64,000 bases of DNA from a virus (Duplodnaviria > Caudoviricetes), in the IMG/VR virus record IMGVR_UViG_3300032295_003392, positions 8,704-72,703 of that record; one strand, given 5' to 3'. Below the pieces are notes generated by a model, which saw only the letters and a program-made list of their open reading frames with translations, did no database searches and had not been told where the DNA came from. The stretch's first letter is position 1. Each line of letters begins with the position of its first letter. Both the position numbers and the translations under genes were made by a program. Of the stretch, positions 1 through 64,000 are shown one piece after another.

Positions 1-267
1 GAATGTGTATTTGTGGATTTAAATATTATTGGTTCTTCCTTTGATGGTATCGAACTAATAAGGAAAATCAATTTTGATTATGGAAATAACGTTGTCATTG
101 GTATTATCTCTTCTTCAAATGAACCAGAAGAACAGTCAAGAGCAATGAAAGCTGGAGCTCAGTTCTGGATTATCAAATCCGATGAAATCGAACCAAGACT
201 TGAGGATTTTAGAAAAGACTACGAAGGATATAAGTCAAGAAAAGCCCCATTCAAAATTTATAAATAA
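1..267 (+). CDS. CheY-like response regulator receiver domain, 5' truncated by window edge
   Basis: Frame is open from base 1 (ECVFVDLNIIGSSFDGIELIRKI...IISSS...AMKAGAQFWIIK). It shows the phosphoacceptor D in VDLN, DG..L, the S/T switch residue and the conserved K. Confidence 0.8.
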   Translation, partial: ECVFVDLNIIGSSFDGIELIRKINFDYGNNVVIGIISSSNEPEEQSRAMKAGAQFWIIKSDEIEPRLEDFRKDYEGYKSRKAPFKIYK

Positions 268-270
268 TTT

Positions 271-921
271 ATGATAGTTTTTGATTCCAAATCCAAAAAG
301 CAACTAATTCAACTCCTAGACGAGAAAAAGATTTCAATCGAAGGAAATATCCTAAAACTCATCGACACAACAAACGATGAGTCATTCGAGAACTATGTTA
401 AAACATCAATAGAAAAGGATAAGGAATCAAGAAGGAAAAGACTTGAGGTAACAAAACAAGTACAAGTTCAGAATAAAGAGTTACTCGAGAAAAAAACGGA
501 AATGGAGGATATTCAAAAGAATCTAGAAGAGTCTCTTGAAAAGTTACAAAAATCTATGGAAGAGGTGGAAGCTTCTAAAGAAGAATCCGAAAAGTCAAGA
601 CTTGAAGCAGAGTTAGCAAAAGAAGAAGCTGAACTAGCAAGACAAGAAGCTGAAAATGCTAAACTGAAAGTTGAAAGTGATTTGGACATTCTCCAAAGGA
701 GAACTCAAAACGAACTTATCGGAACTATTGTAAAAGTAGCTTTGATGGTTATAGTTGGAGTTGGTATTGTAACAACTGGTGTTTACCTCCTAGCGATATT
801 CACAGATAAGAACACCGAGGTTATTGCTTCCACTTGGGCAAACATCGTTGGTATCTTATTGACTAATGCTTTTAGTATTGTGGGAACTATTATGGGTGTT
901 AAATACGCATCAGAGAAATAA
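271..921 (+). CDS. Coiled-coil protein with two C-terminal transmembrane helices
   Basis: Long E/K-rich coil with 7-aa repeats (LEAELAK/EEAELAR/QEAENAK), then two hydrophobic segments. Confidence 0.75.
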   Translation: MIVFDSKSKKQLIQLLDEKKISIEGNILKLIDTTNDESFENYVKTSIEKDKESRRKRLEVTKQVQVQNKELLEKKTEMEDIQKNLEESLEKLQKSMEEVEASKEESEKSRLEAELAKEEAELARQEAENAKLKVESDLDILQRRTQNELIGTIVKVALMVIVGVGIVTTGVYLLAIFTDKNTEVIASTWANIVGILLTNAFSIVGTIMGVKYASEK

Positions 922-1347
922 TCAGATAAGTTTTTCTAACTTATGATTTCTATGTTGTGATTTAGATTTCTCTGAAATTTGTTCACAGATGGATTCACAT
1001 TCCTCAGTTACATACTCCATGTTTTTGTAAGTTCTATTGCTTGCATAAATCGATTGGTCAGTATAAAATGGTTGAAGGTCCTCATAATGAGCACAGTCAA
1101 ATCCAATGACCCATTTGTCACCTTGTTCAGAAGCATAAGTTAATCCACCGTGACATCTTACAGGTATATTATCATAATCCTTTCCGAAGAAATCATTATC
1201 GGTAGTTAAACTAACATAACCACAAAGATGACCAGCTCTTGTGTTTCTTATTATATTACATTCAAATTGTAAACCATTTTCACAGGTATAGACCCATTCT
1301 TTTTTATTACCTTCTTTTTTAATTAGAGTTTCTAGCCAATTTTCCAT
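922..1347 (-). CDS. Conserved phage hypothetical protein
   Basis: GHLCGYV...HGGLTY...WVIGFDCAH motif set, recurrent in phage hypotheticals. Confidence 0.7.
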   Translation of the reverse strand: MENWLETLIKKEGNKKEWVYTCENGLQFECNIIRNTRAGHLCGYVSLTTDNDFFGKDYDNIPVRCHGGLTYASEQGDKWVIGFDCAHYEDLQPFYTDQSIYASNRTYKNMEYVTEECESICEQISEKSKSQHRNHKLEKLI

Positions 1348-1359
1348 TTTAGTATTATT

Positions 1360-1566
1360 TTAATAATATTCAACAAATCTTTCTTTTCCATCCTCGGTTA
1401 ACTTATTCCATTCTTCAAGAGGTCTCGAATAGTAAGAACCAAAATGTATGGATTGATAGGTGACCAATGTCTCACCAGTTTCAGTGTGTTTTGAAAGAAA
1501 TAGGACAAGGTAAAGTCCACCTTTGTAATGTTTATAAACATGGTCGGGTGTGGGATATTTCATCAT
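1360..1566 (-). CDS. DUF1653-like small protein
   Basis: YKHYKGGLYLV...HTETGETLVTYQS...YSRPLEEW pattern. Confidence 0.75.
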   Translation of the reverse strand: MMKYPTPDHVYKHYKGGLYLVLFLSKHTETGETLVTYQSIHFGSYYSRPLEEWNKLTEDGKERFVEYY

Positions 1567-1781
1567 AGGGGTAGATTTTCTTTTTGTCTTTTAAACCTTT
1601 TTTTGGAATAAGTTTCAATTTCACCCCACTCATTTCTAATGAAATAAACCTTTTCAGTTTCGTTTATGATTTCATACCATTTGTTTGGTATAATCTCAAA
1701 TTCCACACCATAATCATCTACGCAAAATACTTGGTCTTTGCGAGTAATCAAACTTTTTTTATCCACAAGATACTTTTCCAT
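1563..1781 (-). CDS. Hypothetical protein
   Basis: 72-aa ORF with 4-nt overlap with the next gene, co-oriented in the minus-strand cluster. Confidence 0.55.
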   Translation of the reverse strand: MEKYLVDKKSLITRKDQVFCVDDYGVEFEIIPNKWYEIINETEKVYFIRNEWGEIETYSKKRFKRQKENLPL

Positions 1782-1790
1782 AATATTATG

Positions 1791-1861
1791 AGGTCCGTCC
1801 TGGAGTTGAACCAGGCTTGAAGGATTTGCAGTCCATCACATAACCGCTCTGACAACGGACC
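1791..1861 (-). tRNA. tRNA-Cys (GCA), no encoded CCA
   Basis: Acceptor stem GGTCCGT/ACGGACC, U73 discriminator, anticodon loop CT-GCA-AA, T-arm CCTGG-TTCAACT-CCAGG. Confidence 0.95.
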
Positions 1862-2026
1862 TTACTTTAAGATTTCTTCTATTCTTTCATCCCTTTGTTG
1901 TTTTAAGAAATCTTCAGATTGAAGATCGAAAATATAGTTTTCATATAAAGTATCTAGGTACTCATAAGATTTATAAGCCTCATAAGATTGTTCTTTCAGG
2001 TATTCCAAATATTCTCTCTCATTCAT
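1862..2026 (-). CDS. Small acidic hypothetical protein (start moved to MNERE)
   Basis: ATG at 2026 lies 4 nt after a TACCTTTG promoter box. Protein ends QQRDERIEEILK. Confidence 0.6.
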   Translation of the reverse strand: MNEREYLEYLKEQSYEAYKSYEYLDTLYENYIFDLQSEDFLKQQRDERIEEILK

Positions 2027-2030
2027 AATA

Positions 2031-2061
2031 CAAAGGTAATGCAAATAATTATTCTACCAAA
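2031..2061 (-). promoter_or_regulatory. Bacteroidota primary-sigma promoter (TTTG-N19-TACCTTTG)
   Basis: Matches the -33/-7 consensus; ATG 4 nt downstream. Confidence 0.75.
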
Positions 2062-2069
2062 ATATATTT

Positions 2070-2099
2070 AAAAAAAAGGAACTCATTTAGAGTTCCTTT
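2070..2099 (-). terminator. Rho-independent terminator after tRNA-Arg
   Basis: AAAGGAACTC/GAGTTCCTTT stem with a 5-nt loop, followed by a T run on the minus strand. Confidence 0.75.
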
Positions 2100-2100
2100 G

Positions 2101-2171
2101 TAGCCCCAGGTTGACTCGAACAACCATTAAAACTTTAGAAGAGTCTTGTCCTTCCCTTGAACGATGGGGCC
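2101..2171 (-). tRNA. tRNA-Arg (TCT), no encoded CCA
   Basis: GGCCCCA/TGGGGCT acceptor, D-stem GTTC/GGAC, anticodon loop CT-TCT-AA, T-arm GGTTG-TTCGAGT-CAACC. Confidence 0.93.
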
Positions 2172-2182
2172 ATTATAAACGT

Positions 2183-2208
2183 TTATATCAAAGACTCTCA
2201 AAAAAGTT
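2183..2208 (-). promoter_or_regulatory. Candidate AAC-N18-TATAA promoter upstream of tRNA-Arg
   Basis: AACTTTTTTGAGAGTCTTTGATATAA ends 11 nt before the tRNA 5' end; same spacing recurs before other genes. Confidence 0.45.
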
Positions 2209-2565
2209 CTTCAATTTTATTCTTTCATCCCTATAATCGTCCCAAGAACTTAACTTACCCAAGTCGACTATATGTTTTTCTTTCTTATGACAAACATAAT
2301 ACTTTTCATTTTCAAATCCAAGTTCGAAATCAGCATTTTCCCAATATTCATCAATCAACTTATTAATCATTTTCTGAATAGATTCTTCGGTTGTAACCTT
2401 AATATTAAAGGGATTAATATAAAAGGGGAAGTCGGTAAGCTCATCTTCATCAAACATTTTTTCTCCCTCTTTATCACGGGATTTTTTCATTTTGGTTTGA
2501 AGAACTTTAATCCTCTCAAGGAGTTCAATTTTTTCGTCAATACAGTCTACTTGAATTTGTATCAT
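2188..2565 (-). CDS. Hypothetical protein
   Basis: 125-aa ORF with 4-nt overlap with the upstream gene. Confidence 0.6.
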   Translation of the reverse strand: MIQIQVDCIDEKIELLERIKVLQTKMKKSRDKEGEKMFDEDELTDFPFYINPFNIKVTTEESIQKMINKLIDEYWENADFELGFENEKYYVCHKKEKHIVDLGKLSSWDDYRDERIKLKNFFESL

Positions 2566-2834
2566 GATAATAAGTTGTCTAATTTATCTTCTCTATTCAT
2601 TTGTATAAAAAATGGGTCAGTTTTCATATAACTTTCTATCTGACCCCTCAAATCTCTTGAAAGTGGTTTATATTTGTGTCTAAATATTTGTAGTTGCTCG
2701 TTGGGATATTTGAAATGATAGGTCTTTAGGAATTCTTCATGAGAATCTTCCCACATACCAAGATATTCAACTCTGTTATTATGCCAGAATTTCTTTGAAC
2801 CTTTGAATACATGTTTACCATAAAGACCAATCAT
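2562..2834 (-). CDS. Hypothetical protein
   Basis: 90-aa ORF ending MNREDKLDNLLS. Confidence 0.6.
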   Translation of the reverse strand: MIGLYGKHVFKGSKKFWHNNRVEYLGMWEDSHEEFLKTYHFKYPNEQLQIFRHKYKPLSRDLRGQIESYMKTDPFFIQMNREDKLDNLLS

Positions 2835-2847
2835 TAAACAAATATAA

Positions 2848-3318
2848 TCATTTAACTCGGATATTCAAAATTTCAAACTCCATTTTTCCAATAGGCACCT
2901 CAGCGATTACTTTCTCACCAACTCTTTTTCCCATAAGTGCACTACCGATAGGACTCAAATGTGAAATTTTACCAGATTTAATATCGATTTCATTCTCTGG
3001 TACAATCCTGTATTCAATCTCTACACCACTCTTAGTATTTTTAAACTTTACCCAAGTGAGTAGTTGAACTGTACCATCATCAATAATTCCTTCGAGGATT
3101 TCAGCATCAGCCAATCTCTGTGAAAGATTATTAATCTTCCTATTTAAATCATCAAGTGCGGTTTTTGCCACATCATATTCTGCATTTTCAGATAAATCTC
3201 CCTTATCTTTTGCTTCTGCTAAGTTTTGGATATGTTCCCTCAGTTGGGGACCTCTCATATCTCTTAGTTCTTGTTCTAGTTTTTGAAACCCCTCTCGGGT
3301 CATAGGTATTCTTGCCAT
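2848..3318 (-). CDS. greA: Transcription elongation factor GreA
   Basis: MTREGFQKLEQEL...GDLSENAEYD acidic tip and C-terminal ISHLSPIGSALMGKRVG. Start placed at MARIPMT. Confidence 0.93.
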   Translation of the reverse strand: MARIPMTREGFQKLEQELRDMRGPQLREHIQNLAEAKDKGDLSENAEYDVAKTALDDLNRKINNLSQRLADAEILEGIIDDGTVQLLTWVKFKNTKSGVEIEYRIVPENEIDIKSGKISHLSPIGSALMGKRVGEKVIAEVPIGKMEFEILNIRVK

Positions 3319-3342
3319 AATATTTTTTATTTTCAATTTCAG

Positions 3343-3367
3343 TTATATTTATCTAAATCTAAAAGTT
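3343..3367 (-). promoter_or_regulatory. Candidate AAC-N17-TATAA promoter upstream of greA
   Basis: AACTTTTAGATTTAGATAAATATAA. Confidence 0.4.
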
Positions 3368-3378
3368 GGTTTATTTTT

Positions 3379-3981
3379 TCATCGGTTTGTATCTTTTTCA
3401 TGATGGTCTATAAAGTTAATACTAATACCATCCATAATTTTGAAAATCTCATTTATGTGATAAGGTCTGAACTCAGGGTGAGTATCAACACCAACATCCA
3501 TAGACCTACCAATACCTTTCAAAGAATTGTGTGAGTGCCCGAAAAGATGTATGCAACCTTTGTGAGAAGCTGGCCAAACTTGATGTGAGTAATGTGATAG
3601 GTGGAACTCCCTTGAACCGATTTTACCAGTAAAGACGTTTTGTACAGAACTAAAAAGTTCGATTGGGTTAAAAGAAGAATCCAAGAACTTTATTTCCTTA
3701 TCTTTTATATGTTGGTCGTGATTGCCAAGAATAAGGTGAATATTTTTACAGATAAGTGATTTCCTAAAGTAGTAAATGTTGTGAACTCCACCAAAACTCC
3801 AATCACCAAGGTGATAAAGAATATCATCTTCACCAACTACCTTGTTGATATTGTGGACAAGAGCGTCATTCATTTCTTGAACGGAGTTAAAGTTCCTATA
3901 TCCATTTTTCCAAACAGATACACTTGGACCAGCAATGTTGGTGTGACCGAAATGTGTGTCTGAGGTGAACCATATATTCAT
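3379..3981 (-). CDS. Calcineurin-like metallophosphoesterase
   Basis: SDTHFGH, GDWSF, GNHD and GHSH metal-binding motifs. Confidence 0.9.
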   Translation of the reverse strand: MNIWFTSDTHFGHTNIAGPSVSVWKNGYRNFNSVQEMNDALVHNINKVVGEDDILYHLGDWSFGGVHNIYYFRKSLICKNIHLILGNHDQHIKDKEIKFLDSSFNPIELFSSVQNVFTGKIGSREFHLSHYSHQVWPASHKGCIHLFGHSHNSLKGIGRSMDVGVDTHPEFRPYHINEIFKIMDGISINFIDHHEKDTNR

Positions 3982-3985
3982 AATA

Positions 3986-4017
3986 CAAATGTATAGTATT
4001 TTTTAATACTTGTCAAA
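3986..4017 (-). promoter_or_regulatory. Bacteroidota primary-sigma promoter (TTTG-N20-TACATTTG)
   Basis: Consensus match; ATG 4 nt downstream. Confidence 0.75.
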
Positions 4018-4019
4018 TT

Positions 4020-4028
4020 TAATATATA
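4020..4028 (+). promoter_or_regulatory. TAATATATA motif (candidate late promoter)
   Basis: Exact 9-mer 6 nt before the ATG; seven exact copies sit upstream of genes in this window. Confidence 0.6.
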
Positions 4029-4034
4029 ATACTT

Positions 4035-4394
4035 ATGAAATATATTAAACATTTCGAATCTTTCCACCAAAGTGGTGTTGATGATGGGTCTGGTGAGGTT
4101 ATGCCAGATTATAACCCAATACTAAATCAAAAGGTTAAAGATTTTGTTGAAGACCTTTTTACCAAAGGTAGATATGAAGATTGCGCAAATATGATAGGTG
4201 AGAAACTTCCAAAAGGTTTAGAATCAGATGAAATGGATGATTATGGTGACAAGTTAAAATCAAGAGCGATTAAATATTTCATAGAGAATCCCGAATTAGT
4301 CAGTAAAGAAATCGATTATCAAATGTTTAAAGTTCCAGGTGGGGATGGAATATCTAGAACAAATAACATAGGAGGAGTCATGCCAAGAAGATAA
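4035..4394 (+). CDS. Hypothetical protein, possible internal head protein
   Basis: Starts MKYIKHFESF; preceded by TAATATATA. Confidence 0.65.
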   Translation: MKYIKHFESFHQSGVDDGSGEVMPDYNPILNQKVKDFVEDLFTKGRYEDCANMIGEKLPKGLESDEMDDYGDKLKSRAIKYFIENPELVSKEIDYQMFKVPGGDGISRTNNIGGVMPRR

Positions 4395-4418
4395 CTTTTT
4401 TCACTTTATTTCATATAA
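4393..4418 (+). promoter_or_regulatory. Candidate AAC-N18-TATAA promoter upstream of uvsX
   Basis: AACTTTTTTCACTTTATTTCATATAA. Confidence 0.45.
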
Positions 4419-4441
4419 TTATTAAATTATATTTTAATAAA

Positions 4442-5668
4442 ATGGCAAAAGAAAAGAAAGAAAGTGGCTCAAAAAAGTTCGAATTCAGTAAGGTTGGTTC
4501 ACTAATGAACAACATTGCAAAAACTGTACCGATTATTATTGATAACCAAATCAAAGAAAAAAAGTTTATCTCAACTGGTGTTTACCTATTGGATGCAGCA
4601 CTATCATCAAGACTTTTAAACGGTGGTGTTCAAACAAACAGAATCACTTGTTTTGCTGGTGAATCTGGTACTGGTAAATCCTTTCTCGCCTACTCCGTGG
4701 CTAAGAACGCGCAGAAAGCTGGCTATGGAATCGTATATGTAGATACTGAGTACTCAGTTGAACTTGATGAAATTAATAAGTTTGGTATCGATCCAGACCC
4801 CGAAAAGTTCATTCTTATCAGGTCAAATAAAGTTGAGGATATCAATATTACACTATCCCAACTCCTTGATAATCTTAAAGAAGAAAAGATTAAGGGTAGT
4901 GAAATTCAACCACTTATGATTGTTCTAGATTCAATCGGACAGATGGCATCTAACAAAGAAAAGGCTGACTTGTTGAAAGGTGATATCAAACAAGATATGA
5001 CCAAAGCAAAAGCTATTGGTTCTTTATTTAGGTCTATCAACTCTGACTTAGGGTTCTTAGAAATCCCAATGATTGTATGTAACCACACCTATCTTACTCA
5101 GGATTTATTTCCACAAGAGGTATTGAAAGGTGGAAGGTCACTTGTTTACTCAGCATCAGTTATCGGTATGATGTCAAAATCAAAACTCAAAACTGGTGAG
5201 GAAGATGATATGGATTTGGGACAATCTGGTATTTCCGTATTATTCAAGACTGCTAAGAATCGTTTGGCCAAACCAAAAAAAATCCGTTTTGACATTTCAT
5301 TCAACCATGGTATGAACCCATATACTGGACTCGATGCTTTTTGTAGACCAGAATATTTCGACCAAATAGGTATCGCTCAAGGTAAGGCTGAGGTTGATAA
5401 AAAGACTGGTGAGATGACATTTACACCAGGTGGTATCAGATGGTATATTTCACATTTGGATAAGTCAGTTACAACTAAGAACTTATTCACAAGTGAGGTT
5501 TTCACACCTGAGGTTTTGAAGAAAATGGAACCCATTGTGAATGATTATTTCAAATACAAATCATTAGATGAAATTGAAGATTTACAAAAGGACTTTGATA
5601 ACATGGCTGATGGTGACGATACCAACGGATTTTCTGACAATATTTCTGCTGAAGATTTGTTTGACTAA
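4442..5668 (+). CDS. uvsX: RecA/UvsX-like recombinase
   Basis: ISTGVYLLDAALS, Walker A GESGTGKS, YVDTE, Walker B IVLDSIGQM, and T4-like KNR and acidic tail. Confidence 0.9.
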   Translation: MAKEKKESGSKKFEFSKVGSLMNNIAKTVPIIIDNQIKEKKFISTGVYLLDAALSSRLLNGGVQTNRITCFAGESGTGKSFLAYSVAKNAQKAGYGIVYVDTEYSVELDEINKFGIDPDPEKFILIRSNKVEDINITLSQLLDNLKEEKIKGSEIQPLMIVLDSIGQMASNKEKADLLKGDIKQDMTKAKAIGSLFRSINSDLGFLEIPMIVCNHTYLTQDLFPQEVLKGGRSLVYSASVIGMMSKSKLKTGEEDDMDLGQSGISVLFKTAKNRLAKPKKIRFDISFNHGMNPYTGLDAFCRPEYFDQIGIAQGKAEVDKKTGEMTFTPGGIRWYISHLDKSVTTKNLFTSEVFTPEVLKKMEPIVNDYFKYKSLDEIEDLQKDFDNMADGDDTNGFSDNISAEDLFD

Positions 5669-5687
5669 AAAATCCTTTGTATATTTG
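5656..5687 (+). promoter_or_regulatory. Bacteroidota primary-sigma promoter (TTTG-N20-TATATTTG)
   Basis: Consensus match; ATG at 5692 is 4 nt downstream. Confidence 0.7.
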
Positions 5688-5691
5688 TCAG

Positions 5692-6078
5692 ATGAAAAAG
5701 TTATTTCTTGACGACATCCGAATCCCAAAAGATTGTGCAAATGGTATTGTACCATCACATCTCAATAAACTATATTGGGATAATGATTGGGACGTAGTGC
5801 GGTCTTATGATAAGTTCGTATCTTGGATTGTTAAGAATGGATTACCAGACTTTATATCATTTGACCATGATTTAGCTGATGTTCACTACACCATGGATTT
5901 TTCCGATAAGAACGATGGTGGAAAGGAAAAGACTGGTTATGAATGTGCTAAATGGCTCGTTGATTATTGTATGGACCAAAAGTTAGATATACCAAGTTTT
6001 ATAGTACACTCTCAAAATCCAGTCGGGAAAGCTAACATCCAATCTTATCTACTGAACGCAAAACGGTTTGTAAAATAA
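5692..6078 (+). CDS. Cyclic-phosphate-processing receiver (cREC)-type domain protein
   Basis: LFLDDIRIP...VVRSYDKF...ISFDHDL...TGYECAKWL...HSQNPVG. Start placed at MKKLF. Confidence 0.75.
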   Translation: MKKLFLDDIRIPKDCANGIVPSHLNKLYWDNDWDVVRSYDKFVSWIVKNGLPDFISFDHDLADVHYTMDFSDKNDGGKEKTGYECAKWLVDYCMDQKLDIPSFIVHSQNPVGKANIQSYLLNAKRFVK

Positions 6079-6088
6079 AAAAAATAAA

Positions 6089-6097
6089 TAATATATA
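6089..6097 (+). promoter_or_regulatory. TAATATATA motif (candidate late promoter)
   Basis: Exact 9-mer 5 nt before the ATG. Confidence 0.55.
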
Positions 6098-6102
6098 CTC
6101 TT

Positions 6103-6351
6103 ATGAGGATTATATTATTTATTTTTTTATTTTTGGTTTTTTCCTGCTCAACAGAGGATTGTTATAAGTGCAAACAAGAGGTCACTAAATATTCTTCACC
6201 AATAATTAAAGGTTATCCCAAAAAATACACCACAAGTTTTATTGCTTGTGGTGAAAATATTGATATTGTAAGAAATGGTTGGGTAGAGGTTGATACTATC
6301 AACGATACTGTCTTTACACTTTATATCAATAAAGATTGTGTAAGAAAATAA
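6103..6351 (+). CDS. Small predicted lipoprotein
   Basis: MR + hydrophobic stretch + lipobox-like VFSC; additional Cys residues. Confidence 0.7.
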   Translation: MRIILFIFLFLVFSCSTEDCYKCKQEVTKYSSPIIKGYPKKYTTSFIACGENIDIVRNGWVEVDTINDTVFTLYINKDCVRK

Positions 6352-6759
6352 TCAAATCTTTTTGATACATTCAGGTCCGAAACCTGATTGAACCGAATCA
6401 GGGGTAGTTAGTTGACGACCACATCTACCACATCTACCATCATGGAAAATCTCAACTCTCGTATCAAGTGTTCCCATAATCAAATGGTGATAAACATAAT
6501 CAAAAACTATAACAGATTTGGCATCCCTATCAATCTTTGATTTCTTTGAATGTCTGAAACTATAATTCATAATAGTTCCAATGTAGATATAAACATCTGG
6601 GCTTGTTAAAACATGGACAAAGTGAATATCATCTGTCTTATGTTTAACAATTTTATATGTGTAACGGTTTTCAGTTTGAGGATTTAAAAAAGTAACGAAG
6701 GCTTTACCCCCGAGAATAAAACTCAGTGCTTTCTCATTTGATATTTGTCCTACTTTCAT
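6352..6759 (-). CDS. DUF6011-like zinc-binding protein
   Basis: C-terminal CGRCGRQLTTPDSVQSGFGPEC. Confidence 0.75.
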   Translation of the reverse strand: MKVGQISNEKALSFILGGKAFVTFLNPQTENRYTYKIVKHKTDDIHFVHVLTSPDVYIYIGTIMNYSFRHSKKSKIDRDAKSVIVFDYVYHHLIMGTLDTRVEIFHDGRCGRCGRQLTTPDSVQSGFGPECIKKI

Positions 6760-6763
6760 AATA

Positions 6764-6795
6764 CAAAGATATGAAAGTTTAGTGGATTTTACAAA
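6764..6795 (-). promoter_or_regulatory. Bacteroidota primary-sigma promoter (TTTG-N20-TATCTTTG)
   Basis: Consensus match; ATG 4 nt downstream. Confidence 0.75.
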
Positions 6796-7478
6796 TTATT
6801 TTTCAAGATTTGGTATAAAAGCCAGCTGTCCACCAAGTCTTCAAATGGTTTAGGTACTTTACTAGCCCCCATTATATCATCTTTTAGTGTCCTACAAAGA
6901 GTTGACCATTCATCTTTTATTTCATTATTATCTACTATACACATAAACATCCCGTGTTTTGTCAAACTACCACCACTAATACCATAGGCATTTTTATAAA
7001 CCCATTTTTCTTTCTTTTTACCCTCATTTATTGGTGGGTATGTCAACTTACAAGATTCTAACTTTAGGGTTGATGGTGAAAATACTGTAATATCGGTAGA
7101 AATATAATCAAATAGTTTTTTTCTCAATAAAGTTGAAAAGGTAACCAAGTCAATAATAGCACCAGCATCTGATGAATATGAATAACCTTCAATACCAATT
7201 TTTGTTGGTTGGGTTTTGTCGATGTTATCTTCAATGTCTTTTATTATCTGGTCTGTTATTTTATCATAGTCTTTAAGTTTGGTTATTTCCCCCTCAGAAT
7301 AATTTTCAAATTCTCTATAATTGATAAATTTTAAATTAATTTTATCTTCGCAATACTTAAACCATTTACTAAAACCCGACTTATTCATTGCATCCTTTTC
7401 TCTACAATAGTTAAATAACTTTCCATTAACTACCATTGCTGTCGATATCAAAGATGGGTCCAAACCTACAAAATTCAT
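6789..7478 (-). CDS. RuvC-like (RNase H fold) Holliday junction resolvase
   Basis: N-terminal FVGLDPSLISTAMV, IGIEGYSY and C-terminal DLVDS acidic residues. Confidence 0.7.
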   Translation of the reverse strand: MNFVGLDPSLISTAMVVNGKLFNYCREKDAMNKSGFSKWFKYCEDKINLKFINYREFENYSEGEITKLKDYDKITDQIIKDIEDNIDKTQPTKIGIEGYSYSSDAGAIIDLVTFSTLLRKKLFDYISTDITVFSPSTLKLESCKLTYPPINEGKKKEKWVYKNAYGISGGSLTKHGMFMCIVDNNEIKDEWSTLCRTLKDDIMGASKVPKPFEDLVDSWLLYQILKNNL

Positions 7479-7555
7479 TAAAATTTTTAATTTTTCTTAT
7501 ATATCAAATAGCACCAATCCCTAAAAACATTTTCTAAAATAAAACTATATTTATT

Positions 7556-9292
7556 ATGATTATTGAAGAAATAGGCATTAGAGGTTTTAAGAGTTTCGGT
7601 AATAACGAACAAACACTAAAACTAAACAGTGATAGTGGTGAGTTAATTTTATTAACTGGTTCGAATGGAAACGGTAAGAGTAGTTTTATCGAAAGTTTCG
7701 AATATGTCCTTTATGGGAAAGTAAAGTCTATGAAAAAGAAAAAATGGGCGACATTATCTACTCTTCCAAATAGAATTAACGGTGAGTTACAAAACCGAAT
7801 AAAGTTTATTTCAAACGGCACTCAAGTGGAAGTCGTTAGAGGTATTTCACCCAATACTTTAAAGCTCACCGAAAATGGTATAGAGAACGACAGGGCTGGG
7901 AAAGCAAACCTTGATGAGAAAATAGAAAACTATATCGGAATGGATATTGAAACTTTCAAGTCATTTATATCCATGTCTATTAACGATTTCAAGAACTTTA
8001 TTAGCTTATCAAATGATGAGAAACAAATGTTACTTGACAAACTCTTCAACCTTGAGGTTATTAATATTCTCAATCAAATACTAAAAGATTTAGTTAAGAC
8101 AAACAAGATTCAACTAGCAAAACATGACTCTGAAATCAATACACTAAATGATTCCATCCAAAGGATAAAGTTGTCTATTGATAAGGCTATTGAAAAGGAA
8201 AAACTCAATATCCAATCCGAAATTGATGAAATCAAACTACAAATCGATTCTAGGAAAGATGAATATCAGAAACTAAAGAAAAAGGTTGAAAAAATAAAAG
8301 AAAAAGAAAATCAACTCAAATCTGAACTCGATAATGAAAGAGAACAATATTCAAAGATTGGACATGAGATAAAATCCGCTCAGAAAGATATTGACCTTTA
8401 TAATTCTGGAAAATGTCCGACTTGCGCAACTGATTTTCTAAATGAACATTTCGAAGGTCTCAAACAAACTCTCATTGAAAAGAAATCAACCCTTGATACA
8501 ATTAAAAAGGAGATTGAGGACAATATGAGGTCTATCAGAGAAAAACAAACTAAACTCCAAGACATCTCAGAAAAAACAACAAAGTCATTCAACGACATCA
8601 CCTATCTTTTAAGAAACTATAAAACACAGATAGATAAACTCCAATCTCAAAAGGACAATGAATCTGGTAAATCAAATGTAAATATTCAAGAGTTCGAAAA
8701 GGCTATTGATGATTTACAAACTAAAAAGACAACAAGTTTCGACAATCAAACTGTATGCAAAGAAAAGGAAACCTATTATAAAGAACTGACTAAGGTATTT
8801 GGTGAAGATGGTGTTAAGAGGACAATTATCTCTGGCATCATCAAACCAATCAACCATTTCATCCAAGAAAACATAAGGAAAATGAATTTACCTTTTCAGG
8901 TAAAACTTGATGAAACTTTCACAGCAGAAATCAAACAGTTTAGCAATACTATTGAACATGATAGTCTGAGCACTGGTGAAACTAAAAAGTTAAATCTTTG
9001 CATTCTAATAGCCTACTTGAAACTAATAAGAACTAAGAAACATATTAACATTTTGTTCTTGGACGAGGTATTTTCAAGTATGGATATTGAATCATGTGAG
9101 TCTATTCTGAATCTCCTAAAGTCATTTGCTAATGAATATAAGATTAATATTTTTGTGGTACATCATGCTATATTAAACCAAGAGTTATTTGATAGGATTC
9201 TACAAATTGAAAAGGATATTTTCACTACGATTAATGAGGTATCAGTTGATGAGGAGGAAAAAGTCAGAGTTGGACACTATACAGTAGTATAG
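7556..9292 (+). CDS. SbcC/Rad50/T4 gp46-like recombination ATPase
   Basis: Walker A GSNGNGKSS, long coiled coil with a CPTC zinc hook, LSTGE signature, Walker B/D-loop LFLDEVFSSMD and H-loop. Confidence 0.92.
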   Translation: MIIEEIGIRGFKSFGNNEQTLKLNSDSGELILLTGSNGNGKSSFIESFEYVLYGKVKSMKKKKWATLSTLPNRINGELQNRIKFISNGTQVEVVRGISPNTLKLTENGIENDRAGKANLDEKIENYIGMDIETFKSFISMSINDFKNFISLSNDEKQMLLDKLFNLEVINILNQILKDLVKTNKIQLAKHDSEINTLNDSIQRIKLSIDKAIEKEKLNIQSEIDEIKLQIDSRKDEYQKLKKKVEKIKEKENQLKSELDNEREQYSKIGHEIKSAQKDIDLYNSGKCPTCATDFLNEHFEGLKQTLIEKKSTLDTIKKEIEDNMRSIREKQTKLQDISEKTTKSFNDITYLLRNYKTQIDKLQSQKDNESGKSNVNIQEFEKAIDDLQTKKTTSFDNQTVCKEKETYYKELTKVFGEDGVKRTIISGIIKPINHFIQENIRKMNLPFQVKLDETFTAEIKQFSNTIEHDSLSTGETKKLNLCILIAYLKLIRTKKHINILFLDEVFSSMDIESCESILNLLKSFANEYKINIFVVHHAILNQELFDRILQIEKDIFTTINEVSVDEEEKVRVGHYTVV

Positions 9293-9828
9293 AGGTTGTT
9301 TATTGGTAAGGTTTGAAGATCGAAAAGTTCAGAAGCTTCTTCAGAGAATTCATCTTCCACATATTCTAAAATCGCTTTTCTAAACTCCAAAGCATCTTTT
9401 CTATTTTGAAATAGGAAATTCTTTTCTTCTACTGGTCTACCTTGATTTTGAATTTGATATTCCAGGTCCATTTTAACAAACTTATCTGGACCAACAATAA
9501 TATCAATTTTAACTGTATTACCATAATCAGATTTCATCACAACCGTTATACCATTGTACTCAGATCTATAATTACCAGACGACCAATCTTCAAAGTCAGT
9601 TATAAAAAACTTACCAAGAAAATGTTCTCTATTGGGAAATTGGTTTTGAAAAACAAAAGGGTGTGGATAGATTCTATCAAAACCTTCTTTACCAGCAAAA
9701 GCACTTATACCTTTTTCAGCAGCGTGTTTTTTTAATTCCCCTGACCTCTTTTTATGTCCTTGTTCTAACTTATCTGCAGCAGACATATAAGTAGATTTAT
9801 AGAGTTCAAAAGTCATTATTTGTTTCAT
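9277..9828 (-). CDS. Hypothetical protein, possible internal head protein
   Basis: Starts MKQIMTFELY; preceded by TAATATATA. Confidence 0.65.
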   Translation of the reverse strand: MKQIMTFELYKSTYMSAADKLEQGHKKRSGELKKHAAEKGISAFAGKEGFDRIYPHPFVFQNQFPNREHFLGKFFITDFEDWSSGNYRSEYNGITVVMKSDYGNTVKIDIIVGPDKFVKMDLEYQIQNQGRPVEEKNFLFQNRKDALEFRKAILEYVEDEFSEEASELFDLQTLPINNLYTTV

Positions 9829-9833
9829 AAAAA

Positions 9834-9842
9834 TATATATTA
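9834..9842 (-). promoter_or_regulatory. TAATATATA motif (candidate late promoter)
   Basis: Exact 9-mer 5 nt before the ATG. Confidence 0.6.
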
Positions 9843-9844
9843 AA

Positions 9845-9869
9845 AACTAAAAATCTTTATTTAATATAA
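9845..9869 (+). promoter_or_regulatory. Candidate AAC-N17-TATAA promoter of the rpsU/dnaJ operon
   Basis: AACTAAAAATCTTTATTTAATATAA, 5 nt before the ATG. Confidence 0.35.
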
Positions 9870-9874
9870 GTTTT

Positions 9875-10132
9875 ATGAAAAATAAAAAAGTCATTCTGAA
9901 ATTTATTTTGATATTTCTTATAAGTTTTATTGTGACCGAACTTGTAGAACATATACTTAATCAATATTTTTGGTTTGATTTTAAGATGATGACTGTGGGG
10001 TGGTTTGGTCTTATGGTTTTCTATGGTTTCAAGTACCACATTATTTGTTGTTTATTTCCTGCTATTTGGGCTGGATATAAATGCAGACATAAATCTTGCG
10101 AACATGAATATTGTCATGATGAAAAAAAATAA
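9875..10132 (+). CDS. Small membrane protein with Cys/His-rich C-terminus
   Basis: Hydrophobic segments followed by CRHKSCEHEYCH. Confidence 0.6.
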   Translation: MKNKKVILKFILIFLISFIVTELVEHILNQYFWFDFKMMTVGWFGLMVFYGFKYHIICCLFPAIWAGYKCRHKSCEHEYCHDEKK

Positions 10133-10140
10133 ATTTATCT

Positions 10141-10485
10141 ATGGCTATTAAAAAACTAACAAATACAAGTGCTACTTGTGGAAATATTTTTCCTGGAACT
10201 AGCACCACTACCGCAAATCCTTACTATTGGGGAACTACGACTACAGGTACCTCAACAGGTGTTTCTAATCTAACTATTACCCCCAGTACTCTTGTATCAA
10301 ATAGTAATTCTATAAGTTGGAGTGATGGTGTTTTTATGAACTCAGATATTATTGAATATATAGATATATTCTATCAGTTTATGGGAATTGATATGGATTA
10401 TGTAAGGTTTTCTAAAATGACTAAAGAAGAAAAGAAAGGATTTATTAGAGACCTTAAACTACAAAAAATAATTGACGACAAATGA
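10141..10485 (+). CDS. Hypothetical protein with Thr/Ser-rich N-terminal half
   Basis: 114 aa; ends FIRDLKLQKIIDDK; overlaps the rpsU start by 4 nt. Confidence 0.65.
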   Translation: MAIKKLTNTSATCGNIFPGTSTTTANPYYWGTTTTGTSTGVSNLTITPSTLVSNSNSISWSDGVFMNSDIIEYIDIFYQFMGIDMDYVRFSKMTKEEKKGFIRDLKLQKIIDDK

Positions 10486-10676
10486 TTATAATTGAGGTAC
10501 AAGGTGGAAAAGATGGATTAGAAAAAGCCTTGAAAAAGTTTAAAAGAAAGTTCGATAAAATCGGCATTACAAAAGAACTCAGAAGAAGAAAAGAGTTTAC
10601 AAAACCCTCCGTTGAAAGAAGAAATGAAATCAAGAAAGCTAAGTGGAGGCAAATGAAACTAGATGAGTTAAATTAA
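10482..10676 (+). CDS. rpsU: Ribosomal protein bS21
   Basis: LEKALKKFKRKF...ELRRRKEFTKPSVERR signature. Confidence 0.92.
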   Translation: MIIIEVQGGKDGLEKALKKFKRKFDKIGITKELRRRKEFTKPSVERRNEIKKAKWRQMKLDELN

Positions 10677-10679
10677 TTT

Positions 10680-11417
10680 ATGGATATTAAGGAACATTTA
10701 GATAAAAATCTTTATGGTATCCTTGGTGTATCAAAGGATGCTACACTCAAAGAAATAAAAAAGGCTTATTACTCTTTGAGCAAGGTCTACCATCCTGACG
10801 CTAATAAAGAATCAGACCCATTAATATTTAATGAAATAACTATTGCTTACGACATTCTCAGTAATGAGGATAGAGAAGAGTGGGATAGGAAGAGTAAATG
10901 GGGTAAGGACTATGATGAATCCCAAGAGCTATTAGATTTTGAATTTGACACCTTGAAGAAAGGGTGGGATCCGGATATCTATGAGAACTGGAAAAGTGAA
11001 AACCAGTTAAATATACTTTTATATGTCGATAAAGATTTCAAAGGAAAAGTTGAATACGAAAGATATGTGAGTTGTAAGACCTGTTCTGGTAGTGGAAAAG
11101 ATTTAGATTCCAAAATAACTATCAGAGATGATGCAGGCAATGTTCTAAAAATATTTGAGGGTACTGATGGGTGTGACTTTTGCGAAGGTACTGGTAAAAG
11201 TTGGATAGGTCAAGATTGTAGTTTTTGTGGTGGGAAAGGAAAAGTTGGTAATGAAGATTGTAAAACCTGCAATGGTGAAAAAAGGATTCTTGGGAAACAA
11301 AAACTAAAAGGAATCAAAATAAAAAAGGGCGAAGAAGCTCACCAAGTCAAATTCATGGGAAATGTATCCAAGGAAGATAAGGATATATTCGGAGACCTAT
11401 GGGTTATTCTTCGCTGA
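10680..11417 (+). CDS. dnaJ: DnaJ-like co-chaperone (J domain + zinc finger, short C-terminus)
   Basis: LYGILGVSKDAT..EIKKAY...HPD; four CxxCxG-type repeats. Confidence 0.88.
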   Translation: MDIKEHLDKNLYGILGVSKDATLKEIKKAYYSLSKVYHPDANKESDPLIFNEITIAYDILSNEDREEWDRKSKWGKDYDESQELLDFEFDTLKKGWDPDIYENWKSENQLNILLYVDKDFKGKVEYERYVSCKTCSGSGKDLDSKITIRDDAGNVLKIFEGTDGCDFCEGTGKSWIGQDCSFCGGKGKVGNEDCKTCNGEKRILGKQKLKGIKIKKGEEAHQVKFMGNVSKEDKDIFGDLWVILR

Positions 11418-14400
11418 CCACATCGTCCCCTAAATCTATCTCCTCAAACGGTTCTGAGTAATTATTGGCGATTGAGGATTTACCCGGGGTTATTGAAATT
11501 CTATTTTGATTATTAATCACTCTGAAATCTATTCCCAAGTCAACGTTTCCTACAAAGTCAAAAGATGTGTCAGTGTAATCTATTATAGGAGCCACTGCAA
11601 CTATAGGATTTTTAACTGTCAAATCAATCGATGCCGTTGCCGATGGGTAATATTTGAAGAACGGAATCATATCCACCTCATATAATCCTATTCTTTTCAA
11701 TTGTATATTCATATTTGTTCTATAAATAACTGGGTCTGGGTTCTGATTAGTAAGTATATCTTGCACACCTATAGTAATATCAAGATTATTCAGGTTATAA
11801 AAATACTCTGATATGGATGTCGTAGATTGAAAGTTCTTAGGTACTAATGTCTGTTGTGGTTGTGTTGCTGTATCAACAAAGTCAAAAGAATATACACCAT
11901 TGAAATTTGGAATTGTCTTAGGGGTCTCCACATCAGCTCGGTAATACCTATTTTCGGGTAGATTTCTAACAAAAGTATTTTTTAGATAAATATTAAATCT
12001 ACCTCTCGATATTTTACCCGGAAAGGTTATATCAAGTACACCCAAAGAAGCTGTACTACTAAGGTTCGAAATCACAGTCATTTCTGTTACCCCACCATTA
12101 TTTAATTGATGGGGGGAATTCCATCCGGTTATACTATCAACGGAATAAGTCCAACCATTATTTGTTAGATTTAATAATCCCAAACTTGGTATGTTCGAGG
12201 CAAATGGTCTTTTGAACTGACCATAATCAACACCGGTTTCTTCATTAAATAGTTTATTAGAATATGCAACACCTTTTGTCCCTAACTTGTATTCAGTAAC
12301 AACATTCGTCCTACTATTTCTCAAGTATGATGTACTACTCAACACATCATCTGTAGCATACCCATTTAAGTTTGGAATTATAGCTTCTGTTTTTTTAGGT
12401 ATTTGTTGAGATTTAGTGCTTGTTCCATACAATATCACATCGAAATTTAAGTTTACTGATGAGTTTGTTCTATATACAACATCTATCCAGGATTGATAAG
12501 AGTTTGAAGGCGCCTGTGCCAAATTCTTATCTTTGAAAATAAAGTTCTGTATCAGTCCAGTATTATAACTAGGTAACCCATTGGATGTTGGGATATTTAT
12601 CGATTTGAAATGACCACCTTCGAAATATCCATCGACAAAATGTGAATCAAACATCTCTGTGGTAGATGGACTTCCTCTAAAAACACCATTAACCCAAACA
12701 CCTTGGAAAAAACCGTTCAAGAAAACACCGTTAAGCCATATATTCTGAGTCAAATATATCAGGTGATTAGTTGAATCTTTAACTATTTGCCTTATTTCAA
12801 AATTGGGCACGAACTCCAATGTAACTTGATTTAGGGCAACATTTATACTCCTAACTTTGAAACTTTGTCTCAATAATCTTCTCTTACCATTTATGTCAAT
12901 AGAGACTATATTACCAATAGAAATTCTTCTTGTAGTTGTTATTCTCGATACACCATCAAACAATTGAATAGTTATTATCCAAGTCGTGTTGTTTAATTTA
13001 TAAGTCTTTGATTGAACCACATCTGTTGCCCTAACCAAATCTTGAATGGTCAATGGAAACCAATCAGCGGACCTGTATCCATTATTCCACACACCATTTT
13101 CCCAAGTACCTGATTTGAAAATTCCATTTCCAAATTTCAATCCAACATCAGAACCATCAGATGATAGGGTTTGATACACCACATCTGGAGTAGATGGTAG
13201 ATTAACAGTTCGGTCTATTAAGTTTACCGATTCTTGTAGTATATTATTTAAGCTAGGGTGATATGTTATTATTTTTGTAGTAACTCTAGCATTTAAAATT
13301 CTCAGTATACCATTCGATTTTTTGGAAATGTAAAATTGTTTTCCAGATAAATCGACCGTATTATCCGTAGTAACATAATATGAAAATTTCAAACTATATA
13401 TCTTAGCATAATAATCATATATTTCTTGCCCATTTTTTGTATAATGATATTCATCACTATCAAGAGCGAATCTAGAGAATGACAATGATCCTACATATAC
13501 CTCCACCTCAACAGTTTTAGCTAACTCAACAGCAACGGATAATGTTACTGTATATTGTTGACCCACTTGGGTGAAGAACGAGGTTGTACCACCGGTAACC
13601 GCATAAAGATTAACAGACTCCGGCACATCGACCAGTGAAACAAATGTTGTTGGGTCATACCTACTGAAAATATTATAACCGTTTAATAAAGACCCTAGAT
13701 TGTAAGAATTCTGACCACCATAAGTTACAATATTATAATCCCTTGAAGTTTCTACCCTTGCAGGTACCTTTACTAAGTAAGAAATTCCACCTATTTCCAA
13801 ACTACCATTTTTTGTAGATTTGACCCGGTTAAATGTCCTCTCAATCTTCCAAGTTGACTTTAAAAGTGGACTTCCAGTAATACTAGCCTTTCTTGGTGAA
13901 GAAAATCCTCCTCCACCACTAATAGTATAGACCAAACCATCATAGGTTTCGGACTGAGAAAATGTCCACCCGGATGAGCCAGTAAGACCATCATTCCTGA
14001 CAAGAGTTTCAGCAGAGGCACTAAAAACATTTATCATGTGAAATGGCTCGTTAGTAAAAGATAATGTGGCACCAGTTGATTGTATAAATTCCGCACGATA
14101 GTCACCAACTTTCAAAAATATTTCCTTTTCCCTACCATCTATCATTGCATAAGTACCGGTTGCATCCAATGCAACTTTAGAAAAGTCATAAGGAGATCCA
14201 TCCCAATTGCCATTTCTCCAAGTACCATCCATCCAGAATATATTTTCAGCAGTTCCATATTCCCAAGTACCATTTTCCCATTTGGCACCGGACATATAAC
14301 CAGATTTAAATAAACCTCTTTTCCAATTTGAATACCAAAATGAACCCGTTTTAAAAATCCCATCGAACCACACAGCGTTTTCACCAAAAGTTGAATTTGA

Positions 14401-17400
14401 AAAACTACCAGTGAAATCTCTGTCTATGTACGGATTGAACACCCCACCATCAAATGTGCCTCTTCTGAAAGACCCATTCAACCATAAGGAATTCACTATA
14501 GAAGCACTGTCATGAGTAAATGTTCCACCCATCCACAAAACGTTCTCGAAAGCCGTCTGAACAGGTTGATTACCAATCTGAACCTCAATATCTTGACCAG
14601 CGTTAGTTCCTTCTTGGTCTGGCAACTCAGTTAGATTTTTCAAAACATAACCATCTTTCCAAATACCATAATATTCTGTTGTAAAACTATTGGCATAATC
14701 GAATTCATAAATAGAGGAACTGCTTGATATTATTCCAGATGTTGTACCACTTCCAAAAAATTTACCATTTGCAAAATAACCATTATTCCAAAATCTACCT
14801 GAGAAAATACCTGATATAAATCTACCACCATACCAAACTGAGTTTGCCGTCAAACCGCCATATCCGAAATCACCAGAGTTGAAATTACCAGCTTCCCATG
14901 AATAGTCGGTTGGGTTTGATGATGAATTTGTTGGACCAACATTTTCCCACCCATAGTAAGACCAGAATTTACCATTATTAAATGTACCATCCTTCCATCT
15001 CGCTAAATGTGTTATTCGGCTACCATTAAACTCACCATTGTACCATATTGTTTCATTTGAATCTGTTGCGCCATAACTGGTTAGTTCACCAGAATTAAAT
15101 ATACCATTATACCAATATACTTTTCCATAACCACCCATTAAAGCATTTTCAACGGTTCCTAATCTCCACAAAGATTGTGTCTCACCTATACTCAAATAGT
15201 TATAGTGCCCGAATGTAGTATCTTTGTAAGATAAATTGTTTCTTCCGAGTGTACCGTTTACCCAAGTACCCCCATAGAAATCGGAATAATAGAATTTACC
15301 ATTTAAAAAATCACCACCTAACCAAATAGAATTGAAAAACTCACCAGTCTGAAACTTTCCAGACAACCAACCCCTCCATATAACATTACTATCGAAACTA
15401 AGAGACTCACCAGTGTAATCCTCACCTTGATTCATCCCTCTTGAATTTATAACTCTACCACTTAGGAAATTACCATTTTGCCAGAAACCCGATGAGAAAA
15501 TTCCACTACTAAACGTACCACCATTCCAAATAGCACTATGTACTATTCCAGAATTAAAATTACCGTCGACAAAATGAGATTTGTAGATGACACCATCATT
15601 TATTGTCAAATTATTTGATTTGAAAATAATATTTATCAATCGTAAATTATTCAAATTGTTGGGTAATAAATCACTATCGAAATTATTAAATGATGGGTTA
15701 TCAAAGACAATATTTTTGAAAGATGACCTTTTGAAAAATCCAGAAATGATTGTGGAATTTTCGATTGAGAGTTTACTCAAAGTTGTATATGTATTAGTCT
15801 CTGCCCCAAATATTGAATAAGTGGCACCAAATTGTTTGAACGATTCAGTTGAAAATTGAGGTGTTATCGTTACAATCGTATTTGTGTTATTTCTTGATGG
15901 GGTATTAGTAACCAACCATCTTCCAGAAAGTGATACAGAATATGTACCATATAAATACTCAACAGAGTTTAACCAAACAGAGTCACCTCTTTTTATATCA
16001 AAACCTTGAGTGTCATGAGTCGAATCATATTTCCTGTTTCTTAAATAAACACTAAGTTGTGTATCGGAAAAATACTGAATATTCAATGACCCATTATTGT
16101 TATCAATAATATTACCAAAATAATTTTGATTATAACCACCTCTCCAAGTTGAGTTTATAAATAATCCACTCCTTATATCCGAAACTTTGATGTAATTCCC
16201 TTCAAATGCGCTTTTAGTATCATTTATAGGCAATTTGGTGAAATCCGAACCAAGAGATATTGAACTTGGTTTGTAAACTTTATTCGAGTTCAAATCAAGA
16301 TACCACCCAAATGAATCACTGTCTATATCTATGGAACTGTAATTTACTACATTTGGTACAGTAGTATGTTTTTTAAATATTTGTGGGGCTGTTATATAAT
16401 CTGTCAAAAATGTATTAGCATCAACAAAACCTGGATTCGTAAAATCCTCCGTACTGTTTAGACAAGCATATAAATAATTCAAGTCATCATTCGGTTCATA
16501 ACCCAAGACATAATCATCAACAGTATTTATTAATGTGGAATCATAAATGCCACTATATGTCCCCATTCTTTTCCAGGCATAATCTACAATAACTCCCAAA
16601 TCTTCACTACCTGGTATTGGATTACTATCTGTAAAACCTGTATATTTATAAATTGTATCTATGGAATTAGCAAGACCAAGAACATAACTACCCGAAGCGT
16701 AAACCCCAAATTCATCCCAGTTTCCGTTATAATTTTCAATTCTTTCCCAATACTGTATCGAATTTATAGTATCGACATTTGGATGAAAATACTCTGTTGT
16801 TACTTGTTCGGTTGTCTCTTCTACAAAAAATTTGGTTTTATTCACATTTATTGGTTTCAAGGAAACACTTATAACTGCCTTTCTATCTGGAGTATCAGGT
16901 GTGGTGTAAATTTCGTAATCATCATATAAATCCATCAAATACTTATTTTCAATCGACAAATGCACACGGTCATCCGAATTTAGATTTGTTAGAAAATAGT
17001 CTTTGTTTATTTTTTCGATGTAAAGAGAATCACCCTTTTCCAATCTAAGGAAATCTTTATCACTTATGTATAATTTTAAAACACCACGTATGGGTTCGAA
17101 ATCAGTACGGGTGTAATTAGCTAAGCTTGGTTCAAATGTTGGGTCATATGACCAAATATCAGCATCCAAAATTTCAATCCCTCCTTCGGAAATATACTGC
17201 GTATCATTCATCACCGAATCTATAAATTGGTTATTAACCAATTTCGATTTAAACACAACCGAATCTTTTATTATACTATCAGAAATGTTCGAATTTGCAA
17301 TGTTAGTTGTGTAGACATCACAAAAGTTTAATCTACTACCATCAGTCGTCACCGAATAGGTTAATCCATTCTCATAAAATTGTTCGATTATATTTGTACT

Positions 17401-18657
17401 ATATGATAGTCCTATATTACAATTCTCAAAGTTTCCCTTTTTTACATTTGACACCTTAACATCCGAGTCTTGAATGTAATTGAAACCAAATCCTCTGTTA
17501 TTTGTTATATCCCTATTTTGTAAAACGCTTTTTGTACCACCGGTGATATCAATCTTAGCAGTAAAACTCGTCCTACTCCTAGATTTATTATTCATGTCAC
17601 CAAGGTTCCATTGTCCGTTTACAAAAAATCCTGAATCCCAAGTCGCATTGTCCCACTTAGCAACTCTATCATAAGAGCCAAATACGCCATCTTTATGGAT
17701 TCCTTTAAACACACCATACCTAAAGTTTAATCTTGAAATAACTGGTTGTTTGTATTCTTTATCAAAAACCCAACCACCGGAATTTCCATCAGTTGGGTCC
17801 CATTTATAAACTTGCCTTTCTCTATATGTTTTTCCCTCCAAAGTAAAGTCTTCACCAATCACAACAAATCTAGTTGCTTGTCTAAAACCTGTCTCAGAAG
17901 AACTATCATCCAAATAAACCTCACCAGATGTGAACCCATTGGAAGCAGCAGCCCATAATGAATCTGATTGTTTAACAAAAAGGCTTGGTTCACTGAGTAG
18001 TATTTCAGAAGAGGGACTTACTGAACTTGTTGAACCAGTGAAAGATGTTTCGGAAAAAATCATATTTTGTCCGTATAAATATGTAGCTTGATTTCCCCTT
18101 GAGGCACGATATCCAAAAAACATAGAATACACACCCTCGGAAACAGTGGATTGTGACAAACCGATTCTTAAAGAGTTTATGTAATCAAATTGAGCTTGTG
18201 TCTTTATGTTGTGGATAAAAAATAAATCCTCTAAATTGTAATCTTTATACGGTAGGTCTCCGGTATAATCTATATCTAAAATTATTTTACACCCATCAAC
18301 ACCCAATACTCTATAACCATCAGAAAATTTCTCATATTTATATTTCTGTATAAAATCATCAGAATCATAAAAACCATTTAGAACGAAGACTCTATCCCCC
18401 ACATTGAATTCTGTAGCTAACTCCGAATAGAAAGCGGTTTTATTCTGACCAAAAATATTTACTGGCTCAACATAATTCAACAGTTTTGAAGCGTAGAATT
18501 CATTGCTTACCGTAGTATTTGTTATTGTCGTGGTATTTTGAGTGGCTGCAAGATTAGCAATAAGTTGAAACCCACTGTCCACCAACGGTTTTGAACTTAC
18601 AACTGGAACCTTTGTTATTTTACCTTTAGATATGTTACTGAGATTATTAAGAGCCAT
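11404..18657 (-). CDS. Giant (2417 aa) putative virion protein with W/F-x-x-G-x pentapeptide repeats
   Basis: Uninterrupted ORF rich in N/S/T/G and aromatic residues; repeat blocks such as WENGTWEYG and WMDGTWRNGNWDG; TAATATATA upstream. Confidence 0.8.
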   Translation of the reverse strand: MALNNLSNISKGKITKVPVVSSKPLVDSGFQLIANLAATQNTTTITNTTVSNEFYASKLLNYVEPVNIFGQNKTAFYSELATEFNVGDRVFVLNGFYDSDDFIQKYKYEKFSDGYRVLGVDGCKIILDIDYTGDLPYKDYNLEDLFFIHNIKTQAQFDYINSLRIGLSQSTVSEGVYSMFFGYRASRGNQATYLYGQNMIFSETSFTGSTSSVSPSSEILLSEPSLFVKQSDSLWAAASNGFTSGEVYLDDSSSETGFRQATRFVVIGEDFTLEGKTYRERQVYKWDPTDGNSGGWVFDKEYKQPVISRLNFRYGVFKGIHKDGVFGSYDRVAKWDNATWDSGFFVNGQWNLGDMNNKSRSRTSFTAKIDITGGTKSVLQNRDITNNRGFGFNYIQDSDVKVSNVKKGNFENCNIGLSYSTNIIEQFYENGLTYSVTTDGSRLNFCDVYTTNIANSNISDSIIKDSVVFKSKLVNNQFIDSVMNDTQYISEGGIEILDADIWSYDPTFEPSLANYTRTDFEPIRGVLKLYISDKDFLRLEKGDSLYIEKINKDYFLTNLNSDDRVHLSIENKYLMDLYDDYEIYTTPDTPDRKAVISVSLKPINVNKTKFFVEETTEQVTTEYFHPNVDTINSIQYWERIENYNGNWDEFGVYASGSYVLGLANSIDTIYKYTGFTDSNPIPGSEDLGVIVDYAWKRMGTYSGIYDSTLINTVDDYVLGYEPNDDLNYLYACLNSTEDFTNPGFVDANTFLTDYITAPQIFKKHTTVPNVVNYSSIDIDSDSFGWYLDLNSNKVYKPSSISLGSDFTKLPINDTKSAFEGNYIKVSDIRSGLFINSTWRGGYNQNYFGNIIDNNNGSLNIQYFSDTQLSVYLRNRKYDSTHDTQGFDIKRGDSVWLNSVEYLYGTYSVSLSGRWLVTNTPSRNNTNTIVTITPQFSTESFKQFGATYSIFGAETNTYTTLSKLSIENSTIISGFFKRSSFKNIVFDNPSFNNFDSDLLPNNLNNLRLINIIFKSNNLTINDGVIYKSHFVDGNFNSGIVHSAIWNGGTFSSGIFSSGFWQNGNFLSGRVINSRGMNQGEDYTGESLSFDSNVIWRGWLSGKFQTGEFFNSIWLGGDFLNGKFYYSDFYGGTWVNGTLGRNNLSYKDTTFGHYNYLSIGETQSLWRLGTVENALMGGYGKVYWYNGIFNSGELTSYGATDSNETIWYNGEFNGSRITHLARWKDGTFNNGKFWSYYGWENVGPTNSSSNPTDYSWEAGNFNSGDFGYGGLTANSVWYGGRFISGIFSGRFWNNGYFANGKFFGSGTTSGIISSSSSIYEFDYANSFTTEYYGIWKDGYVLKNLTELPDQEGTNAGQDIEVQIGNQPVQTAFENVLWMGGTFTHDSASIVNSLWLNGSFRRGTFDGGVFNPYIDRDFTGSFSNSTFGENAVWFDGIFKTGSFWYSNWKRGLFKSGYMSGAKWENGTWEYGTAENIFWMDGTWRNGNWDGSPYDFSKVALDATGTYAMIDGREKEIFLKVGDYRAEFIQSTGATLSFTNEPFHMINVFSASAETLVRNDGLTGSSGWTFSQSETYDGLVYTISGGGGFSSPRKASITGSPLLKSTWKIERTFNRVKSTKNGSLEIGGISYLVKVPARVETSRDYNIVTYGGQNSYNLGSLLNGYNIFSRYDPTTFVSLVDVPESVNLYAVTGGTTSFFTQVGQQYTVTLSVAVELAKTVEVEVYVGSLSFSRFALDSDEYHYTKNGQEIYDYYAKIYSLKFSYYVTTDNTVDLSGKQFYISKKSNGILRILNARVTTKIITYHPSLNNILQESVNLIDRTVNLPSTPDVVYQTLSSDGSDVGLKFGNGIFKSGTWENGVWNNGYRSADWFPLTIQDLVRATDVVQSKTYKLNNTTWIITIQLFDGVSRITTTRRISIGNIVSIDINGKRRLLRQSFKVRSINVALNQVTLEFVPNFEIRQIVKDSTNHLIYLTQNIWLNGVFLNGFFQGVWVNGVFRGSPSTTEMFDSHFVDGYFEGGHFKSINIPTSNGLPSYNTGLIQNFIFKDKNLAQAPSNSYQSWIDVVYRTNSSVNLNFDVILYGTSTKSQQIPKKTEAIIPNLNGYATDDVLSSTSYLRNSRTNVVTEYKLGTKGVAYSNKLFNEETGVDYGQFKRPFASNIPSLGLLNLTNNGWTYSVDSITGWNSPHQLNNGGVTEMTVISNLSSTASLGVLDITFPGKISRGRFNIYLKNTFVRNLPENRYYRADVETPKTIPNFNGVYSFDFVDTATQPQQTLVPKNFQSTTSISEYFYNLNNLDITIGVQDILTNQNPDPVIYRTNMNIQLKRIGLYEVDMIPFFKYYPSATASIDLTVKNPIVAVAPIIDYTDTSFDFVGNVDLGIDFRVINNQNRISITPGKSSIANNYSEPFEEIDLGDDVVSEE

Positions 18658-18680
18658 CCGATAATAAATACTTATTTACG

Positions 18681-18689
18681 TATATATTA
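18681..18689 (-). promoter_or_regulatory. TAATATATA motif (candidate late promoter)
   Basis: Exact 9-mer 23 nt before the ATG. Confidence 0.6.
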
Positions 18690-18710
18690 AAGTAAAAGTT
18701 CGACCAGTCT

Positions 18711-19829
18711 TTATTTCGGAACCTTATTAAATTCTTCTTTGTCATTCGATATATAAAAGTTATCGAATAAGAAATATTTATCATATATCTCTCTTATTTT
18801 ATCGAGAGTGACTGTATCAATTATCTCTTTTACATTCCAACCTTTTGGCTGTATCCACCTATTTACATTTGTATATCTGTTTATCTTATCTTTCTCTAAT
18901 TTAATGAGATAAGAATTTTTAATAGTATCAAATCTTTCTTTTGTTAAGAATTTGTCAGGGTTTTTAATAACATATTTAGTAGCATCAACAAGTTTATCAA
19001 CATTTTGTGTAGTTGTTTGTGTTGTAATACTAGTAAATCCTTGATTATTAAATCTTGACTGACCACACCTCACATAATAAACCAAACCACGTTTCTCTCT
19101 GAGCTCAACGTATAGTGGAGAAGACAAACCAAGAGACAACATAGAGTTAATAAAAGTTATGTAATGGTTATCCTCTTGAATGAGAGGGGCTGTCATTATT
19201 AAAGATACTTTATCACCATAGTCAGGTCTTTTTTCCAATATGACATCATTGTGAGGACCCATATTTAAAATTCTATCAAAAGTTAGTTCATTGAACTCCC
19301 CATCATATCTGAATGCGTTTTTTGGAGAGACATTTATTATTTTTGATGGTTTTGAAAATTGTTTCTCAAAAAAATCCAAACCATCCATAAATCTCATTGA
19401 TTCCAAATCCTGTCTTAACCCAATCGCATCATAGTTTTGATAAAGTTTTCTTAATAAATTCAATAAGTGTGATTCAGTTTGGTCACTAAAATAGTCACCA
19501 TATTCCTGCATAACAATCTTTTTTTCATTTTCGAATTGTTCCTTTGTGATGTTAAACTCACTCATCAAATCCATTATCTCATACTTTCTTTTGCTTAGAT
19601 AATCATCCAGACCAGTGAAATAAAACACTATCTCATTTTGAGATGTATAAGCATTCCATTCAATGCCTTCTTTTTCGAAAGTCTCTCTGAGATGTTCAAA
19701 GTTTTTACACATCAAATGTTCCATAAGATGAGATATACCATATATACCCCTATCTTCAAGTAAAGTAGAACCACTATAAACTATGTAAAAACCAGAAAGA
19801 TTTGTTTGACTCTTTAAGTTTACAACCAT
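18711..19829 (-). CDS. M16 family zinc peptidase
   Basis: Inverted zincin GISHLMEHL, WNAYTS, and C-half LYVELREKRGLVY. Confidence 0.9.
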   Translation of the reverse strand: MVVNLKSQTNLSGFYIVYSGSTLLEDRGIYGISHLMEHLMCKNFEHLRETFEKEGIEWNAYTSQNEIVFYFTGLDDYLSKRKYEIMDLMSEFNITKEQFENEKKIVMQEYGDYFSDQTESHLLNLLRKLYQNYDAIGLRQDLESMRFMDGLDFFEKQFSKPSKIINVSPKNAFRYDGEFNELTFDRILNMGPHNDVILEKRPDYGDKVSLIMTAPLIQEDNHYITFINSMLSLGLSSPLYVELREKRGLVYYVRCGQSRFNNQGFTSITTQTTTQNVDKLVDATKYVIKNPDKFLTKERFDTIKNSYLIKLEKDKINRYTNVNRWIQPKGWNVKEIIDTVTLDKIREIYDKYFLFDNFYISNDKEEFNKVPK

Positions 19830-19830
19830 A

Positions 19831-20346
19831 TCAATAAAATGAAATCACGATTTGTTCTGACTCTTCGAATACATCCGCTGTAAATGTTTTTGAAAAATCT
19901 ATTATGGACTTTTTTACTTGTTGTGTATTGAAAGTTTTTTCATTGCTTCCAGATGTTTTTCGTGCAGATATTCCAGAATCAACTATCTCACTTATTTTTT
20001 GAATTTTAAAAACCTCTTTTTCTTCCTCACTCTTTTCAACTTGAGCATTTTCAACATATATTGAAAAGTTAATTAAATCGGTTATTTCTTCAATTGGGAT
20101 AATCACAGAATTTCCCTCTATCTTAGAAATTTTCTTCATTTTCTCAACCATTTTCAATTTATTTGTAAATGTTGAAGAAAACCTTTCGCTCAAAAAATTA
20201 AAAAGAATATTATTGTAAAAAGATTCACAAGTCTTATCAAGGAATTTTTCCTCTGTGATACCCAATCTTTTTAGTTCAAAATCATTCCTACTCAATCCCT
20301 CCTTATAGGCATTTATAAAGGAATATCTATTTTTATCTATAAACAT
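19831..20346 (-). CDS. Hypothetical protein
   Basis: 171 aa; 1-nt gap to the M16 gene; TAATATATA upstream. Confidence 0.65.
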   Translation of the reverse strand: MFIDKNRYSFINAYKEGLSRNDFELKRLGITEEKFLDKTCESFYNNILFNFLSERFSSTFTNKLKMVEKMKKISKIEGNSVIIPIEEITDLINFSIYVENAQVEKSEEEKEVFKIQKISEIVDSGISARKTSGSNEKTFNTQQVKKSIIDFSKTFTADVFEESEQIVISFY

Positions 20347-20363
20347 TTTTTTATTGTTTTTTT

Positions 20364-20372
20364 TATATATTA
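20364..20372 (-). promoter_or_regulatory. TAATATATA motif (candidate late promoter)
   Basis: Exact 9-mer 17 nt before the ATG. Confidence 0.55.
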
Positions 20373-20412
20373 ATAAATATTTTGCTTATTTTTGTACCCA
20401 CAAATCAAAAAT

Positions 20413-21042
20413 ATGAAAATAGCACTAACAGGTAATTATTATTCGGGCCAAGACGAAGTCACATTTCTTCTAAGAGATAAGAACGTTCCAGTGTTCGATG
20501 CTGATGTAGTTTTGAAATACTTTCTGAACTTTTCACCTAAACACATGAATAAGATATCAAGAGTTTTTGGTGAGGATTATTATAGTTACGGTCTACTTAG
20601 ATTGAATCTTTTCAAAACAACAAAAGATTGGGATAGACTCCTGAATGTTGTAGAATATGACCTCCTACAGTGTTATGAAAAGTTTAGAATCAAACACATA
20701 AACTCACCCTACACCGTATTCAAATGTTCTTATCTTTTTGAAAGAAATCTTCAAGATAATTTCGATAAAGTTATCTGCGCCTATAGACCAAAAAGTTATA
20801 GAAAACATGATATAAAAACCTACACACACCTAGACGATACATCTACTGAACTTATTTTATCAACTGAAATGAGTGAACTTTATAAGAATAAAAAATCACA
20901 TTATATAGTCTACAATTATAATCTAACTGGTGATAAATTTTCAGATGTTGTCACTGGTCTAGAAAAAAGAATAGACCAAATACATCGGTCTATTCTTAAA
21001 AGTACATATAGTCCCAAAGACTATGAGGATTTCTATTATTAA
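20413..21042 (+). CDS. Dephospho-CoA kinase (CoaE)-like protein with degenerate P-loop
   Basis: MKIALTG...VFDADVV and YLFE...FDKVICAY follow the CoaE pattern, but the Walker A reads GNYYSGQD. Confidence 0.7.
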   Translation: MKIALTGNYYSGQDEVTFLLRDKNVPVFDADVVLKYFLNFSPKHMNKISRVFGEDYYSYGLLRLNLFKTTKDWDRLLNVVEYDLLQCYEKFRIKHINSPYTVFKCSYLFERNLQDNFDKVICAYRPKSYRKHDIKTYTHLDDTSTELILSTEMSELYKNKKSHYIVYNYNLTGDKFSDVVTGLEKRIDQIHRSILKSTYSPKDYEDFYY

Positions 21043-21386
21043 ACTGTCTTGATAACAATATCCTCACCAGTCTCAGCAATCATCTTGAATGTAGTCAGTG
21101 ATTTTACGATAAGATACCTATCAAGGTCGTTGAAATGTTTTTTGTCATAAGAAACCTGTACAGCATTTACAAGAATGTTCATCGCTGTGGTTGGATCTAA
21201 TGTTTCGGCCTTAATCAATTCCTTGATTTCCTCCATTCTTTCCTTTTCTTCCTCAGTGAGTTTTGATTCGTCAAAGGCTGGATAAGAACCATCTTCGATG
21301 TAATCTGCATTTTCATTTAGGTTTTCAGTAACTTGTTGATTGGTTTGTGTTTCATCCCCAATGTTTTCTACATTTTCAGCATTCAT
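21039..21386 (-). CDS. Acidic hypothetical protein (start moved to MNAEN)
   Basis: The upstream in-frame extension is A-rich intergenic-like sequence overlapping the divergent promoter. Confidence 0.6.
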   Translation of the reverse strand: MNAENVENIGDETQTNQQVTENLNENADYIEDGSYPAFDESKLTEEEKERMEEIKELIKAETLDPTTAMNILVNAVQVSYDKKHFNDLDRYLIVKSLTTFKMIAETGEDIVIKTV

Positions 21387-21417
21387 AAAATTCTTTTTTT
21401 TATTTTTATTTATTTTT

Positions 21418-21448
21418 TTTGGAATGTTTCCCTTTTTTCGTAAATTTG
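21418..21448 (+). promoter_or_regulatory. Bacteroidota primary-sigma promoter (TTTG-N19-TAAATTTG)
   Basis: Consensus match; ATG 4 nt downstream. Confidence 0.7.
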
Positions 21449-21452
21449 TCAT

Positions 21453-22196
21453 ATGAATGTAATTTGCATAAAATCAACCAAGAGGTTAGTAAAAAATGCC
21501 ACCTATAAAGTAGCGAAATTTAGCAATATCAATGCTCAATCAAGTAGATATTTTAGACCTTCAATTACCATTTATCTTTCCGATACTGTTTTCGCAACTT
21601 TCCCATTAGAAAGTTTCAAGCCAACTGTTGGTGATACATTTCAAACTATTAACTGGGTATCTCAAGAATATTCACAATTCTTATCTGAACGTGAGCAAAC
21701 ACAAATAACTAAAGATTTGAAAGCGGGTGAATATGTCGTACCAAAGTATGATTCTCTAAAAACACTAATTAGAGGAAGAAAATATAAAGTGACTGATATA
21801 AAGATTGACAGCCATAAAAACCACGCGGGAGTCGTCACATACAGTACTATAGAAATTAAGTTAGATGGATCTAACAGATATTATAGTTCACACAATTTCA
21901 GAAAATGCACACAACAAGAAATGCGTGAGATTGGACTCAATGAACTTTTTGATGAAAAGAGTGAAACAGAGAAAGTGAATCGATTCAAAAGAAAGTTTGA
22001 TTACTTAACACCAGAAGAAAAAAAGTTAGTTCTTTTAAAACATGTTATCGTTTCAGCCAATGATAGGTTCAGAAATAGTATGGACATTATTGATTGGACT
22101 ATTGAAAAAACTGGTAAAACATATAATCTAAAAACATCAGACTTTGAAGATTTAAAGACACTAACTCTAACAGATATACTTGATATTCTTAAATAA
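21453..22196 (+). CDS. Hypothetical protein
   Basis: 247-aa ORF bounded by a promoter and a terminator. Confidence 0.7.
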   Translation: MNVICIKSTKRLVKNATYKVAKFSNINAQSSRYFRPSITIYLSDTVFATFPLESFKPTVGDTFQTINWVSQEYSQFLSEREQTQITKDLKAGEYVVPKYDSLKTLIRGRKYKVTDIKIDSHKNHAGVVTYSTIEIKLDGSNRYYSSHNFRKCTQQEMREIGLNELFDEKSETEKVNRFKRKFDYLTPEEKKLVLLKHVIVSANDRFRNSMDIIDWTIEKTGKTYNLKTSDFEDLKTLTLTDILDILK

Positions 22197-22224
22197 AAAA
22201 GGGGGTTTAAAACCCCCTTTTTTT
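22195..22224. terminator. Bidirectional rho-independent terminator
   Basis: A6-GGGGGTTTAAAACCCCC-T7 between convergent genes. Confidence 0.85.
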
Positions 22225-23317
22225 ATGCTACACTCAAGAATATTTTTCTTGCTGACCTATCGACAGCGATGACTTTAACCTTGACCTCTTGACCAGATAC
22301 TATTTTCTGGTTGGTTTTATCAATTTCAGATGTGTGAATCAAAGCATTTGTTTCTTCATCCAAAGATACAAGAGCCCCAAAGGGTTTGATATCCTTAACT
22401 TTACCACTTAGGATCTGACCAACTTTGATAGTATCCCAAAGAGTCTCTCTCAGAATTTGTGTGAGAATAATCTTATCCCTGATGATTTCCTTGATGAAGA
22501 ACTCAATAGTCATACCAGGTGTAATCTCACTAATTTGAATACCACTGTTTGGGTTCATATTGGTTTTGTGAATCATACCAGTCAAACATTCATTGAACTC
22601 AACAAATACACCGAACTCAGTGGTCCCAGTTACTTGTCCAACATAAATCTTTCCATGTTCAAGTGCTCTGATTGATTGTGGGATAAGACTTTGTAGATAC
22701 TTTCTACGACTTACAATATAAGTTCCCTCTTCCCTAGAATAAGACTCAATCATCACATCGAATGTCTGACCAATGATAGATTCTGGTTTTGCTAGTTTAT
22801 TAATACCAGCGAGTGTATTTGGCATAAACCCTGGTAAACTCACACCCTCAAACTGAATGTCTACAGAATATCCTGCTGGTGTTGATTCTCTAACATAACA
22901 AACAACCGCTGAACCTTCTTCGAGTTCTGTAAGATTTTTCCTAGCGATTCCCTCATAGAGTTCAACAAAACTAGCTTTGATAAAAAAGTCATCTTCGTTG
23001 ATTTCCGTGATGAAAACATCTAATTGTTCACCAATCTCAGTGTTCTTTAAATAAGCAGCCTCACTCGGTTTATTTTCGATTCTAACAAAATCTTTGAACC
23101 CTCCATCAAAAATAAAATAGTTTTGAGAGATACCCAAATATAAAACCTTTGTCATTTGACCGGCCTGTGGTGGTGTTACCTCATACTGGTCATAAAGTGA
23201 TTGTAGTTCTTCCCTTTCCCTTTCTGTCTTTTTTAACTTTTCGAGTGTTTCAACATCGTTTGCGAATAATTCAGGATATAAATACCTGACATCACCATAT
23301 ACTTTCTTTTTTCCCAT
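22223..23317 (-). CDS. rpsA: Ribosomal protein bS1-like, four S1 domains
   Basis: S1 repeats: GQTFDVMIESYSREEGTYIVSRRKYL, GKIYVGQVTGTTEFGVFVEF and GQILSGKVKDIKPFGALVSL...IHTSEI. Confidence 0.85.
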   Translation of the reverse strand: MGKKKVYGDVRYLYPELFANDVETLEKLKKTEREREELQSLYDQYEVTPPQAGQMTKVLYLGISQNYFIFDGGFKDFVRIENKPSEAAYLKNTEIGEQLDVFITEINEDDFFIKASFVELYEGIARKNLTELEEGSAVVCYVRESTPAGYSVDIQFEGVSLPGFMPNTLAGINKLAKPESIIGQTFDVMIESYSREEGTYIVSRRKYLQSLIPQSIRALEHGKIYVGQVTGTTEFGVFVEFNECLTGMIHKTNMNPNSGIQISEITPGMTIEFFIKEIIRDKIILTQILRETLWDTIKVGQILSGKVKDIKPFGALVSLDEETNALIHTSEIDKTNQKIVSGQEVKVKVIAVDRSARKIFLSVA

Positions 23318-23361
23318 AATTTTAATGAATATTAATCTTTTATGAGAACTCGGTAAAAAGT

Positions 23362-23736
23362 TTATGATTTAAGATTTTTTTTGGATTTTATGTTTTTTAA
23401 ATAGTCTCGTATTCTTATTGCATCTTCATACCTTTCTTCTACTATACAATTCTGTAGTTCATTTTCCAGTTCCTTTATCACATCTTCGTTAAATGATTTA
23501 CCAGTATCAGATTTGGTTATAAGTTTTTTGAAAAAGTCTGTCATTTGGTCTATATTTAAAAAATATACAGATGCCAATTTTGACTCATCTACATCTTTCT
23601 TTTCAAAGTTTTTCAATTTATCAAAAAAATCTTTATTCAAAGCATCGTTATCAATTAAATATTTCGCAAGGTGGTTTGGTCGGTTTATGAAAAACTTCAA
23701 AAATTTAGATAGAGTTTTATATTGTTCTTCCCCCAT
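23362..23736 (-). CDS. Small protein with C-terminal UVR (UvrB/UvrC) motif
   Basis: LENELQNCIVEERYEDAIRIRDYLK. Confidence 0.75.
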   Translation of the reverse strand: MGEEQYKTLSKFLKFFINRPNHLAKYLIDNDALNKDFFDKLKNFEKKDVDESKLASVYFLNIDQMTDFFKKLITKSDTGKSFNEDVIKELENELQNCIVEERYEDAIRIRDYLKNIKSKKNLKS

Positions 23737-23741
23737 CCTTA

Positions 23742-24428
23742 TTATAGTTTTTTAAAGTAAATATTGTAATAATATTTGAATGAGAAATCCTCAGCGTTTT
23801 TCGTTTGTTTAAAAGAAATTTGTACCAATGAATTATCCTCAGTGTATACTGGTGTGAATGTCGTGAATTTATTAGCATCACCTTCTATAAACGGGTCGAA
23901 TATGTTTTTATATTGTAAAGTATTATCACCACACAAATCAACAGGCAGTAAGAAAATCTCTAATTTATCCACAGTATATCTTGAATAGATATTTTTGTCT
24001 ATATAATCAAATATTGCGGTATCTACACTATTTTCCAAAACGTGTTCATTTTTGACACCCTCAAATGTTCTGTATCTTTTCAGAGTAGCAAAAAGATAAT
24101 TCCTCATTATGGTTTTCAAATTTATAGTTAAAACCCACTTTGTTAAATCCCTCTTTTCGTCATCCGTTTGAACACCAAAGGCAAGTCTGTGATTCACATT
24201 CTTATCGATAGTCGCATCATATACAATTTCTGGCAACTCTAACTCGTTGTCCAAATCTCTTTGTTCCCCATTACCAGCTTGATAATAAACTAAGTTATCT
24301 TTTAATATTGACAAAGAATCTTCGATTTCCATCATTTTTGAACCAAAAAACGCACAGTCTTCCCTCATATTTAGTGTTCCATAAACTCTGTTGTAAATAA
24401 ACTCAGGACTGATATAGGTTCTTCTCAT
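23742..24428 (-). CDS. Hypothetical protein, putative virion component
   Basis: 228 aa; tightly packed downstream of the 1443-aa ORF. Confidence 0.65.
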   Translation of the reverse strand: MRRTYISPEFIYNRVYGTLNMREDCAFFGSKMMEIEDSLSILKDNLVYYQAGNGEQRDLDNELELPEIVYDATIDKNVNHRLAFGVQTDDEKRDLTKWVLTINLKTIMRNYLFATLKRYRTFEGVKNEHVLENSVDTAIFDYIDKNIYSRYTVDKLEIFLLPVDLCGDNTLQYKNIFDPFIEGDANKFTTFTPVYTEDNSLVQISFKQTKNAEDFSFKYYYNIYFKKL

Positions 24429-24440
24429 TTGTATAAAAAA

Positions 24441-27400
24441 TTAATTTGTATCGGGTTGTCCAACATTTATATTTGTTAATGTCTGAAGGGGGTCAATAAG
24501 ATCCGTGTCTACACACTCATATAAATATTCGAAATCCCAAGTAGATTTGAAAATGAACTTTCTGACAACATGATAAGCAAATTCATCTAACATTGGAAAA
24601 ACTGAAAAAAGATTTGTGTTATTTGCCAATTTTAACACACTTTTGAATCTATTTACCTTGGAAACTACGATTTCACCACTAATACCGAAATTTGTAAGCT
24701 CTGTATCAAATAAAAAGTTGTCGTGACTCTGTGTATAGGTGCTGACCTTGAACAATTCAATATTTCTGAATATGGGACTATATGGACCCGAGTGTCTATA
24801 GAAAGTAAATATATTAGAGTATATTTGACTACTGTAAAACGGAATAGATGATAATGTCAAATTAGAATAATAATTTATTTTTGATGTATCTTCCAGATTA
24901 GAAGCAACCAATTGTCGTTTCGGTTTTATTAAATTTGCATTTAGTGGCACTGGTTCATTGAAATAGTTTCTAAGTACTTTTATTGATGTGTTAGCATCAC
25001 TAATCCTAAATGATATTGGTTTCTTATCAATGCTCGATGGAATAGCATGGTCATATACAAATAATTTTCCCGACTCATCAATTACAACATATTTCAAATA
25101 TTGACTGAACCCATTTAAAATATTTGGATTATTGAATAACTGCCTCATGTTGACCGCAACAAATTTATTAAATTTTCCATCATAAATTTTATCTCTGTCT
25201 GTATTATTCAACATGCTATTATCAAATAACCAAGTTGTCCCATCTTTGATAGCCTTTGAAAAAAGCCTGTCATTCACGTAAATATTCAAAAGAATATTTT
25301 TGTATTTCTTATTTATATAGACGGTGACCCCATTATTAGCTCGGTCAATGTATTTTATGTTTGGGTCTGGAGAGGATGGCAATTCACTTTTTCTACAAAT
25401 AAAATAAGTTCCCCCCTGAGATATAATATTGTTATCTCTCATATTTGGACCGTAAGATGTATTCGTATCCAAAACGAAAGAATGTACCTTTATCCATCGA
25501 CTATCTTCTCCAGGATTTTTAATAACGGTTCTCTGTGATCCAGCATATCCAATTGCAACTGATGATAAATATACCGACTCATTGTAAAAAACATATTGAC
25601 CCTTTTGGAACCAAAAACCAACTTGTGTTGTGACCGTTGGGTAATTTGATGGAGTGCCCTCACCTACAAAAGCCGGGCCAGCGTAAACCAATACACCACT
25701 AGGTGTAAATCCAAGATTTACCGCAAAAGTGTATATAATACTATCCCATTTTATTACCTCTCTCCACTTTAATCTAGCTTCCGCTTCCACTCTTTGAGCA
25801 GCTCCAACAACCCTTCTCCAAAATACTGTTGTAGTCGTTGGTTCAAAACGGTTTCTGTCAATTGTAGACCTATAGAAATCTCCTTTGTGATAAACAATTT
25901 CATCAGTAGAATATCCTATGTAAAAGGGGTTTCTTGGTAATGTACCACCCTTTTCTCTTGGTTGGTAATAATTTGGTATCCAAAAATCCCACAAGCCTGT
26001 TATAGCACCAGCACCTGCAGGCCATTTATAAAAAAAATATTTTCCATATTTATATACCAGAGACGGGAAATTGCCAAACTCCGTCATATTATTATCGTTT
26101 ATGATAACATTTGAACCCTGTTTAAGACTATTATCAGGGAATCTCTTATTGGACAAATCTGGCCTCCAAAATATAGTAGATTGTGTGAAAAAACTCCACT
26201 CACTCCTAAACCAAGGTGTTTGTGAAAAACTCGTACCCGCCGTCACACCGGTGTTTGCTATGAATAAAGTTTCGTCAAGGATAACTAAATCTCCAGCATT
26301 ATATGAACCAATAAGATTCAAATTTGCACCAGGTGAAGCATTTTTATAATAATCAATCTGGTCCCAAACCATTACATTTTGTATTTTCTGAACATATCCA
26401 GCATTTGGTACAGTACTTACACTATATGATGTGCCAGCAGTATTGATGACTGTCGCGGGATATACATCATAATTATTTTCCGTCATGATGGCAGCAAACT
26501 TATAACCATCATACTCATCTTCATTTATAGGGTTAAAGGAACCAATCTCAAATTGTAAACCGCGAAAAACTGTTTTATTAATTTTTACCGTATTTATGTT
26601 CGTAAAAAGACCTGGTCTAAAGAAATTGGAAACATTGTTTAACCCGAATTCGTTTTTTGGTAAAAACTCAGACCATTTATGAGTATTTTTTACAATTTTT
26701 CCATTTGAAAAGAAAGATTTTTTACCAAAAAAATAAGTAAAATAATCCAAATCGTAATTTTGACCCAAATATTTGTCTAATTCAAAATTAAAATTTGGTA
26801 TTGTATGGTCCTCCACATGTAAACTATGATGTGAATAAGAACTTGTTGCAGAATTGACTGTGTAAAAATAGTCTAGATTTTTCTCAACCCTTCTCGGTGT
26901 ATATTCAAGAAAATTAGTTGTTCTATTGAATACCTGTGATTGTATCGCAAGTGTCATGTAGTATGGATAATCATTTGAATCAAGTGACCTACTAAATCCC
27001 CATTTTACAAATTTTGGGTTCTTGTTCCACAAATTTGTTAAAACTAAATTTGACAAATTACCTTTCACTTGGAAGGTTTCAAAGGTCGATGTGTATTCAG
27101 ATGATGCTGGTAAATAAACATTTTGATTACCTACTTTATACACATCAAATGTTCTATTATCTGGCCTAACGACATACAACTTAGGTTCTTCCGTACTGAT
27201 AATCTCATCTTCCTTGTCATATTCAAATTTGGCGTATTCAGTCTCAACAATGTCTGTGTCGAAATCTTTTATATCAGTAAACTGACACCTATAAATACTA
27301 AAAATAACTGGCCTGAGCGTTTGTTCAAGTAAAATTCTGAATGATTTTCTTGTTGAAGGATCTGGGTCATTTATATAATAATCAATCTTACTTTCATTTT

Positions 27401-28772
27401 GTTCGAATGCGTAGTCAGTGTGAATGCAAATAAATCCTTGTTGATTTTTCCTCAATTTGAAAAACTCACCATTAATTTTCATTATCCACATATCATATTG
27501 TTCGAAATTGTCTAAAGTAAAAGGTGTATCATCGTTTAGTTTTATTCTATTCTCATTATTCTCAAAAACTATTTTAATCTTCTCATTTAATACTTTTGGT
27601 GTGATTCTTTTACCAAAAAGATCTGTATCACTAATTATTTTATATCGGATAGTTTTATCCCTACTCACTTGATTAGAACTGATGTTACTACTCGTTTGTT
27701 GTGGCTTTGATGAAAAAGTATTACATTCAGGACACTCCCTTATCAAATATATTTTACCATCGACCTCTATAAATTTATTCAAATCATTTAGTGCAACATC
27801 ATCTACAAAAATACCACCACCAGATATTGATTCAAGAATATTATTAAATCCTATTACCACATCATCCTTTAACTTAGGAAAAACCGACACAGTAACCTCT
27901 TTTTCTAAAACAAAATTATCAAAGTAAAATCCCATATATCGATTCAAAGACCACTTCCTCAAGGTTGTTGGAGTTGCGGGCATATCATCAAATAAAAATG
28001 AAAAGTTTATAATGTGTGGATAAATTACACCAAGTGACCTATATGAATCTGTAATATAAGACTGCATATCCGAAAATGAGGTGCCCTCTAAGTCTGTCTG
28101 TTTCCGAAGATTCGAAGTCATGGTAACAAAATTAGCATCACCTGGTTGAGTTGGATATTTTATTCCAGTTATTGAAAATTTCTTTTCATAATATGATATG
28201 TTCAAAGAGTTCCTTGGAAAAAATCCATTTAATAAAATGGATTTACTAATAAAATTACCCAAAGATGTCTCAGAAAATAAATCAAATACCTTTACCACTT
28301 TCATGTTTTGTAATATCTCCGACCTAAAATTATTCTTTGTCAAATTGATATTACCAGGACCGTCTATTCTGAATATTCCGAAGAATTTTGGCATGGCCTT
28401 TTTTTCAATGTGTAAAGGAGCAAAATATTCAAATTCCTCATCAAAGTCTTTGTTGTTGGATATATTTCTAGCACCACTAAAATAAATGTCATCGTATTGC
28501 TTGAAGAAATCTTTGCCCATGTTTTTTCTATCATTCTCTGAATCATTTCTAACAGCAAATGCATTGTCTTTCAGAGTGTTTCTCCAATAATCACATAGTG
28601 CAAATTCCCAAGTTGTTAGTTTGGAAATTTCCCTTTTCTTTAGGTTTATATCGTTTAAAGCTGGTACAGAATTTATTGAATCAAAGTAAATACTACCGGA
28701 CGCACCAACAACTATTTTTACGTTGGTGGTAAGAGCTACGTTTGTTCTTAATAGAGCATGACTTTTCATCAA
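24441..28772 (-). CDS. Large (1443 aa) hypothetical protein, putative virion component
   Basis: Long ORF rich in beta-forming and aromatic residues, in the predicted late operon. Confidence 0.75.
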   Translation of the reverse strand: MMKSHALLRTNVALTTNVKIVVGASGSIYFDSINSVPALNDINLKKREISKLTTWEFALCDYWRNTLKDNAFAVRNDSENDRKNMGKDFFKQYDDIYFSGARNISNNKDFDEEFEYFAPLHIEKKAMPKFFGIFRIDGPGNINLTKNNFRSEILQNMKVVKVFDLFSETSLGNFISKSILLNGFFPRNSLNISYYEKKFSITGIKYPTQPGDANFVTMTSNLRKQTDLEGTSFSDMQSYITDSYRSLGVIYPHIINFSFLFDDMPATPTTLRKWSLNRYMGFYFDNFVLEKEVTVSVFPKLKDDVVIGFNNILESISGGGIFVDDVALNDLNKFIEVDGKIYLIRECPECNTFSSKPQQTSSNISSNQVSRDKTIRYKIISDTDLFGKRITPKVLNEKIKIVFENNENRIKLNDDTPFTLDNFEQYDMWIMKINGEFFKLRKNQQGFICIHTDYAFEQNESKIDYYINDPDPSTRKSFRILLEQTLRPVIFSIYRCQFTDIKDFDTDIVETEYAKFEYDKEDEIISTEEPKLYVVRPDNRTFDVYKVGNQNVYLPASSEYTSTFETFQVKGNLSNLVLTNLWNKNPKFVKWGFSRSLDSNDYPYYMTLAIQSQVFNRTTNFLEYTPRRVEKNLDYFYTVNSATSSYSHHSLHVEDHTIPNFNFELDKYLGQNYDLDYFTYFFGKKSFFSNGKIVKNTHKWSEFLPKNEFGLNNVSNFFRPGLFTNINTVKINKTVFRGLQFEIGSFNPINEDEYDGYKFAAIMTENNYDVYPATVINTAGTSYSVSTVPNAGYVQKIQNVMVWDQIDYYKNASPGANLNLIGSYNAGDLVILDETLFIANTGVTAGTSFSQTPWFRSEWSFFTQSTIFWRPDLSNKRFPDNSLKQGSNVIINDNNMTEFGNFPSLVYKYGKYFFYKWPAGAGAITGLWDFWIPNYYQPREKGGTLPRNPFYIGYSTDEIVYHKGDFYRSTIDRNRFEPTTTTVFWRRVVGAAQRVEAEARLKWREVIKWDSIIYTFAVNLGFTPSGVLVYAGPAFVGEGTPSNYPTVTTQVGFWFQKGQYVFYNESVYLSSVAIGYAGSQRTVIKNPGEDSRWIKVHSFVLDTNTSYGPNMRDNNIISQGGTYFICRKSELPSSPDPNIKYIDRANNGVTVYINKKYKNILLNIYVNDRLFSKAIKDGTTWLFDNSMLNNTDRDKIYDGKFNKFVAVNMRQLFNNPNILNGFSQYLKYVVIDESGKLFVYDHAIPSSIDKKPISFRISDANTSIKVLRNYFNEPVPLNANLIKPKRQLVASNLEDTSKINYYSNLTLSSIPFYSSQIYSNIFTFYRHSGPYSPIFRNIELFKVSTYTQSHDNFLFDTELTNFGISGEIVVSKVNRFKSVLKLANNTNLFSVFPMLDEFAYHVVRKFIFKSTWDFEYLYECVDTDLIDPLQTLTNINVGQPDTN

Positions 28773-28800
28773 TTTTATTTATTTTATTTCTAAATTATAT

Positions 28801-31800
28801 TTAAGCCGTATTAGTGACCACAGCTGGTCTCGCAATAGGACCAGATGTTTGAGATAGAATCGTTTTAGCTCTCTTCAATGTAAACTGTAGGGTAAACACA
28901 AAAGGTTTATTCTCAGACTCATTTTCCATCAAAAATTTAACTTTTTTAACATGTGTTGCAAAAACACTATTACCATTCAAGTTAACAAATTCATTTCCGG
29001 TTAAAGATGGGTCCAAACTATTCATCTTAAAATAAACATTAATCGGTAGAGCAACATCGTTCTGCGAACCAGGGTTAATTGTTCTCAATTTAGATGAGTT
29101 TGTCTCTTGAATATTATCCAATCTGTAAAGCTCAGGGTGAATTGTAGTCAATAGTTTAACCGTCGATGCCACCGTAGGTGCACCACTCTCAATCCATTTA
29201 GAAGCATCAAATAGGGATTTATTATTCCCAACAAAAGTTAATATTTCGTTTTCCTGATAACCCAAATTAAAGGTTTCGGAAGAAAGTGTGCTTATTAGTG
29301 AATTGGTATTATCATCCTCAAAATTATTAGCTATGTTCTGAGCCAACTTAACAACACTTGTCTGGTCTATATTATCGTAGTTAACAGACCAAACAAATTG
29401 ATTATCTAGTTGTGTTCTAGAAACACCAGATGTATCAGAGGTCAATAGTTGATTTTGTTGGTCGACAAAGAAAACCTGTGGTGAGCTACCATTATAAACC
29501 TCAGCATTAGTCGATGAGTTATAATTCCTGTTGGATAATAATCCAATCGGAGAGTCAGCAGAATTGTTTTTTATTCTCACAATGTAATCCTTGATAACAT
29601 AAATCTGATTCTTATAGACACGTCCCGTTGGAACATTTGTAGCTGTATATTCTTCCAAATAATCTTCTAGCTCAATATTTATATTAGTAGTTGAACCACT
29701 GTTAATTATCAACTCTGAACTCGGACCAACCAAAATCACTTGGAGTACTCCTTTCGCCATAGCAACTTTTTCTTCTAATACTTTTAATCTACTTTCTAAA
29801 GTCTGTAAATATGAAAATAAGTCGAGACCATTCCCGTTCGCATCTTTGAATAAAGACAATATCCTATCACTAGAGTGATAATAGACCTGTCCGTTCAATT
29901 CAGTTGTATCAGATAAGTGTTCATCTATTCCCTTCGCGGAAAGTTCAGAGTCTAATGAAATTTTCAAACTTTCTTTATCCGCGGCTTTTAAAATGAAATC
30001 ATTTTCGTTGACTACGTTGTTTAGATTATCTGGGAAATCAATCGTCAGTGTCTGACTAAATTCAGACTCTAACGCAGACTCAGGCCAACCAACCTCGGAG
30101 ATAGATGCAATCCTAATTTCTAATCTTTCATTAGCCTGTATAGCCAAATCAAGTTGATTGATATTTGGTGTTTCAGCATTGGAAACATCTTGTATTTCCC
30201 AATAATAATCACCCGTTGATTTATCTTGAACTCTTTTCCTCGCATCGGTTTTGAACTCATTCCAATTAGCAAAAGCTGCTATCTTTGTCTGATTGTCAAC
30301 ATTTGTTATCTTGAATGATTCAACCGGTGTTTCCGTCCCATCCTTTGCTAAATATCTATATTGTACTCTAAATTGAACAACCTCTTGTGGTTTTGAACCT
30401 CTAACATTTTGGAGTTCTGGGAAATCCCAAAAACCCCTCAATCTAAATTTTGGTTCAACTTTCGTAACTGGACCATTTGATATTGCTATGATTCTATTAT
30501 TCGTGGAACTTAATAGTTTCGTCTGGCTTTCTTTTGTCCTAACTAACTCATCTAGTTCACTATTAGCTTGTCTTCTCTGTGACTCTGATTCGAAGTTAGC
30601 ACTCCTCAGTTGTTGATTTTTTTGTCTGATGTTTTCTTCGAGATTTGTAACCTCAGATTTTATACTGATTGTCTGTGAGTGTAATCTTTTTAAAGTATCG
30701 GTATCGGGTGTATTAGTCAAATGTTGATTAATCTGTACTACTTTAAAATTATCCGATACAAGTGTCGGAGGTAAAGGAGGAGAAGAGAATTTATTTGGTA
30801 ACTTTTTAGCTACCATTTCTTCCAAAACGAGACCATAATCATAGACTTGTTCTGTATAGAACTCGTCCATAGTGACCCCACTCGCAACGTCCGTTAAATT
30901 TCTTGTGTAGAAACCAACACCCGTACTCCAGTTTTTCGAAAGAATATAGTTATCCATGTTGAGAGCTTTAATGAATACTAAATTCCTCTCATCGTAACCT
31001 ACACTTATCTTCACCCTTTTATTGTAAATAACAGGAGAGTAAACTTTCATAGTATTGATACCAACAGGTATTGGCTCTAAACCCTCAACTCTCTCAAACC
31101 TCAACTTTGGACTCGCATCCACCGTTGAAATTTCTATGATTCTATATCTTGTGCTAGTTACTGGTGTGTTTATTATCAACTCATCCCCAACAATAAGTTC
31201 TCTACTCTCAGTTAAAATTGTATCAGAAACTTTTGTTTTCTTAGCATATGATAATGTGTTGACATAATAAAAAAGTTTTCTGTTTAATGTGTCTTCCTCT
31301 ACTCTTAGAATCGAAAAATACCCGTCTGTCTCCAAATAGTTTGGTTCCAAATCGAACATCTGTTCATCATAATTCGGATCTTCAGGATTCACTAAACCTG
31401 GTGTGTTTGTATGCCATATTAAATATTCATCAAGAGTAAATCCAGTTTGATTATTGAATTTAGTATTGAAACTATTTATAGCCGCCAGAGCACCCGTAGT
31501 GAACTCCCCATCAATAGTCTTTTCGAATTCAGGAATATACCTTCTGCACAGAATTTTTCTTACGTTGTTTTCTATTTTTCCAGATAAGTCAAGCTCAACA
31601 TACAAACTTGGATTCAATAATCCATCAAAAAACCAGTTTTTTGAAGAGGAAAACTGAGTGATGGGTGTAAGGTTGTTTAAGTCATTTGGTTCACGATTTA
31701 AATCAACAGTGACTATTTTTCTAAATTTAGTTCCATCTGTTGGCTGAATTAAAGCACCAGAATCATTTATACTATAAATTGAATTAATATTGTTATTCAA

Positions 31801-32001
31801 TCTATCAATTTCCTTCTTTAAATAACCAAAAGATGGTAAAGTGAATTCTTGTGCGATACCAGACTGGTCTGTTATCATTAGAGTTATAGTATTTTCTTGA
31901 CCAGAGACAAGCGTTGTTATGTTAGACAAAAGTTCAACAACAGTGTTATTATAATTTATTACCTGTTCCGCTATTTTATGATATGAGCTATTTATAGCCA
32001 T
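28801..32001 (-). CDS. Large (1066 aa) hypothetical protein, putative virion component
   Basis: Long ORF with a central coiled coil; first gene after TAATATATA. Confidence 0.75.
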   Translation of the reverse strand: MAINSSYHKIAEQVINYNNTVVELLSNITTLVSGQENTITLMITDQSGIAQEFTLPSFGYLKKEIDRLNNNINSIYSINDSGALIQPTDGTKFRKIVTVDLNREPNDLNNLTPITQFSSSKNWFFDGLLNPSLYVELDLSGKIENNVRKILCRRYIPEFEKTIDGEFTTGALAAINSFNTKFNNQTGFTLDEYLIWHTNTPGLVNPEDPNYDEQMFDLEPNYLETDGYFSILRVEEDTLNRKLFYYVNTLSYAKKTKVSDTILTESRELIVGDELIINTPVTSTRYRIIEISTVDASPKLRFERVEGLEPIPVGINTMKVYSPVIYNKRVKISVGYDERNLVFIKALNMDNYILSKNWSTGVGFYTRNLTDVASGVTMDEFYTEQVYDYGLVLEEMVAKKLPNKFSSPPLPPTLVSDNFKVVQINQHLTNTPDTDTLKRLHSQTISIKSEVTNLEENIRQKNQQLRSANFESESQRRQANSELDELVRTKESQTKLLSSTNNRIIAISNGPVTKVEPKFRLRGFWDFPELQNVRGSKPQEVVQFRVQYRYLAKDGTETPVESFKITNVDNQTKIAAFANWNEFKTDARKRVQDKSTGDYYWEIQDVSNAETPNINQLDLAIQANERLEIRIASISEVGWPESALESEFSQTLTIDFPDNLNNVVNENDFILKAADKESLKISLDSELSAKGIDEHLSDTTELNGQVYYHSSDRILSLFKDANGNGLDLFSYLQTLESRLKVLEEKVAMAKGVLQVILVGPSSELIINSGSTTNINIELEDYLEEYTATNVPTGRVYKNQIYVIKDYIVRIKNNSADSPIGLLSNRNYNSSTNAEVYNGSSPQVFFVDQQNQLLTSDTSGVSRTQLDNQFVWSVNYDNIDQTSVVKLAQNIANNFEDDNTNSLISTLSSETFNLGYQENEILTFVGNNKSLFDASKWIESGAPTVASTVKLLTTIHPELYRLDNIQETNSSKLRTINPGSQNDVALPINVYFKMNSLDPSLTGNEFVNLNGNSVFATHVKKVKFLMENESENKPFVFTLQFTLKRAKTILSQTSGPIARPAVVTNTA

Positions 32002-32026
32002 TATTTTGACTTATTTTTTTATTGAA

Positions 32027-32035
32027 TATATATTA
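32027..32035 (-). promoter_or_regulatory. TAATATATA motif (candidate late promoter)
   Basis: Exact 9-mer 25 nt before the ATG. Confidence 0.6.
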
Positions 32036-32048
32036 ATATCGGATTTTC

Positions 32049-33923
32049 TCAATTAGAATTGATTGAATTCCAATCATAACTATATTCATTATTTTTCTTA
32101 CCCATTATGTAATTCACAGCACACTCATCATCACCAAATAGACTAGGTGCTAATAGAGGAAATTGTGGATTAAAGTTGTAAGCCCAGTCCTCAAAACCAA
32201 GCTCTTTGAATCTTTGTTTTATTCTTTCATTGTAAAATGCACTTATTGACTTTACCCTTCTTTGAATATCTGACCTTGTAGCATTCTGTGTATTTGAATT
32301 GTGGTAAAATTGCAGATAAAGTAATTTTGGTATTCTGACCATTTTTGTGTGTAAAAAAGTTCTGACAATCAATTCATAATCATCAGCTATAGATAATCTC
32401 CTATTGTGACCACCGATAGAATGATAGAAAAACCTTTCCCACGCTCTAAAATGGTTAGGAACACCAACAATGTGTCTAATGGTCTTTGGATTTATACCCG
32501 AGGTGTTTACTGTTTTATACGTCCTTCCGTTCCATACCTCATCCCTGTAACTACCATAATCAAATGAAAAAGAATCACCATAAGTAAGTGAGTTATGATT
32601 CTCATCTATCTCAGCAAAATCTGAATAAACAAATTTACAATCGGGATACTTTTGAAAAGCCTCAACCATTAATTGCAAAGCATCCGGTAATAAATAGTCA
32701 TCATGGTCAAACTCCATCAGATAAATACCATCACATAAACAAGCTGCTCTATACTTTGATTCTCCCACAATACCACCAGTCTTTTTATGGAAATCATAAA
32801 CCTTAACTCTACAATCCATTCTTGATATTGTTTCAGCAATTTTCAAAGTTACACCCTCATCATTTGAGTCATTAACCATAACCCACTCCCAGTTAGAATA
32901 AGTTTGATTCCTAATGGACTCGTAAGCCCTCCACAGTTTTTCCCCAGTGTTATAAATGGGTGTAAATAAACTTACAAGTGGGTTTTCTTTATAATGAGGA
33001 TTCAAAATATAGTTAGAACCACAGAAATATGATATATCACCCAAGTCTGGTTGTAAGCCACCAAAATGAATCCATCTTTTTCTAATATCGAAATGTTTGT
33101 TATTTAATTTTTCGAAATCATTGAAATCCTTACCTATAGTCAGAATAGCATCAGGGTCAAAATCCTTAATAGTTGAATCCAAATCCGAATCATCTACCTT
33201 TTTTAAAACATTCAATTCTTTTGATTCGAAACTAGCTGAGGACAATGTCTCCAAAACTAGATCGGACTCATCTCCAATCATCAATATTCTCGGTAGGAAT
33301 CTTCTATTCGGCTTTTTAACCTGTTGAAAATAATTGTAATAACACAAAACTTTATCAATAAAAAAGAAATCTTCTTTATTTTTATTGAATAGAGATTCAA
33401 TAAACATTCCATCACCCACATAATAACCATTAGGAATTCTCTCATCCGCAATGAGGTCCCTTTTCAATAAAAACTGAGCCATATCGATTCTGCTCACTTT
33501 CACATTATCTGGACTAGCATATCTTATATCCTCACCGGTAAAATCAATCCCTCCGATTTTTTGACTGAATATCAAACCAGATTTATCTGGATTCTCCTTT
33601 ATAATTTTATAGATTTCATTGAAGAAATCTTCATGTATAATATTGTCATCATCAAGTACATATATCCAACCATCTTCAATTGAATCAATACATTTATTTA
33701 TCATCTGGTGTCCATGGTCACCTGACTCTGATTTTTCATAACTTATTTTAACATTCAGATTGGACAATTCGACCAAAGTTTCCATTTTTACCTCCGAAAC
33801 TTTTTCAATATCAAATATGATATACCAATTGATATCAAATAGATTGGTGTTGAAAATACCCTTTGAAATCTCCAAAAGGTTATTTTGTCTTGAACACCTT
33901 GTTATAAAATTAATTTTTTCCAT
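32049..33923 (-). CDS. Tandem two-domain GT-A (GT2-like) glycosyltransferase
   Basis: N-domain WIYVLDDDNI; C-domain VSLFTPIYNT...EWVMVNDSN...MEFDHDD...ADDYEL. Start placed at MEKIN. Confidence 0.85.
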   Translation of the reverse strand: MEKINFITRCSRQNNLLEISKGIFNTNLFDINWYIIFDIEKVSEVKMETLVELSNLNVKISYEKSESGDHGHQMINKCIDSIEDGWIYVLDDDNIIHEDFFNEIYKIIKENPDKSGLIFSQKIGGIDFTGEDIRYASPDNVKVSRIDMAQFLLKRDLIADERIPNGYYVGDGMFIESLFNKNKEDFFFIDKVLCYYNYFQQVKKPNRRFLPRILMIGDESDLVLETLSSASFESKELNVLKKVDDSDLDSTIKDFDPDAILTIGKDFNDFEKLNNKHFDIRKRWIHFGGLQPDLGDISYFCGSNYILNPHYKENPLVSLFTPIYNTGEKLWRAYESIRNQTYSNWEWVMVNDSNDEGVTLKIAETISRMDCRVKVYDFHKKTGGIVGESKYRAACLCDGIYLMEFDHDDYLLPDALQLMVEAFQKYPDCKFVYSDFAEIDENHNSLTYGDSFSFDYGSYRDEVWNGRTYKTVNTSGINPKTIRHIVGVPNHFRAWERFFYHSIGGHNRRLSIADDYELIVRTFLHTKMVRIPKLLYLQFYHNSNTQNATRSDIQRRVKSISAFYNERIKQRFKELGFEDWAYNFNPQFPLLAPSLFGDDECAVNYIMGKKNNEYSYDWNSINSN

Positions 33924-33992
33924 ATTATTTTTATTTTCCTTAGTCCTTTTGTTGTTTTTTATTATCTTTGTAAAAATATTATTGTACCACGA

Positions 33993-34018
33993 AACTTTGG
34001 TCGATATATACCATATAA
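33993..34018 (+). promoter_or_regulatory. Candidate AAC-N18-TATAA promoter upstream of the sigma gene
   Basis: AACTTTGGTCGATATATACCATATAA. Confidence 0.4.
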
Positions 34019-34089
34019 TACTGGTATAGTTTTTGTATACATTAAACGGCAATAAAAAGCAAATAAATTAAAAAATAAACGGAAATAAC

Positions 34090-34698
34090 ATGTTCATGTC
34101 TAACACAATCAAATCATTCTCTGACCACGAAACGTATTTCAAGGAGAGAACCGGAAATGACTTCTCATTCTTCTATAAGAAGTATTACCCAAAACTAATC
34201 TACTACACTTCAAAAATGTGTGGTGACCAACAAAAAGCCGAAGATATCACAACCGAATCCTTCATGACGGCTTTCGAAAAAATTGACAAGTATGAAAAAG
34301 AAAAAGCACAGTTTTCAACTTGGTTATTTACTATCGCTAGGAACATAGTTCTACAAGACATCAAATCTTCCAAGAAAACCATATCAATCGATACAGAATA
34401 TGATGAAGATGGAACAACCTTGAAAGACTTTATCCAAGAGGACCAGCATGAAAGCAGTATCTTTGAACTCAGTGAGAAAAAAGCTGAAATAATGAAGGAC
34501 CAAATTTCCAAACTCAAAGACCCTTATAAAAAGGTCATTGAAATGAGGGAACTTAAAAAAATGTCTTATAAAGACATAGCTGATGAACTAGGTAAGAACC
34601 TCTCTACTGTCAAAAGTCAAATACGAAATGGTAGGTTAATATTGATTAACAAAACCAAAAAAGATTTTGATATATTAGATGAAACATATCTAAATTAA
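34090..34698 (+). CDS. ECF-type sigma-70 family sigma factor
   Basis: Region 2 (AEDITTESFMTAF...FSTWLFTIARN) and region 4 (MSYKDIADELGKNLSTVKSQIRNGR). Confidence 0.9.
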   Translation: MFMSNTIKSFSDHETYFKERTGNDFSFFYKKYYPKLIYYTSKMCGDQQKAEDITTESFMTAFEKIDKYEKEKAQFSTWLFTIARNIVLQDIKSSKKTISIDTEYDEDGTTLKDFIQEDQHESSIFELSEKKAEIMKDQISKLKDPYKKVIEMRELKKMSYKDIADELGKNLSTVKSQIRNGRLILINKTKKDFDILDETYLN

Positions 34699-34713
34699 AA
34701 AAATAGAAATATT

Positions 34714-35037
34714 ATGATACACACTGCTCTTTTAAATGGAGAAAATTTCGAACAAGTAACTAGTGAAAAGGATTTACTATTGGTCTATATAACAGCACCA
34801 TGGTGTGGTCCTTGTAAAATGTTGTCACCAGTGGTCGACACAATTTGTGATGAAATGGATTCCAAAATCACCTTAGCTAAAATTGATGCTGATGAAAATA
34901 TGGAACTAGTTAAAAGTCTAAACGTCAGGAATATCCCAACCTTACTTTTCTATAAGAAAGGTGAGGTAGTTGAGAGAACCACTGGAGTCAAGACAAAGTC
35001 TGAATTGTCTAAGATTATTGATACGATCTTATCATAA
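34714..35037 (+). CDS. trxA: Thioredoxin
   Basis: WCGPC active site and cis-Pro loop NIPTLL. Confidence 0.93.
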   Translation: MIHTALLNGENFEQVTSEKDLLLVYITAPWCGPCKMLSPVVDTICDEMDSKITLAKIDADENMELVKSLNVRNIPTLLFYKKGEVVERTTGVKTKSELSKIIDTILS

Positions 35038-35055
35038 ATATAAATCAATAAAACC

Positions 35056-35196
35056 TTGGAAACACTAATAACAGATTTACACAAACTAATAAGAAATAAT
35101 TGGAAAACAATTTTCATAATCGCTCTTATTTTTTATTTCACTCAGAACTATTCGGATATTAAACAAGGTATACAGGATGGGTGGACCAATAAATAG
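35056..35196 (+). CDS. 46-aa single-pass membrane peptide (not in the ORF track)
   Basis: TTG start; (M)ETLITDLHKLIRNNWKTIFIIALIFYFTQNYSDIKQGIQDGWTNK; fills the intergenic gap. Confidence 0.55.
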   Translation: METLITDLHKLIRNNWKTIFIIALIFYFTQNYSDIKQGIQDGWTNK

Positions 35197-35200
35197 AAGG

Positions 35201-35575
35201 TCAATGCCTTCTTTGGTTATTTGAGTAAATATTCATGTCACTCATTACTGTCACATTAATACCAAGGTTAGCTCCGTCCAGATCTAATGAGGAATATTTA
35301 GATTCAAAGTGATTCACATTATCGAATGTGTAAGCTCTTGGTCTATTATTCCTCATTTCTTTTTGATTTCGTCTCTCTATTTCTTTCAACTCTTCTTGTC
35401 TGACCATATCTTCGAATGATTGAGTATTCAAAGGTTCAGAAATGTTTTCTCTTTGAAAAGTCGGTTCAGCATAACCATACTTACTTAACAAATAGTTACG
35501 TTCAGATTGAGATACATCTGGATTAGTAATGGACTCTACTTGGTCCTCGACTATTCTTACTTGTGGTTTCTCCAT
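35201..35575 (-). CDS. Hypothetical protein (start moved to MEKPQ)
   Basis: TTATATATA variant motif sits 5 nt upstream of this ATG. Confidence 0.6.
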   Translation of the reverse strand: MEKPQVRIVEDQVESITNPDVSQSERNYLLSKYGYAEPTFQRENISEPLNTQSFEDMVRQEELKEIERRNQKEMRNNRPRAYTFDNVNHFESKYSSLDLDGANLGINVTVMSDMNIYSNNQRRH

Positions 35576-35588
35576 GAAAGTATATATA

Positions 35589-35614
35589 AACATTCTTTTA
35601 ATATAAAAATATAA
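35589..35614 (+). promoter_or_regulatory. Candidate AAC-N18-TATAA promoter upstream of the DHS-like gene
   Basis: AACATTCTTTTAATATAAAAATATAA, 5 nt before the ATG. Confidence 0.35.
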
Positions 35615-35619
35615 AGAAA

Positions 35620-36591
35620 ATGAAAAATACAATAACTTCTTTCATTGATAAACATTATAGACACTTCAACGCAGCCGCTTTGAGAGATGCTTCAATTGGA
35701 TACAAAAAACACCTTGAAGAAGGTGGTAAAATGATGATTACACTTGCTGGTGCTATGAGCACTGCTGAATTGGGTATATCCCTTGCTGAAATGATTAGAC
35801 AAGGTAAAGTTCACATCATTTCTTGCACAGGTGCTAATCTTGAAGAAGATTTAATGAATCTTGTTGCCCATTCACACTATAGAAGAGTCCCAAACTATAG
35901 AGATTTAACACCCCAAGATGAATGGGAACTTTTGGAACAAGGATTAAACAGAGTTACTGATACCTGCATTCCAGAGGAGGAAGCATTTAGGAAGATTCAA
36001 AAGGTTGTAGAAAAATATTGGAAAGCTGCTAATAGATCGAATGAATCTTTTTTTCCACATGAGTTTCTATACACCATTATAAGAAATAAAGACTTGCAAC
36101 CCGAATATGAGATTGACCCAAAAGATAGTTGGTTGGTAGCTGCCGCCGAAAAGAATATCCCTCTGATTGTACCAGGTTGGGAAGATTCTACCCTTGGGAA
36201 TATATTCGCATCAAATGTTATTAAGGGAAATCTTAAATCAACTGACATTAAAGGTGGTATTGATTATATGGTATTCCTATCTGATTGGTACAGACAAAAC
36301 TCTGGTGGTAAAGGAGTTGGATTCTTTCAGATTGGTGGTGGTATTGCTGGTGACTTCCCAATCTGCGTAGTTCCAATGATGTATCAAGATTTAGAATGGA
36401 CTGATGTACCTTTTTGGTCTTATTTCTGTCAGATTTCTGATTCTACTACAAGTTATGGATCATATTCAGGGGCCGTACCCAATGAAAAGATAACTTGGGG
36501 TAAGTTAGACATAAACACACCAAAGTTTATAGTAGAAAGTGATGCAACCATTGTCGCACCACTTATGTTTTCATATATTTTGGGTGAATAA
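35620..36591 (+). CDS. Deoxyhypusine synthase-like enzyme (possible homospermidine synthase)
   Basis: TLAGAMST, SCTGANLEEDL, GGGIAGD, YSGAVPNEKITWGK (catalytic Lys) and ESDATIVAP. Confidence 0.9.
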   Translation: MKNTITSFIDKHYRHFNAAALRDASIGYKKHLEEGGKMMITLAGAMSTAELGISLAEMIRQGKVHIISCTGANLEEDLMNLVAHSHYRRVPNYRDLTPQDEWELLEQGLNRVTDTCIPEEEAFRKIQKVVEKYWKAANRSNESFFPHEFLYTIIRNKDLQPEYEIDPKDSWLVAAAEKNIPLIVPGWEDSTLGNIFASNVIKGNLKSTDIKGGIDYMVFLSDWYRQNSGGKGVGFFQIGGGIAGDFPICVVPMMYQDLEWTDVPFWSYFCQISDSTTSYGSYSGAVPNEKITWGKLDINTPKFIVESDATIVAPLMFSYILGE

Positions 36592-36634
36592 AAGAAACTT
36601 TCCAAAAAACAAATGTCCAAACTTTTTATCATTT

Positions 36635-36665
36635 TTTGAAATGATATATAACTTTCATATCTTTG
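36635..36665 (+). promoter_or_regulatory. Bacteroidota primary-sigma promoter (TTTG-N19-TATCTTTG)
   Basis: Consensus match; shares 18 nt (AACTTTCATATCTTTGTA) with the promoter at 6764-6795. Confidence 0.75.
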
Positions 36666-36672
36666 TAATATT

Positions 36673-37407
36673 ATGATTCTAATATTAGGAGACATACACG
36701 GTAACTTCAATTACCTTAAAAATCAAATCCACACCAAAAGAATCGAAGATTGTACAATAATACAAGTTGGAGATTTTGGTATAGGATTTAGTTATAAGGA
36801 AAATGATGAATTCGTTCTTAAAAGTCTAAATGACTATTTGAAAGATTCGAATGTGACCCTGTATGCGATAAGGGGAAACCACGACAATCCGATTTTTTTC
36901 AATGGTGATTATGATTTTAGTAATCTAAAACTTTTACCTGATTATACTCAGCTTGAAATTGATGGGACTAATTTTCTTTTTATAGGAGGCGCGGTAAGTA
37001 TTGATAGAACAACAAGAATCAAAGAAAATAATAGCAATATTAGATATGGTAGTAGAAAACGTTGTTTTTGGAATGATGAAACACTAATCTACAAACCAGA
37101 GATTACAAAGAATATAAAAGGTGTCGATGTAGTAATAACACATACAGCTCCGGATTGGTGCCACCCCAACAACAAATTGGGATTTGGTAGTTTTGTTGAG
37201 GATTGGGCAAAGTACGACACAAATTTATTAACGGATTTGAGATTCGAAAGGAATCAAATGTCTAATATATTTCTTGATTTAGTAGAAAATAATAAAATCA
37301 AGAAACATTTTTACGGTCATTTCCATAAAAGTCATTTAGAGACTTTTGACAATATTGACCATCATTTACTGGATATAAATGAGTTCTACCATCTATATCC
37401 TTATTAA
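36673..37407 (+). CDS. Calcineurin-like metallophosphoesterase
   Basis: GDIHG, VGDFG, RGNHD, ITHTAP and YGHFH motifs. Confidence 0.88.
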   Translation: MILILGDIHGNFNYLKNQIHTKRIEDCTIIQVGDFGIGFSYKENDEFVLKSLNDYLKDSNVTLYAIRGNHDNPIFFNGDYDFSNLKLLPDYTQLEIDGTNFLFIGGAVSIDRTTRIKENNSNIRYGSRKRCFWNDETLIYKPEITKNIKGVDVVITHTAPDWCHPNNKLGFGSFVEDWAKYDTNLLTDLRFERNQMSNIFLDLVENNKIKKHFYGHFHKSHLETFDNIDHHLLDINEFYHLYPY

Positions 37408-37422
37408 AAAAAAATCATTTTA

Positions 37423-38202
37423 ATGAAAAAGTATGATTTGATAAAAATACATCATTGGCTACTTGTATCAACATTTAAAAGTACCTGGTTTGAAGAGAAT
37501 ATAAAACTTCAAATCATTTCACTTCTAAGTTGGTTCATTTACCCTGAGTTCAGACAAAGTAATACTCTTTTTTCTGTTCTTGGAAAAAATAAAATAATAC
37601 TCACAACTCTGAGTGTCTTTATAGGGTGGACATTGTTCTCCTTTACATTCGGAAGAATAACAGTAAGTACAGATAAGGAAAATAGTACGGTAGTGGTCGA
37701 GAAAAAAACTTTTGTAAATAATTATTTCAGCTCACTAAACCTAAAAGATTTTCATCCAAGAAGGAGAATTACAGAATATAAGGTCTTTACAGATTTCCAC
37801 ATAGAAAACTTCGACAATCTACACAAACTACCAGACGAGGTTTTTTATGCTATGATTTTAGAAATAGAAAAAAACAATATACCTTACAGTATATTTTTCA
37901 GAATGATGGATATTGAGTCAGGTTATCAATTTATCAGAAATCAAAATTCGGGAGCGAATGGATATTGTCAAGTTTTACCAGCGACAAAATCACACATTTT
38001 AAGAAAAATCGGGTCGACAAAGAATGAAAAAATAGACAATATCAGAATTGCCTCATACCATCTAAAAGTACAATATGATAAATATAGACTTGAAGGGAAT
38101 AACAAGAAAGAATCTTGGTTCAAATCTTTGCTAGATTATAACGGAGGTAGTCACTCCTTAGCAAAAAAAGTGATGGAACACTACACAGAAGATATATTAT
38201 AA
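37423..38202 (+). CDS. Membrane-anchored lytic transglycosylase (SLT-like)
   Basis: Hydrophobic N-terminal segment; IESG catalytic Glu, GANGYCQVLPAT and DYNGG motifs. Confidence 0.7.
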   Translation: MKKYDLIKIHHWLLVSTFKSTWFEENIKLQIISLLSWFIYPEFRQSNTLFSVLGKNKIILTTLSVFIGWTLFSFTFGRITVSTDKENSTVVVEKKTFVNNYFSSLNLKDFHPRRRITEYKVFTDFHIENFDNLHKLPDEVFYAMILEIEKNNIPYSIFFRMMDIESGYQFIRNQNSGANGYCQVLPATKSHILRKIGSTKNEKIDNIRIASYHLKVQYDKYRLEGNNKKESWFKSLLDYNGGSHSLAKKVMEHYTEDIL

Positions 38203-38229
38203 AAAAAGGGGGTTTGAAACCCCCTTTTT
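38201..38229. terminator. Bidirectional rho-independent terminator
   Basis: A7-GGGGGTTTGAAACCCCC-T5 between convergent genes. Confidence 0.85.
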
Positions 38230-38233
38230 ATTT

Positions 38234-39079
38234 TTAAGCTAAAACCTCTTGAACTAACTTGTCTTTCTGTAAGAGTTCGTAAGCTCTAGCAAGTCTAGTC
38301 ATTCCGATTCCACCACCGAATCTTGGAAAGAAATCATGTGTAAAGAAATCTTCTAATTCCTTTTCAACTCTATCTTTACCAAATAGTTCGAATAACTTGG
38401 CAGAATATTTTCCATCCTCGATTGTGTAGAACATTTCTCTCATTTTTTCAATATCACAACTCCTTTCAGCTGAACCAATTGTTTCTTGACCGTAAAGGAT
38501 GACATCTACTTTATTGAAAATCTGACCATCTTTGTTCTTCATATTCCAAAACGGATTAGTCCTTCTAGGGAAATATTGTAGAGATACTACCGAACCCTTT
38601 TCATCCCACATCCTTTGTTCGTGTTCATTCTCAAGGATTGGAACTCCACCGTATTCTTCACATACATCATCATACTTAACCTCAACAGGTTCAGAAAAAC
38701 CAAGGTGTTCTAGTAATTCTGATTCCAATTGTAACATTTCTTTAATTCCACCCTTTGATTCGAATTCGAACATTGGGAAGATTAATTCATGTCTACCTGG
38801 GATTGGTTCTTTCTCTTGACGATATGAGGTTGAGATACAAAAACATCCAGGCCATTCTGGATTTTTTAATAACTCATACTCTAACCACATCTGACCTGTC
38901 TGAGGTAGTGGCCAAACTAAACCTTGGTAGTTATAAGTTGTGATTGAATGAGGATTTTCACAAGCAGCTAAGATTGATAATCTTGATTGTGTAGGTACTT
39001 CATAGAAACCTTTTTGCAAAAAAAATTCTCGCATCTTTTGTACGAGAGTGTGATAAGTTTGTGTGTTAAACATAGGCAT
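38234..39079 (-). CDS. Class II aaRS (Asp/Asn/Lys-type) catalytic-core paralog without anticodon-binding domain
   Basis: Motif 2 SYRQE...RHELIFPMFEFE, DVILYGQETIGSAER, motif 3 GGGIGMTRL; only 281 aa. Confidence 0.82.
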   Translation of the reverse strand: MPMFNTQTYHTLVQKMREFFLQKGFYEVPTQSRLSILAACENPHSITTYNYQGLVWPLPQTGQMWLEYELLKNPEWPGCFCISTSYRQEKEPIPGRHELIFPMFEFESKGGIKEMLQLESELLEHLGFSEPVEVKYDDVCEEYGGVPILENEHEQRMWDEKGSVVSLQYFPRRTNPFWNMKNKDGQIFNKVDVILYGQETIGSAERSCDIEKMREMFYTIEDGKYSAKLFELFGKDRVEKELEDFFTHDFFPRFGGGIGMTRLARAYELLQKDKLVQEVLA

Positions 39080-39179
39080 TTTTTTTTTGGCCGATTAAAA
39101 ATCCGCCAATCTATAAATACTAAACTATACTATATATTGACTCCAACTAAGTATGTTTACTTTTTTTAAAAAAAAAATA

Positions 39180-41414
39180 TTAAATACCATCAGGTCCAAC
39201 CTGGTTAATCTCATAACTCGGAAGAATTAACCTAGTGTTTGCATTGTCAGCAAATTGTAAGTACTTAGAATCATCTCTTATTATAGATTGATTCAGTATT
39301 TTACTATGTTGATTTTCGGGTATCACATCCGTGAAATATCTAATGTTGGTAATCTTCATATCAGAACCCGTTATTCTTGGGAAAATATTATCCACATTGA
39401 TTTCTACAGGTGTGTGGTCGAAAACTTGACTGAAAGACTTTTTCAAAACAGTCGTACTTAGTCTACTACCCATTTCTTCATCATCAGTATTTCTCTTATA
39501 AATGTATTGACTGACCTTCCTCTGTCTCTGGTCTATATTTAAAAGGTAACCGTACCAAGTTTCCTCCGATATATCCTCCACTGACATACTATAAGTCATA
39601 CTGTTAATTTTAACTGACAAAATATCATTTGCAATAGTCATTTTAAATCCTTGTGAATTTGGATTATCATAATAATCAAATAGATAATACTTATCATTTG
39701 TTGTGTAGTTATTTATATTAAACCAACAAATAAAACTGATATTATCAGATACATTATAGTAACCTCTGACATTACGATACACAACCGCATCATTTGAATA
39801 AGTTAATCCAAATCCAACAGATGAAAGATCGTAGTGGGTTTTAGATATTACGATTTCAGCATTGTTTACAAGTTCTTTTACTATCTTAGCATTTATGTTT
39901 ACCCTTAAGGTGTCCTTAGTAAGTGGTTTGAATTGTTCCTTATTTGCAACACTCTTCTTATCTTGTGTATTTTCAAATCCAAAGAGTTCATCAATGGTAG
40001 AATTCTTAGTAAGTTCTCTAACCTTATCAGTAATCTCTTGATTAGCTCCAATGACATTTGCTTTCTGATTGTATTTCTTCAACATCAACTTATAATAAAT
40101 TGCATTGTTATTGAAACTTCTGAAAGCCTGTGAATGTTCAACAGTAAACATTCTATTTATTTCACAGAACCATAAAAAATCCTCTTTGGATGGTCTTTTA
40201 TCTACACCGAAGATTTGTTTGAATGTTTTCTTAGGTATGTGAATTTCAAAAGAATCGAATAAAGTTAAATCAAATTGATTAATAGCACCTGTATTATCTG
40301 GAAACTGATTGTTTTCAACAGATACCTTAACTAAACCATCACAAACATAGTTATAGAGTTGATATTCATGGAATGAATAATCTGTTCCCCTTTTGTCTGG
40401 GTCGGTTAAGAAATAAACAACCTCATGTCCAAATATATTGTTTGAATCATTACTCATTTTATCCAAAAGTTGAGTAGCTAATGTCAAACTATAAGGTTTG
40501 TATAAAGAATTTACTTGGTCTTGATTCAAAATTGGCAAAGGACTATCAACTGGTGATGGTGTAATGTTTTGTTGCAGACCACCACTGGGTAAAGAAATAT
40601 CACTTGTAGTATCATTTACTATACCAAGTTTCAAACAGTTACAATCCTCCCTTATACCAAAAAGATTAGTTTTTTTAGAATCTTGTGTAACATTCTGAAA
40701 ATCACCTATCAGGTTAATGTCATAAATTTTTACCAAACTTCCTGACTTATATTGTAAAAGATATTCGATTTGGAAAAACCTTATTGGATTTATTATTGCG
40801 GATGTAATATTTTCTTTAGTAAAGTACTCCCACTCCGATACAGTCCTTCCATAATCTTGTGAAAACCTATACTTTATTGTAATATCCTCCAAATTTCCCT
40901 TATGTAATATCTCAATATCATCAATACTAAAAACTTTATAGATGTAAGGTGGTTTTATTATTTCCTCAGTTTGCGTTTCATCAATTTGTACAACCCCTGT
41001 ACCTTCATTCAAATTTCTGTATAAGACACCATCTAGTTTATAATCCAAAAGTTTTATAGTGCCTATCTCAGAAGACCCTTTTCTTGTCAACTTTAAATCA
41101 AAGTACATTTCATCGGTAGAATTGAATGGTGGAAACTCCTTAATGCTTAGTGGTAAATCATACCACTGAGTCCATTTGATAGAATCCCTACTGATCCTAT
41201 ATTTTGATTCTAAAAACCTTGTACTTGTTTTACCAGTATAATCAAAACTAAACTTAGTAAACTTTTCAACATCAGTTAGGTTATAGAAACTAAATACCCT
41301 TTCTTGGTCTACCGTGTCAAATTGTGGGGCAATATTACCACTGCTGGTAGATAAAGAAAATGTTTCCGATATTGATATGGATCCCTTCGTTGTATCCTTT
41401 GAAATTTCATACAT
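39180..41414 (-). CDS. Putative neck/head-completion protein: T4 gp14-like core + C-terminal LamG-like domain
   Basis: FGHEVVYFL...FDSFEIHIPKKTFKQIFG..RPSKEDFLWF..NRMFTV resembles gp14; ISFICWFN...WYGYLL...ITNIRYF resembles LamG. Confidence 0.65.
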   Translation of the reverse strand: MYEISKDTTKGSISISETFSLSTSSGNIAPQFDTVDQERVFSFYNLTDVEKFTKFSFDYTGKTSTRFLESKYRISRDSIKWTQWYDLPLSIKEFPPFNSTDEMYFDLKLTRKGSSEIGTIKLLDYKLDGVLYRNLNEGTGVVQIDETQTEEIIKPPYIYKVFSIDDIEILHKGNLEDITIKYRFSQDYGRTVSEWEYFTKENITSAIINPIRFFQIEYLLQYKSGSLVKIYDINLIGDFQNVTQDSKKTNLFGIREDCNCLKLGIVNDTTSDISLPSGGLQQNITPSPVDSPLPILNQDQVNSLYKPYSLTLATQLLDKMSNDSNNIFGHEVVYFLTDPDKRGTDYSFHEYQLYNYVCDGLVKVSVENNQFPDNTGAINQFDLTLFDSFEIHIPKKTFKQIFGVDKRPSKEDFLWFCEINRMFTVEHSQAFRSFNNNAIYYKLMLKKYNQKANVIGANQEITDKVRELTKNSTIDELFGFENTQDKKSVANKEQFKPLTKDTLRVNINAKIVKELVNNAEIVISKTHYDLSSVGFGLTYSNDAVVYRNVRGYYNVSDNISFICWFNINNYTTNDKYYLFDYYDNPNSQGFKMTIANDILSVKINSMTYSMSVEDISEETWYGYLLNIDQRQRKVSQYIYKRNTDDEEMGSRLSTTVLKKSFSQVFDHTPVEINVDNIFPRITGSDMKITNIRYFTDVIPENQHSKILNQSIIRDDSKYLQFADNANTRLILPSYEINQVGPDGI

Positions 41415-41420
41415 ATAAAA

Positions 41421-41429
41421 TATATATTA
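41421..41429 (-). promoter_or_regulatory. TAATATATA motif (candidate late promoter)
   Basis: Exact 9-mer 6 nt before the ATG. Confidence 0.6.
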
Positions 41430-41437
41430 AAAAAAGT

Positions 41438-41468
41438 TTTGTAATAGGATTATTATTTACTACCTTTG
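41438..41468 (+). promoter_or_regulatory. Bacteroidota primary-sigma promoter (TTTG-N19-TACCTTTG)
   Basis: Consensus match; ATG 12 nt downstream. Confidence 0.75.
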
Positions 41469-41480
41469 TATAATTAAAAT

Positions 41481-42581
41481 ATGAAAATGAATATAAAAGA
41501 AACATTCTTAAACTTAACTAAATCCACCTATCCACACGGACACGAACAAGAGATGTACCATCTCTTACCAGAAGATATATCATTTGATGAATTTGGAAAT
41601 CCCTACAAACTAATAGGTGAAGACCCCAACATCATGTTCACCTGTCACTTGGATACTGCATCTGGTTACAAAGAAAATGTTACCCACATTATTTCAGGTG
41701 ACTTTATAATGACTAATGGTAAAACTATCTTAGGAGCGGATGATAAAGCTGGTACGACTATTTTACTTTACATGATTGAGAATAATATACCTGGTCTATA
41801 TTATTTCTTCTTGGGTGAAGAGAGAGGGTGTGTAGGTTCAAGACAAGTTGCTAGCAAACACTTAAATCAAAAACCATTTCCAAACATCACGAAAGTAGTT
41901 TCGTTCGACCGAAGAGGACACGATTCAGTAATAACACACCAACTAGGAGGAAGATGTTGTTCAGATATATTTGCTAAAAGTTTAGCAAAACAACTAAACC
42001 AAATCAATCCTAATTTCAAATACGGACCAGACCCAACCGGTATTTATACAGACTCAGCTCAGTTTATAAATGTATACCAAGAATGTACCAATATATCTGT
42101 AGGATATGACTACGAACATACTACATCGGAACAACAAGATATAAAACACCTAATGGAACTTTGTAATGCTGTACTACAAGTTGAATGGAATAATCTTCCA
42201 ACAGAAAGGAAAACCGACTCCAAATATTGGGAGGACGATGAAGATGACTGGGAGTACCCAATAAGAACGAGAACTTACAATATTAAAACAATAAGTGTAA
42301 AAGACGAGGACTTCCCATACGAAAACATAGAGTTCGAAATCGAAGAAAAAACCAAAGAGATATTACACATCCAAGTGAGTAAAGACAGACAACACCACGA
42401 ACAAGGACTAATCGAGGAACTGTTAACAAGTTTAGAAATAGAACACCATAATGGTAAATGGGATGGGAACACCTATGTATACAAGAGTGAATATGGGACA
42501 GATGAAATAAACAGAGAAATACTAATAGACTATATCAAAGACTTAGATTTAGCAACGAAATATAGAGAATATATATCATGA
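41481..42581 (+). CDS. M28/M20-clan zinc peptidase-like protein with acidic C-terminal extension
   Basis: CHLDT, LGADDKAG, GEERGCVGS, SFDRRG and NISVGY..EH motifs. Confidence 0.82.
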   Translation: MKMNIKETFLNLTKSTYPHGHEQEMYHLLPEDISFDEFGNPYKLIGEDPNIMFTCHLDTASGYKENVTHIISGDFIMTNGKTILGADDKAGTTILLYMIENNIPGLYYFFLGEERGCVGSRQVASKHLNQKPFPNITKVVSFDRRGHDSVITHQLGGRCCSDIFAKSLAKQLNQINPNFKYGPDPTGIYTDSAQFINVYQECTNISVGYDYEHTTSEQQDIKHLMELCNAVLQVEWNNLPTERKTDSKYWEDDEDDWEYPIRTRTYNIKTISVKDEDFPYENIEFEIEEKTKEILHIQVSKDRQHHEQGLIEELLTSLEIEHHNGKWDGNTYVYKSEYGTDEINREILIDYIKDLDLATKYREYIS

Positions 42582-43099
42582 TGTTACATGTTTTTAAGAA
42601 GGGATTGATAACGATATTTTCTGCTATGTCCCAAAATAGAGCGATAGGAATAGACAATTCCCTTCCGTGGAACCTCCCACAGGACTTAAAAAGGTTCAAA
42701 AAACTCACACAAAACCAAGTAGTAGTTATGGGTAGGAAGACCTATGAGTCTCTAGGAAGGTCGCTCCCTAATAGATTAAATATCATTCTAACGAAGGATA
42801 CAAAGTGGAACGGTATAAAGGGAGACAATACCTATGTTTACTATAGTGTAGAAGAGGTACTCGAGAGATTCAAAACTAGAGACCTGTACATAATAGGAGG
42901 TGCGGAAATTTACAAAGCCTTTATGAACTATGCCGACAAGATGGAAATAACTTTCATAGACAAAGAAATCGAAGGAGATACGTATTTTCCAGAAATATCA
43001 GAAGATTGGGGAATCGAAAACAAAGAAACACATGAAAATGAAGATTTCACTTATCATTTTATCACATACACAAGAAAGGGCAAAGAAATAGACATTTAA
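42578..43099 (+). CDS. folA: Dihydrofolate reductase
   Basis: IGIDNSLPWNLPQDLKRFK, MGRKTYESL, LPNRLNIIL, IIGGAEIY and GDTYFP motifs. Confidence 0.95.
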   Translation: MMLHVFKKGLITIFSAMSQNRAIGIDNSLPWNLPQDLKRFKKLTQNQVVVMGRKTYESLGRSLPNRLNIILTKDTKWNGIKGDNTYVYYSVEEVLERFKTRDLYIIGGAEIYKAFMNYADKMEITFIDKEIEGDTYFPEISEDWGIENKETHENEDFTYHFITYTRKGKEIDI

Positions 43100-43102
43100 G
43101 AA

Positions 43103-43128
43103 AACCTTTTAACACCCATCCACTATAA
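43103..43128 (+). promoter_or_regulatory. Candidate AAC-N18-TATAA promoter upstream of clpC
   Basis: AACCTTTTAACACCCATCCACTATAA. Confidence 0.45.
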
Positions 43129-43150
43129 ACCATAATAAAATAAAATTATT

Positions 43151-45268
43151 ATGACTAACGAATTTAATAATATTTCTGATGAAAAACCAGAGTTATTGAA
43201 TGTAAAGATGGCGATTTCTGACGACGATGATGATGAAGCAAGAAACTCCTCAAAAGCAAATAAAGGTCAAGAGGTAAAATCCAAAACACCAGTTTTAGAT
43301 AGTTTCTCAAAAGACTTAACTAAAATGGCAGTGGAGGGCAAACTCGATCCAATAATCGGTAGAGAAAAGGAAATCGAAAGAGTTTCACAGATATTAGCAA
43401 GGAGGAAAAAGAACAACCCACTATTGATTGGTGAACCAGGTACCGGTAAAAGCTCAATAGCCGAAGGATTGGCACAAAGGATTGTTGAGAGGAAATGTTC
43501 TAGGATACTATTTAATAAAAGAATTGTTATTCTAGACTTAGCGTCAATGGTCGCTGGAACAAAATATAGAGGACAGTTCGAGGAAAGAATTAAAGCTTTG
43601 ATGCAAGAGGTTGAAAAGGAACCAGATGTTATCCTATTTATTGACGAAATCCACACCATCATTGGTGCAGGAGGTTCCAGTGGAACACTCGATGCATCAA
43701 ATATGTTTAAACCTGCACTTGCAAGAGGGGAAATCCAATTGATTGGAGCAACTACACTTGATGAATATAGAAAACACATAGAAAAGGATGGTGCATTAGA
43801 AAGAAGATTCCAAAAAGTAATTATCGAACCTGCTACAGAGGAAGAAACAATGCAGATTCTTAATCAGGTAAAAGATAAATATGAATCACATCATAATGTA
43901 GTATTTACCGAAGAGGCTATACAAGCTTGTGTCGATTTAACATCTAGATTTATGACAGATAGATTTCTTCCTGATAAAGCACTTGATGCTTTGGATGAAT
44001 CTGGTTCTAGAGTACATATTGCTAACATCGTAGTTCCAAAGGAAATTATCGATATTGAAACTAAGATTTCCGAAGTTAAAGAACAAAAAACATTAGTTGT
44101 TAGAGGACAAAGATATGAAGAGGCAGCTCGTCTCAGAGATGTAGAAAAACAACTACATAATAATCTAGAGGACGCCAGAAAGAAATGGGATGAAGACCAA
44201 AAGAACAATAAACAGACCGTTACGGAGGATAATGTAGCAGAAGTCGTATCTATGATGACTGGTATCCCACTCCAAAAAGTAGGACAAAAAGAGTCCCAAA
44301 AACTCTCCAATATGTCGAAAGAAATTATGGGGAAAGTCATTGGACAAGATAAAGCTGTTGAGTCTGTAATCAAATCAATCCAAAGAGGTAGAGTAGGACT
44401 GAAAGACCCCAATAGACCAATCGGTACATTCCTTTTCCTTGGACCAACAGGAGTCGGCAAAACTCAACTCTGTAAGATATTAGCAAAATATTTGTTCGAT
44501 TCAGAGGACTCTTTAATCAGAGTTGATATGAGTGAATTTATGGAAAAGTTTGCGGTATCTAGACTTATTGGAGCACCGCCGGGATATGTAGGTCATGATG
44601 AAGGTGGTCAGTTGACTGAAAAGGTTAGAAGAAAACCATATTCTGTAATTCTATTAGATGAAGTTGAAAAAGCACACTCGGAGGTGTTTAACATTCTGTT
44701 ACAGGTACTTGATGATGGACAACTTACTGATTCTGTAGGTAGAAAAGTAAGTTTCAAAAATACAGTTATTATAATGACATCTAATACCGGTTCAAGACAA
44801 CTCAAAGATTTTGGAACAGGTATCGGATTCTCTACAAAAAACAAAGAAGAACAGAAGAGAGACCAAGAGAAAGATGTTATTGAAAAAGAGTTGAAGAAAA
44901 CATTTGCACCAGAGTTTCTCAATAGAATTGATGAAATCATTACTTTTAACTCTTTGAACAAGGAAGATATAATGAAAATTGTCGATATTGAATTTGAGAA
45001 AGTCCTCGAGAGAATTAGAACAATGGAATTTGAACTTGAGATAACTGAAACTGCCAAAGAATACATTTCAGAAAAAGGATACGATCCTGAATATGGAGCA
45101 AGACCACTAAAAAGGGCAATCCAAAGATATATCGAGGACCCAATCACAGAAGAAATAATCCAATCCAATCCAAAGAAGGGAACTAAAATGTGTTTGGACT
45201 ATGATAAGGAACAAGATTCAATGGTTGTAACCCAAACAAAGGAAAAAAAGACTAAAAAGAAAATTTAA
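43151..45268 (+). CDS. clpC: ClpC-type AAA+ unfoldase lacking the N-terminal Clp domain
   Basis: Two NBDs (GEPGTGKS, GPTGVGKT), UVR middle domain QRYEEAARLRD, and IGF ClpP-docking loop. Confidence 0.92.
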   Translation: MTNEFNNISDEKPELLNVKMAISDDDDDEARNSSKANKGQEVKSKTPVLDSFSKDLTKMAVEGKLDPIIGREKEIERVSQILARRKKNNPLLIGEPGTGKSSIAEGLAQRIVERKCSRILFNKRIVILDLASMVAGTKYRGQFEERIKALMQEVEKEPDVILFIDEIHTIIGAGGSSGTLDASNMFKPALARGEIQLIGATTLDEYRKHIEKDGALERRFQKVIIEPATEEETMQILNQVKDKYESHHNVVFTEEAIQACVDLTSRFMTDRFLPDKALDALDESGSRVHIANIVVPKEIIDIETKISEVKEQKTLVVRGQRYEEAARLRDVEKQLHNNLEDARKKWDEDQKNNKQTVTEDNVAEVVSMMTGIPLQKVGQKESQKLSNMSKEIMGKVIGQDKAVESVIKSIQRGRVGLKDPNRPIGTFLFLGPTGVGKTQLCKILAKYLFDSEDSLIRVDMSEFMEKFAVSRLIGAPPGYVGHDEGGQLTEKVRRKPYSVILLDEVEKAHSEVFNILLQVLDDGQLTDSVGRKVSFKNTVIIMTSNTGSRQLKDFGTGIGFSTKNKEEQKRDQEKDVIEKELKKTFAPEFLNRIDEIITFNSLNKEDIMKIVDIEFEKVLERIRTMEFELEITETAKEYISEKGYDPEYGARPLKRAIQRYIEDPITEEIIQSNPKKGTKMCLDYDKEQDSMVVTQTKEKKTKKKI

Positions 45269-45270
45269 AA

Positions 45271-45984
45271 ATGAATCATTTTATAACTTATGGTAATGAT
45301 AACTATTATAACTCTAAAATACGAATTGCTAACGAAGCTAGAAATTTTGGGTTTGATACGGTGACTACATATGGACCAGAAAGTCTTACCAAAGAATTTT
45401 TTGATTTGACTTTACCATATATCAATCACCCAAGAGGAGGGGGATACTGGTTATGGAAATCACTAATTATAAAAAACAAGTTAGAAAGTATTAATGATGG
45501 TGACTTTTTAGTCTACGCGGATGCTGGGTGTCATATAAATATCCATGGAAAAGAAAGATTTCAACAATACCTAAATATGTTTGAAAATACAGAACTCGGT
45601 ATATTATCTTTTGAATTGACAGGTCTCACTGAAACTATGTACACTAACGAGTCTGTTTTCGATTATTTTGGAGTTGATGAGGGTGATGAAATGAGGGAAT
45701 CTTACCAACTAGCTGCAACTATATTGATAATGAAAAAAAATGACCATTGTCTGAAATTGATAGATGAATTTTACAAAATATCAACTACAAAACCAGAAAT
45801 ATTTTCAGACATCCACAATAATTACAAAAGGCACAAAGATTTCAGAGACCATAGACATGACCAGAGTGTTTTTGGAATTTTAAGAAAAAAAATGGGGACT
45901 ATAATAATACCAGATGAAACTTGGGCAGTGGATTTTAATACACTTCTTCATATACCAATATTATCAACAAGAATAAGAGGATGA
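45271..45984 (+). CDS. Putative glycosyltransferase
   Basis: GGGYWLWKS, LVYADAGC (DxG/DxD-like) and DHRHDQS motifs. Confidence 0.6.
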   Translation: MNHFITYGNDNYYNSKIRIANEARNFGFDTVTTYGPESLTKEFFDLTLPYINHPRGGGYWLWKSLIIKNKLESINDGDFLVYADAGCHINIHGKERFQQYLNMFENTELGILSFELTGLTETMYTNESVFDYFGVDEGDEMRESYQLAATILIMKKNDHCLKLIDEFYKISTTKPEIFSDIHNNYKRHKDFRDHRHDQSVFGILRKKMGTIIIPDETWAVDFNTLLHIPILSTRIRG

Positions 45985-46739
45985 TGGAAAATAAATTTAC
46001 ATACATAATAGGATATCGTCATAGTGACGAAAGATATAAAAATCTTTCAAGAACTTTGGAATGGTTAAATAATTTTCCCGATTCCGAAATAATAATAGTT
46101 GAGCAAGATATTACGCAAAAACTTTCTTTATCAAATGATAAAATAAAACACATTTTTGTTTACAATAATTCAGCTTATAATAGATCTTGGGCTTTCAATA
46201 TTGCTTCGAAACTTGCTTCAACAGAAAAAATATGCTTCGGAGATTCTGACTTGGTAATGAATGTTAGTCACTTTTTGGAATCACTCTCAGAACTTGAAAA
46301 TTTTGACGTTGTAAGTCCTTATAAAGTAGTTCTGGATTTGTATGAGGTTGAGTCTGAGTTCCCACTCAGTCAAATGGAAAATATACAAAGACCTGGTAGA
46401 GGGGAGACAGATAACCAAAAAATAAATTTATGTGGTGGTATCGTTCTTTTCAGAAAAGACGCTATAACCAAAATAGGTGGATGGAATGAGGACTTTATTG
46501 GTTGGGGAGGAGAAGATGATTTCCAAACTTTGAAAGTCAATTTATTTGGATTAAAGTCTAAAGAAATGCCATATAAATGTTACCACCTCTATCATGAAAG
46601 ACCCGCACCTGATATGAATCTTTATAGGAGAAATTTGGACCTACTCAACCGAGCTTTCAATGTAAAAATTGAAGACCTAAGAACCTACATTACAAATTCA
46701 ATGATTTATATTGGAAATGAAAATAAATTCAAAAGATAG
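45981..46739 (+). CDS. GT2/GT7-like glycosyltransferase
   Basis: YNRSWAFN, FGDSDL and GGWNEDFIGWGGEDD motifs. Confidence 0.8.
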   Translation: MMENKFTYIIGYRHSDERYKNLSRTLEWLNNFPDSEIIIVEQDITQKLSLSNDKIKHIFVYNNSAYNRSWAFNIASKLASTEKICFGDSDLVMNVSHFLESLSELENFDVVSPYKVVLDLYEVESEFPLSQMENIQRPGRGETDNQKINLCGGIVLFRKDAITKIGGWNEDFIGWGGEDDFQTLKVNLFGLKSKEMPYKCYHLYHERPAPDMNLYRRNLDLLNRAFNVKIEDLRTYITNSMIYIGNENKFKR

Positions 46740-46740
46740 G

Positions 46741-47328
46741 ATGATGATTCTTTATGTTTTCATAACACATCAAAAAAACATAGATAAGTGTTATCCAAGG
46801 ATAAAATCAATGATGAAAACCAATAATTTTATTATTGTTCAAGGAGGATTTACCAGAGACTCCTATGATGAAAATAAAAATATTTTGAATTTGAATTGTA
46901 ATGACGGATACGTTGGATTGCCCGAAAAAGTTATGAAAACTTTTCATTATTTATTATCAGATGCCAGATTCAACAAATATACTAATTTTGTAAAACTTGA
47001 TGATGATATGATTGTTTTGAAAGAAATACAAGAAATCAACGATGATTATTTAGGAAATGTTCATTATAGTGACGGCAATAGACAATGGCATGTTGGGAGG
47101 ACAGGAACATTTTGGGACAAAATACCATATTTGGGTGATTTCAAACCCTGGTGTATGGGGGGTTTCGGTTATGTCATTTCTAGGAAATCTTTAGAAAAAG
47201 TTATACCTAATTTCGATTATTTAGACCACATTTACGAAGATGTATACATTGGAAATTTGATGAATAAAATCGGTGTAATCCCAAAACAATTCAATATAAA
47301 AGAATATCTGGTTAGTCCAGAACATTAA
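46741..47328 (+). CDS. GT31-like galactosyltransferase
   Basis: FVKLDDD, CMGGFGYVIS and EDVYIG motifs. Confidence 0.75.
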   Translation: MMILYVFITHQKNIDKCYPRIKSMMKTNNFIIVQGGFTRDSYDENKNILNLNCNDGYVGLPEKVMKTFHYLLSDARFNKYTNFVKLDDDMIVLKEIQEINDDYLGNVHYSDGNRQWHVGRTGTFWDKIPYLGDFKPWCMGGFGYVISRKSLEKVIPNFDYLDHIYEDVYIGNLMNKIGVIPKQFNIKEYLVSPEH

Positions 47329-47343
47329 AATAAATAATAATTT

Positions 47344-48339
47344 ATGCATAAAATACTAATTACAGGCGTTGCTGGACTACTGGGTTCGAGAATGGCTGAC
47401 TGGTTAATTCAAAACAAACCCAATTTCACAATTATAGGGATCGATGATTTGAGTGGTGGTTACAAAGAGAACATAAATGAGAAAGTCATTTTCTACAATT
47501 TGAATCTAGTCAGTGAATCATTAGACCATATCTTTAATGAATGGAAGCCTGATTATGTTTACCATTTTGCTGCTTACGCAGCTGAAGGTTTATCTCCTTT
47601 CATCAGAATGTATAATTACCAAAATAATTTAGTTTCTACAGCGAATATAATAAACCAATGCATCAAACACGATGTTAAAAGATTAATATTCACTTCTTCT
47701 TTAGCAGTTTATGGACATGGTTATGGAGGTATCTTTGATGAAAATCAAATACCAAATCCAATAGACCCATACGGAGTTGCAAAATTTGGTTGTGAAATGG
47801 ATATTAAAATCGCCGGAGAACAACATGGATTAGATTGGTGTATTATCAGACCACATAACGTTTATGGTATAAAACAAAATATATGGGACAAATATAGGAA
47901 TGTTCTTGGTATCTGGATGTATCAGCACATAAATAATCAACCAATGACTATCTTTGGTGATGGGAAACAAACTAGAGCTTTTAGTTACATCGATGATATC
48001 CTAGAACCTCTTTGGAATGCAGCTTCCAAAGTAGAGGCATCAAAAGAGATTATTAATCTTGGAGGTATCGAAGAGTATTCAATTTTAGATTGTGCTAATA
48101 CACTGAAACAGATTATTGGTTCAGGAGAATTAATTTTTCTCGATGGAAGACATGAGGTTAAACACTCAATACCCACTTGGGAGAAATCAGAAAAAATATT
48201 GGAATTCAAACACCAAACAAATTTGGAAAAGGGTTTGACTAAGATGTGGGAATGGGCACAAAGTCAGCCCAACAGAGACAGATTCATTTGGGATAGTTAC
48301 GAAATTGATAATAAAATATATTCTTTTTGGAAAAAATAA
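47344..48339 (+). CDS. NAD-dependent sugar epimerase/dehydratase (extended SDR)
   Basis: TGVAGLLG, HFAA and YGVAK motifs. Confidence 0.9.
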   Translation: MHKILITGVAGLLGSRMADWLIQNKPNFTIIGIDDLSGGYKENINEKVIFYNLNLVSESLDHIFNEWKPDYVYHFAAYAAEGLSPFIRMYNYQNNLVSTANIINQCIKHDVKRLIFTSSLAVYGHGYGGIFDENQIPNPIDPYGVAKFGCEMDIKIAGEQHGLDWCIIRPHNVYGIKQNIWDKYRNVLGIWMYQHINNQPMTIFGDGKQTRAFSYIDDILEPLWNAASKVEASKEIINLGGIEEYSILDCANTLKQIIGSGELIFLDGRHEVKHSIPTWEKSEKILEFKHQTNLEKGLTKMWEWAQSQPNRDRFIWDSYEIDNKIYSFWKK

Positions 48340-48382
48340 AGAACAAAATATTTTTAGTTCATAAAACAATAAAGCTAGATAA

Positions 48383-49084
48383 ATGAATTTTTTTTCAATA
48401 GCCATACCAACTTATGAAATGAAAGGCAAAGGTGTGGATTTTCTTGATTTCTCTTTCAATAAATTAATAAATCAAAATTTCAATGATTTTGAGGTAGTTA
48501 TCTCTGACCACAGTAAGGACTCTTTGATAGAAGAACTGTGTAATGTCTGGAGGACCAAACTAAATATAAAATATTACCGAAATTATTCTGAAGTCGGTAG
48601 TTCATCGGCGAATATTAATAATGCTATACTTAATTCTACTGGACAATGGATAAAAATCTTATTTCAAGATGACTTTTTGTTTGATGAAAATTCATTGATG
48701 ATTACACACGACTCAATAAAATCAAATTTGGATTCGAATTGGTTTGTATCGAGTTGCCAACACAGTAGTGATGGTTATTCATTTTATAGAGAATTTATTC
48801 CACACTGGAATGACAAAATGATATACGGTAACAATACTATAAGTTCCCCAAGTGTATTAACCATTAAGAATGATGAAAATAAATTGTTATTCGATAAAGA
48901 CTATATCTGGCTAATGGATTGTGATTATTATCAAAGATGTTATAATCTTTTCGGAGCCCCAACGATAATAAATCAAGTAACGGTTGTGAACAGAACCTGG
49001 GCAAATCAAGTTACAAATGAACTCAGTTTTGAAATAAAAAATAAGGAACATTACCAAATTCTAAAAAAACATAATGTAATATGA
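48383..49084 (+). CDS. GT2 glycosyltransferase
   Basis: SIAIPTYE, EVVISDHS, KILFQDD and LMDCDYY motifs. Confidence 0.85.
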   Translation: MNFFSIAIPTYEMKGKGVDFLDFSFNKLINQNFNDFEVVISDHSKDSLIEELCNVWRTKLNIKYYRNYSEVGSSSANINNAILNSTGQWIKILFQDDFLFDENSLMITHDSIKSNLDSNWFVSSCQHSSDGYSFYREFIPHWNDKMIYGNNTISSPSVLTIKNDENKLLFDKDYIWLMDCDYYQRCYNLFGAPTIINQVTVVNRTWANQVTNELSFEIKNKEHYQILKKHNVI

Positions 49085-49728
49085 TATTATTAAATAATGT
49101 AACGATAGTTTCTGTAGCTTGCGTTAGGGCCGAACAAACATTAAAGGCAATAAAACACTCAATGAAAGGTATCGAATTTAACAAATCCATTTTGTTTACA
49201 AACCAAAATATTGTTGACGATACAGTCGAGATTGTTAAAATAGATAATTTAGACTATGAAGGTTATAATAAATTTATTGTTTATGACCTACATAAGTATA
49301 TTACTACAGATTTTGTTTTGATTGTTCAAGACGATGGTTTTGTAATTAATCCTCAAATGTGGAGGGATGATTTTTTTAAATATGATTACATAGGTGCACC
49401 ATGGCCATTACCCAGTGATAATTTTAGTTTTAGGGATCCTTTCAATAATATAATCAGGGTAGGTAATGGTGGTTTCTCCTTAAGAACAAAAAAAATACTT
49501 TCTTTACCAACTAGTCTGAATGTAGAGTGGAAAAGTTATTTCGGATTTTATAATGAGGATGGATTTTTTACTTGCCACAACAGACACCTTTTCGAGAAAG
49601 AGGGATGTGTTTACGCACCATTGGACATCGCTAAATACTTTTCACATGAATCAGAAATACCGGAAATACAAGGTATCCTACCATTTGGATTTCATGGTAA
49701 ATGGTCAAAATATTTTACAGTACTATAA
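49081..49728 (+). CDS. DUF5672-like GT-A fold protein
   Basis: LIVQDDGFV, YDYIGAPW, VGNGGFSLR and NEDGFF motifs. Confidence 0.75.
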   Translation: MILLNNVTIVSVACVRAEQTLKAIKHSMKGIEFNKSILFTNQNIVDDTVEIVKIDNLDYEGYNKFIVYDLHKYITTDFVLIVQDDGFVINPQMWRDDFFKYDYIGAPWPLPSDNFSFRDPFNNIIRVGNGGFSLRTKKILSLPTSLNVEWKSYFGFYNEDGFFTCHNRHLFEKEGCVYAPLDIAKYFSHESEIPEIQGILPFGFHGKWSKYFTVL

Positions 49729-50447
49729 TGAATTTTTTTTGTATATCTAACTACAACAATGATTTGGATTGGTTGAGAGATTTCCCCAACCCACACATAA
49801 TTTATGATAAAACTTGGAATGGTGGAGCAATTGATAACTACAACAGTAGTTATTTAGCACCCATCGATCTTAAGAAAAAATATCCTGATTTCAATATCGT
49901 AAACGGTAATCAGAATGGTTATAATATCAATGATTATCTTACATTCATTATTGATAACTATGATAATTTACCAGAGGTTACCGCTTTCATAAAGGGTAAT
50001 ACTATTGGTAGACATGTTAGTAAAGAATATTTTTACAAAGTTATAAATAACAAAACCTTCACACCATTAGTTGACCCAACACAACATGAACCGATGAAAA
50101 ACGATTATGCAATGTGGTCATGTGATGGTCTATGGATGGAAACAAATGATAGTTGGTACTTATATTTACCAAATCACCCAACAAGATATTTTAAAAACTA
50201 TAATGTTTTTTTAAAATTCTGTTTCACAAACCCAATTTTACCAAAATATGTTACCTTTCCACCTGGTGGCAACTTTGTAGTACCCAAAGATTACATACTA
50301 AAATATGATAAAATTTTTTATCAAAACCTTAGGAAGTTTGTAGAGTATGAGAGAGTTCCTGGCGAGGGTCAAATGATAGAAAGAGCTTTATATACAATTT
50401 GGTGTTGCAATTATGAGGTTTCAGAAAATATGAAAAAATTAATTTAA
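49728..50447 (+). CDS. DUF3431-like glycan-associated protein
   Basis: YLTFIIDNYDNLPE..AFIKG, GGNFVVPK..IL and ERALYTIW motifs; TAATG coupling. Confidence 0.65.
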   Translation: MNFFCISNYNNDLDWLRDFPNPHIIYDKTWNGGAIDNYNSSYLAPIDLKKKYPDFNIVNGNQNGYNINDYLTFIIDNYDNLPEVTAFIKGNTIGRHVSKEYFYKVINNKTFTPLVDPTQHEPMKNDYAMWSCDGLWMETNDSWYLYLPNHPTRYFKNYNVFLKFCFTNPILPKYVTFPPGGNFVVPKDYILKYDKIFYQNLRKFVEYERVPGEGQMIERALYTIWCCNYEVSENMKKLI

Positions 50448-50450
50448 AAT

Positions 50451-51380
50451 ATGTTAGTATCTACCATGACAGGAAATCTTGGCAATCATATGTGGAACTA
50501 TGTTCTATGCAGAGTTGTTGCTGAAAAATTAGGATATGATTGGGGTGTAAATCCCATTCCAACACATGATTACTATAATGGATCGAATCAAATGTATTTC
50601 ATGGATGTCAACTTTGGGAAACCCGTCGAAGTCGTTGGTAAAAACTCAAGAGGATTAAATATTTATAAAGATATACCAAATGAATATTACGATACTCCCA
50701 AGGGTTATACTTATGATAATAATGAGTGTCTTATAAATCATTTTGATTCAGGAGTATTCAGTATACAAGATAACACAATGATTCATTTAATCTCACAGTC
50801 TGAAGATTATCTTATAGATAGAAAAAAAGATATTGAATCATGGTTCACTATAAAAGAATCTTATTCAAATGAATATCAAAATAGACTAACTAATGCTGGT
50901 TTGGAATTGAACCAAGACCTTTGTGTTATAAATTTTAGAGGTGGGGAGTTTCTTTCGGTGCATAATTTGGTACCAAGGCCCGAATATTGGAGGGATTCCA
51001 TAAACTATATGAAATCAATAAACCCAAATATGAATTTCATAATCATCACTGATGATACCCAATCAGCAACCAGATATATTGGCAATTATCCTTGTTACCA
51101 CTTTGACATAGGTATGGATTTCTACATAATAAATCAATCTAAATATTCCATATTGAGTAATTCGAGTTTTGGATGGTGGGCTTCGTGGCTTAATACGCAA
51201 TCAAAATTGACAATTGGGCCAAAATATTGGGGTAGACATAATATAAGTGACGGATATTGGTCATTGGGTGACCAATATGTAAGAGGGTGGTATTATATGG
51301 GTCGAGATGGATCACTTTATGACTACGATACTTGTAAACAAGAGGCTCAAGAATACTATAAAAATAAAAACTTAATATAA
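50451..51380 (+). CDS. GT11 alpha-1,2-fucosyltransferase-like
   Basis: GNLGNHMWNY, INFRGGEF and SNSSFGWWASWL motifs. Confidence 0.75.
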   Translation: MLVSTMTGNLGNHMWNYVLCRVVAEKLGYDWGVNPIPTHDYYNGSNQMYFMDVNFGKPVEVVGKNSRGLNIYKDIPNEYYDTPKGYTYDNNECLINHFDSGVFSIQDNTMIHLISQSEDYLIDRKKDIESWFTIKESYSNEYQNRLTNAGLELNQDLCVINFRGGEFLSVHNLVPRPEYWRDSINYMKSINPNMNFIIITDDTQSATRYIGNYPCYHFDIGMDFYIINQSKYSILSNSSFGWWASWLNTQSKLTIGPKYWGRHNISDGYWSLGDQYVRGWYYMGRDGSLYDYDTCKQEAQEYYKNKNLI

Positions 51381-52252
51381 TGGCAAAGATATACGATTGT
51401 TTTCCTTTTTTTAATGAATTGGATATCTTAGAAATAAGACTGGAAATATTATATGATTATGTTGATTATTTTATCATAAGTGAGTGTGACTCAACATTCA
51501 GTGGACTAGATAAACCTTTCTATTTTGAAGAAAATAAAGAGAAATATTCCAAATATCTGGATAAAATAATTCACATCAAACATACAAACACAAAAGACTA
51601 TATAAATAGGGAATCAGTATATGAAAATAGACAACTTGAAATTTATAATGATATAAATCGAAGATTAGATTTTATGATGAAATCTCCTAAGACCGACTAT
51701 GGTGCACCTCATTGGTGTAGAGATTTTTTCCACAAGGAATTAATTATGTTAGCTACTGATATTTGTGAACCAGATGACATAATATTGTTTGGAGATTGTG
51801 ATGAAATACCCAATTTAGAAAAAATTCCAATTGACGGAAATACCTATGTAACATATCAAAAGAATATGTTATATTACATTGATTTGGAGAATAAATCTGA
51901 GAAATGGTTTGGAACCGTAATAACAAAACATAAAAATTTAAAAGATGGATCTTTTATGTTTACAAGAGACCACAGACAAACTCTTCTTCCGATTGAGAAT
52001 GGTGGTTGGCATTTGAGTTGGATGGGTGGAAGAGACAGAATAATGAAAAAATTACTTAGTTGGAGTCACCAAGAATACAACAATCAATATTTTCAATCTA
52101 AAATTAAATACCAAGCAGACGAGAAAAAGGATTTTTTCGATAGAAATATTAATATAGAAGATATTATTTTGGAAGACTATTACCCTTCTAATATATTGGA
52201 TTTTATCAGAAAAAAATTTCCATATTTAATAAAAAATAATAATAAACAATGA
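51380..52252 (+). CDS. GT17 (beta-1,4-GlcNAc transferase, MGAT3-like)
   Basis: YDCFPFFNELDILEIRL, FGDCDEIP and GGWHLSW motifs. Confidence 0.8.
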   Translation: MAKIYDCFPFFNELDILEIRLEILYDYVDYFIISECDSTFSGLDKPFYFEENKEKYSKYLDKIIHIKHTNTKDYINRESVYENRQLEIYNDINRRLDFMMKSPKTDYGAPHWCRDFFHKELIMLATDICEPDDIILFGDCDEIPNLEKIPIDGNTYVTYQKNMLYYIDLENKSEKWFGTVITKHKNLKDGSFMFTRDHRQTLLPIENGGWHLSWMGGRDRIMKKLLSWSHQEYNNQYFQSKIKYQADEKKDFFDRNINIEDIILEDYYPSNILDFIRKKFPYLIKNNNKQ

Positions 52253-52848
52253 ATGAAAACTATTACGAATTAGTAAATGCGAATCAAATTTTAAATGTTT
52301 CGAGGATGGGACCTCATAGGTCCCCTTTTGATAAAGAAAACAACCTTTTTGGATTATATGATTTTATAAAACACCATGATACAAAAGACAAAGTTATTGT
52401 AGAAATTGGCTGTTATCTGGGAATATCAACAGAATTATTTGCGATGTTTTGTAAAGAGATAACATCAATTGATTTGTGGGGTATGGATGAAAGCTATGAT
52501 GGTGGTGAAAACCCCAAAGAATTCTGGCCAATAGTAGAAAGATTAGCAAATGAAAGACTTTCCAAATACTCGAATGCTAAATTGGTCAAAAACAGTGGTT
52601 TTCTTGCAAGTCAAACATTCGAATCAGAGTCTATAGATTTGCTTTACCTTGATGGTAATCATTCATTTGAATCAGTTGTGAATGATGCTAAACTCTGGCA
52701 CGAAAAAATTAAAGTGGGCGGGGTCTTATCAGGACACGATTATAATATATCTACTGTACAAAAAGCTGTGAACTATATTTTAGACACTATGGAATATTCA
52801 GATTTGAACATCTTCGGTGACACATCTTGGTCCCTCATAAAAAAATAA
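52249..52848 (+). CDS. Class I SAM methyltransferase (Methyltransf_24-like)
   Basis: VEIGCYLGIS, LLYLDGNHSF and GGVLSGHDY motifs. Confidence 0.85.
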   Translation: MNENYYELVNANQILNVSRMGPHRSPFDKENNLFGLYDFIKHHDTKDKVIVEIGCYLGISTELFAMFCKEITSIDLWGMDESYDGGENPKEFWPIVERLANERLSKYSNAKLVKNSGFLASQTFESESIDLLYLDGNHSFESVVNDAKLWHEKIKVGGVLSGHDYNISTVQKAVNYILDTMEYSDLNIFGDTSWSLIKK

Positions 52849-52855
52849 TATACAA

Positions 52856-53659
52856 TTGAAAACTATTAATTTTGTAAGTGGTGGTCAACTAGGTGATGTA
52901 ATACATGCACTATTCGCTGTAAGAAATATTTGTCATAGAAATAATGCAAAAGCGAACTTATATATCTCTGACCTTTCTTACAATATGGTAGGTTGTGGCA
53001 ATTTTACTTATGACTTAGAAAAAACACAAAAGGATATGCATAAGTTGATGAGTACACAAGATTATATAAATTATTTCGGTATTTTCCCCAGAGATTTTAA
53101 AGAAGATTTTATCAATCTAAGCATTTGGAGAGACCATATAGAACAAACAAAAATAAATGGATATTATAGCAAGTGTTGGACAGATATATTAAAAGATACA
53201 TTCACTCTGGACTTAGAAAATGATGACTTTACCCCATGGATAAATGTTTTAGAAGATGACAATCAAACTAAAAATAAAGTTTTAATCCACAGGTCGATTC
53301 ATAGACATAATACATCCTTTAGATGGGATTTTTATTTGGATAAGATAGATGGTGATATATTATTTATTACCACAAATGAGCAAGAATGGGATATATTTCC
53401 ATACAAAAAACAAAATATGAGTTTATATTTGAAAGATAATATATTTGATGTTGCAAAAGCTATAAATTCATGTAAATACTTTATAGGCAATCAATCATCT
53501 AATTTCGCACTTGCTTGTTCTCTGAACATACCAAGATTAGTAGAATTGTCTTATCTTTCTGACAAATTTTATAGTGGTGAGATAAAATATTTCGATAACA
53601 TGTCATTTTTTTTCAACGAAAATGATAAACACTATTCGGAAAATTGCCCTTTCTACTAA
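52856..53659 (+). CDS. GT9-like (heptosyltransferase-fold) glycosyltransferase
   Basis: GGQLGDVIHAL and FIGNQSSNFALA motifs. Confidence 0.6.
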   Translation: MKTINFVSGGQLGDVIHALFAVRNICHRNNAKANLYISDLSYNMVGCGNFTYDLEKTQKDMHKLMSTQDYINYFGIFPRDFKEDFINLSIWRDHIEQTKINGYYSKCWTDILKDTFTLDLENDDFTPWINVLEDDNQTKNKVLIHRSIHRHNTSFRWDFYLDKIDGDILFITTNEQEWDIFPYKKQNMSLYLKDNIFDVAKAINSCKYFIGNQSSNFALACSLNIPRLVELSYLSDKFYSGEIKYFDNMSFFFNENDKHYSENCPFY

Positions 53660-53688
53660 TTATGAAAAAATAAAAATTATAAAAAAAT

Positions 53689-54906
53689 ATGAAGGAACTA
53701 TTCACTTTGGGAAATTTATATGTCTCTGATTTTCTAAAAGATGACGAAAAACCAAGAGGTCCAAAAACAGAATTAAAATTTATGTTAGAAGAAAGTGGCG
53801 CTGTCAGATTAGAAAAAACAGCACCATTGGATACTATGTATGGAAAATATTGGTATAGATCTGGTATCAATAATACAATGAGGAATGAATTGAAAAACAT
53901 AGTTGATTCGATAAAGGGGATAATTCTTTTGAAAGAAAACGATTTATGGATTGATATTGCCTGTAATGATGGTACCTTGCTCAGTTACGTACCCGACAAT
54001 TTAATAAAAGTTGGCATCGATCCAGTCGATGATTCTTATAAAATAGAATCAGAAAAATACGCAAATCTTATAATTCAAGATTACTTTAGTTCGGACGTAT
54101 TCAAAAAATCAAAATTCGGAAATTTGAAAGCTAAAGTTATAACATCAATAGCAATGTTTTATGATTTAGAAAATCCAAAACAATTTATAAATGACATCAA
54201 AGAAGTTTTGGATGATGACGGTGTTTGGGTTTTACAATTATCCTACACGCCTTTGATGATTGAACAAATGGCATTTGATAATATTTGCCATGAACACGTT
54301 TACTATTATTCACTTTTTAATTTGAAAAATATGTTTGACGAATGTGGTGTTGACATTGTTGATGTGCAGCTAAATGATATAAATGGAGGATCTTTTAGAA
54401 TTTATTGCATGAAAAATACTGCGGATAAAACAAAGTTTAGTACCCAACCACACAGAGATGTTTGTGGTTTTAGAATTAACTCATTATTAGAATATGAAAA
54501 AACTTTGAATCTAGATAATCCAAAAACGTGGTCTGACTTCTATGACGAAATAAACAAATTAAAAGATAAAACGATTTCATTCATCAAAGAAGAAAAATCT
54601 AAAGGAAAAAAAATATGGGCTTATGGTGCCTCCACAAAGGGTAATACTCTTTTACAATATTTTGGTCTTGACCACAATTTAATTGAGGGTATAGCGGAAA
54701 GAAGCATTCACAAATTTGGTTTGAAAACTGTTGGTACAGAAATTCCCATCTTTTCTGAAGATGAAATGCGTAAGGCAAAACCCGATTACTTATTAGTTTT
54801 GCCTTGGCATTTTATTAATGAATTCATCAATAGAGAAAAGGAATTTCTTTTTCGAGGGGGTAAATTTATCGTACCTTGTCCCAAATTTAACATAATTGGT
54901 ATATAA
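53689..54906 (+). CDS. NDP-sugar C-methyltransferase-like protein
   Basis: IDIACNDGTLL, FDNICHEHVYYY, YGASTKGNTLL and PDYLLVLPWHF motifs. Confidence 0.85.
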   Translation: MKELFTLGNLYVSDFLKDDEKPRGPKTELKFMLEESGAVRLEKTAPLDTMYGKYWYRSGINNTMRNELKNIVDSIKGIILLKENDLWIDIACNDGTLLSYVPDNLIKVGIDPVDDSYKIESEKYANLIIQDYFSSDVFKKSKFGNLKAKVITSIAMFYDLENPKQFINDIKEVLDDDGVWVLQLSYTPLMIEQMAFDNICHEHVYYYSLFNLKNMFDECGVDIVDVQLNDINGGSFRIYCMKNTADKTKFSTQPHRDVCGFRINSLLEYEKTLNLDNPKTWSDFYDEINKLKDKTISFIKEEKSKGKKIWAYGASTKGNTLLQYFGLDHNLIEGIAERSIHKFGLKTVGTEIPIFSEDEMRKAKPDYLLVLPWHFINEFINREKEFLFRGGKFIVPCPKFNIIGI

Positions 54907-54922
54907 AAAATAAATAAATAAT

Positions 54923-55582
54923 ATGGAAAATGTAAGAATAATTGAAAGCGAGTTTGAAAGTTCGACACAAGCGTTAAACGCTTTATTAGAATATAATAAT
55001 AACAATAATATCATACAAGACATGTCAAATGTTGTGTTTGTAGATGTTGGTGCTGGTATGCCAGAATATTACTCAAATTCATTAAAATTTAGAGAGTTGG
55101 GGGCTAAAATAATAGCAATAGAACCCATACCATCATTTTGTGAGATGTTTAGACATAAGAATTGGGATGTTTTGGAATATGCTGTTACCAAAGATGATTC
55201 ACAAGATATGGTATTATTCACTGAAATGAGACACAGTGGTGATTTTCTTGGTTTAGCTGGTTCTGCGATTAAAGGTTATAATGATGATGCTATTATTTCA
55301 CCAGATAAAGTATTTGCAGAATATACTGTTAAATCTCTTAGTCTTAATACAATATTGAAAACCCATCATCCAGAACTAGAAAGTTTTGATGTGTTAGATA
55401 TCGATATTGAAGGTAATGAGGTTGATATACTTAAAAATTTTAATTTAAATAAATATAAACCAAAGGTAATGATAATTGAAAATTTAAAACCAGACCATAA
55501 CGGTTATTATGATTATTATAAAGAAATAAATTATGTGTTAATAGTTAAATGTGGTCATAACGATATCCTAATTAGGAAATAA
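54923..55582 (+). CDS. FkbM-family methyltransferase
   Basis: FVDVGAG, IAIEP, DIDIEGNEVDILK and KPKVMIIE motifs. Confidence 0.82.
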   Translation: MENVRIIESEFESSTQALNALLEYNNNNNIIQDMSNVVFVDVGAGMPEYYSNSLKFRELGAKIIAIEPIPSFCEMFRHKNWDVLEYAVTKDDSQDMVLFTEMRHSGDFLGLAGSAIKGYNDDAIISPDKVFAEYTVKSLSLNTILKTHHPELESFDVLDIDIEGNEVDILKNFNLNKYKPKVMIIENLKPDHNGYYDYYKEINYVLIVKCGHNDILIRK

Positions 55583-55603
55583 AAATGGAAACAGTGAAAA
55601 ATT

Positions 55604-55954
55604 ATGAAAAAAACAATTTTTTGTGATATTGATGGAACCTTAATAAAACATTTTTCACCTTTTTATACATGTGATAAAAATTTTAAAATGGAATTATTAG
55701 AAAACACAATAAATAAATTATATGAATGGGATAAAATGGGTTATAATATTATACTAACAACAGGTAGAAAAGAAGGTATGAGAAAAATAACCGAAAAACA
55801 ACTTTCAAAAGCAGGTATTATATATGATAGATTAATAATGGGTCTTGGATCAGGACCCAGATATTTAATAAACGATAGAAAAACAAATGGAGAAGATACT
55901 GCTTTTAGTTACAATATTAATCGTGATTATGGTATAAAAGACATTGATATTTAA
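55604..55954 (+). CDS. Minimal HAD-superfamily phosphatase
   Basis: FCDIDGTL, LTTGR and YLINDR motifs. Confidence 0.8.
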   Translation: MKKTIFCDIDGTLIKHFSPFYTCDKNFKMELLENTINKLYEWDKMGYNIILTTGRKEGMRKITEKQLSKAGIIYDRLIMGLGSGPRYLINDRKTNGEDTAFSYNINRDYGIKDIDI

Positions 55955-57372
55955 TGAAAAATCCGTATATTATTGGTATAAGTGGTCCTTCGGGTGTTGG
56001 TAAAACAACAATTTCATATTTATTATCTTATTTGTTCAACATCAATGATGTTATAATACTGAGTGGTGATGATTTACACAAATGGGAAAGAAATGACCCA
56101 AATTGGGATACTTTTACTCATTTTCATCCTGATGCAAATGATTTAAGTCTTGGATTACATCATTTATCCAATCTTAAAAATGGTAAATCAATTTTGAGAA
56201 AAAAATATAATCATGGTACCGGTAAATTCGACGATGGAATTGAGGTATATAGTAAACCAATTATAATTTATGAAGGACTACATTCTCTATATGACAAAAA
56301 TATTTGCGATTTGATAGATTTGAAAATATTTATAGATACTGACGAAAAACTAACCAAAGAATGGAAAATAAAAAGAGATACCGTTTCGAGGGGGTATAGT
56401 CCAGACGATGTTATAAAAATAATGGAGAGAAGAAAATCAGACGCTATTCAATTTATAAATCCGCAAAAATACAATGCAGATGTTGTAATTAAGTTTAATA
56501 AATTGAAAAAAATCAAACTCACCTATAAAATACTTACAAAATTAAATCAAAATTCCGAAAACATTATTAAAAATTTGAAAAGAATTTATAAATTGGTTTC
56601 TGATTTTTTACAAATTGCTGATTTTCTATCAACAGATATAAGTTTGGTACAAGGCAAAGGAGGAAACATATCACTCAAATTTGAGGATAAATTTCTAATA
56701 AAATCTTCCGGTTTCAAAATGCAAGATATATCTTTCACAGAGGGATTTTCAATATGTGAAAATAAACCAAATAGATTATTTAACGATGAAAATGAATATG
56801 AACTTTATTCTAAGGAATCAGTTTTTTATTCAGTAGGTAAACCTTCTATGGAAATTGGGTTTCATAATAATATTCAATATAATGTAATTATACACACACA
56901 CCCAATTTATCTCAATGCTATTTTGTGTTCGAAAGAATCAAAGGAAATAATAAACCATTTATTCAAAGATTTAAAATTCAAATTTATTGAATATTTGACA
57001 CCCGGTTACAAACTATCCAATTTTTTCTACAAAGAAGACAATTGTAAAATATATTTTTTAGAAAACCATGGGTTGATTGTTTGCTCGGACAAAATAAATG
57101 AAGCGATAAAAATTACAAAAAAAATAAACATTGATTGTGAAAATTGGATATTGCAAAATAGTAGTAACTTTATACCAATTAATATCAACGTAGAAAACAA
57201 ATATTTATTTCCTGATTCAGTAGTCTTCTCGGAAGAATTAAAGGAAATAAATAATTACATTCTTAGTTTAATAACTAAGTGTGGATTGTCTCCGAAATTT
57301 TTAACTAATGATGAAATAAACGAAATCCAACAATTAGAATCTGAAAAATTTCGAAAAAATCAGAAAAATTGA
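55954..57372 (+). CDS. Fusion: PRK/uridine-kinase-family P-loop kinase + class II aldolase/adducin domain
   Basis: GPSGVGKTT, DDLHKWER, YEGLH; then QGKGGNIS, KPSMEIGFH, IHTHP and LENHGL motifs. Confidence 0.82.
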   Translation: MKNPYIIGISGPSGVGKTTISYLLSYLFNINDVIILSGDDLHKWERNDPNWDTFTHFHPDANDLSLGLHHLSNLKNGKSILRKKYNHGTGKFDDGIEVYSKPIIIYEGLHSLYDKNICDLIDLKIFIDTDEKLTKEWKIKRDTVSRGYSPDDVIKIMERRKSDAIQFINPQKYNADVVIKFNKLKKIKLTYKILTKLNQNSENIIKNLKRIYKLVSDFLQIADFLSTDISLVQGKGGNISLKFEDKFLIKSSGFKMQDISFTEGFSICENKPNRLFNDENEYELYSKESVFYSVGKPSMEIGFHNNIQYNVIIHTHPIYLNAILCSKESKEIINHLFKDLKFKFIEYLTPGYKLSNFFYKEDNCKIYFLENHGLIVCSDKINEAIKITKKINIDCENWILQNSSNFIPININVENKYLFPDSVVFSEELKEINNYILSLITKCGLSPKFLTNDEINEIQQLESEKFRKNQKN

Positions 57373-57436
57373 ATTTTAGTTAGGTAAATAATCGAATGAA
57401 TATATTTCAGTCTGATAATAAAATAAAAAAATATAA

Positions 57437-58264
57437 ATGAAAGTCATAATCCCAATGGCCGGCCTCGGTGAAAGATTCGTGTTGAATGGATATACCGACC
57501 CTAAACCATTAATTAATGTTGCCGACAAAAGAATAATTCAGTATATTCTCGATATGTTTCCCAATGAGGATGATTATATATTTATCTGTAATGACGAGCA
57601 TATAAAGAATACAAATATGTCAGAGGTATTATTATCCTTAAAGCCAAATTGTAAAATTTTTACAATGCCACAACACAAAAAGGGACCAGTATACACTGTA
57701 AAAACAATCGTCGATTCAATAGATGACGATGATGAAATCATTATTTCATATTGTGATAATCCTTATTTATGGAATATTGATGATTTCAAACATCATGTTA
57801 GAATAAATAATCTGGATGGTTGTATACTCACACACACAGGATTCCACCCCCATACCTTGAGTGATACGAAAATGGCCTTCATAAAAGAAAATGATGGACT
57901 AGTTAGTGAGATAAAGGAAAAGGAATGTTACACAAATAATCCAATGGACGAACACGCCTCAACGGGAGTTTATTATTTCAAAAAAGGAGAATATGTAAAA
58001 AAATATTTCAACAAATTAATTGATTCAGATATAAACTATAATGGAGAATACTATGTAACATTAGTATATAATTTACTAATCAATGACAATTTAAAGGTAG
58101 GATATTTCGACACTGATATTGTTATGGTTTTTGGGACACCTGAGGAGGTTTCAAACTTCGAGGCTTGGAATACCATACTTACAGAAAAACAAGTAAAAAA
58201 TGAACAAGATTTGTTAAATTGTTACAGATACTGGAGAAAATACAAAGAATTTACAAAACTTTAA
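57437..58264 (+). CDS. Sugar-phosphate nucleotidyltransferase
   Basis: IIPMAGLGERF...PKPLI, ISYCD, STGVYYF and FGTPEE motifs. Confidence 0.85.
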   Translation: MKVIIPMAGLGERFVLNGYTDPKPLINVADKRIIQYILDMFPNEDDYIFICNDEHIKNTNMSEVLLSLKPNCKIFTMPQHKKGPVYTVKTIVDSIDDDDEIIISYCDNPYLWNIDDFKHHVRINNLDGCILTHTGFHPHTLSDTKMAFIKENDGLVSEIKEKECYTNNPMDEHASTGVYYFKKGEYVKKYFNKLIDSDINYNGEYYVTLVYNLLINDNLKVGYFDTDIVMVFGTPEEVSNFEAWNTILTEKQVKNEQDLLNCYRYWRKYKEFTKL

Positions 58265-58341
58265 AATATTTCACATATAAAACTTGTCCCAAAAAGTAAT
58301 TGGTCCCCACTCATAACTTAAAAAACAATTGAAATCGAATA

Positions 58342-58809
58342 ATGAAATATATTTCACATAGGGGAAATTTAAAAAATATAAATCCATCTTTGGAAAATAG
58401 TCCAAGTTATATCGATCTTGCAATCAAAGAAGGATTTGATGTAGAAATAGATATTAGAATGTTCAATGGTGAAATATTTTTAGGCCATGATACACCTGAC
58501 TATTCAATAACTGTCGATTGGTTGATTCACAGAAAGGAAAATTTATGGATACACACTAAAGATATCCAATCTTTGGTATTATTAAATGAATATGATTTAA
58601 ATCTCTTTTTTCATGAAAAAGAACGACACACAATAATTCATAATACTAAATTTATATGGACTCATGATATTGATGAATCAACAGATAAATCGATAATACC
58701 TTTGCTCAAAATCTCTGATTTAGAATCATTCGAAAAATTTAAACATGTGGCCGGAGTTTGTTCTGATTACATTCAAATTTTGAAAAATAAAAATTACGAA
58801 GAAATATGA
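58342..58809 (+). CDS. GDPD-like phosphodiesterase (short TIM barrel)
   Basis: ISHRGN, GFDVEIDI, LGHD and GVCSDY motifs. Confidence 0.78.
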   Translation: MKYISHRGNLKNINPSLENSPSYIDLAIKEGFDVEIDIRMFNGEIFLGHDTPDYSITVDWLIHRKENLWIHTKDIQSLVLLNEYDLNLFFHEKERHTIIHNTKFIWTHDIDESTDKSIIPLLKISDLESFEKFKHVAGVCSDYIQILKNKNYEEI

Positions 58810-59477
58810 AAACCTGTGTACTAATTTCAGGTCTACCACGAAATGTTGAAAATGCATTCCATTCAATTAACGAATGTTTGATTAAGCCAAATAACGCGGA
58901 TGTTTTCATTCATTCTTGGGTTGATGAACAAAGTGATTTATCTAATAGAATACTACAACTATATAACCCAATAAAATTTTCATTTGAAAAACAAAAAACA
59001 TTTGTAAATGATAATTTCGATTTAACCAGAATGATGTTATCCCATGGTAGATCCTATACTAGAGAAAAATTTGTTGAAATGATATACAGTTCTTGGTACA
59101 GTAATCAGCAATCTAATTTATTGAAAGAAGCTTACCGATTGGAGAAAAATATTTTTTACGATTATGTTATAAGAGCAAGGTTTGATATTACTTATAGCAA
59201 GCCAATAATATGTTCAGAATATGACCCCAATACGTTATATATTGCTAACAGACATAATTTACCCGATGAGATGATAGACGATAGATTCGCTTTTTCATCC
59301 AATAGAATAATGAATTTGTATTGTAGTGGATTTAATTTGATGGAATACATACACAATTTACGTCATAACCTCGATGGTATATTTTGTGGAGAAACTATGG
59401 TTTATGAAATGGTCAAGCTCTACAATTTAAACCATCATATTATAAATGATTTAAACTTAAATAGACTACCCTCTTAA
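58806..59477 (+). CDS. Putative glycosyltransferase-like protein
   Basis: LISGLPR, DVFIHSW, YDYVIRARFD and DDRFAF motifs. Confidence 0.55.
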   Translation: MKTCVLISGLPRNVENAFHSINECLIKPNNADVFIHSWVDEQSDLSNRILQLYNPIKFSFEKQKTFVNDNFDLTRMMLSHGRSYTREKFVEMIYSSWYSNQQSNLLKEAYRLEKNIFYDYVIRARFDITYSKPIICSEYDPNTLYIANRHNLPDEMIDDRFAFSSNRIMNLYCSGFNLMEYIHNLRHNLDGIFCGETMVYEMVKLYNLNHHIINDLNLNRLPS

Positions 59478-59479
59478 AT

Positions 59480-59731
59480 ATGGAAACAATAGGAAACTTA
59501 ATCGACAAATTAACCGTCGTAAATATTAGAATATGGTTCGCCGAAGATATTAAGCGCGATAAAGAAGCAAGTGATAAAAAAATTGCTGATGCGTGCAGAA
59601 TTACGAATGTTGCGAATTCGCAAAGAAATGATTTAATACAAGAAATCGATGAGAAAATAAATCGTATGATTGAAACTGGCGAACTGCAAAAATTATATAA
59701 ACAAGGTACAAATAAAATGTATGGAAAATAA
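59480..59731 (+). CDS. DUF4254-like small helical protein
   Basis: ETIGNLIDKLTVVNIRIWFAED...NSQRNDLIQEID. Confidence 0.6.
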   Translation: METIGNLIDKLTVVNIRIWFAEDIKRDKEASDKKIADACRITNVANSQRNDLIQEIDEKINRMIETGELQKLYKQGTNKMYGK

Positions 59732-60518
59732 TTTAGTAATCGGAGATACATCTCAGTTGTCAAAATATTTTCCCGAGGATTATATCAAAATTTCCTCCAG
59801 AAGAATCAAAAATGAAATATTTAATAAAAAATGGAATTCGGTCTACATAACTTTCGCAAAACAAAATGTTTTTGAAGATGGTAACGAAAATTTCGTAGAT
59901 ATCAATACATTTTTCACTTTGGATATAATAAGTAAGCTACTTGATAATACAAATAAAATTGTTGTTTACACAACTTGTGAAATTTTTAATAATGTCTATG
60001 GACCGATTGATGTTGACACTCAACCATCTTTTGTTCCAAAAAAAAATGCAAATTATACCAATTATATACTTTCCAAATACTTATTAGCACAATACATAAA
60101 AGAAAATAGAAAAAAAGATAAAAGGTGGGAAAGGGTATTAATTATTCACCCATTCAATTTCGAATCTATTCACAAAAACAGTTATTTCTTGTTCGGAAAA
60201 ATTACAAACTCTATCTTAAAAAAAGAAAAAATAGAAATATTTGACATAGACTTTTATAAAGATCTTTTGCACGCCTCAAGGATGGTTGAACAATCAATAT
60301 TAGCGGATAATGATTGTGTTGTGGGTTCTGGTAAACTTATCAATGTTGAAGAAACGGTCAAAAGGATATACAATTTTTTTGATATGGACTTTTATGAATA
60401 TGTAAAAGTAGTAAAAACTAGTTTCGATAAAAGAAATTTTTACTACTCTCGAAAAAAATTATATTACGATTTTACTGAAGACATGATTTCCGATTTAAAA
60501 ACAGTCATTAGACTTTAA
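59721..60518 (+). CDS. Degenerate NAD-dependent epimerase-like protein
   Basis: YILSK (YxxxK), HPFNFES and KDLLH present; the Gly-rich motif is eroded (IGDTSQLS). Confidence 0.6.
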   Translation: MENNLVIGDTSQLSKYFPEDYIKISSRRIKNEIFNKKWNSVYITFAKQNVFEDGNENFVDINTFFTLDIISKLLDNTNKIVVYTTCEIFNNVYGPIDVDTQPSFVPKKNANYTNYILSKYLLAQYIKENRKKDKRWERVLIIHPFNFESIHKNSYFLFGKITNSILKKEKIEIFDIDFYKDLLHASRMVEQSILADNDCVVGSGKLINVEETVKRIYNFFDMDFYEYVKVVKTSFDKRNFYYSRKKLYYDFTEDMISDLKTVIRL

Positions 60519-60552
60519 GAAAGTAAACTATCTAATAAGAACTAAAATCAAA

Positions 60553-61335
60553 ATGATAATATCTAAAATTCAAGGTGGGTTAGGTAATCAAATGTTTCAG
60601 TACGCCTTTGCTCGCTTTTTATCATCAAAACATAACGTAAGGTTTTTTTTGGACACAAGTTTCTATAAAAATAATATTGGTGCCGTTACAAGATTATTTT
60701 TATTGGATAAATTTCCAAACACAAATATCAATGAATTCAACCCAATAAATTTAAAATATCCTATACAGCGTATACCAGATAATTTTTTTTTCAATAAAAT
60801 TGAAATATTACCCAATATGGATTATTATTTAGATGGATATTGGCAATCTGAGAAATATTTTTTAGAAATTCGAGAAGAATTAAGAAATGAATTTTCACCA
60901 CCAACAAACGTATTGGATAAACTATTAAAAACTATATCCACAAATTCAAATTCTGTCTCCATCCATATAAGGAGAACAGACTATGTCACATCCAATGGAT
61001 ATCACCCTGTTCAGACAGTGGAATATTATGAAAATGCTCTAAACATTATTGGAGACTACGATAATCTGTTTGTTTTTTCGGACGATATTCAATGGTGTAA
61101 GAATAATTTGAATTTCAAAAAAATGATCTTCGTTGAAAGTTTATCCGAAATCGAAGATTTGTGGTTGATGTCACTCTGTAAGAATAACATCATAGCCAAT
61201 TCAACATTCAGTTGGTGGGGAGCATGGTTGAACAAAAATCCCAACAAAAAAGTAGTCGCTCCGATTAAATGGTTCGGATCTCAAACAAATTTAAACACTT
61301 CTGATATAATACCAGAAGATTGGCTGAAAATATAA
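60553..61335 (+). CDS. GT11 alpha-1,2-fucosyltransferase
   Basis: QGGLGNQMFQYA, GYWQSEKYF, HIRRTDY and NSTFSWWGAWL motifs. Confidence 0.92.
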   Translation: MIISKIQGGLGNQMFQYAFARFLSSKHNVRFFLDTSFYKNNIGAVTRLFLLDKFPNTNINEFNPINLKYPIQRIPDNFFFNKIEILPNMDYYLDGYWQSEKYFLEIREELRNEFSPPTNVLDKLLKTISTNSNSVSIHIRRTDYVTSNGYHPVQTVEYYENALNIIGDYDNLFVFSDDIQWCKNNLNFKKMIFVESLSEIEDLWLMSLCKNNIIANSTFSWWGAWLNKNPNKKVVAPIKWFGSQTNLNTSDIIPEDWLKI

Positions 61336-61346
61336 AACTACTAAAA

Positions 61347-62243
61347 ATGAAAAAAATCAAAATATCATTCTCGGACTTTTGGAATGGGTATGATTCAAAT
61401 TCCAATTTTTGGACAATTTTACTTGATAAATTAGGAATATCCTATGAAATTGTTGATAACCACTCTGATTTACTTATTTCCTCTTGTTTCGGATTCAACT
61501 GGACTAGGTTGACAGCAACTAAAAAAATATTTTGGACCGGTGAAAACTGGTATAGAATGGATAGTAAAATTCCAAACATTGGAAATTCGACTATTATTGA
61601 AAATTTTGATTTCGTTCTAAGTTTCGATTACAACAATTATCCGAATCATTATAGATTACCCTTATATTTGATAGATTTGATGGAGAGAAATATTCAAGAT
61701 TTGAATTCTCTATTTAGAAAAAAAAGTAAAGATGAACTATACGTAGAATTTAAAGACAGAAAATTCTGCACCTTTGTGCAAGGTAATGGTAACTGTGAGT
61801 TCAGAAATTCCTACTACCACTACTTGAATGAGAAAATTAGTAAAGTAGACTCATTCGGACAGTTATTCAACAACACGGGTGAAATTGTAAATAGAGATGG
61901 TAAAATTCAAAAAACGAAATCATACAAATTTGCTTTGTCTTTTGAGAATTCTGAGTATGATGGGTATGTCAGTGAAAAAATTATAGATGCTTTCGCATCT
62001 GATATAATACCAATATATTGGGGTGGTAATAAAATAGGCAATGAGTTCAATAATAAATCTTTTATAAATGTTCATGAGCTTGGCGTTGAGGGTTCTTTAG
62101 CCAAAATAAACCAAGTCATGAATGATTTTGAACTTTATTGGGAAATGTATAATAGTAAAATTATATCAGACGAACAAGAACCATTGAATGAGAGAATCCA
62201 TAACTTTGAAGAAAAGTTTAAAAATTTTATAACTAACTTATGA
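61347..62243 (+). CDS. GT10 alpha-1,3/4-fucosyltransferase
   Basis: YKFALSFENSEYDGYVSEKIIDAFASDIIPIYWG alpha-1,3 motif. Confidence 0.9.
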   Translation: MKKIKISFSDFWNGYDSNSNFWTILLDKLGISYEIVDNHSDLLISSCFGFNWTRLTATKKIFWTGENWYRMDSKIPNIGNSTIIENFDFVLSFDYNNYPNHYRLPLYLIDLMERNIQDLNSLFRKKSKDELYVEFKDRKFCTFVQGNGNCEFRNSYYHYLNEKISKVDSFGQLFNNTGEIVNRDGKIQKTKSYKFALSFENSEYDGYVSEKIIDAFASDIIPIYWGGNKIGNEFNNKSFINVHELGVEGSLAKINQVMNDFELYWEMYNSKIISDEQEPLNERIHNFEEKFKNFITNL

Positions 62244-63304
62244 GAATAGCAGTTGTAACGGGTTCTGCTGGTTTAATAGGGTCTCAAGCTTGTCAATTTT
62301 TTAATGAAAGGGGCTTTACAATTGTTGGTATAGATAATGATATGAGAGCTTATTTTTTTGGAGTGGAATCCTCTACAAAAAACTCTCTTGAATCCATCAA
62401 AACAAATATTGATGGTTATATTCATTATGACATCGATATTAGAGACTATGACAAAATGAATGCATTATTTGAAAAATATTCCACAAATATTGATATTGTC
62501 ATACACACAGCCGCCCAACCATCACACGATTGGGCCGCGAAAGAGCCATTGACCGATTTTACGGTTAATGCTGTTGGCACTATGAATCTTTTAGAATTGA
62601 CCAGAATTTATTCTCCAAAAGCAACATTTATTTTCACTTCAACCAACAAAGTCTATGGAGACACACCAAATAATTCACCCTATATGAAAGAAACCGAGAC
62701 TAGGTGGGAGTGTTTTGATGTTTTTGGGAATCTAACTAACATAGATGAAACGATGTCAATAGACAACACAAAACATTCAGTTTTTGGAGCTTCTAAAGTT
62801 TCAGCTGATATTATGTGTCAAGAATATGGTAAGTATTTTGGAATGAATGTCGGTATATTTAGAGGAGGTTGTTTGACAGGTCCAAATCATGCCGGCGCTG
62901 AACTACATGGATTCCTTTCATATTTGGTCAAATGTGTAGTAAATGATTTACCCTATACCATTTTTGGATACAAGGGTAAACAAGTTAGAGATAATATACA
63001 TTCTTGGGATTTAGTGAATATGTTTTGGCATTTCCACCAAAATCCAAAGAAAGGTGAGGTCTACAATGCGGGCGGTGGTAGAGAAAACTCAATTTCCATT
63101 TTGGAGGCTATCAATCTCATTAATAAGATATGTAATAAACAATGGTCAAATTATACTATTTCTGATAATGCTAGAATCGGAGACCACATATGGTATATTA
63201 GTGACTTGACCAAGTTCAAAAATGATTACCCCGAATGGGATATAACTATTTCTCTGGAAGAAACCATTAATCAAATGGTAAATTTTGAAAAAGGAAAATT
63301 TTAA
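62240..63304 (+). CDS. CDP-paratose 2-epimerase-like NAD-dependent epimerase
   Basis: TGSAGLIG, HTAAQPSHD, STNKVYGD, FGASK and FRGGCLTG motifs. Confidence 0.85.
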   Translation: MRIAVVTGSAGLIGSQACQFFNERGFTIVGIDNDMRAYFFGVESSTKNSLESIKTNIDGYIHYDIDIRDYDKMNALFEKYSTNIDIVIHTAAQPSHDWAAKEPLTDFTVNAVGTMNLLELTRIYSPKATFIFTSTNKVYGDTPNNSPYMKETETRWECFDVFGNLTNIDETMSIDNTKHSVFGASKVSADIMCQEYGKYFGMNVGIFRGGCLTGPNHAGAELHGFLSYLVKCVVNDLPYTIFGYKGKQVRDNIHSWDLVNMFWHFHQNPKKGEVYNAGGGRENSISILEAINLINKICNKQWSNYTISDNARIGDHIWYISDLTKFKNDYPEWDITISLEETINQMVNFEKGKF

Positions 63305-63324
63305 TAATAAAAAAAACAAATTTT

Positions 63325-64000
63325 ATGATAAACATAAGCTTCGAAACTCATCCAGAAGAATATAAAAACTATTTGAAATCTTTGGAGTTCATAAAATCTA
63401 TCAATGATGAAGATTTCAATTATCCAAATGAGGTAACTTATTTCCATGTTTACACCGAAGTTAAAAATGAAAAGGAATTAGCTTGTATCAAATCATTTTT
63501 TGCTACTCAAAATTTAGATAAAACAAAATTAATTTTGTGGTCTGACTATGATATTTCGAACCAAGAAAATTTGATTCCATTCAAAAATCTGATTGACTTT
63601 AGAATTTATGACCCAATTGAAGAATCAAAGGGGACACCCATGGAGGGAAATTTTAATCATCTAAAAGCAACCGATTTCAAATATTATTTAAAATCAGATT
63701 TGCTAAGATTACTAGCTTTATATAATTATGGTGGTATATGGATAGATATGGATATCATTTTGCTAAGAGATTTCAAACCCCTTCTCGACCAAGAGTTTTT
63801 ATATCAATGGGGACATGAAACTGCTTTTGATAGTTATGGGTGTTGTGGTTCTGTATTATCTCTGAAAAGAAAAAGTAACTTATCGAGATTGTTTTTAGAA
63901 ATTCTACCCCATATGCCGGTGGTTGGTGATAATACATTTTGGGGGAAAGACCTTTTTGCACAGGCTTATAAACATTACAAATATACTATTTTTCCTTCTC
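63325..64000 (+). CDS. GT32 (DxD, mannosyl/galactosyltransferase-like), 3' truncated; not in the ORF track
   Basis: Open frame from ATG 63325 to the window end; SDLLRLLALYNYGGIWIDMDIILLRDF. Confidence 0.85.
   Translation, partial: MINISFETHPEEYKNYLKSLEFIKSINDEDFNYPNEVTYFHVYTEVKNEKELACIKSFFATQNLDKTKLILWSDYDISNQENLIPFKNLIDFRIYDPIEESKGTPMEGNFNHLKATDFKYYLKSDLLRLLALYNYGGIWIDMDIILLRDFKPLLDQEFLYQWGHETAFDSYGCCGSVLSLKRKSNLSRLFLEILPHMPVVGDNTFWGKDLFAQAYKHYKYTIFPS

Follow-up and report, generated by a model that had tools for sequence, protein, structure and literature searches.

Genes for a host-like bS21 and a shortened, four-domain bS1 homologue in a fragment of what is most likely a Mahaphage-type huge phage

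Why would a phage carry its own copies of two exchangeable proteins of the small ribosomal subunit, and would such copies re-aim the ribosomes of the host or hold them in the state that the host itself uses? The question is raised by a stretch of 64,000 nt (the window; positions 8,704-72,703 of the Caudoviricetes record IMGVR_UViG_3300032295_003392), for which an initial annotation had proposed that both bS1 and bS21 are encoded and together reprogram translation initiation. The record is a 72.7-kb fragment, 18% complete, with the 'Mahaphage' genomes of Al-Shayeb et al. 2020 as its nearest relatives, and its source is most likely a Mahaphage-type huge phage infecting Bacteroidota. Searches with Pfam, PHROGs and Atlas found no recognisable virion genes in the window. 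Both genes are confirmed to be real (Table 1): the S21 homologue scores above the curated cut-offs, and the four domains of the S1 homologue are colinear with those of bS1 from D1 to D4. For this phage group, both the gene pair and the proposal of ribosome capture date from 2020, when rpS1 plus rpS21 were described in huge phages without SD motifs and ribosome hijacking was suggested (PMC7162821). The hypothesis that phage ribosomal proteins act on host ribosomes is also found in PMC9723584.

Table 1. Features around the S21 and S1 genes (window coordinates).
Feature	Coordinates	Strand	Basis
Divergent intergenic region with TAATATATA and a degenerate TTAATATA	9829..9874	.	equivalent region in L014
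TAATATATA for a 183-aa gene, in the divergent intergenic region	9834-9842	-	
Degenerate TTAATATA, 6 nt before the first ORF of the S21 cluster	9861-9868	+	motif
Two small ORFs (85 and 114 aa) before S21 in the same co-directional cluster	9875..10485	+	gene order in L014
bS21 homologue, Bacteroidota type, 64 aa	10482..10676	+	PF01165, TIGR00030, 7JIL_z match
DnaJ-like J-protein (J domain and zinc-finger region), 3 nt downstream of S21	10680..11417	+	PF00226
Shortened bS1 homologue, 364 aa, helix-loop-helix and four S1/OB domains	22223..23317	-	profiles, fold model
Four co-directional genes upstream of S1 (1066, 1443, 228 and 124 aa)	23362..32001	-	gene order in L012
TAATATATA box, 25 nt upstream of the first gene of the S1-ending block	32027..32035	-	promoter-like

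The S21 homologue reaches 47.4 bits against PF01165 (cut-off 27) and 48.1 bits against TIGR00030 (cut-off 28.95), and its residues 1-63 align over the full length with residues 1-62 of Flavobacterium johnsoniae bS21 (7JIL_z; E 2e-12). The protein has the length of the host copies, without an extension, and carries a one-residue insertion in the N-terminal loop relative to them; the best 80 cellular relatives all belong to the Bacteroidota, with at most 63% identity. In F. johnsoniae bS21, Tyr54 stacks on A1534 (PMC7797042). Trp55 of the phage protein occupies this position in the alignment to 7JIL_z and could stack in the same way; within the phage proteins, the position is Trp in the closest S21 subclade and Tyr-Ile in the sister subclade. 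The aromatic residue and a weakly basic C-terminus constitute the Bacteroidia-type signature for sequestering the anti-SD, and the phage protein shows both. The host-like character of the protein (aromatic at the Tyr54 position, same length, no extension) suggests that the SD-blind, S1-dependent mode of the host would be kept and not reprogrammed; phage S21 looks built to preserve host initiation, not to change it. The start codon overlaps the stop of the preceding ORF (ATGA) with no SD upstream. Unlike Flavobacteriia rpsU, the gene thus has no SD for autoregulation, and it would escape the SD-based control described there. A GGAGG in the codons for Trp55-Arg56 is not taken to be a regulatory SD, since GGAGG occurs 57 times in the window.

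The S1 homologue is modelled by AlphaFold (mean pLDDT 82.7) with a helix-loop-helix at about residues 10-44 (pLDDT 62-81 there), followed by S1/OB domains at residues 55-116, 137-203, 224-286 and 302-363. It ends right after D4 and therefore lacks D5, D6 and the C-terminal tail of the Bacteroidota and Proteobacteria proteins, which have six domains and a tail. The protein is colinear with residues 18-345 of E. coli S1, with the rpsA models from about model position 21, and with four Bacteroidota bS1 proteins, the region before D1 included. The best fold matches of the model are E. coli bS1 on the 30S subunit. Compared domain by domain with hhalign, phage D1 scores 53.6 against bacterial D1 and at most 26.9 against the other domains, D2 scores 57.9 against D2, and D4 scores 84.5 against D4; D3 matches D5, D4 and D3 with 63-43, and both D3 and D4 are of the RNA-binding type. 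The FG-x-F-V and G-x-I-H motifs are kept in these two canonical RNA-binding domains. The protein thus has the order of D1/D2-type domains on the ribosome side followed by RNA-binding S1 domains. An S1 without D1/D2 character had been named beforehand as evidence against the proposal; with D1 matching D1 and D2 matching D2, that objection does not hold.

With an hhalign score of 17.5 (E about 1e-3; probability 21%), the region before D1 resembles its Bacteroidota counterpart weakly, yet specifically. Of the F-[DN]-W motif of the host proteins, the first Phe is matched by Phe18 in the alignment, and the Trp is absent from the phage protein. Tyr7, Gly8, Asp9 and Tyr42 are invariant or nearly so across the phage S1 family. 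In F. johnsoniae, residues 1-42 of bS1 form a helix-loop-helix that docks on uS2/uS8 and is disordered when bS21 is missing; stimulation of SD-less initiation by bS1 depends on the presence of bS21, so that the two proteins are functionally linked on SD-less mRNAs (PMC13000457).

The two genes lie in separate neighbourhoods. The small ORFs before S21 had no family matches in Pfam and PHROGs, and the gene behind it encodes a DnaJ-like protein (PF00226, 2e-17; TIGR02349, 87.5 bits, below its cut-off). The order ORF85-ORF118-S21-DnaJ is kept in the relative L014, and the cluster is located near RecA-like and SbcC-like genes. S1 was confirmed to be the last gene of a predicted late block of five co-directional genes (32001 to 22223, minus strand), which are separated by 28, 12, 5 and 44 nt. 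A 658-kb relative, L012, keeps the order GT2-1067-1327-229-135-S1; in that genome bL12 adjoins S1, and bL12 was not found in the present record. The neighbours of S1 lend no support to the late label: they gave no structural matches in Pfam and PHROGs. The 1066-aa protein matches phrog_29329 (function unknown) and had only a sub-threshold tail-fibre lead in Atlas (score 0.87), where the 1443-aa protein, with its probable ATG at 28769, gave nothing; the 124-aa protein carries a UVR motif.

SD motifs are absent before the genes of the window. GGAG, GAGG or AGGA was found at -20 to -4 in none of 66 genes (4.9 expected), and GGAGG is present 57 times elsewhere in the window. The leaders are A-rich, with A reaching 65% at -17 to -11. 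Host-type Bacteroidota promoters (TTTG-N18-21-TAnnTTTG) end 4-12 nt before six ATGs, which makes leaderless mRNAs probable. All seven window copies of TAATATATA lie 5-25 nt upstream of an ATG on the same strand, four with spacers of 5-6 nt and three with spacers of 17-25 nt. The absence of SD sequences, the leaderless mRNAs and the two spacer lengths had all been proposed from the first reading of this DNA, and they stand, the leaderless mRNAs as probable. The box of the S1-ending block is conserved in L012, ahead of the orthologous 1067-aa gene, and in L014, ahead of a 2406-aa gene. Short and long spacers alike follow TAATATATA, so temporal classes are not set apart by the length of the leader. 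A scan with sigma-70 and terminator consensus sequences was not above shuffles and is uninformative here.

The initial annotation had suggested a survey of the co-occurrence of rpsA and rpsU in large phages. The pair turned out to be frequent, with both genes in 10 of the 12 relatives whose completeness is 60% or more and in four of the six with 90% or more, and not obligatory: the remaining two of these six have S1 without S21. The two genes are never adjacent among the relatives. An HMM search found S21 alongside S1 in four of the five Mahaphage genomes checked; a tblastn search of the phage collection with the 64-aa S21 gave no matches, which was a sensitivity artefact, S21 being detected in those records by HMM. 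Identity of S21 to the window copy does not track that of S1. The S21 tree has 64 columns and long branches, and its outcome is suggestive only: a single origin of the phage copies was not supported, as well-supported branches force at least three label changes, and the copies formed one group in 0 of 200 bootstrap trees. It seems that S21 has several origins and was acquired repeatedly, and that S1 is one old phage family. From the identities and the tree, the pair looks like two independently kept genes and not like one co-inherited system.

What might the two proteins do? The phage encodes those two proteins of the 30S platform that are bound most loosely: an S21 copy that would be compatible with the host and an S1 copy that keeps the ribosome-side half (D1, D2 and a putative N-terminal docking peptide) together with two RNA-binding domains (D3 and D4). 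Both would load onto host 30S subunits during infection, and the share of ribosomes that carry bS21 and S1 and conceal the anti-SD would be kept or raised. Bacteroidia use that state to initiate on SD-less, A-rich leaders, the kind that nearly every window gene has, and both phage copies would be independent of a shut-off of host genes. That phage S21 and S1 sustain Bacteroidia-type SD-less initiation in this way is, in our judgement, about evenly balanced between right and wrong; binding to the ribosome, any benefit and the timing are inferred. Of the earlier idea of reprogramming, the genes, the D1/D2 identity and the lack of SD sequences hold up, whereas the host-like S21 favours keeping the host mode. 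Counting against the loading of both proteins are the rpsA scores of S1 below the cut-offs, the weak N-terminal match with its missing Trp, the two nearly complete relatives with S1 and no S21, and a second use of D1-D2 of S1, which dock proteins away from the ribosome too, for example in Q-beta replicase.

The last point leads to the possibility that S21 alone is ribosomal and that the S1-like protein has its task elsewhere, in chaperoning RNA, in protecting mRNA or in assisting an RNA enzyme of the phage; their co-occurrence would then reflect the gene content of huge phages. The Q-beta replicase structures 4Q7J and 4R71, in which D1-D2 bind non-ribosomal partners, are also among the fold matches. 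S1 stays below every rpsA equivalog cut-off (132 vs 624 for NF000907, 119 vs 524 for NF004952, 102 vs 577 for TIGR00717), and NF004953 gives it 71.5 bits, as opposed to 930-950 bits for Bacteroidota bS1. Its family is large and distinct, with proteins of 350-400 aa, and the window copy is 22-24% identical to Bacteroidota bS1, and the S1 and S21 genes are neither adjacent nor matched in identity. Al-Shayeb et al. use the label 'possible rpS1' for such proteins and have them act 'on or off the ribosome' (PMC7162821). We nevertheless consider this unlikely, for the domain-specific identity of D1 and D2 and the colinear region before D1 are kept, the near-invariant Tyr7, Gly8, Asp9 and Tyr42 are as expected for a docking peptide, and the gene associates with SD-less genomes (PMC7162821; 0/66 here).

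The remaining readings place both proteins, or S1, on the ribosome with a different effect. A timed exchange that changes selectivity, for instance from leaderless early to A-rich leadered late mRNAs, would fit the two leader classes (promoters directly before six ATGs, and the short or long TAATATATA spacers), the loss of D5-D6, which could alter mRNA choice, and the N-terminal loop insertion of S21, and it is in line with published hypotheses (PMC7162821, PMC9723584). It appears rather improbable to us, as TAATATATA stands before both short and long spacers, S21 retains the host-type features for holding the anti-SD, and all gene classes of the window share the host-type SD-less, A-rich context, so that nothing visible sets phage mRNAs apart. 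The retained D1/D2 and lost D5-D6, with the probable leaderless genes, would also suit a competitive blocker at the uS2 site, which would displace full-length host S1 and shut off host mRNAs that need D5-D6, with unstructured or leaderless phage mRNAs still initiating. Byrgazov et al. reportedly found in 2012 that E. coli ribosomes come to select leaderless mRNA when N-terminal fragments of S1 are over-produced. A pure blocker would, however, not need the two canonical RNA-binding domains that are kept, and most window genes have A-rich leaders of the S1-dependent kind; we regard this reading as very unlikely. By analogy with bS21 and bS1 of F. johnsoniae, S21 might instead stabilise docking of the phage S1 N-terminus, the two acting as a matched pair on the 30S in which an S1 without D5-D6 favours unstructured, A-rich or leaderless phage mRNAs over host mRNAs. 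This would amount to a virus-made specialised ribosome, and we think it quite unlikely.

The window is one more example of a published pattern, to which it adds four refinements: the phage S1 consists of D1-D4, of which D1 and D2 are genuine in identity, S21 resembles host copies and is not divergent, the pair is frequent but dispensable, and S21 was seemingly acquired repeatedly, S1 being an apparently old phage family. Should the two phage proteins indeed be incorporated into Bacteroidota ribosomes, they would exemplify in nature a virus that alters which proteins a ribosome contains, and would offer a handle on the control of SD-less initiation, which is now tractable in F. johnsoniae.

Among known systems the Mahaphages are closest (PMC7162821). 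The window S1 belongs to their 'possible rpS1' family (Al-Shayeb 2020), in a genome likewise without SD motifs and with Bacteroidetes as the predicted hosts; it is 57-59% identical over 88% to the LR745206 and LR756502 copies and 40-43% to those of LR756501 and LR756504, and S21 accompanies it in 4/5 genomes. Some phage S21s described there have an N-terminal extension, which the window copy lacks, and its S1 is here resolved to domains (helix-loop-helix plus D1-D4). In the freshwater Bacteroidetes phages of Chen et al. 2022 (PMC9723584), with genomes up to 331 kb, bS21 is likewise host-like, the Tyr54 position is aromatic (Tyr, His or Phe, vs Trp in the window), and its entry into host ribosomes and a late-stage role were proposed. 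Their bS21 lies in a capsid/terminase module, whereas that of the window lies with two small ORFs and a DnaJ-like gene; S1 is not discussed in that paper.

Mizuno et al. 2019, where S1 was not characterised, concluded that viruses favour exchangeable ribosomal proteins, of which bS21 is the commonest, with repeated acquisition from hosts; the bS21 of a pelagiphage was incorporated into E. coli 70S ribosomes, and ribosomes with the foreign viral S21 were nearly inactive in this heterologous test (PMC6375957). Compared with its cellular counterparts in Bacteroidia (PMC7797042, PMC13000457), the window S21 has the same length and fold register at no more than 63% identity. The window S1 differs from cellular Bacteroidia bS1 in its 22-24% identity and its lack of D5, D6, tail and the Trp of F-[DN]-W, yet it is colinear in the N-terminal region and D1-D4, with a predicted helix-loop-helix like that of F. 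johnsoniae residues 1-42.

In profile and pairwise searches the S1-like protein is colinear with bS1 over the latter's N-terminal two thirds (E. coli residues 18-345; NF004952 positions 21-373 of 580). Its rpsA equivalog scores all fall far under the cut-offs. It was compared with four bS1 proteins of Bacteroidota (588-662 aa), taken from genomes that encode an S21 similar to that of the phage; identity to these is 22-24%, and colinearity extends from the pre-D1 region through the end of D4 (D1-D6 being the S1/OB domains of bS1), the phage protein ending at the start of D5. The initial annotation, which proposed that the phage swaps bS1 and bS21 to redirect ribosomes, had staked this in part on the D1/D2 character of S1. 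Such character is present, since in a domain-by-domain profile comparison phage D1 scored best with bacterial D1 (53.6; next 26.9) and phage D2 with bacterial D2 (57.9; D1 36.0). Phage D3 was closest to bacterial D5 (63.0; D4 44.5, D3 42.7) and phage D4 to D4 (84.5; D5 77.2). In the AlphaFold model (47 family members; pLDDT 82.7), short helices at 10-18 and a long helix at 22-44 precede four OB domains, and its top Foldseek match is 30S-bound E. coli bS1 (9GUT_B, E 7e-23).

The case for the N-terminus as a docking peptide is less clear than that for the identity of D1 and D2. Residues 1-42 of F. johnsoniae bS1 form a helix-loop-helix, the aromatic helix of which touches uS8 and uS2 (PMC13000457). 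A helix-loop-helix of equal size is predicted at the phage N-terminus, and phage pre-D1 scored best with bacterial pre-D1 (17.5, E ~1e-3; other pairings involving either pre-D1 at most 9.4). Of the host F-[DN]-W motif, the first Phe is matched by phage Phe18 in the alignment and the Trp is absent; the phage protein has a motif of its own, K-K-x-x-Y-G-D, with Gly8 and Asp9 invariant and Tyr7 nearly so.

An exhaustive search yielded 119 cluster representatives at E <=1e-30. Among the matches listed nearly all are 350-400 aa long, longer multi-domain S1-like proteins entering only from ~E 1e-33, and by sequence the phage S1 is a member of a large, distinct family. It scores 71.5 bits against NF004953, versus 930-950 for Bacteroidota bS1; unlike S21, the phage S1 thus does not have the look of a gene lately copied from a host.

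The best S1 matches lie in LR745206, LR756502, LR756501/3 and LR756504, 'uncultured phage' genomes of 634-735 kb that constitute the Mahaphage clade of Al-Shayeb et al. 2020, for which Bacteroidetes hosts were predicted (PMC7162821); LR756500 and the Lak phages of Prevotella scored lower. The source record (72.7 kb, IMG/VR; window at its bases 8704-72703) is 18% complete according to CheckV, and the window is AT-rich (G+C ~32%) and densely coding (68 ORFs with a crude ORF caller). A Bacteroidota host is supported, since the best 80 cellular relatives of S21 are all from Bacteroidota and the bipartite Bacteroidetes promoter pattern TTTG-N18-21-TAnnTTTG is in excess (13 in the window versus 3.5 expected; none of 100 shuffles reached 13).

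S21 aligns over its whole length to F. johnsoniae bS21 (PDB 7JIL); it has no N-terminal extension, and its first loop carries only a one-residue insertion. The Bacteroidia signature Tyr54 of bS21 stacks against A1534 and turns the anti-SD, the 16S rRNA complement of the Shine-Dalgarno (SD) sequence, into a bS21 pocket (PMC7797042). The aligned phage residue is Trp55. Trp-Arg/Lys also occurs in the nearest phage S21 relatives, and the host-like Tyr-Ile in a sister phage subclade. The gene, which has no SD upstream and an ATG overlapping the stop of the upstream ORF, is third in the cluster ORF85-ORF114-S21-DnaJ-like. This arrangement is conserved in the relative L014, where the GreA-, RecA- and SbcC-like neighbours are likewise present. 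The J-protein gene lies directly 3' of S21, an adjacency kept in relatives.

The remark in the initial annotation that no SD precedes the genes was borne out: GGAG, GAGG or AGGA at -20 to -4 occurs in none of 66 upstream regions (4.9 expected), and GGAGG is found 57 times elsewhere in the window. A makes up 56-65% at -17 to -13 (35% overall), and G is down to 2-8% at the majority of positions between -21 and -1. Leaderless or nearly leaderless mRNAs are predicted, with the host RNA polymerase, from six bipartite host-type promoters, the ends of which lie 4-12 nt 5' of an ATG. A second element, TAATATATA, is present in seven copies on both strands, each 5-25 nt 5' of a same-strand ATG. Its spacers are 5-6 nt at four genes, for which leaderless mRNAs are again predicted, and 17, 23 and 25 nt at the genes for proteins of 171, 2417 and 1066 aa. 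Since the box is kept before orthologous genes in L014 and in the 658-kb relative L012, it is, as judged from this conservation, a real regulatory element of promoter-like character. For the ECF-type sigma factor the nearest match is TIGR02985, a Bacteroidetes subfamily (99 bits; cut-off 126); this factor could read a phage-specific promoter class.

Features of the window
Feature	Position	Strand	Remark
tRNA-Cys(GCA), tRNA-Arg(TCT)	1790-1861, 2100-2171	-	
GreA/GreB-type transcript-cleavage factor	2848-3336	-	upstream of S21 cluster
RecA-like ATPase	4442-5668	+	upstream of S21 cluster
SbcC/Rad50-like ATPase	7556-9292	+	upstream of S21 cluster
S21	10482-10676	+	64 aa; above curated cut-offs of PF01165 and TIGR00030
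DnaJ-like J-protein	10680-11417	+	protein quality control
M16 peptidase	18711-19829	-	protein quality control
S1-like	22223-23317	-	364 aa
ECF-type sigma factor	34090-34698	+	
Deoxyhypusine/homospermidine-synthase-like	35620-36591	+	PF01916 2.6e-41
Class II aminoacyl-tRNA-synthetase-like core	38234-39079	-	281 aa; PF00152 1.9e-11
Peptidase (phrog_4191)	41481-42581	+	protein quality control
ClpB/ClpA-like AAA+ unfoldase	43151-45268	+	protein quality control
Glycan-modification island	45271-63304	+	
Bipartite promoters	2839-2869, 3986-4017, 6764-6795	-	ends 4-12 nt from starts
Bipartite promoters	21418-21448, 36635-36665, 41438-41468	+	ends 4-12 nt from starts
TAATATATA boxes	4020-4028, 6089-6097	+	
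TAATATATA boxes	9834-9842, 18681-18689, 20364-20372, 32027-32035, 41421-41429	-	

S1 is the final gene of five co-directional genes downstream of the box at 32027-32035, and the order GT2, 1067 aa, 1327 aa, 229 aa, 135 aa, S1 is found again in L012. As S1 comes last in this run and a TAATATATA box was not found directly before it in the window or the relative, co-transcription with the four preceding genes is plausible. The 1066-aa protein gave a tail-fibre lead with a score under the tool's reliability line; recognisable virion genes were not found in the 64-kb window. L012 also encodes a bL12-domain protein (PF00542; 13626-14102, minus strand) ~2.5 kb from its S1, which is 65% identical; such a gene was not found in the window's record.

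Among the other genes, the synthase-like protein has 'homospermidine biosynthesis protein' as its best NCBIfam match (123 bits; cut-off 450). It is separated by ~1.6 kb from the synthetase-like core, which is without an anticodon domain, and the two may be polyamine or translation-factor-modifying enzymes. The unfoldase appears to be without the usual N-domain, since its alignment to ClpB begins only at about model position 125. Glycosyltransferase, sugar-epimerase and methyltransferase genes, all in one direction, make up the long glycan island.

In F. johnsoniae, bS21 keeps the anti-SD concealed and lends stability to uS2 and to the N-terminus of bS1, and bS1 promotes initiation on mRNA without an SD only on ribosomes with bS21 (PMC13000457). 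These findings offer a specific explanation of why a Bacteroidota phage would carry the two genes. All phage genes in the window have an SD-less, A-rich host-type context, and S21 has kept host-type features. Our best reading, to which we give roughly even weight, is that phage S21 and S1 would load onto host 30S subunits and keep host ribosomes in an S21- and S1-replete state, the phage copies escaping host autoregulation and shut-off.

The timed switch in selectivity of the initial annotation we consider quite improbable. That S1 acts off the ribosome seems doubtful to us. The shortened S1 could also be a competitive blocker, which we think hardly probable.

S21 is present in four of five Mahaphage genomes with S1 and in 14 of 32 IMG/VR contigs carrying a close S1 relative (4/6 at >=90% completeness, 10/12 at >=60%, 3/16 at <35%). 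The two genes are never adjacent: they lie ~10-40 kb apart in those 14 contigs and two Mahaphage genomes (11.5 kb in the window) and >100 kb apart in LR756501 and LR756504. Identity to the window's copy across these contigs is 53-68% for S1 and 45-98% for S21, the latter spread equalling the distance of cellular Bacteroidota S21s from the window's copy. When the phage copies were placed in a tree alongside 80 cellular S21s, they did not form one group (0/200 bootstrap trees); well-supported branches force at least three label changes, and lone phage copies stand beside Saprospiraceae, Flavobacteriaceae and a Bacteroidia MAG. The tree, which has long branches and 64 columns, is only suggestive of multiple origins. 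The picture from these sequences is of an old S1 and a host-tracking S21 kept separately, not of one co-inherited module.

The pair, and the idea of ribosome substitution, are already published for huge phages. Al-Shayeb et al. 2020 counted rpS1 and rpS21 among the genes of huge phages, noted that SD motifs are rare in phages with possible rpS1 and proposed substitution into host ribosomes (PMC7162821); Chen et al. 2022 worked out the case of S21 in Bacteroidetes phages (PMC9723584), and Mizuno et al. 2019 showed that a viral bS21 enters ribosomes (PMC6375957). The window is thus another example of this pattern, to which are added the domain-by-domain reading of S1, the Trp variant at the signature position of S21, the frequencies of co-occurrence and signs that S1 and S21 differ in history. 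The S21 tree is in line with repeated exchange of bS21 between viruses and hosts, as described by Mizuno et al. (PMC6375957). The phages described by Chen et al. have S21 among capsid genes, whereas here it is found with RecA-like, SbcC-like and GreA-like genes.
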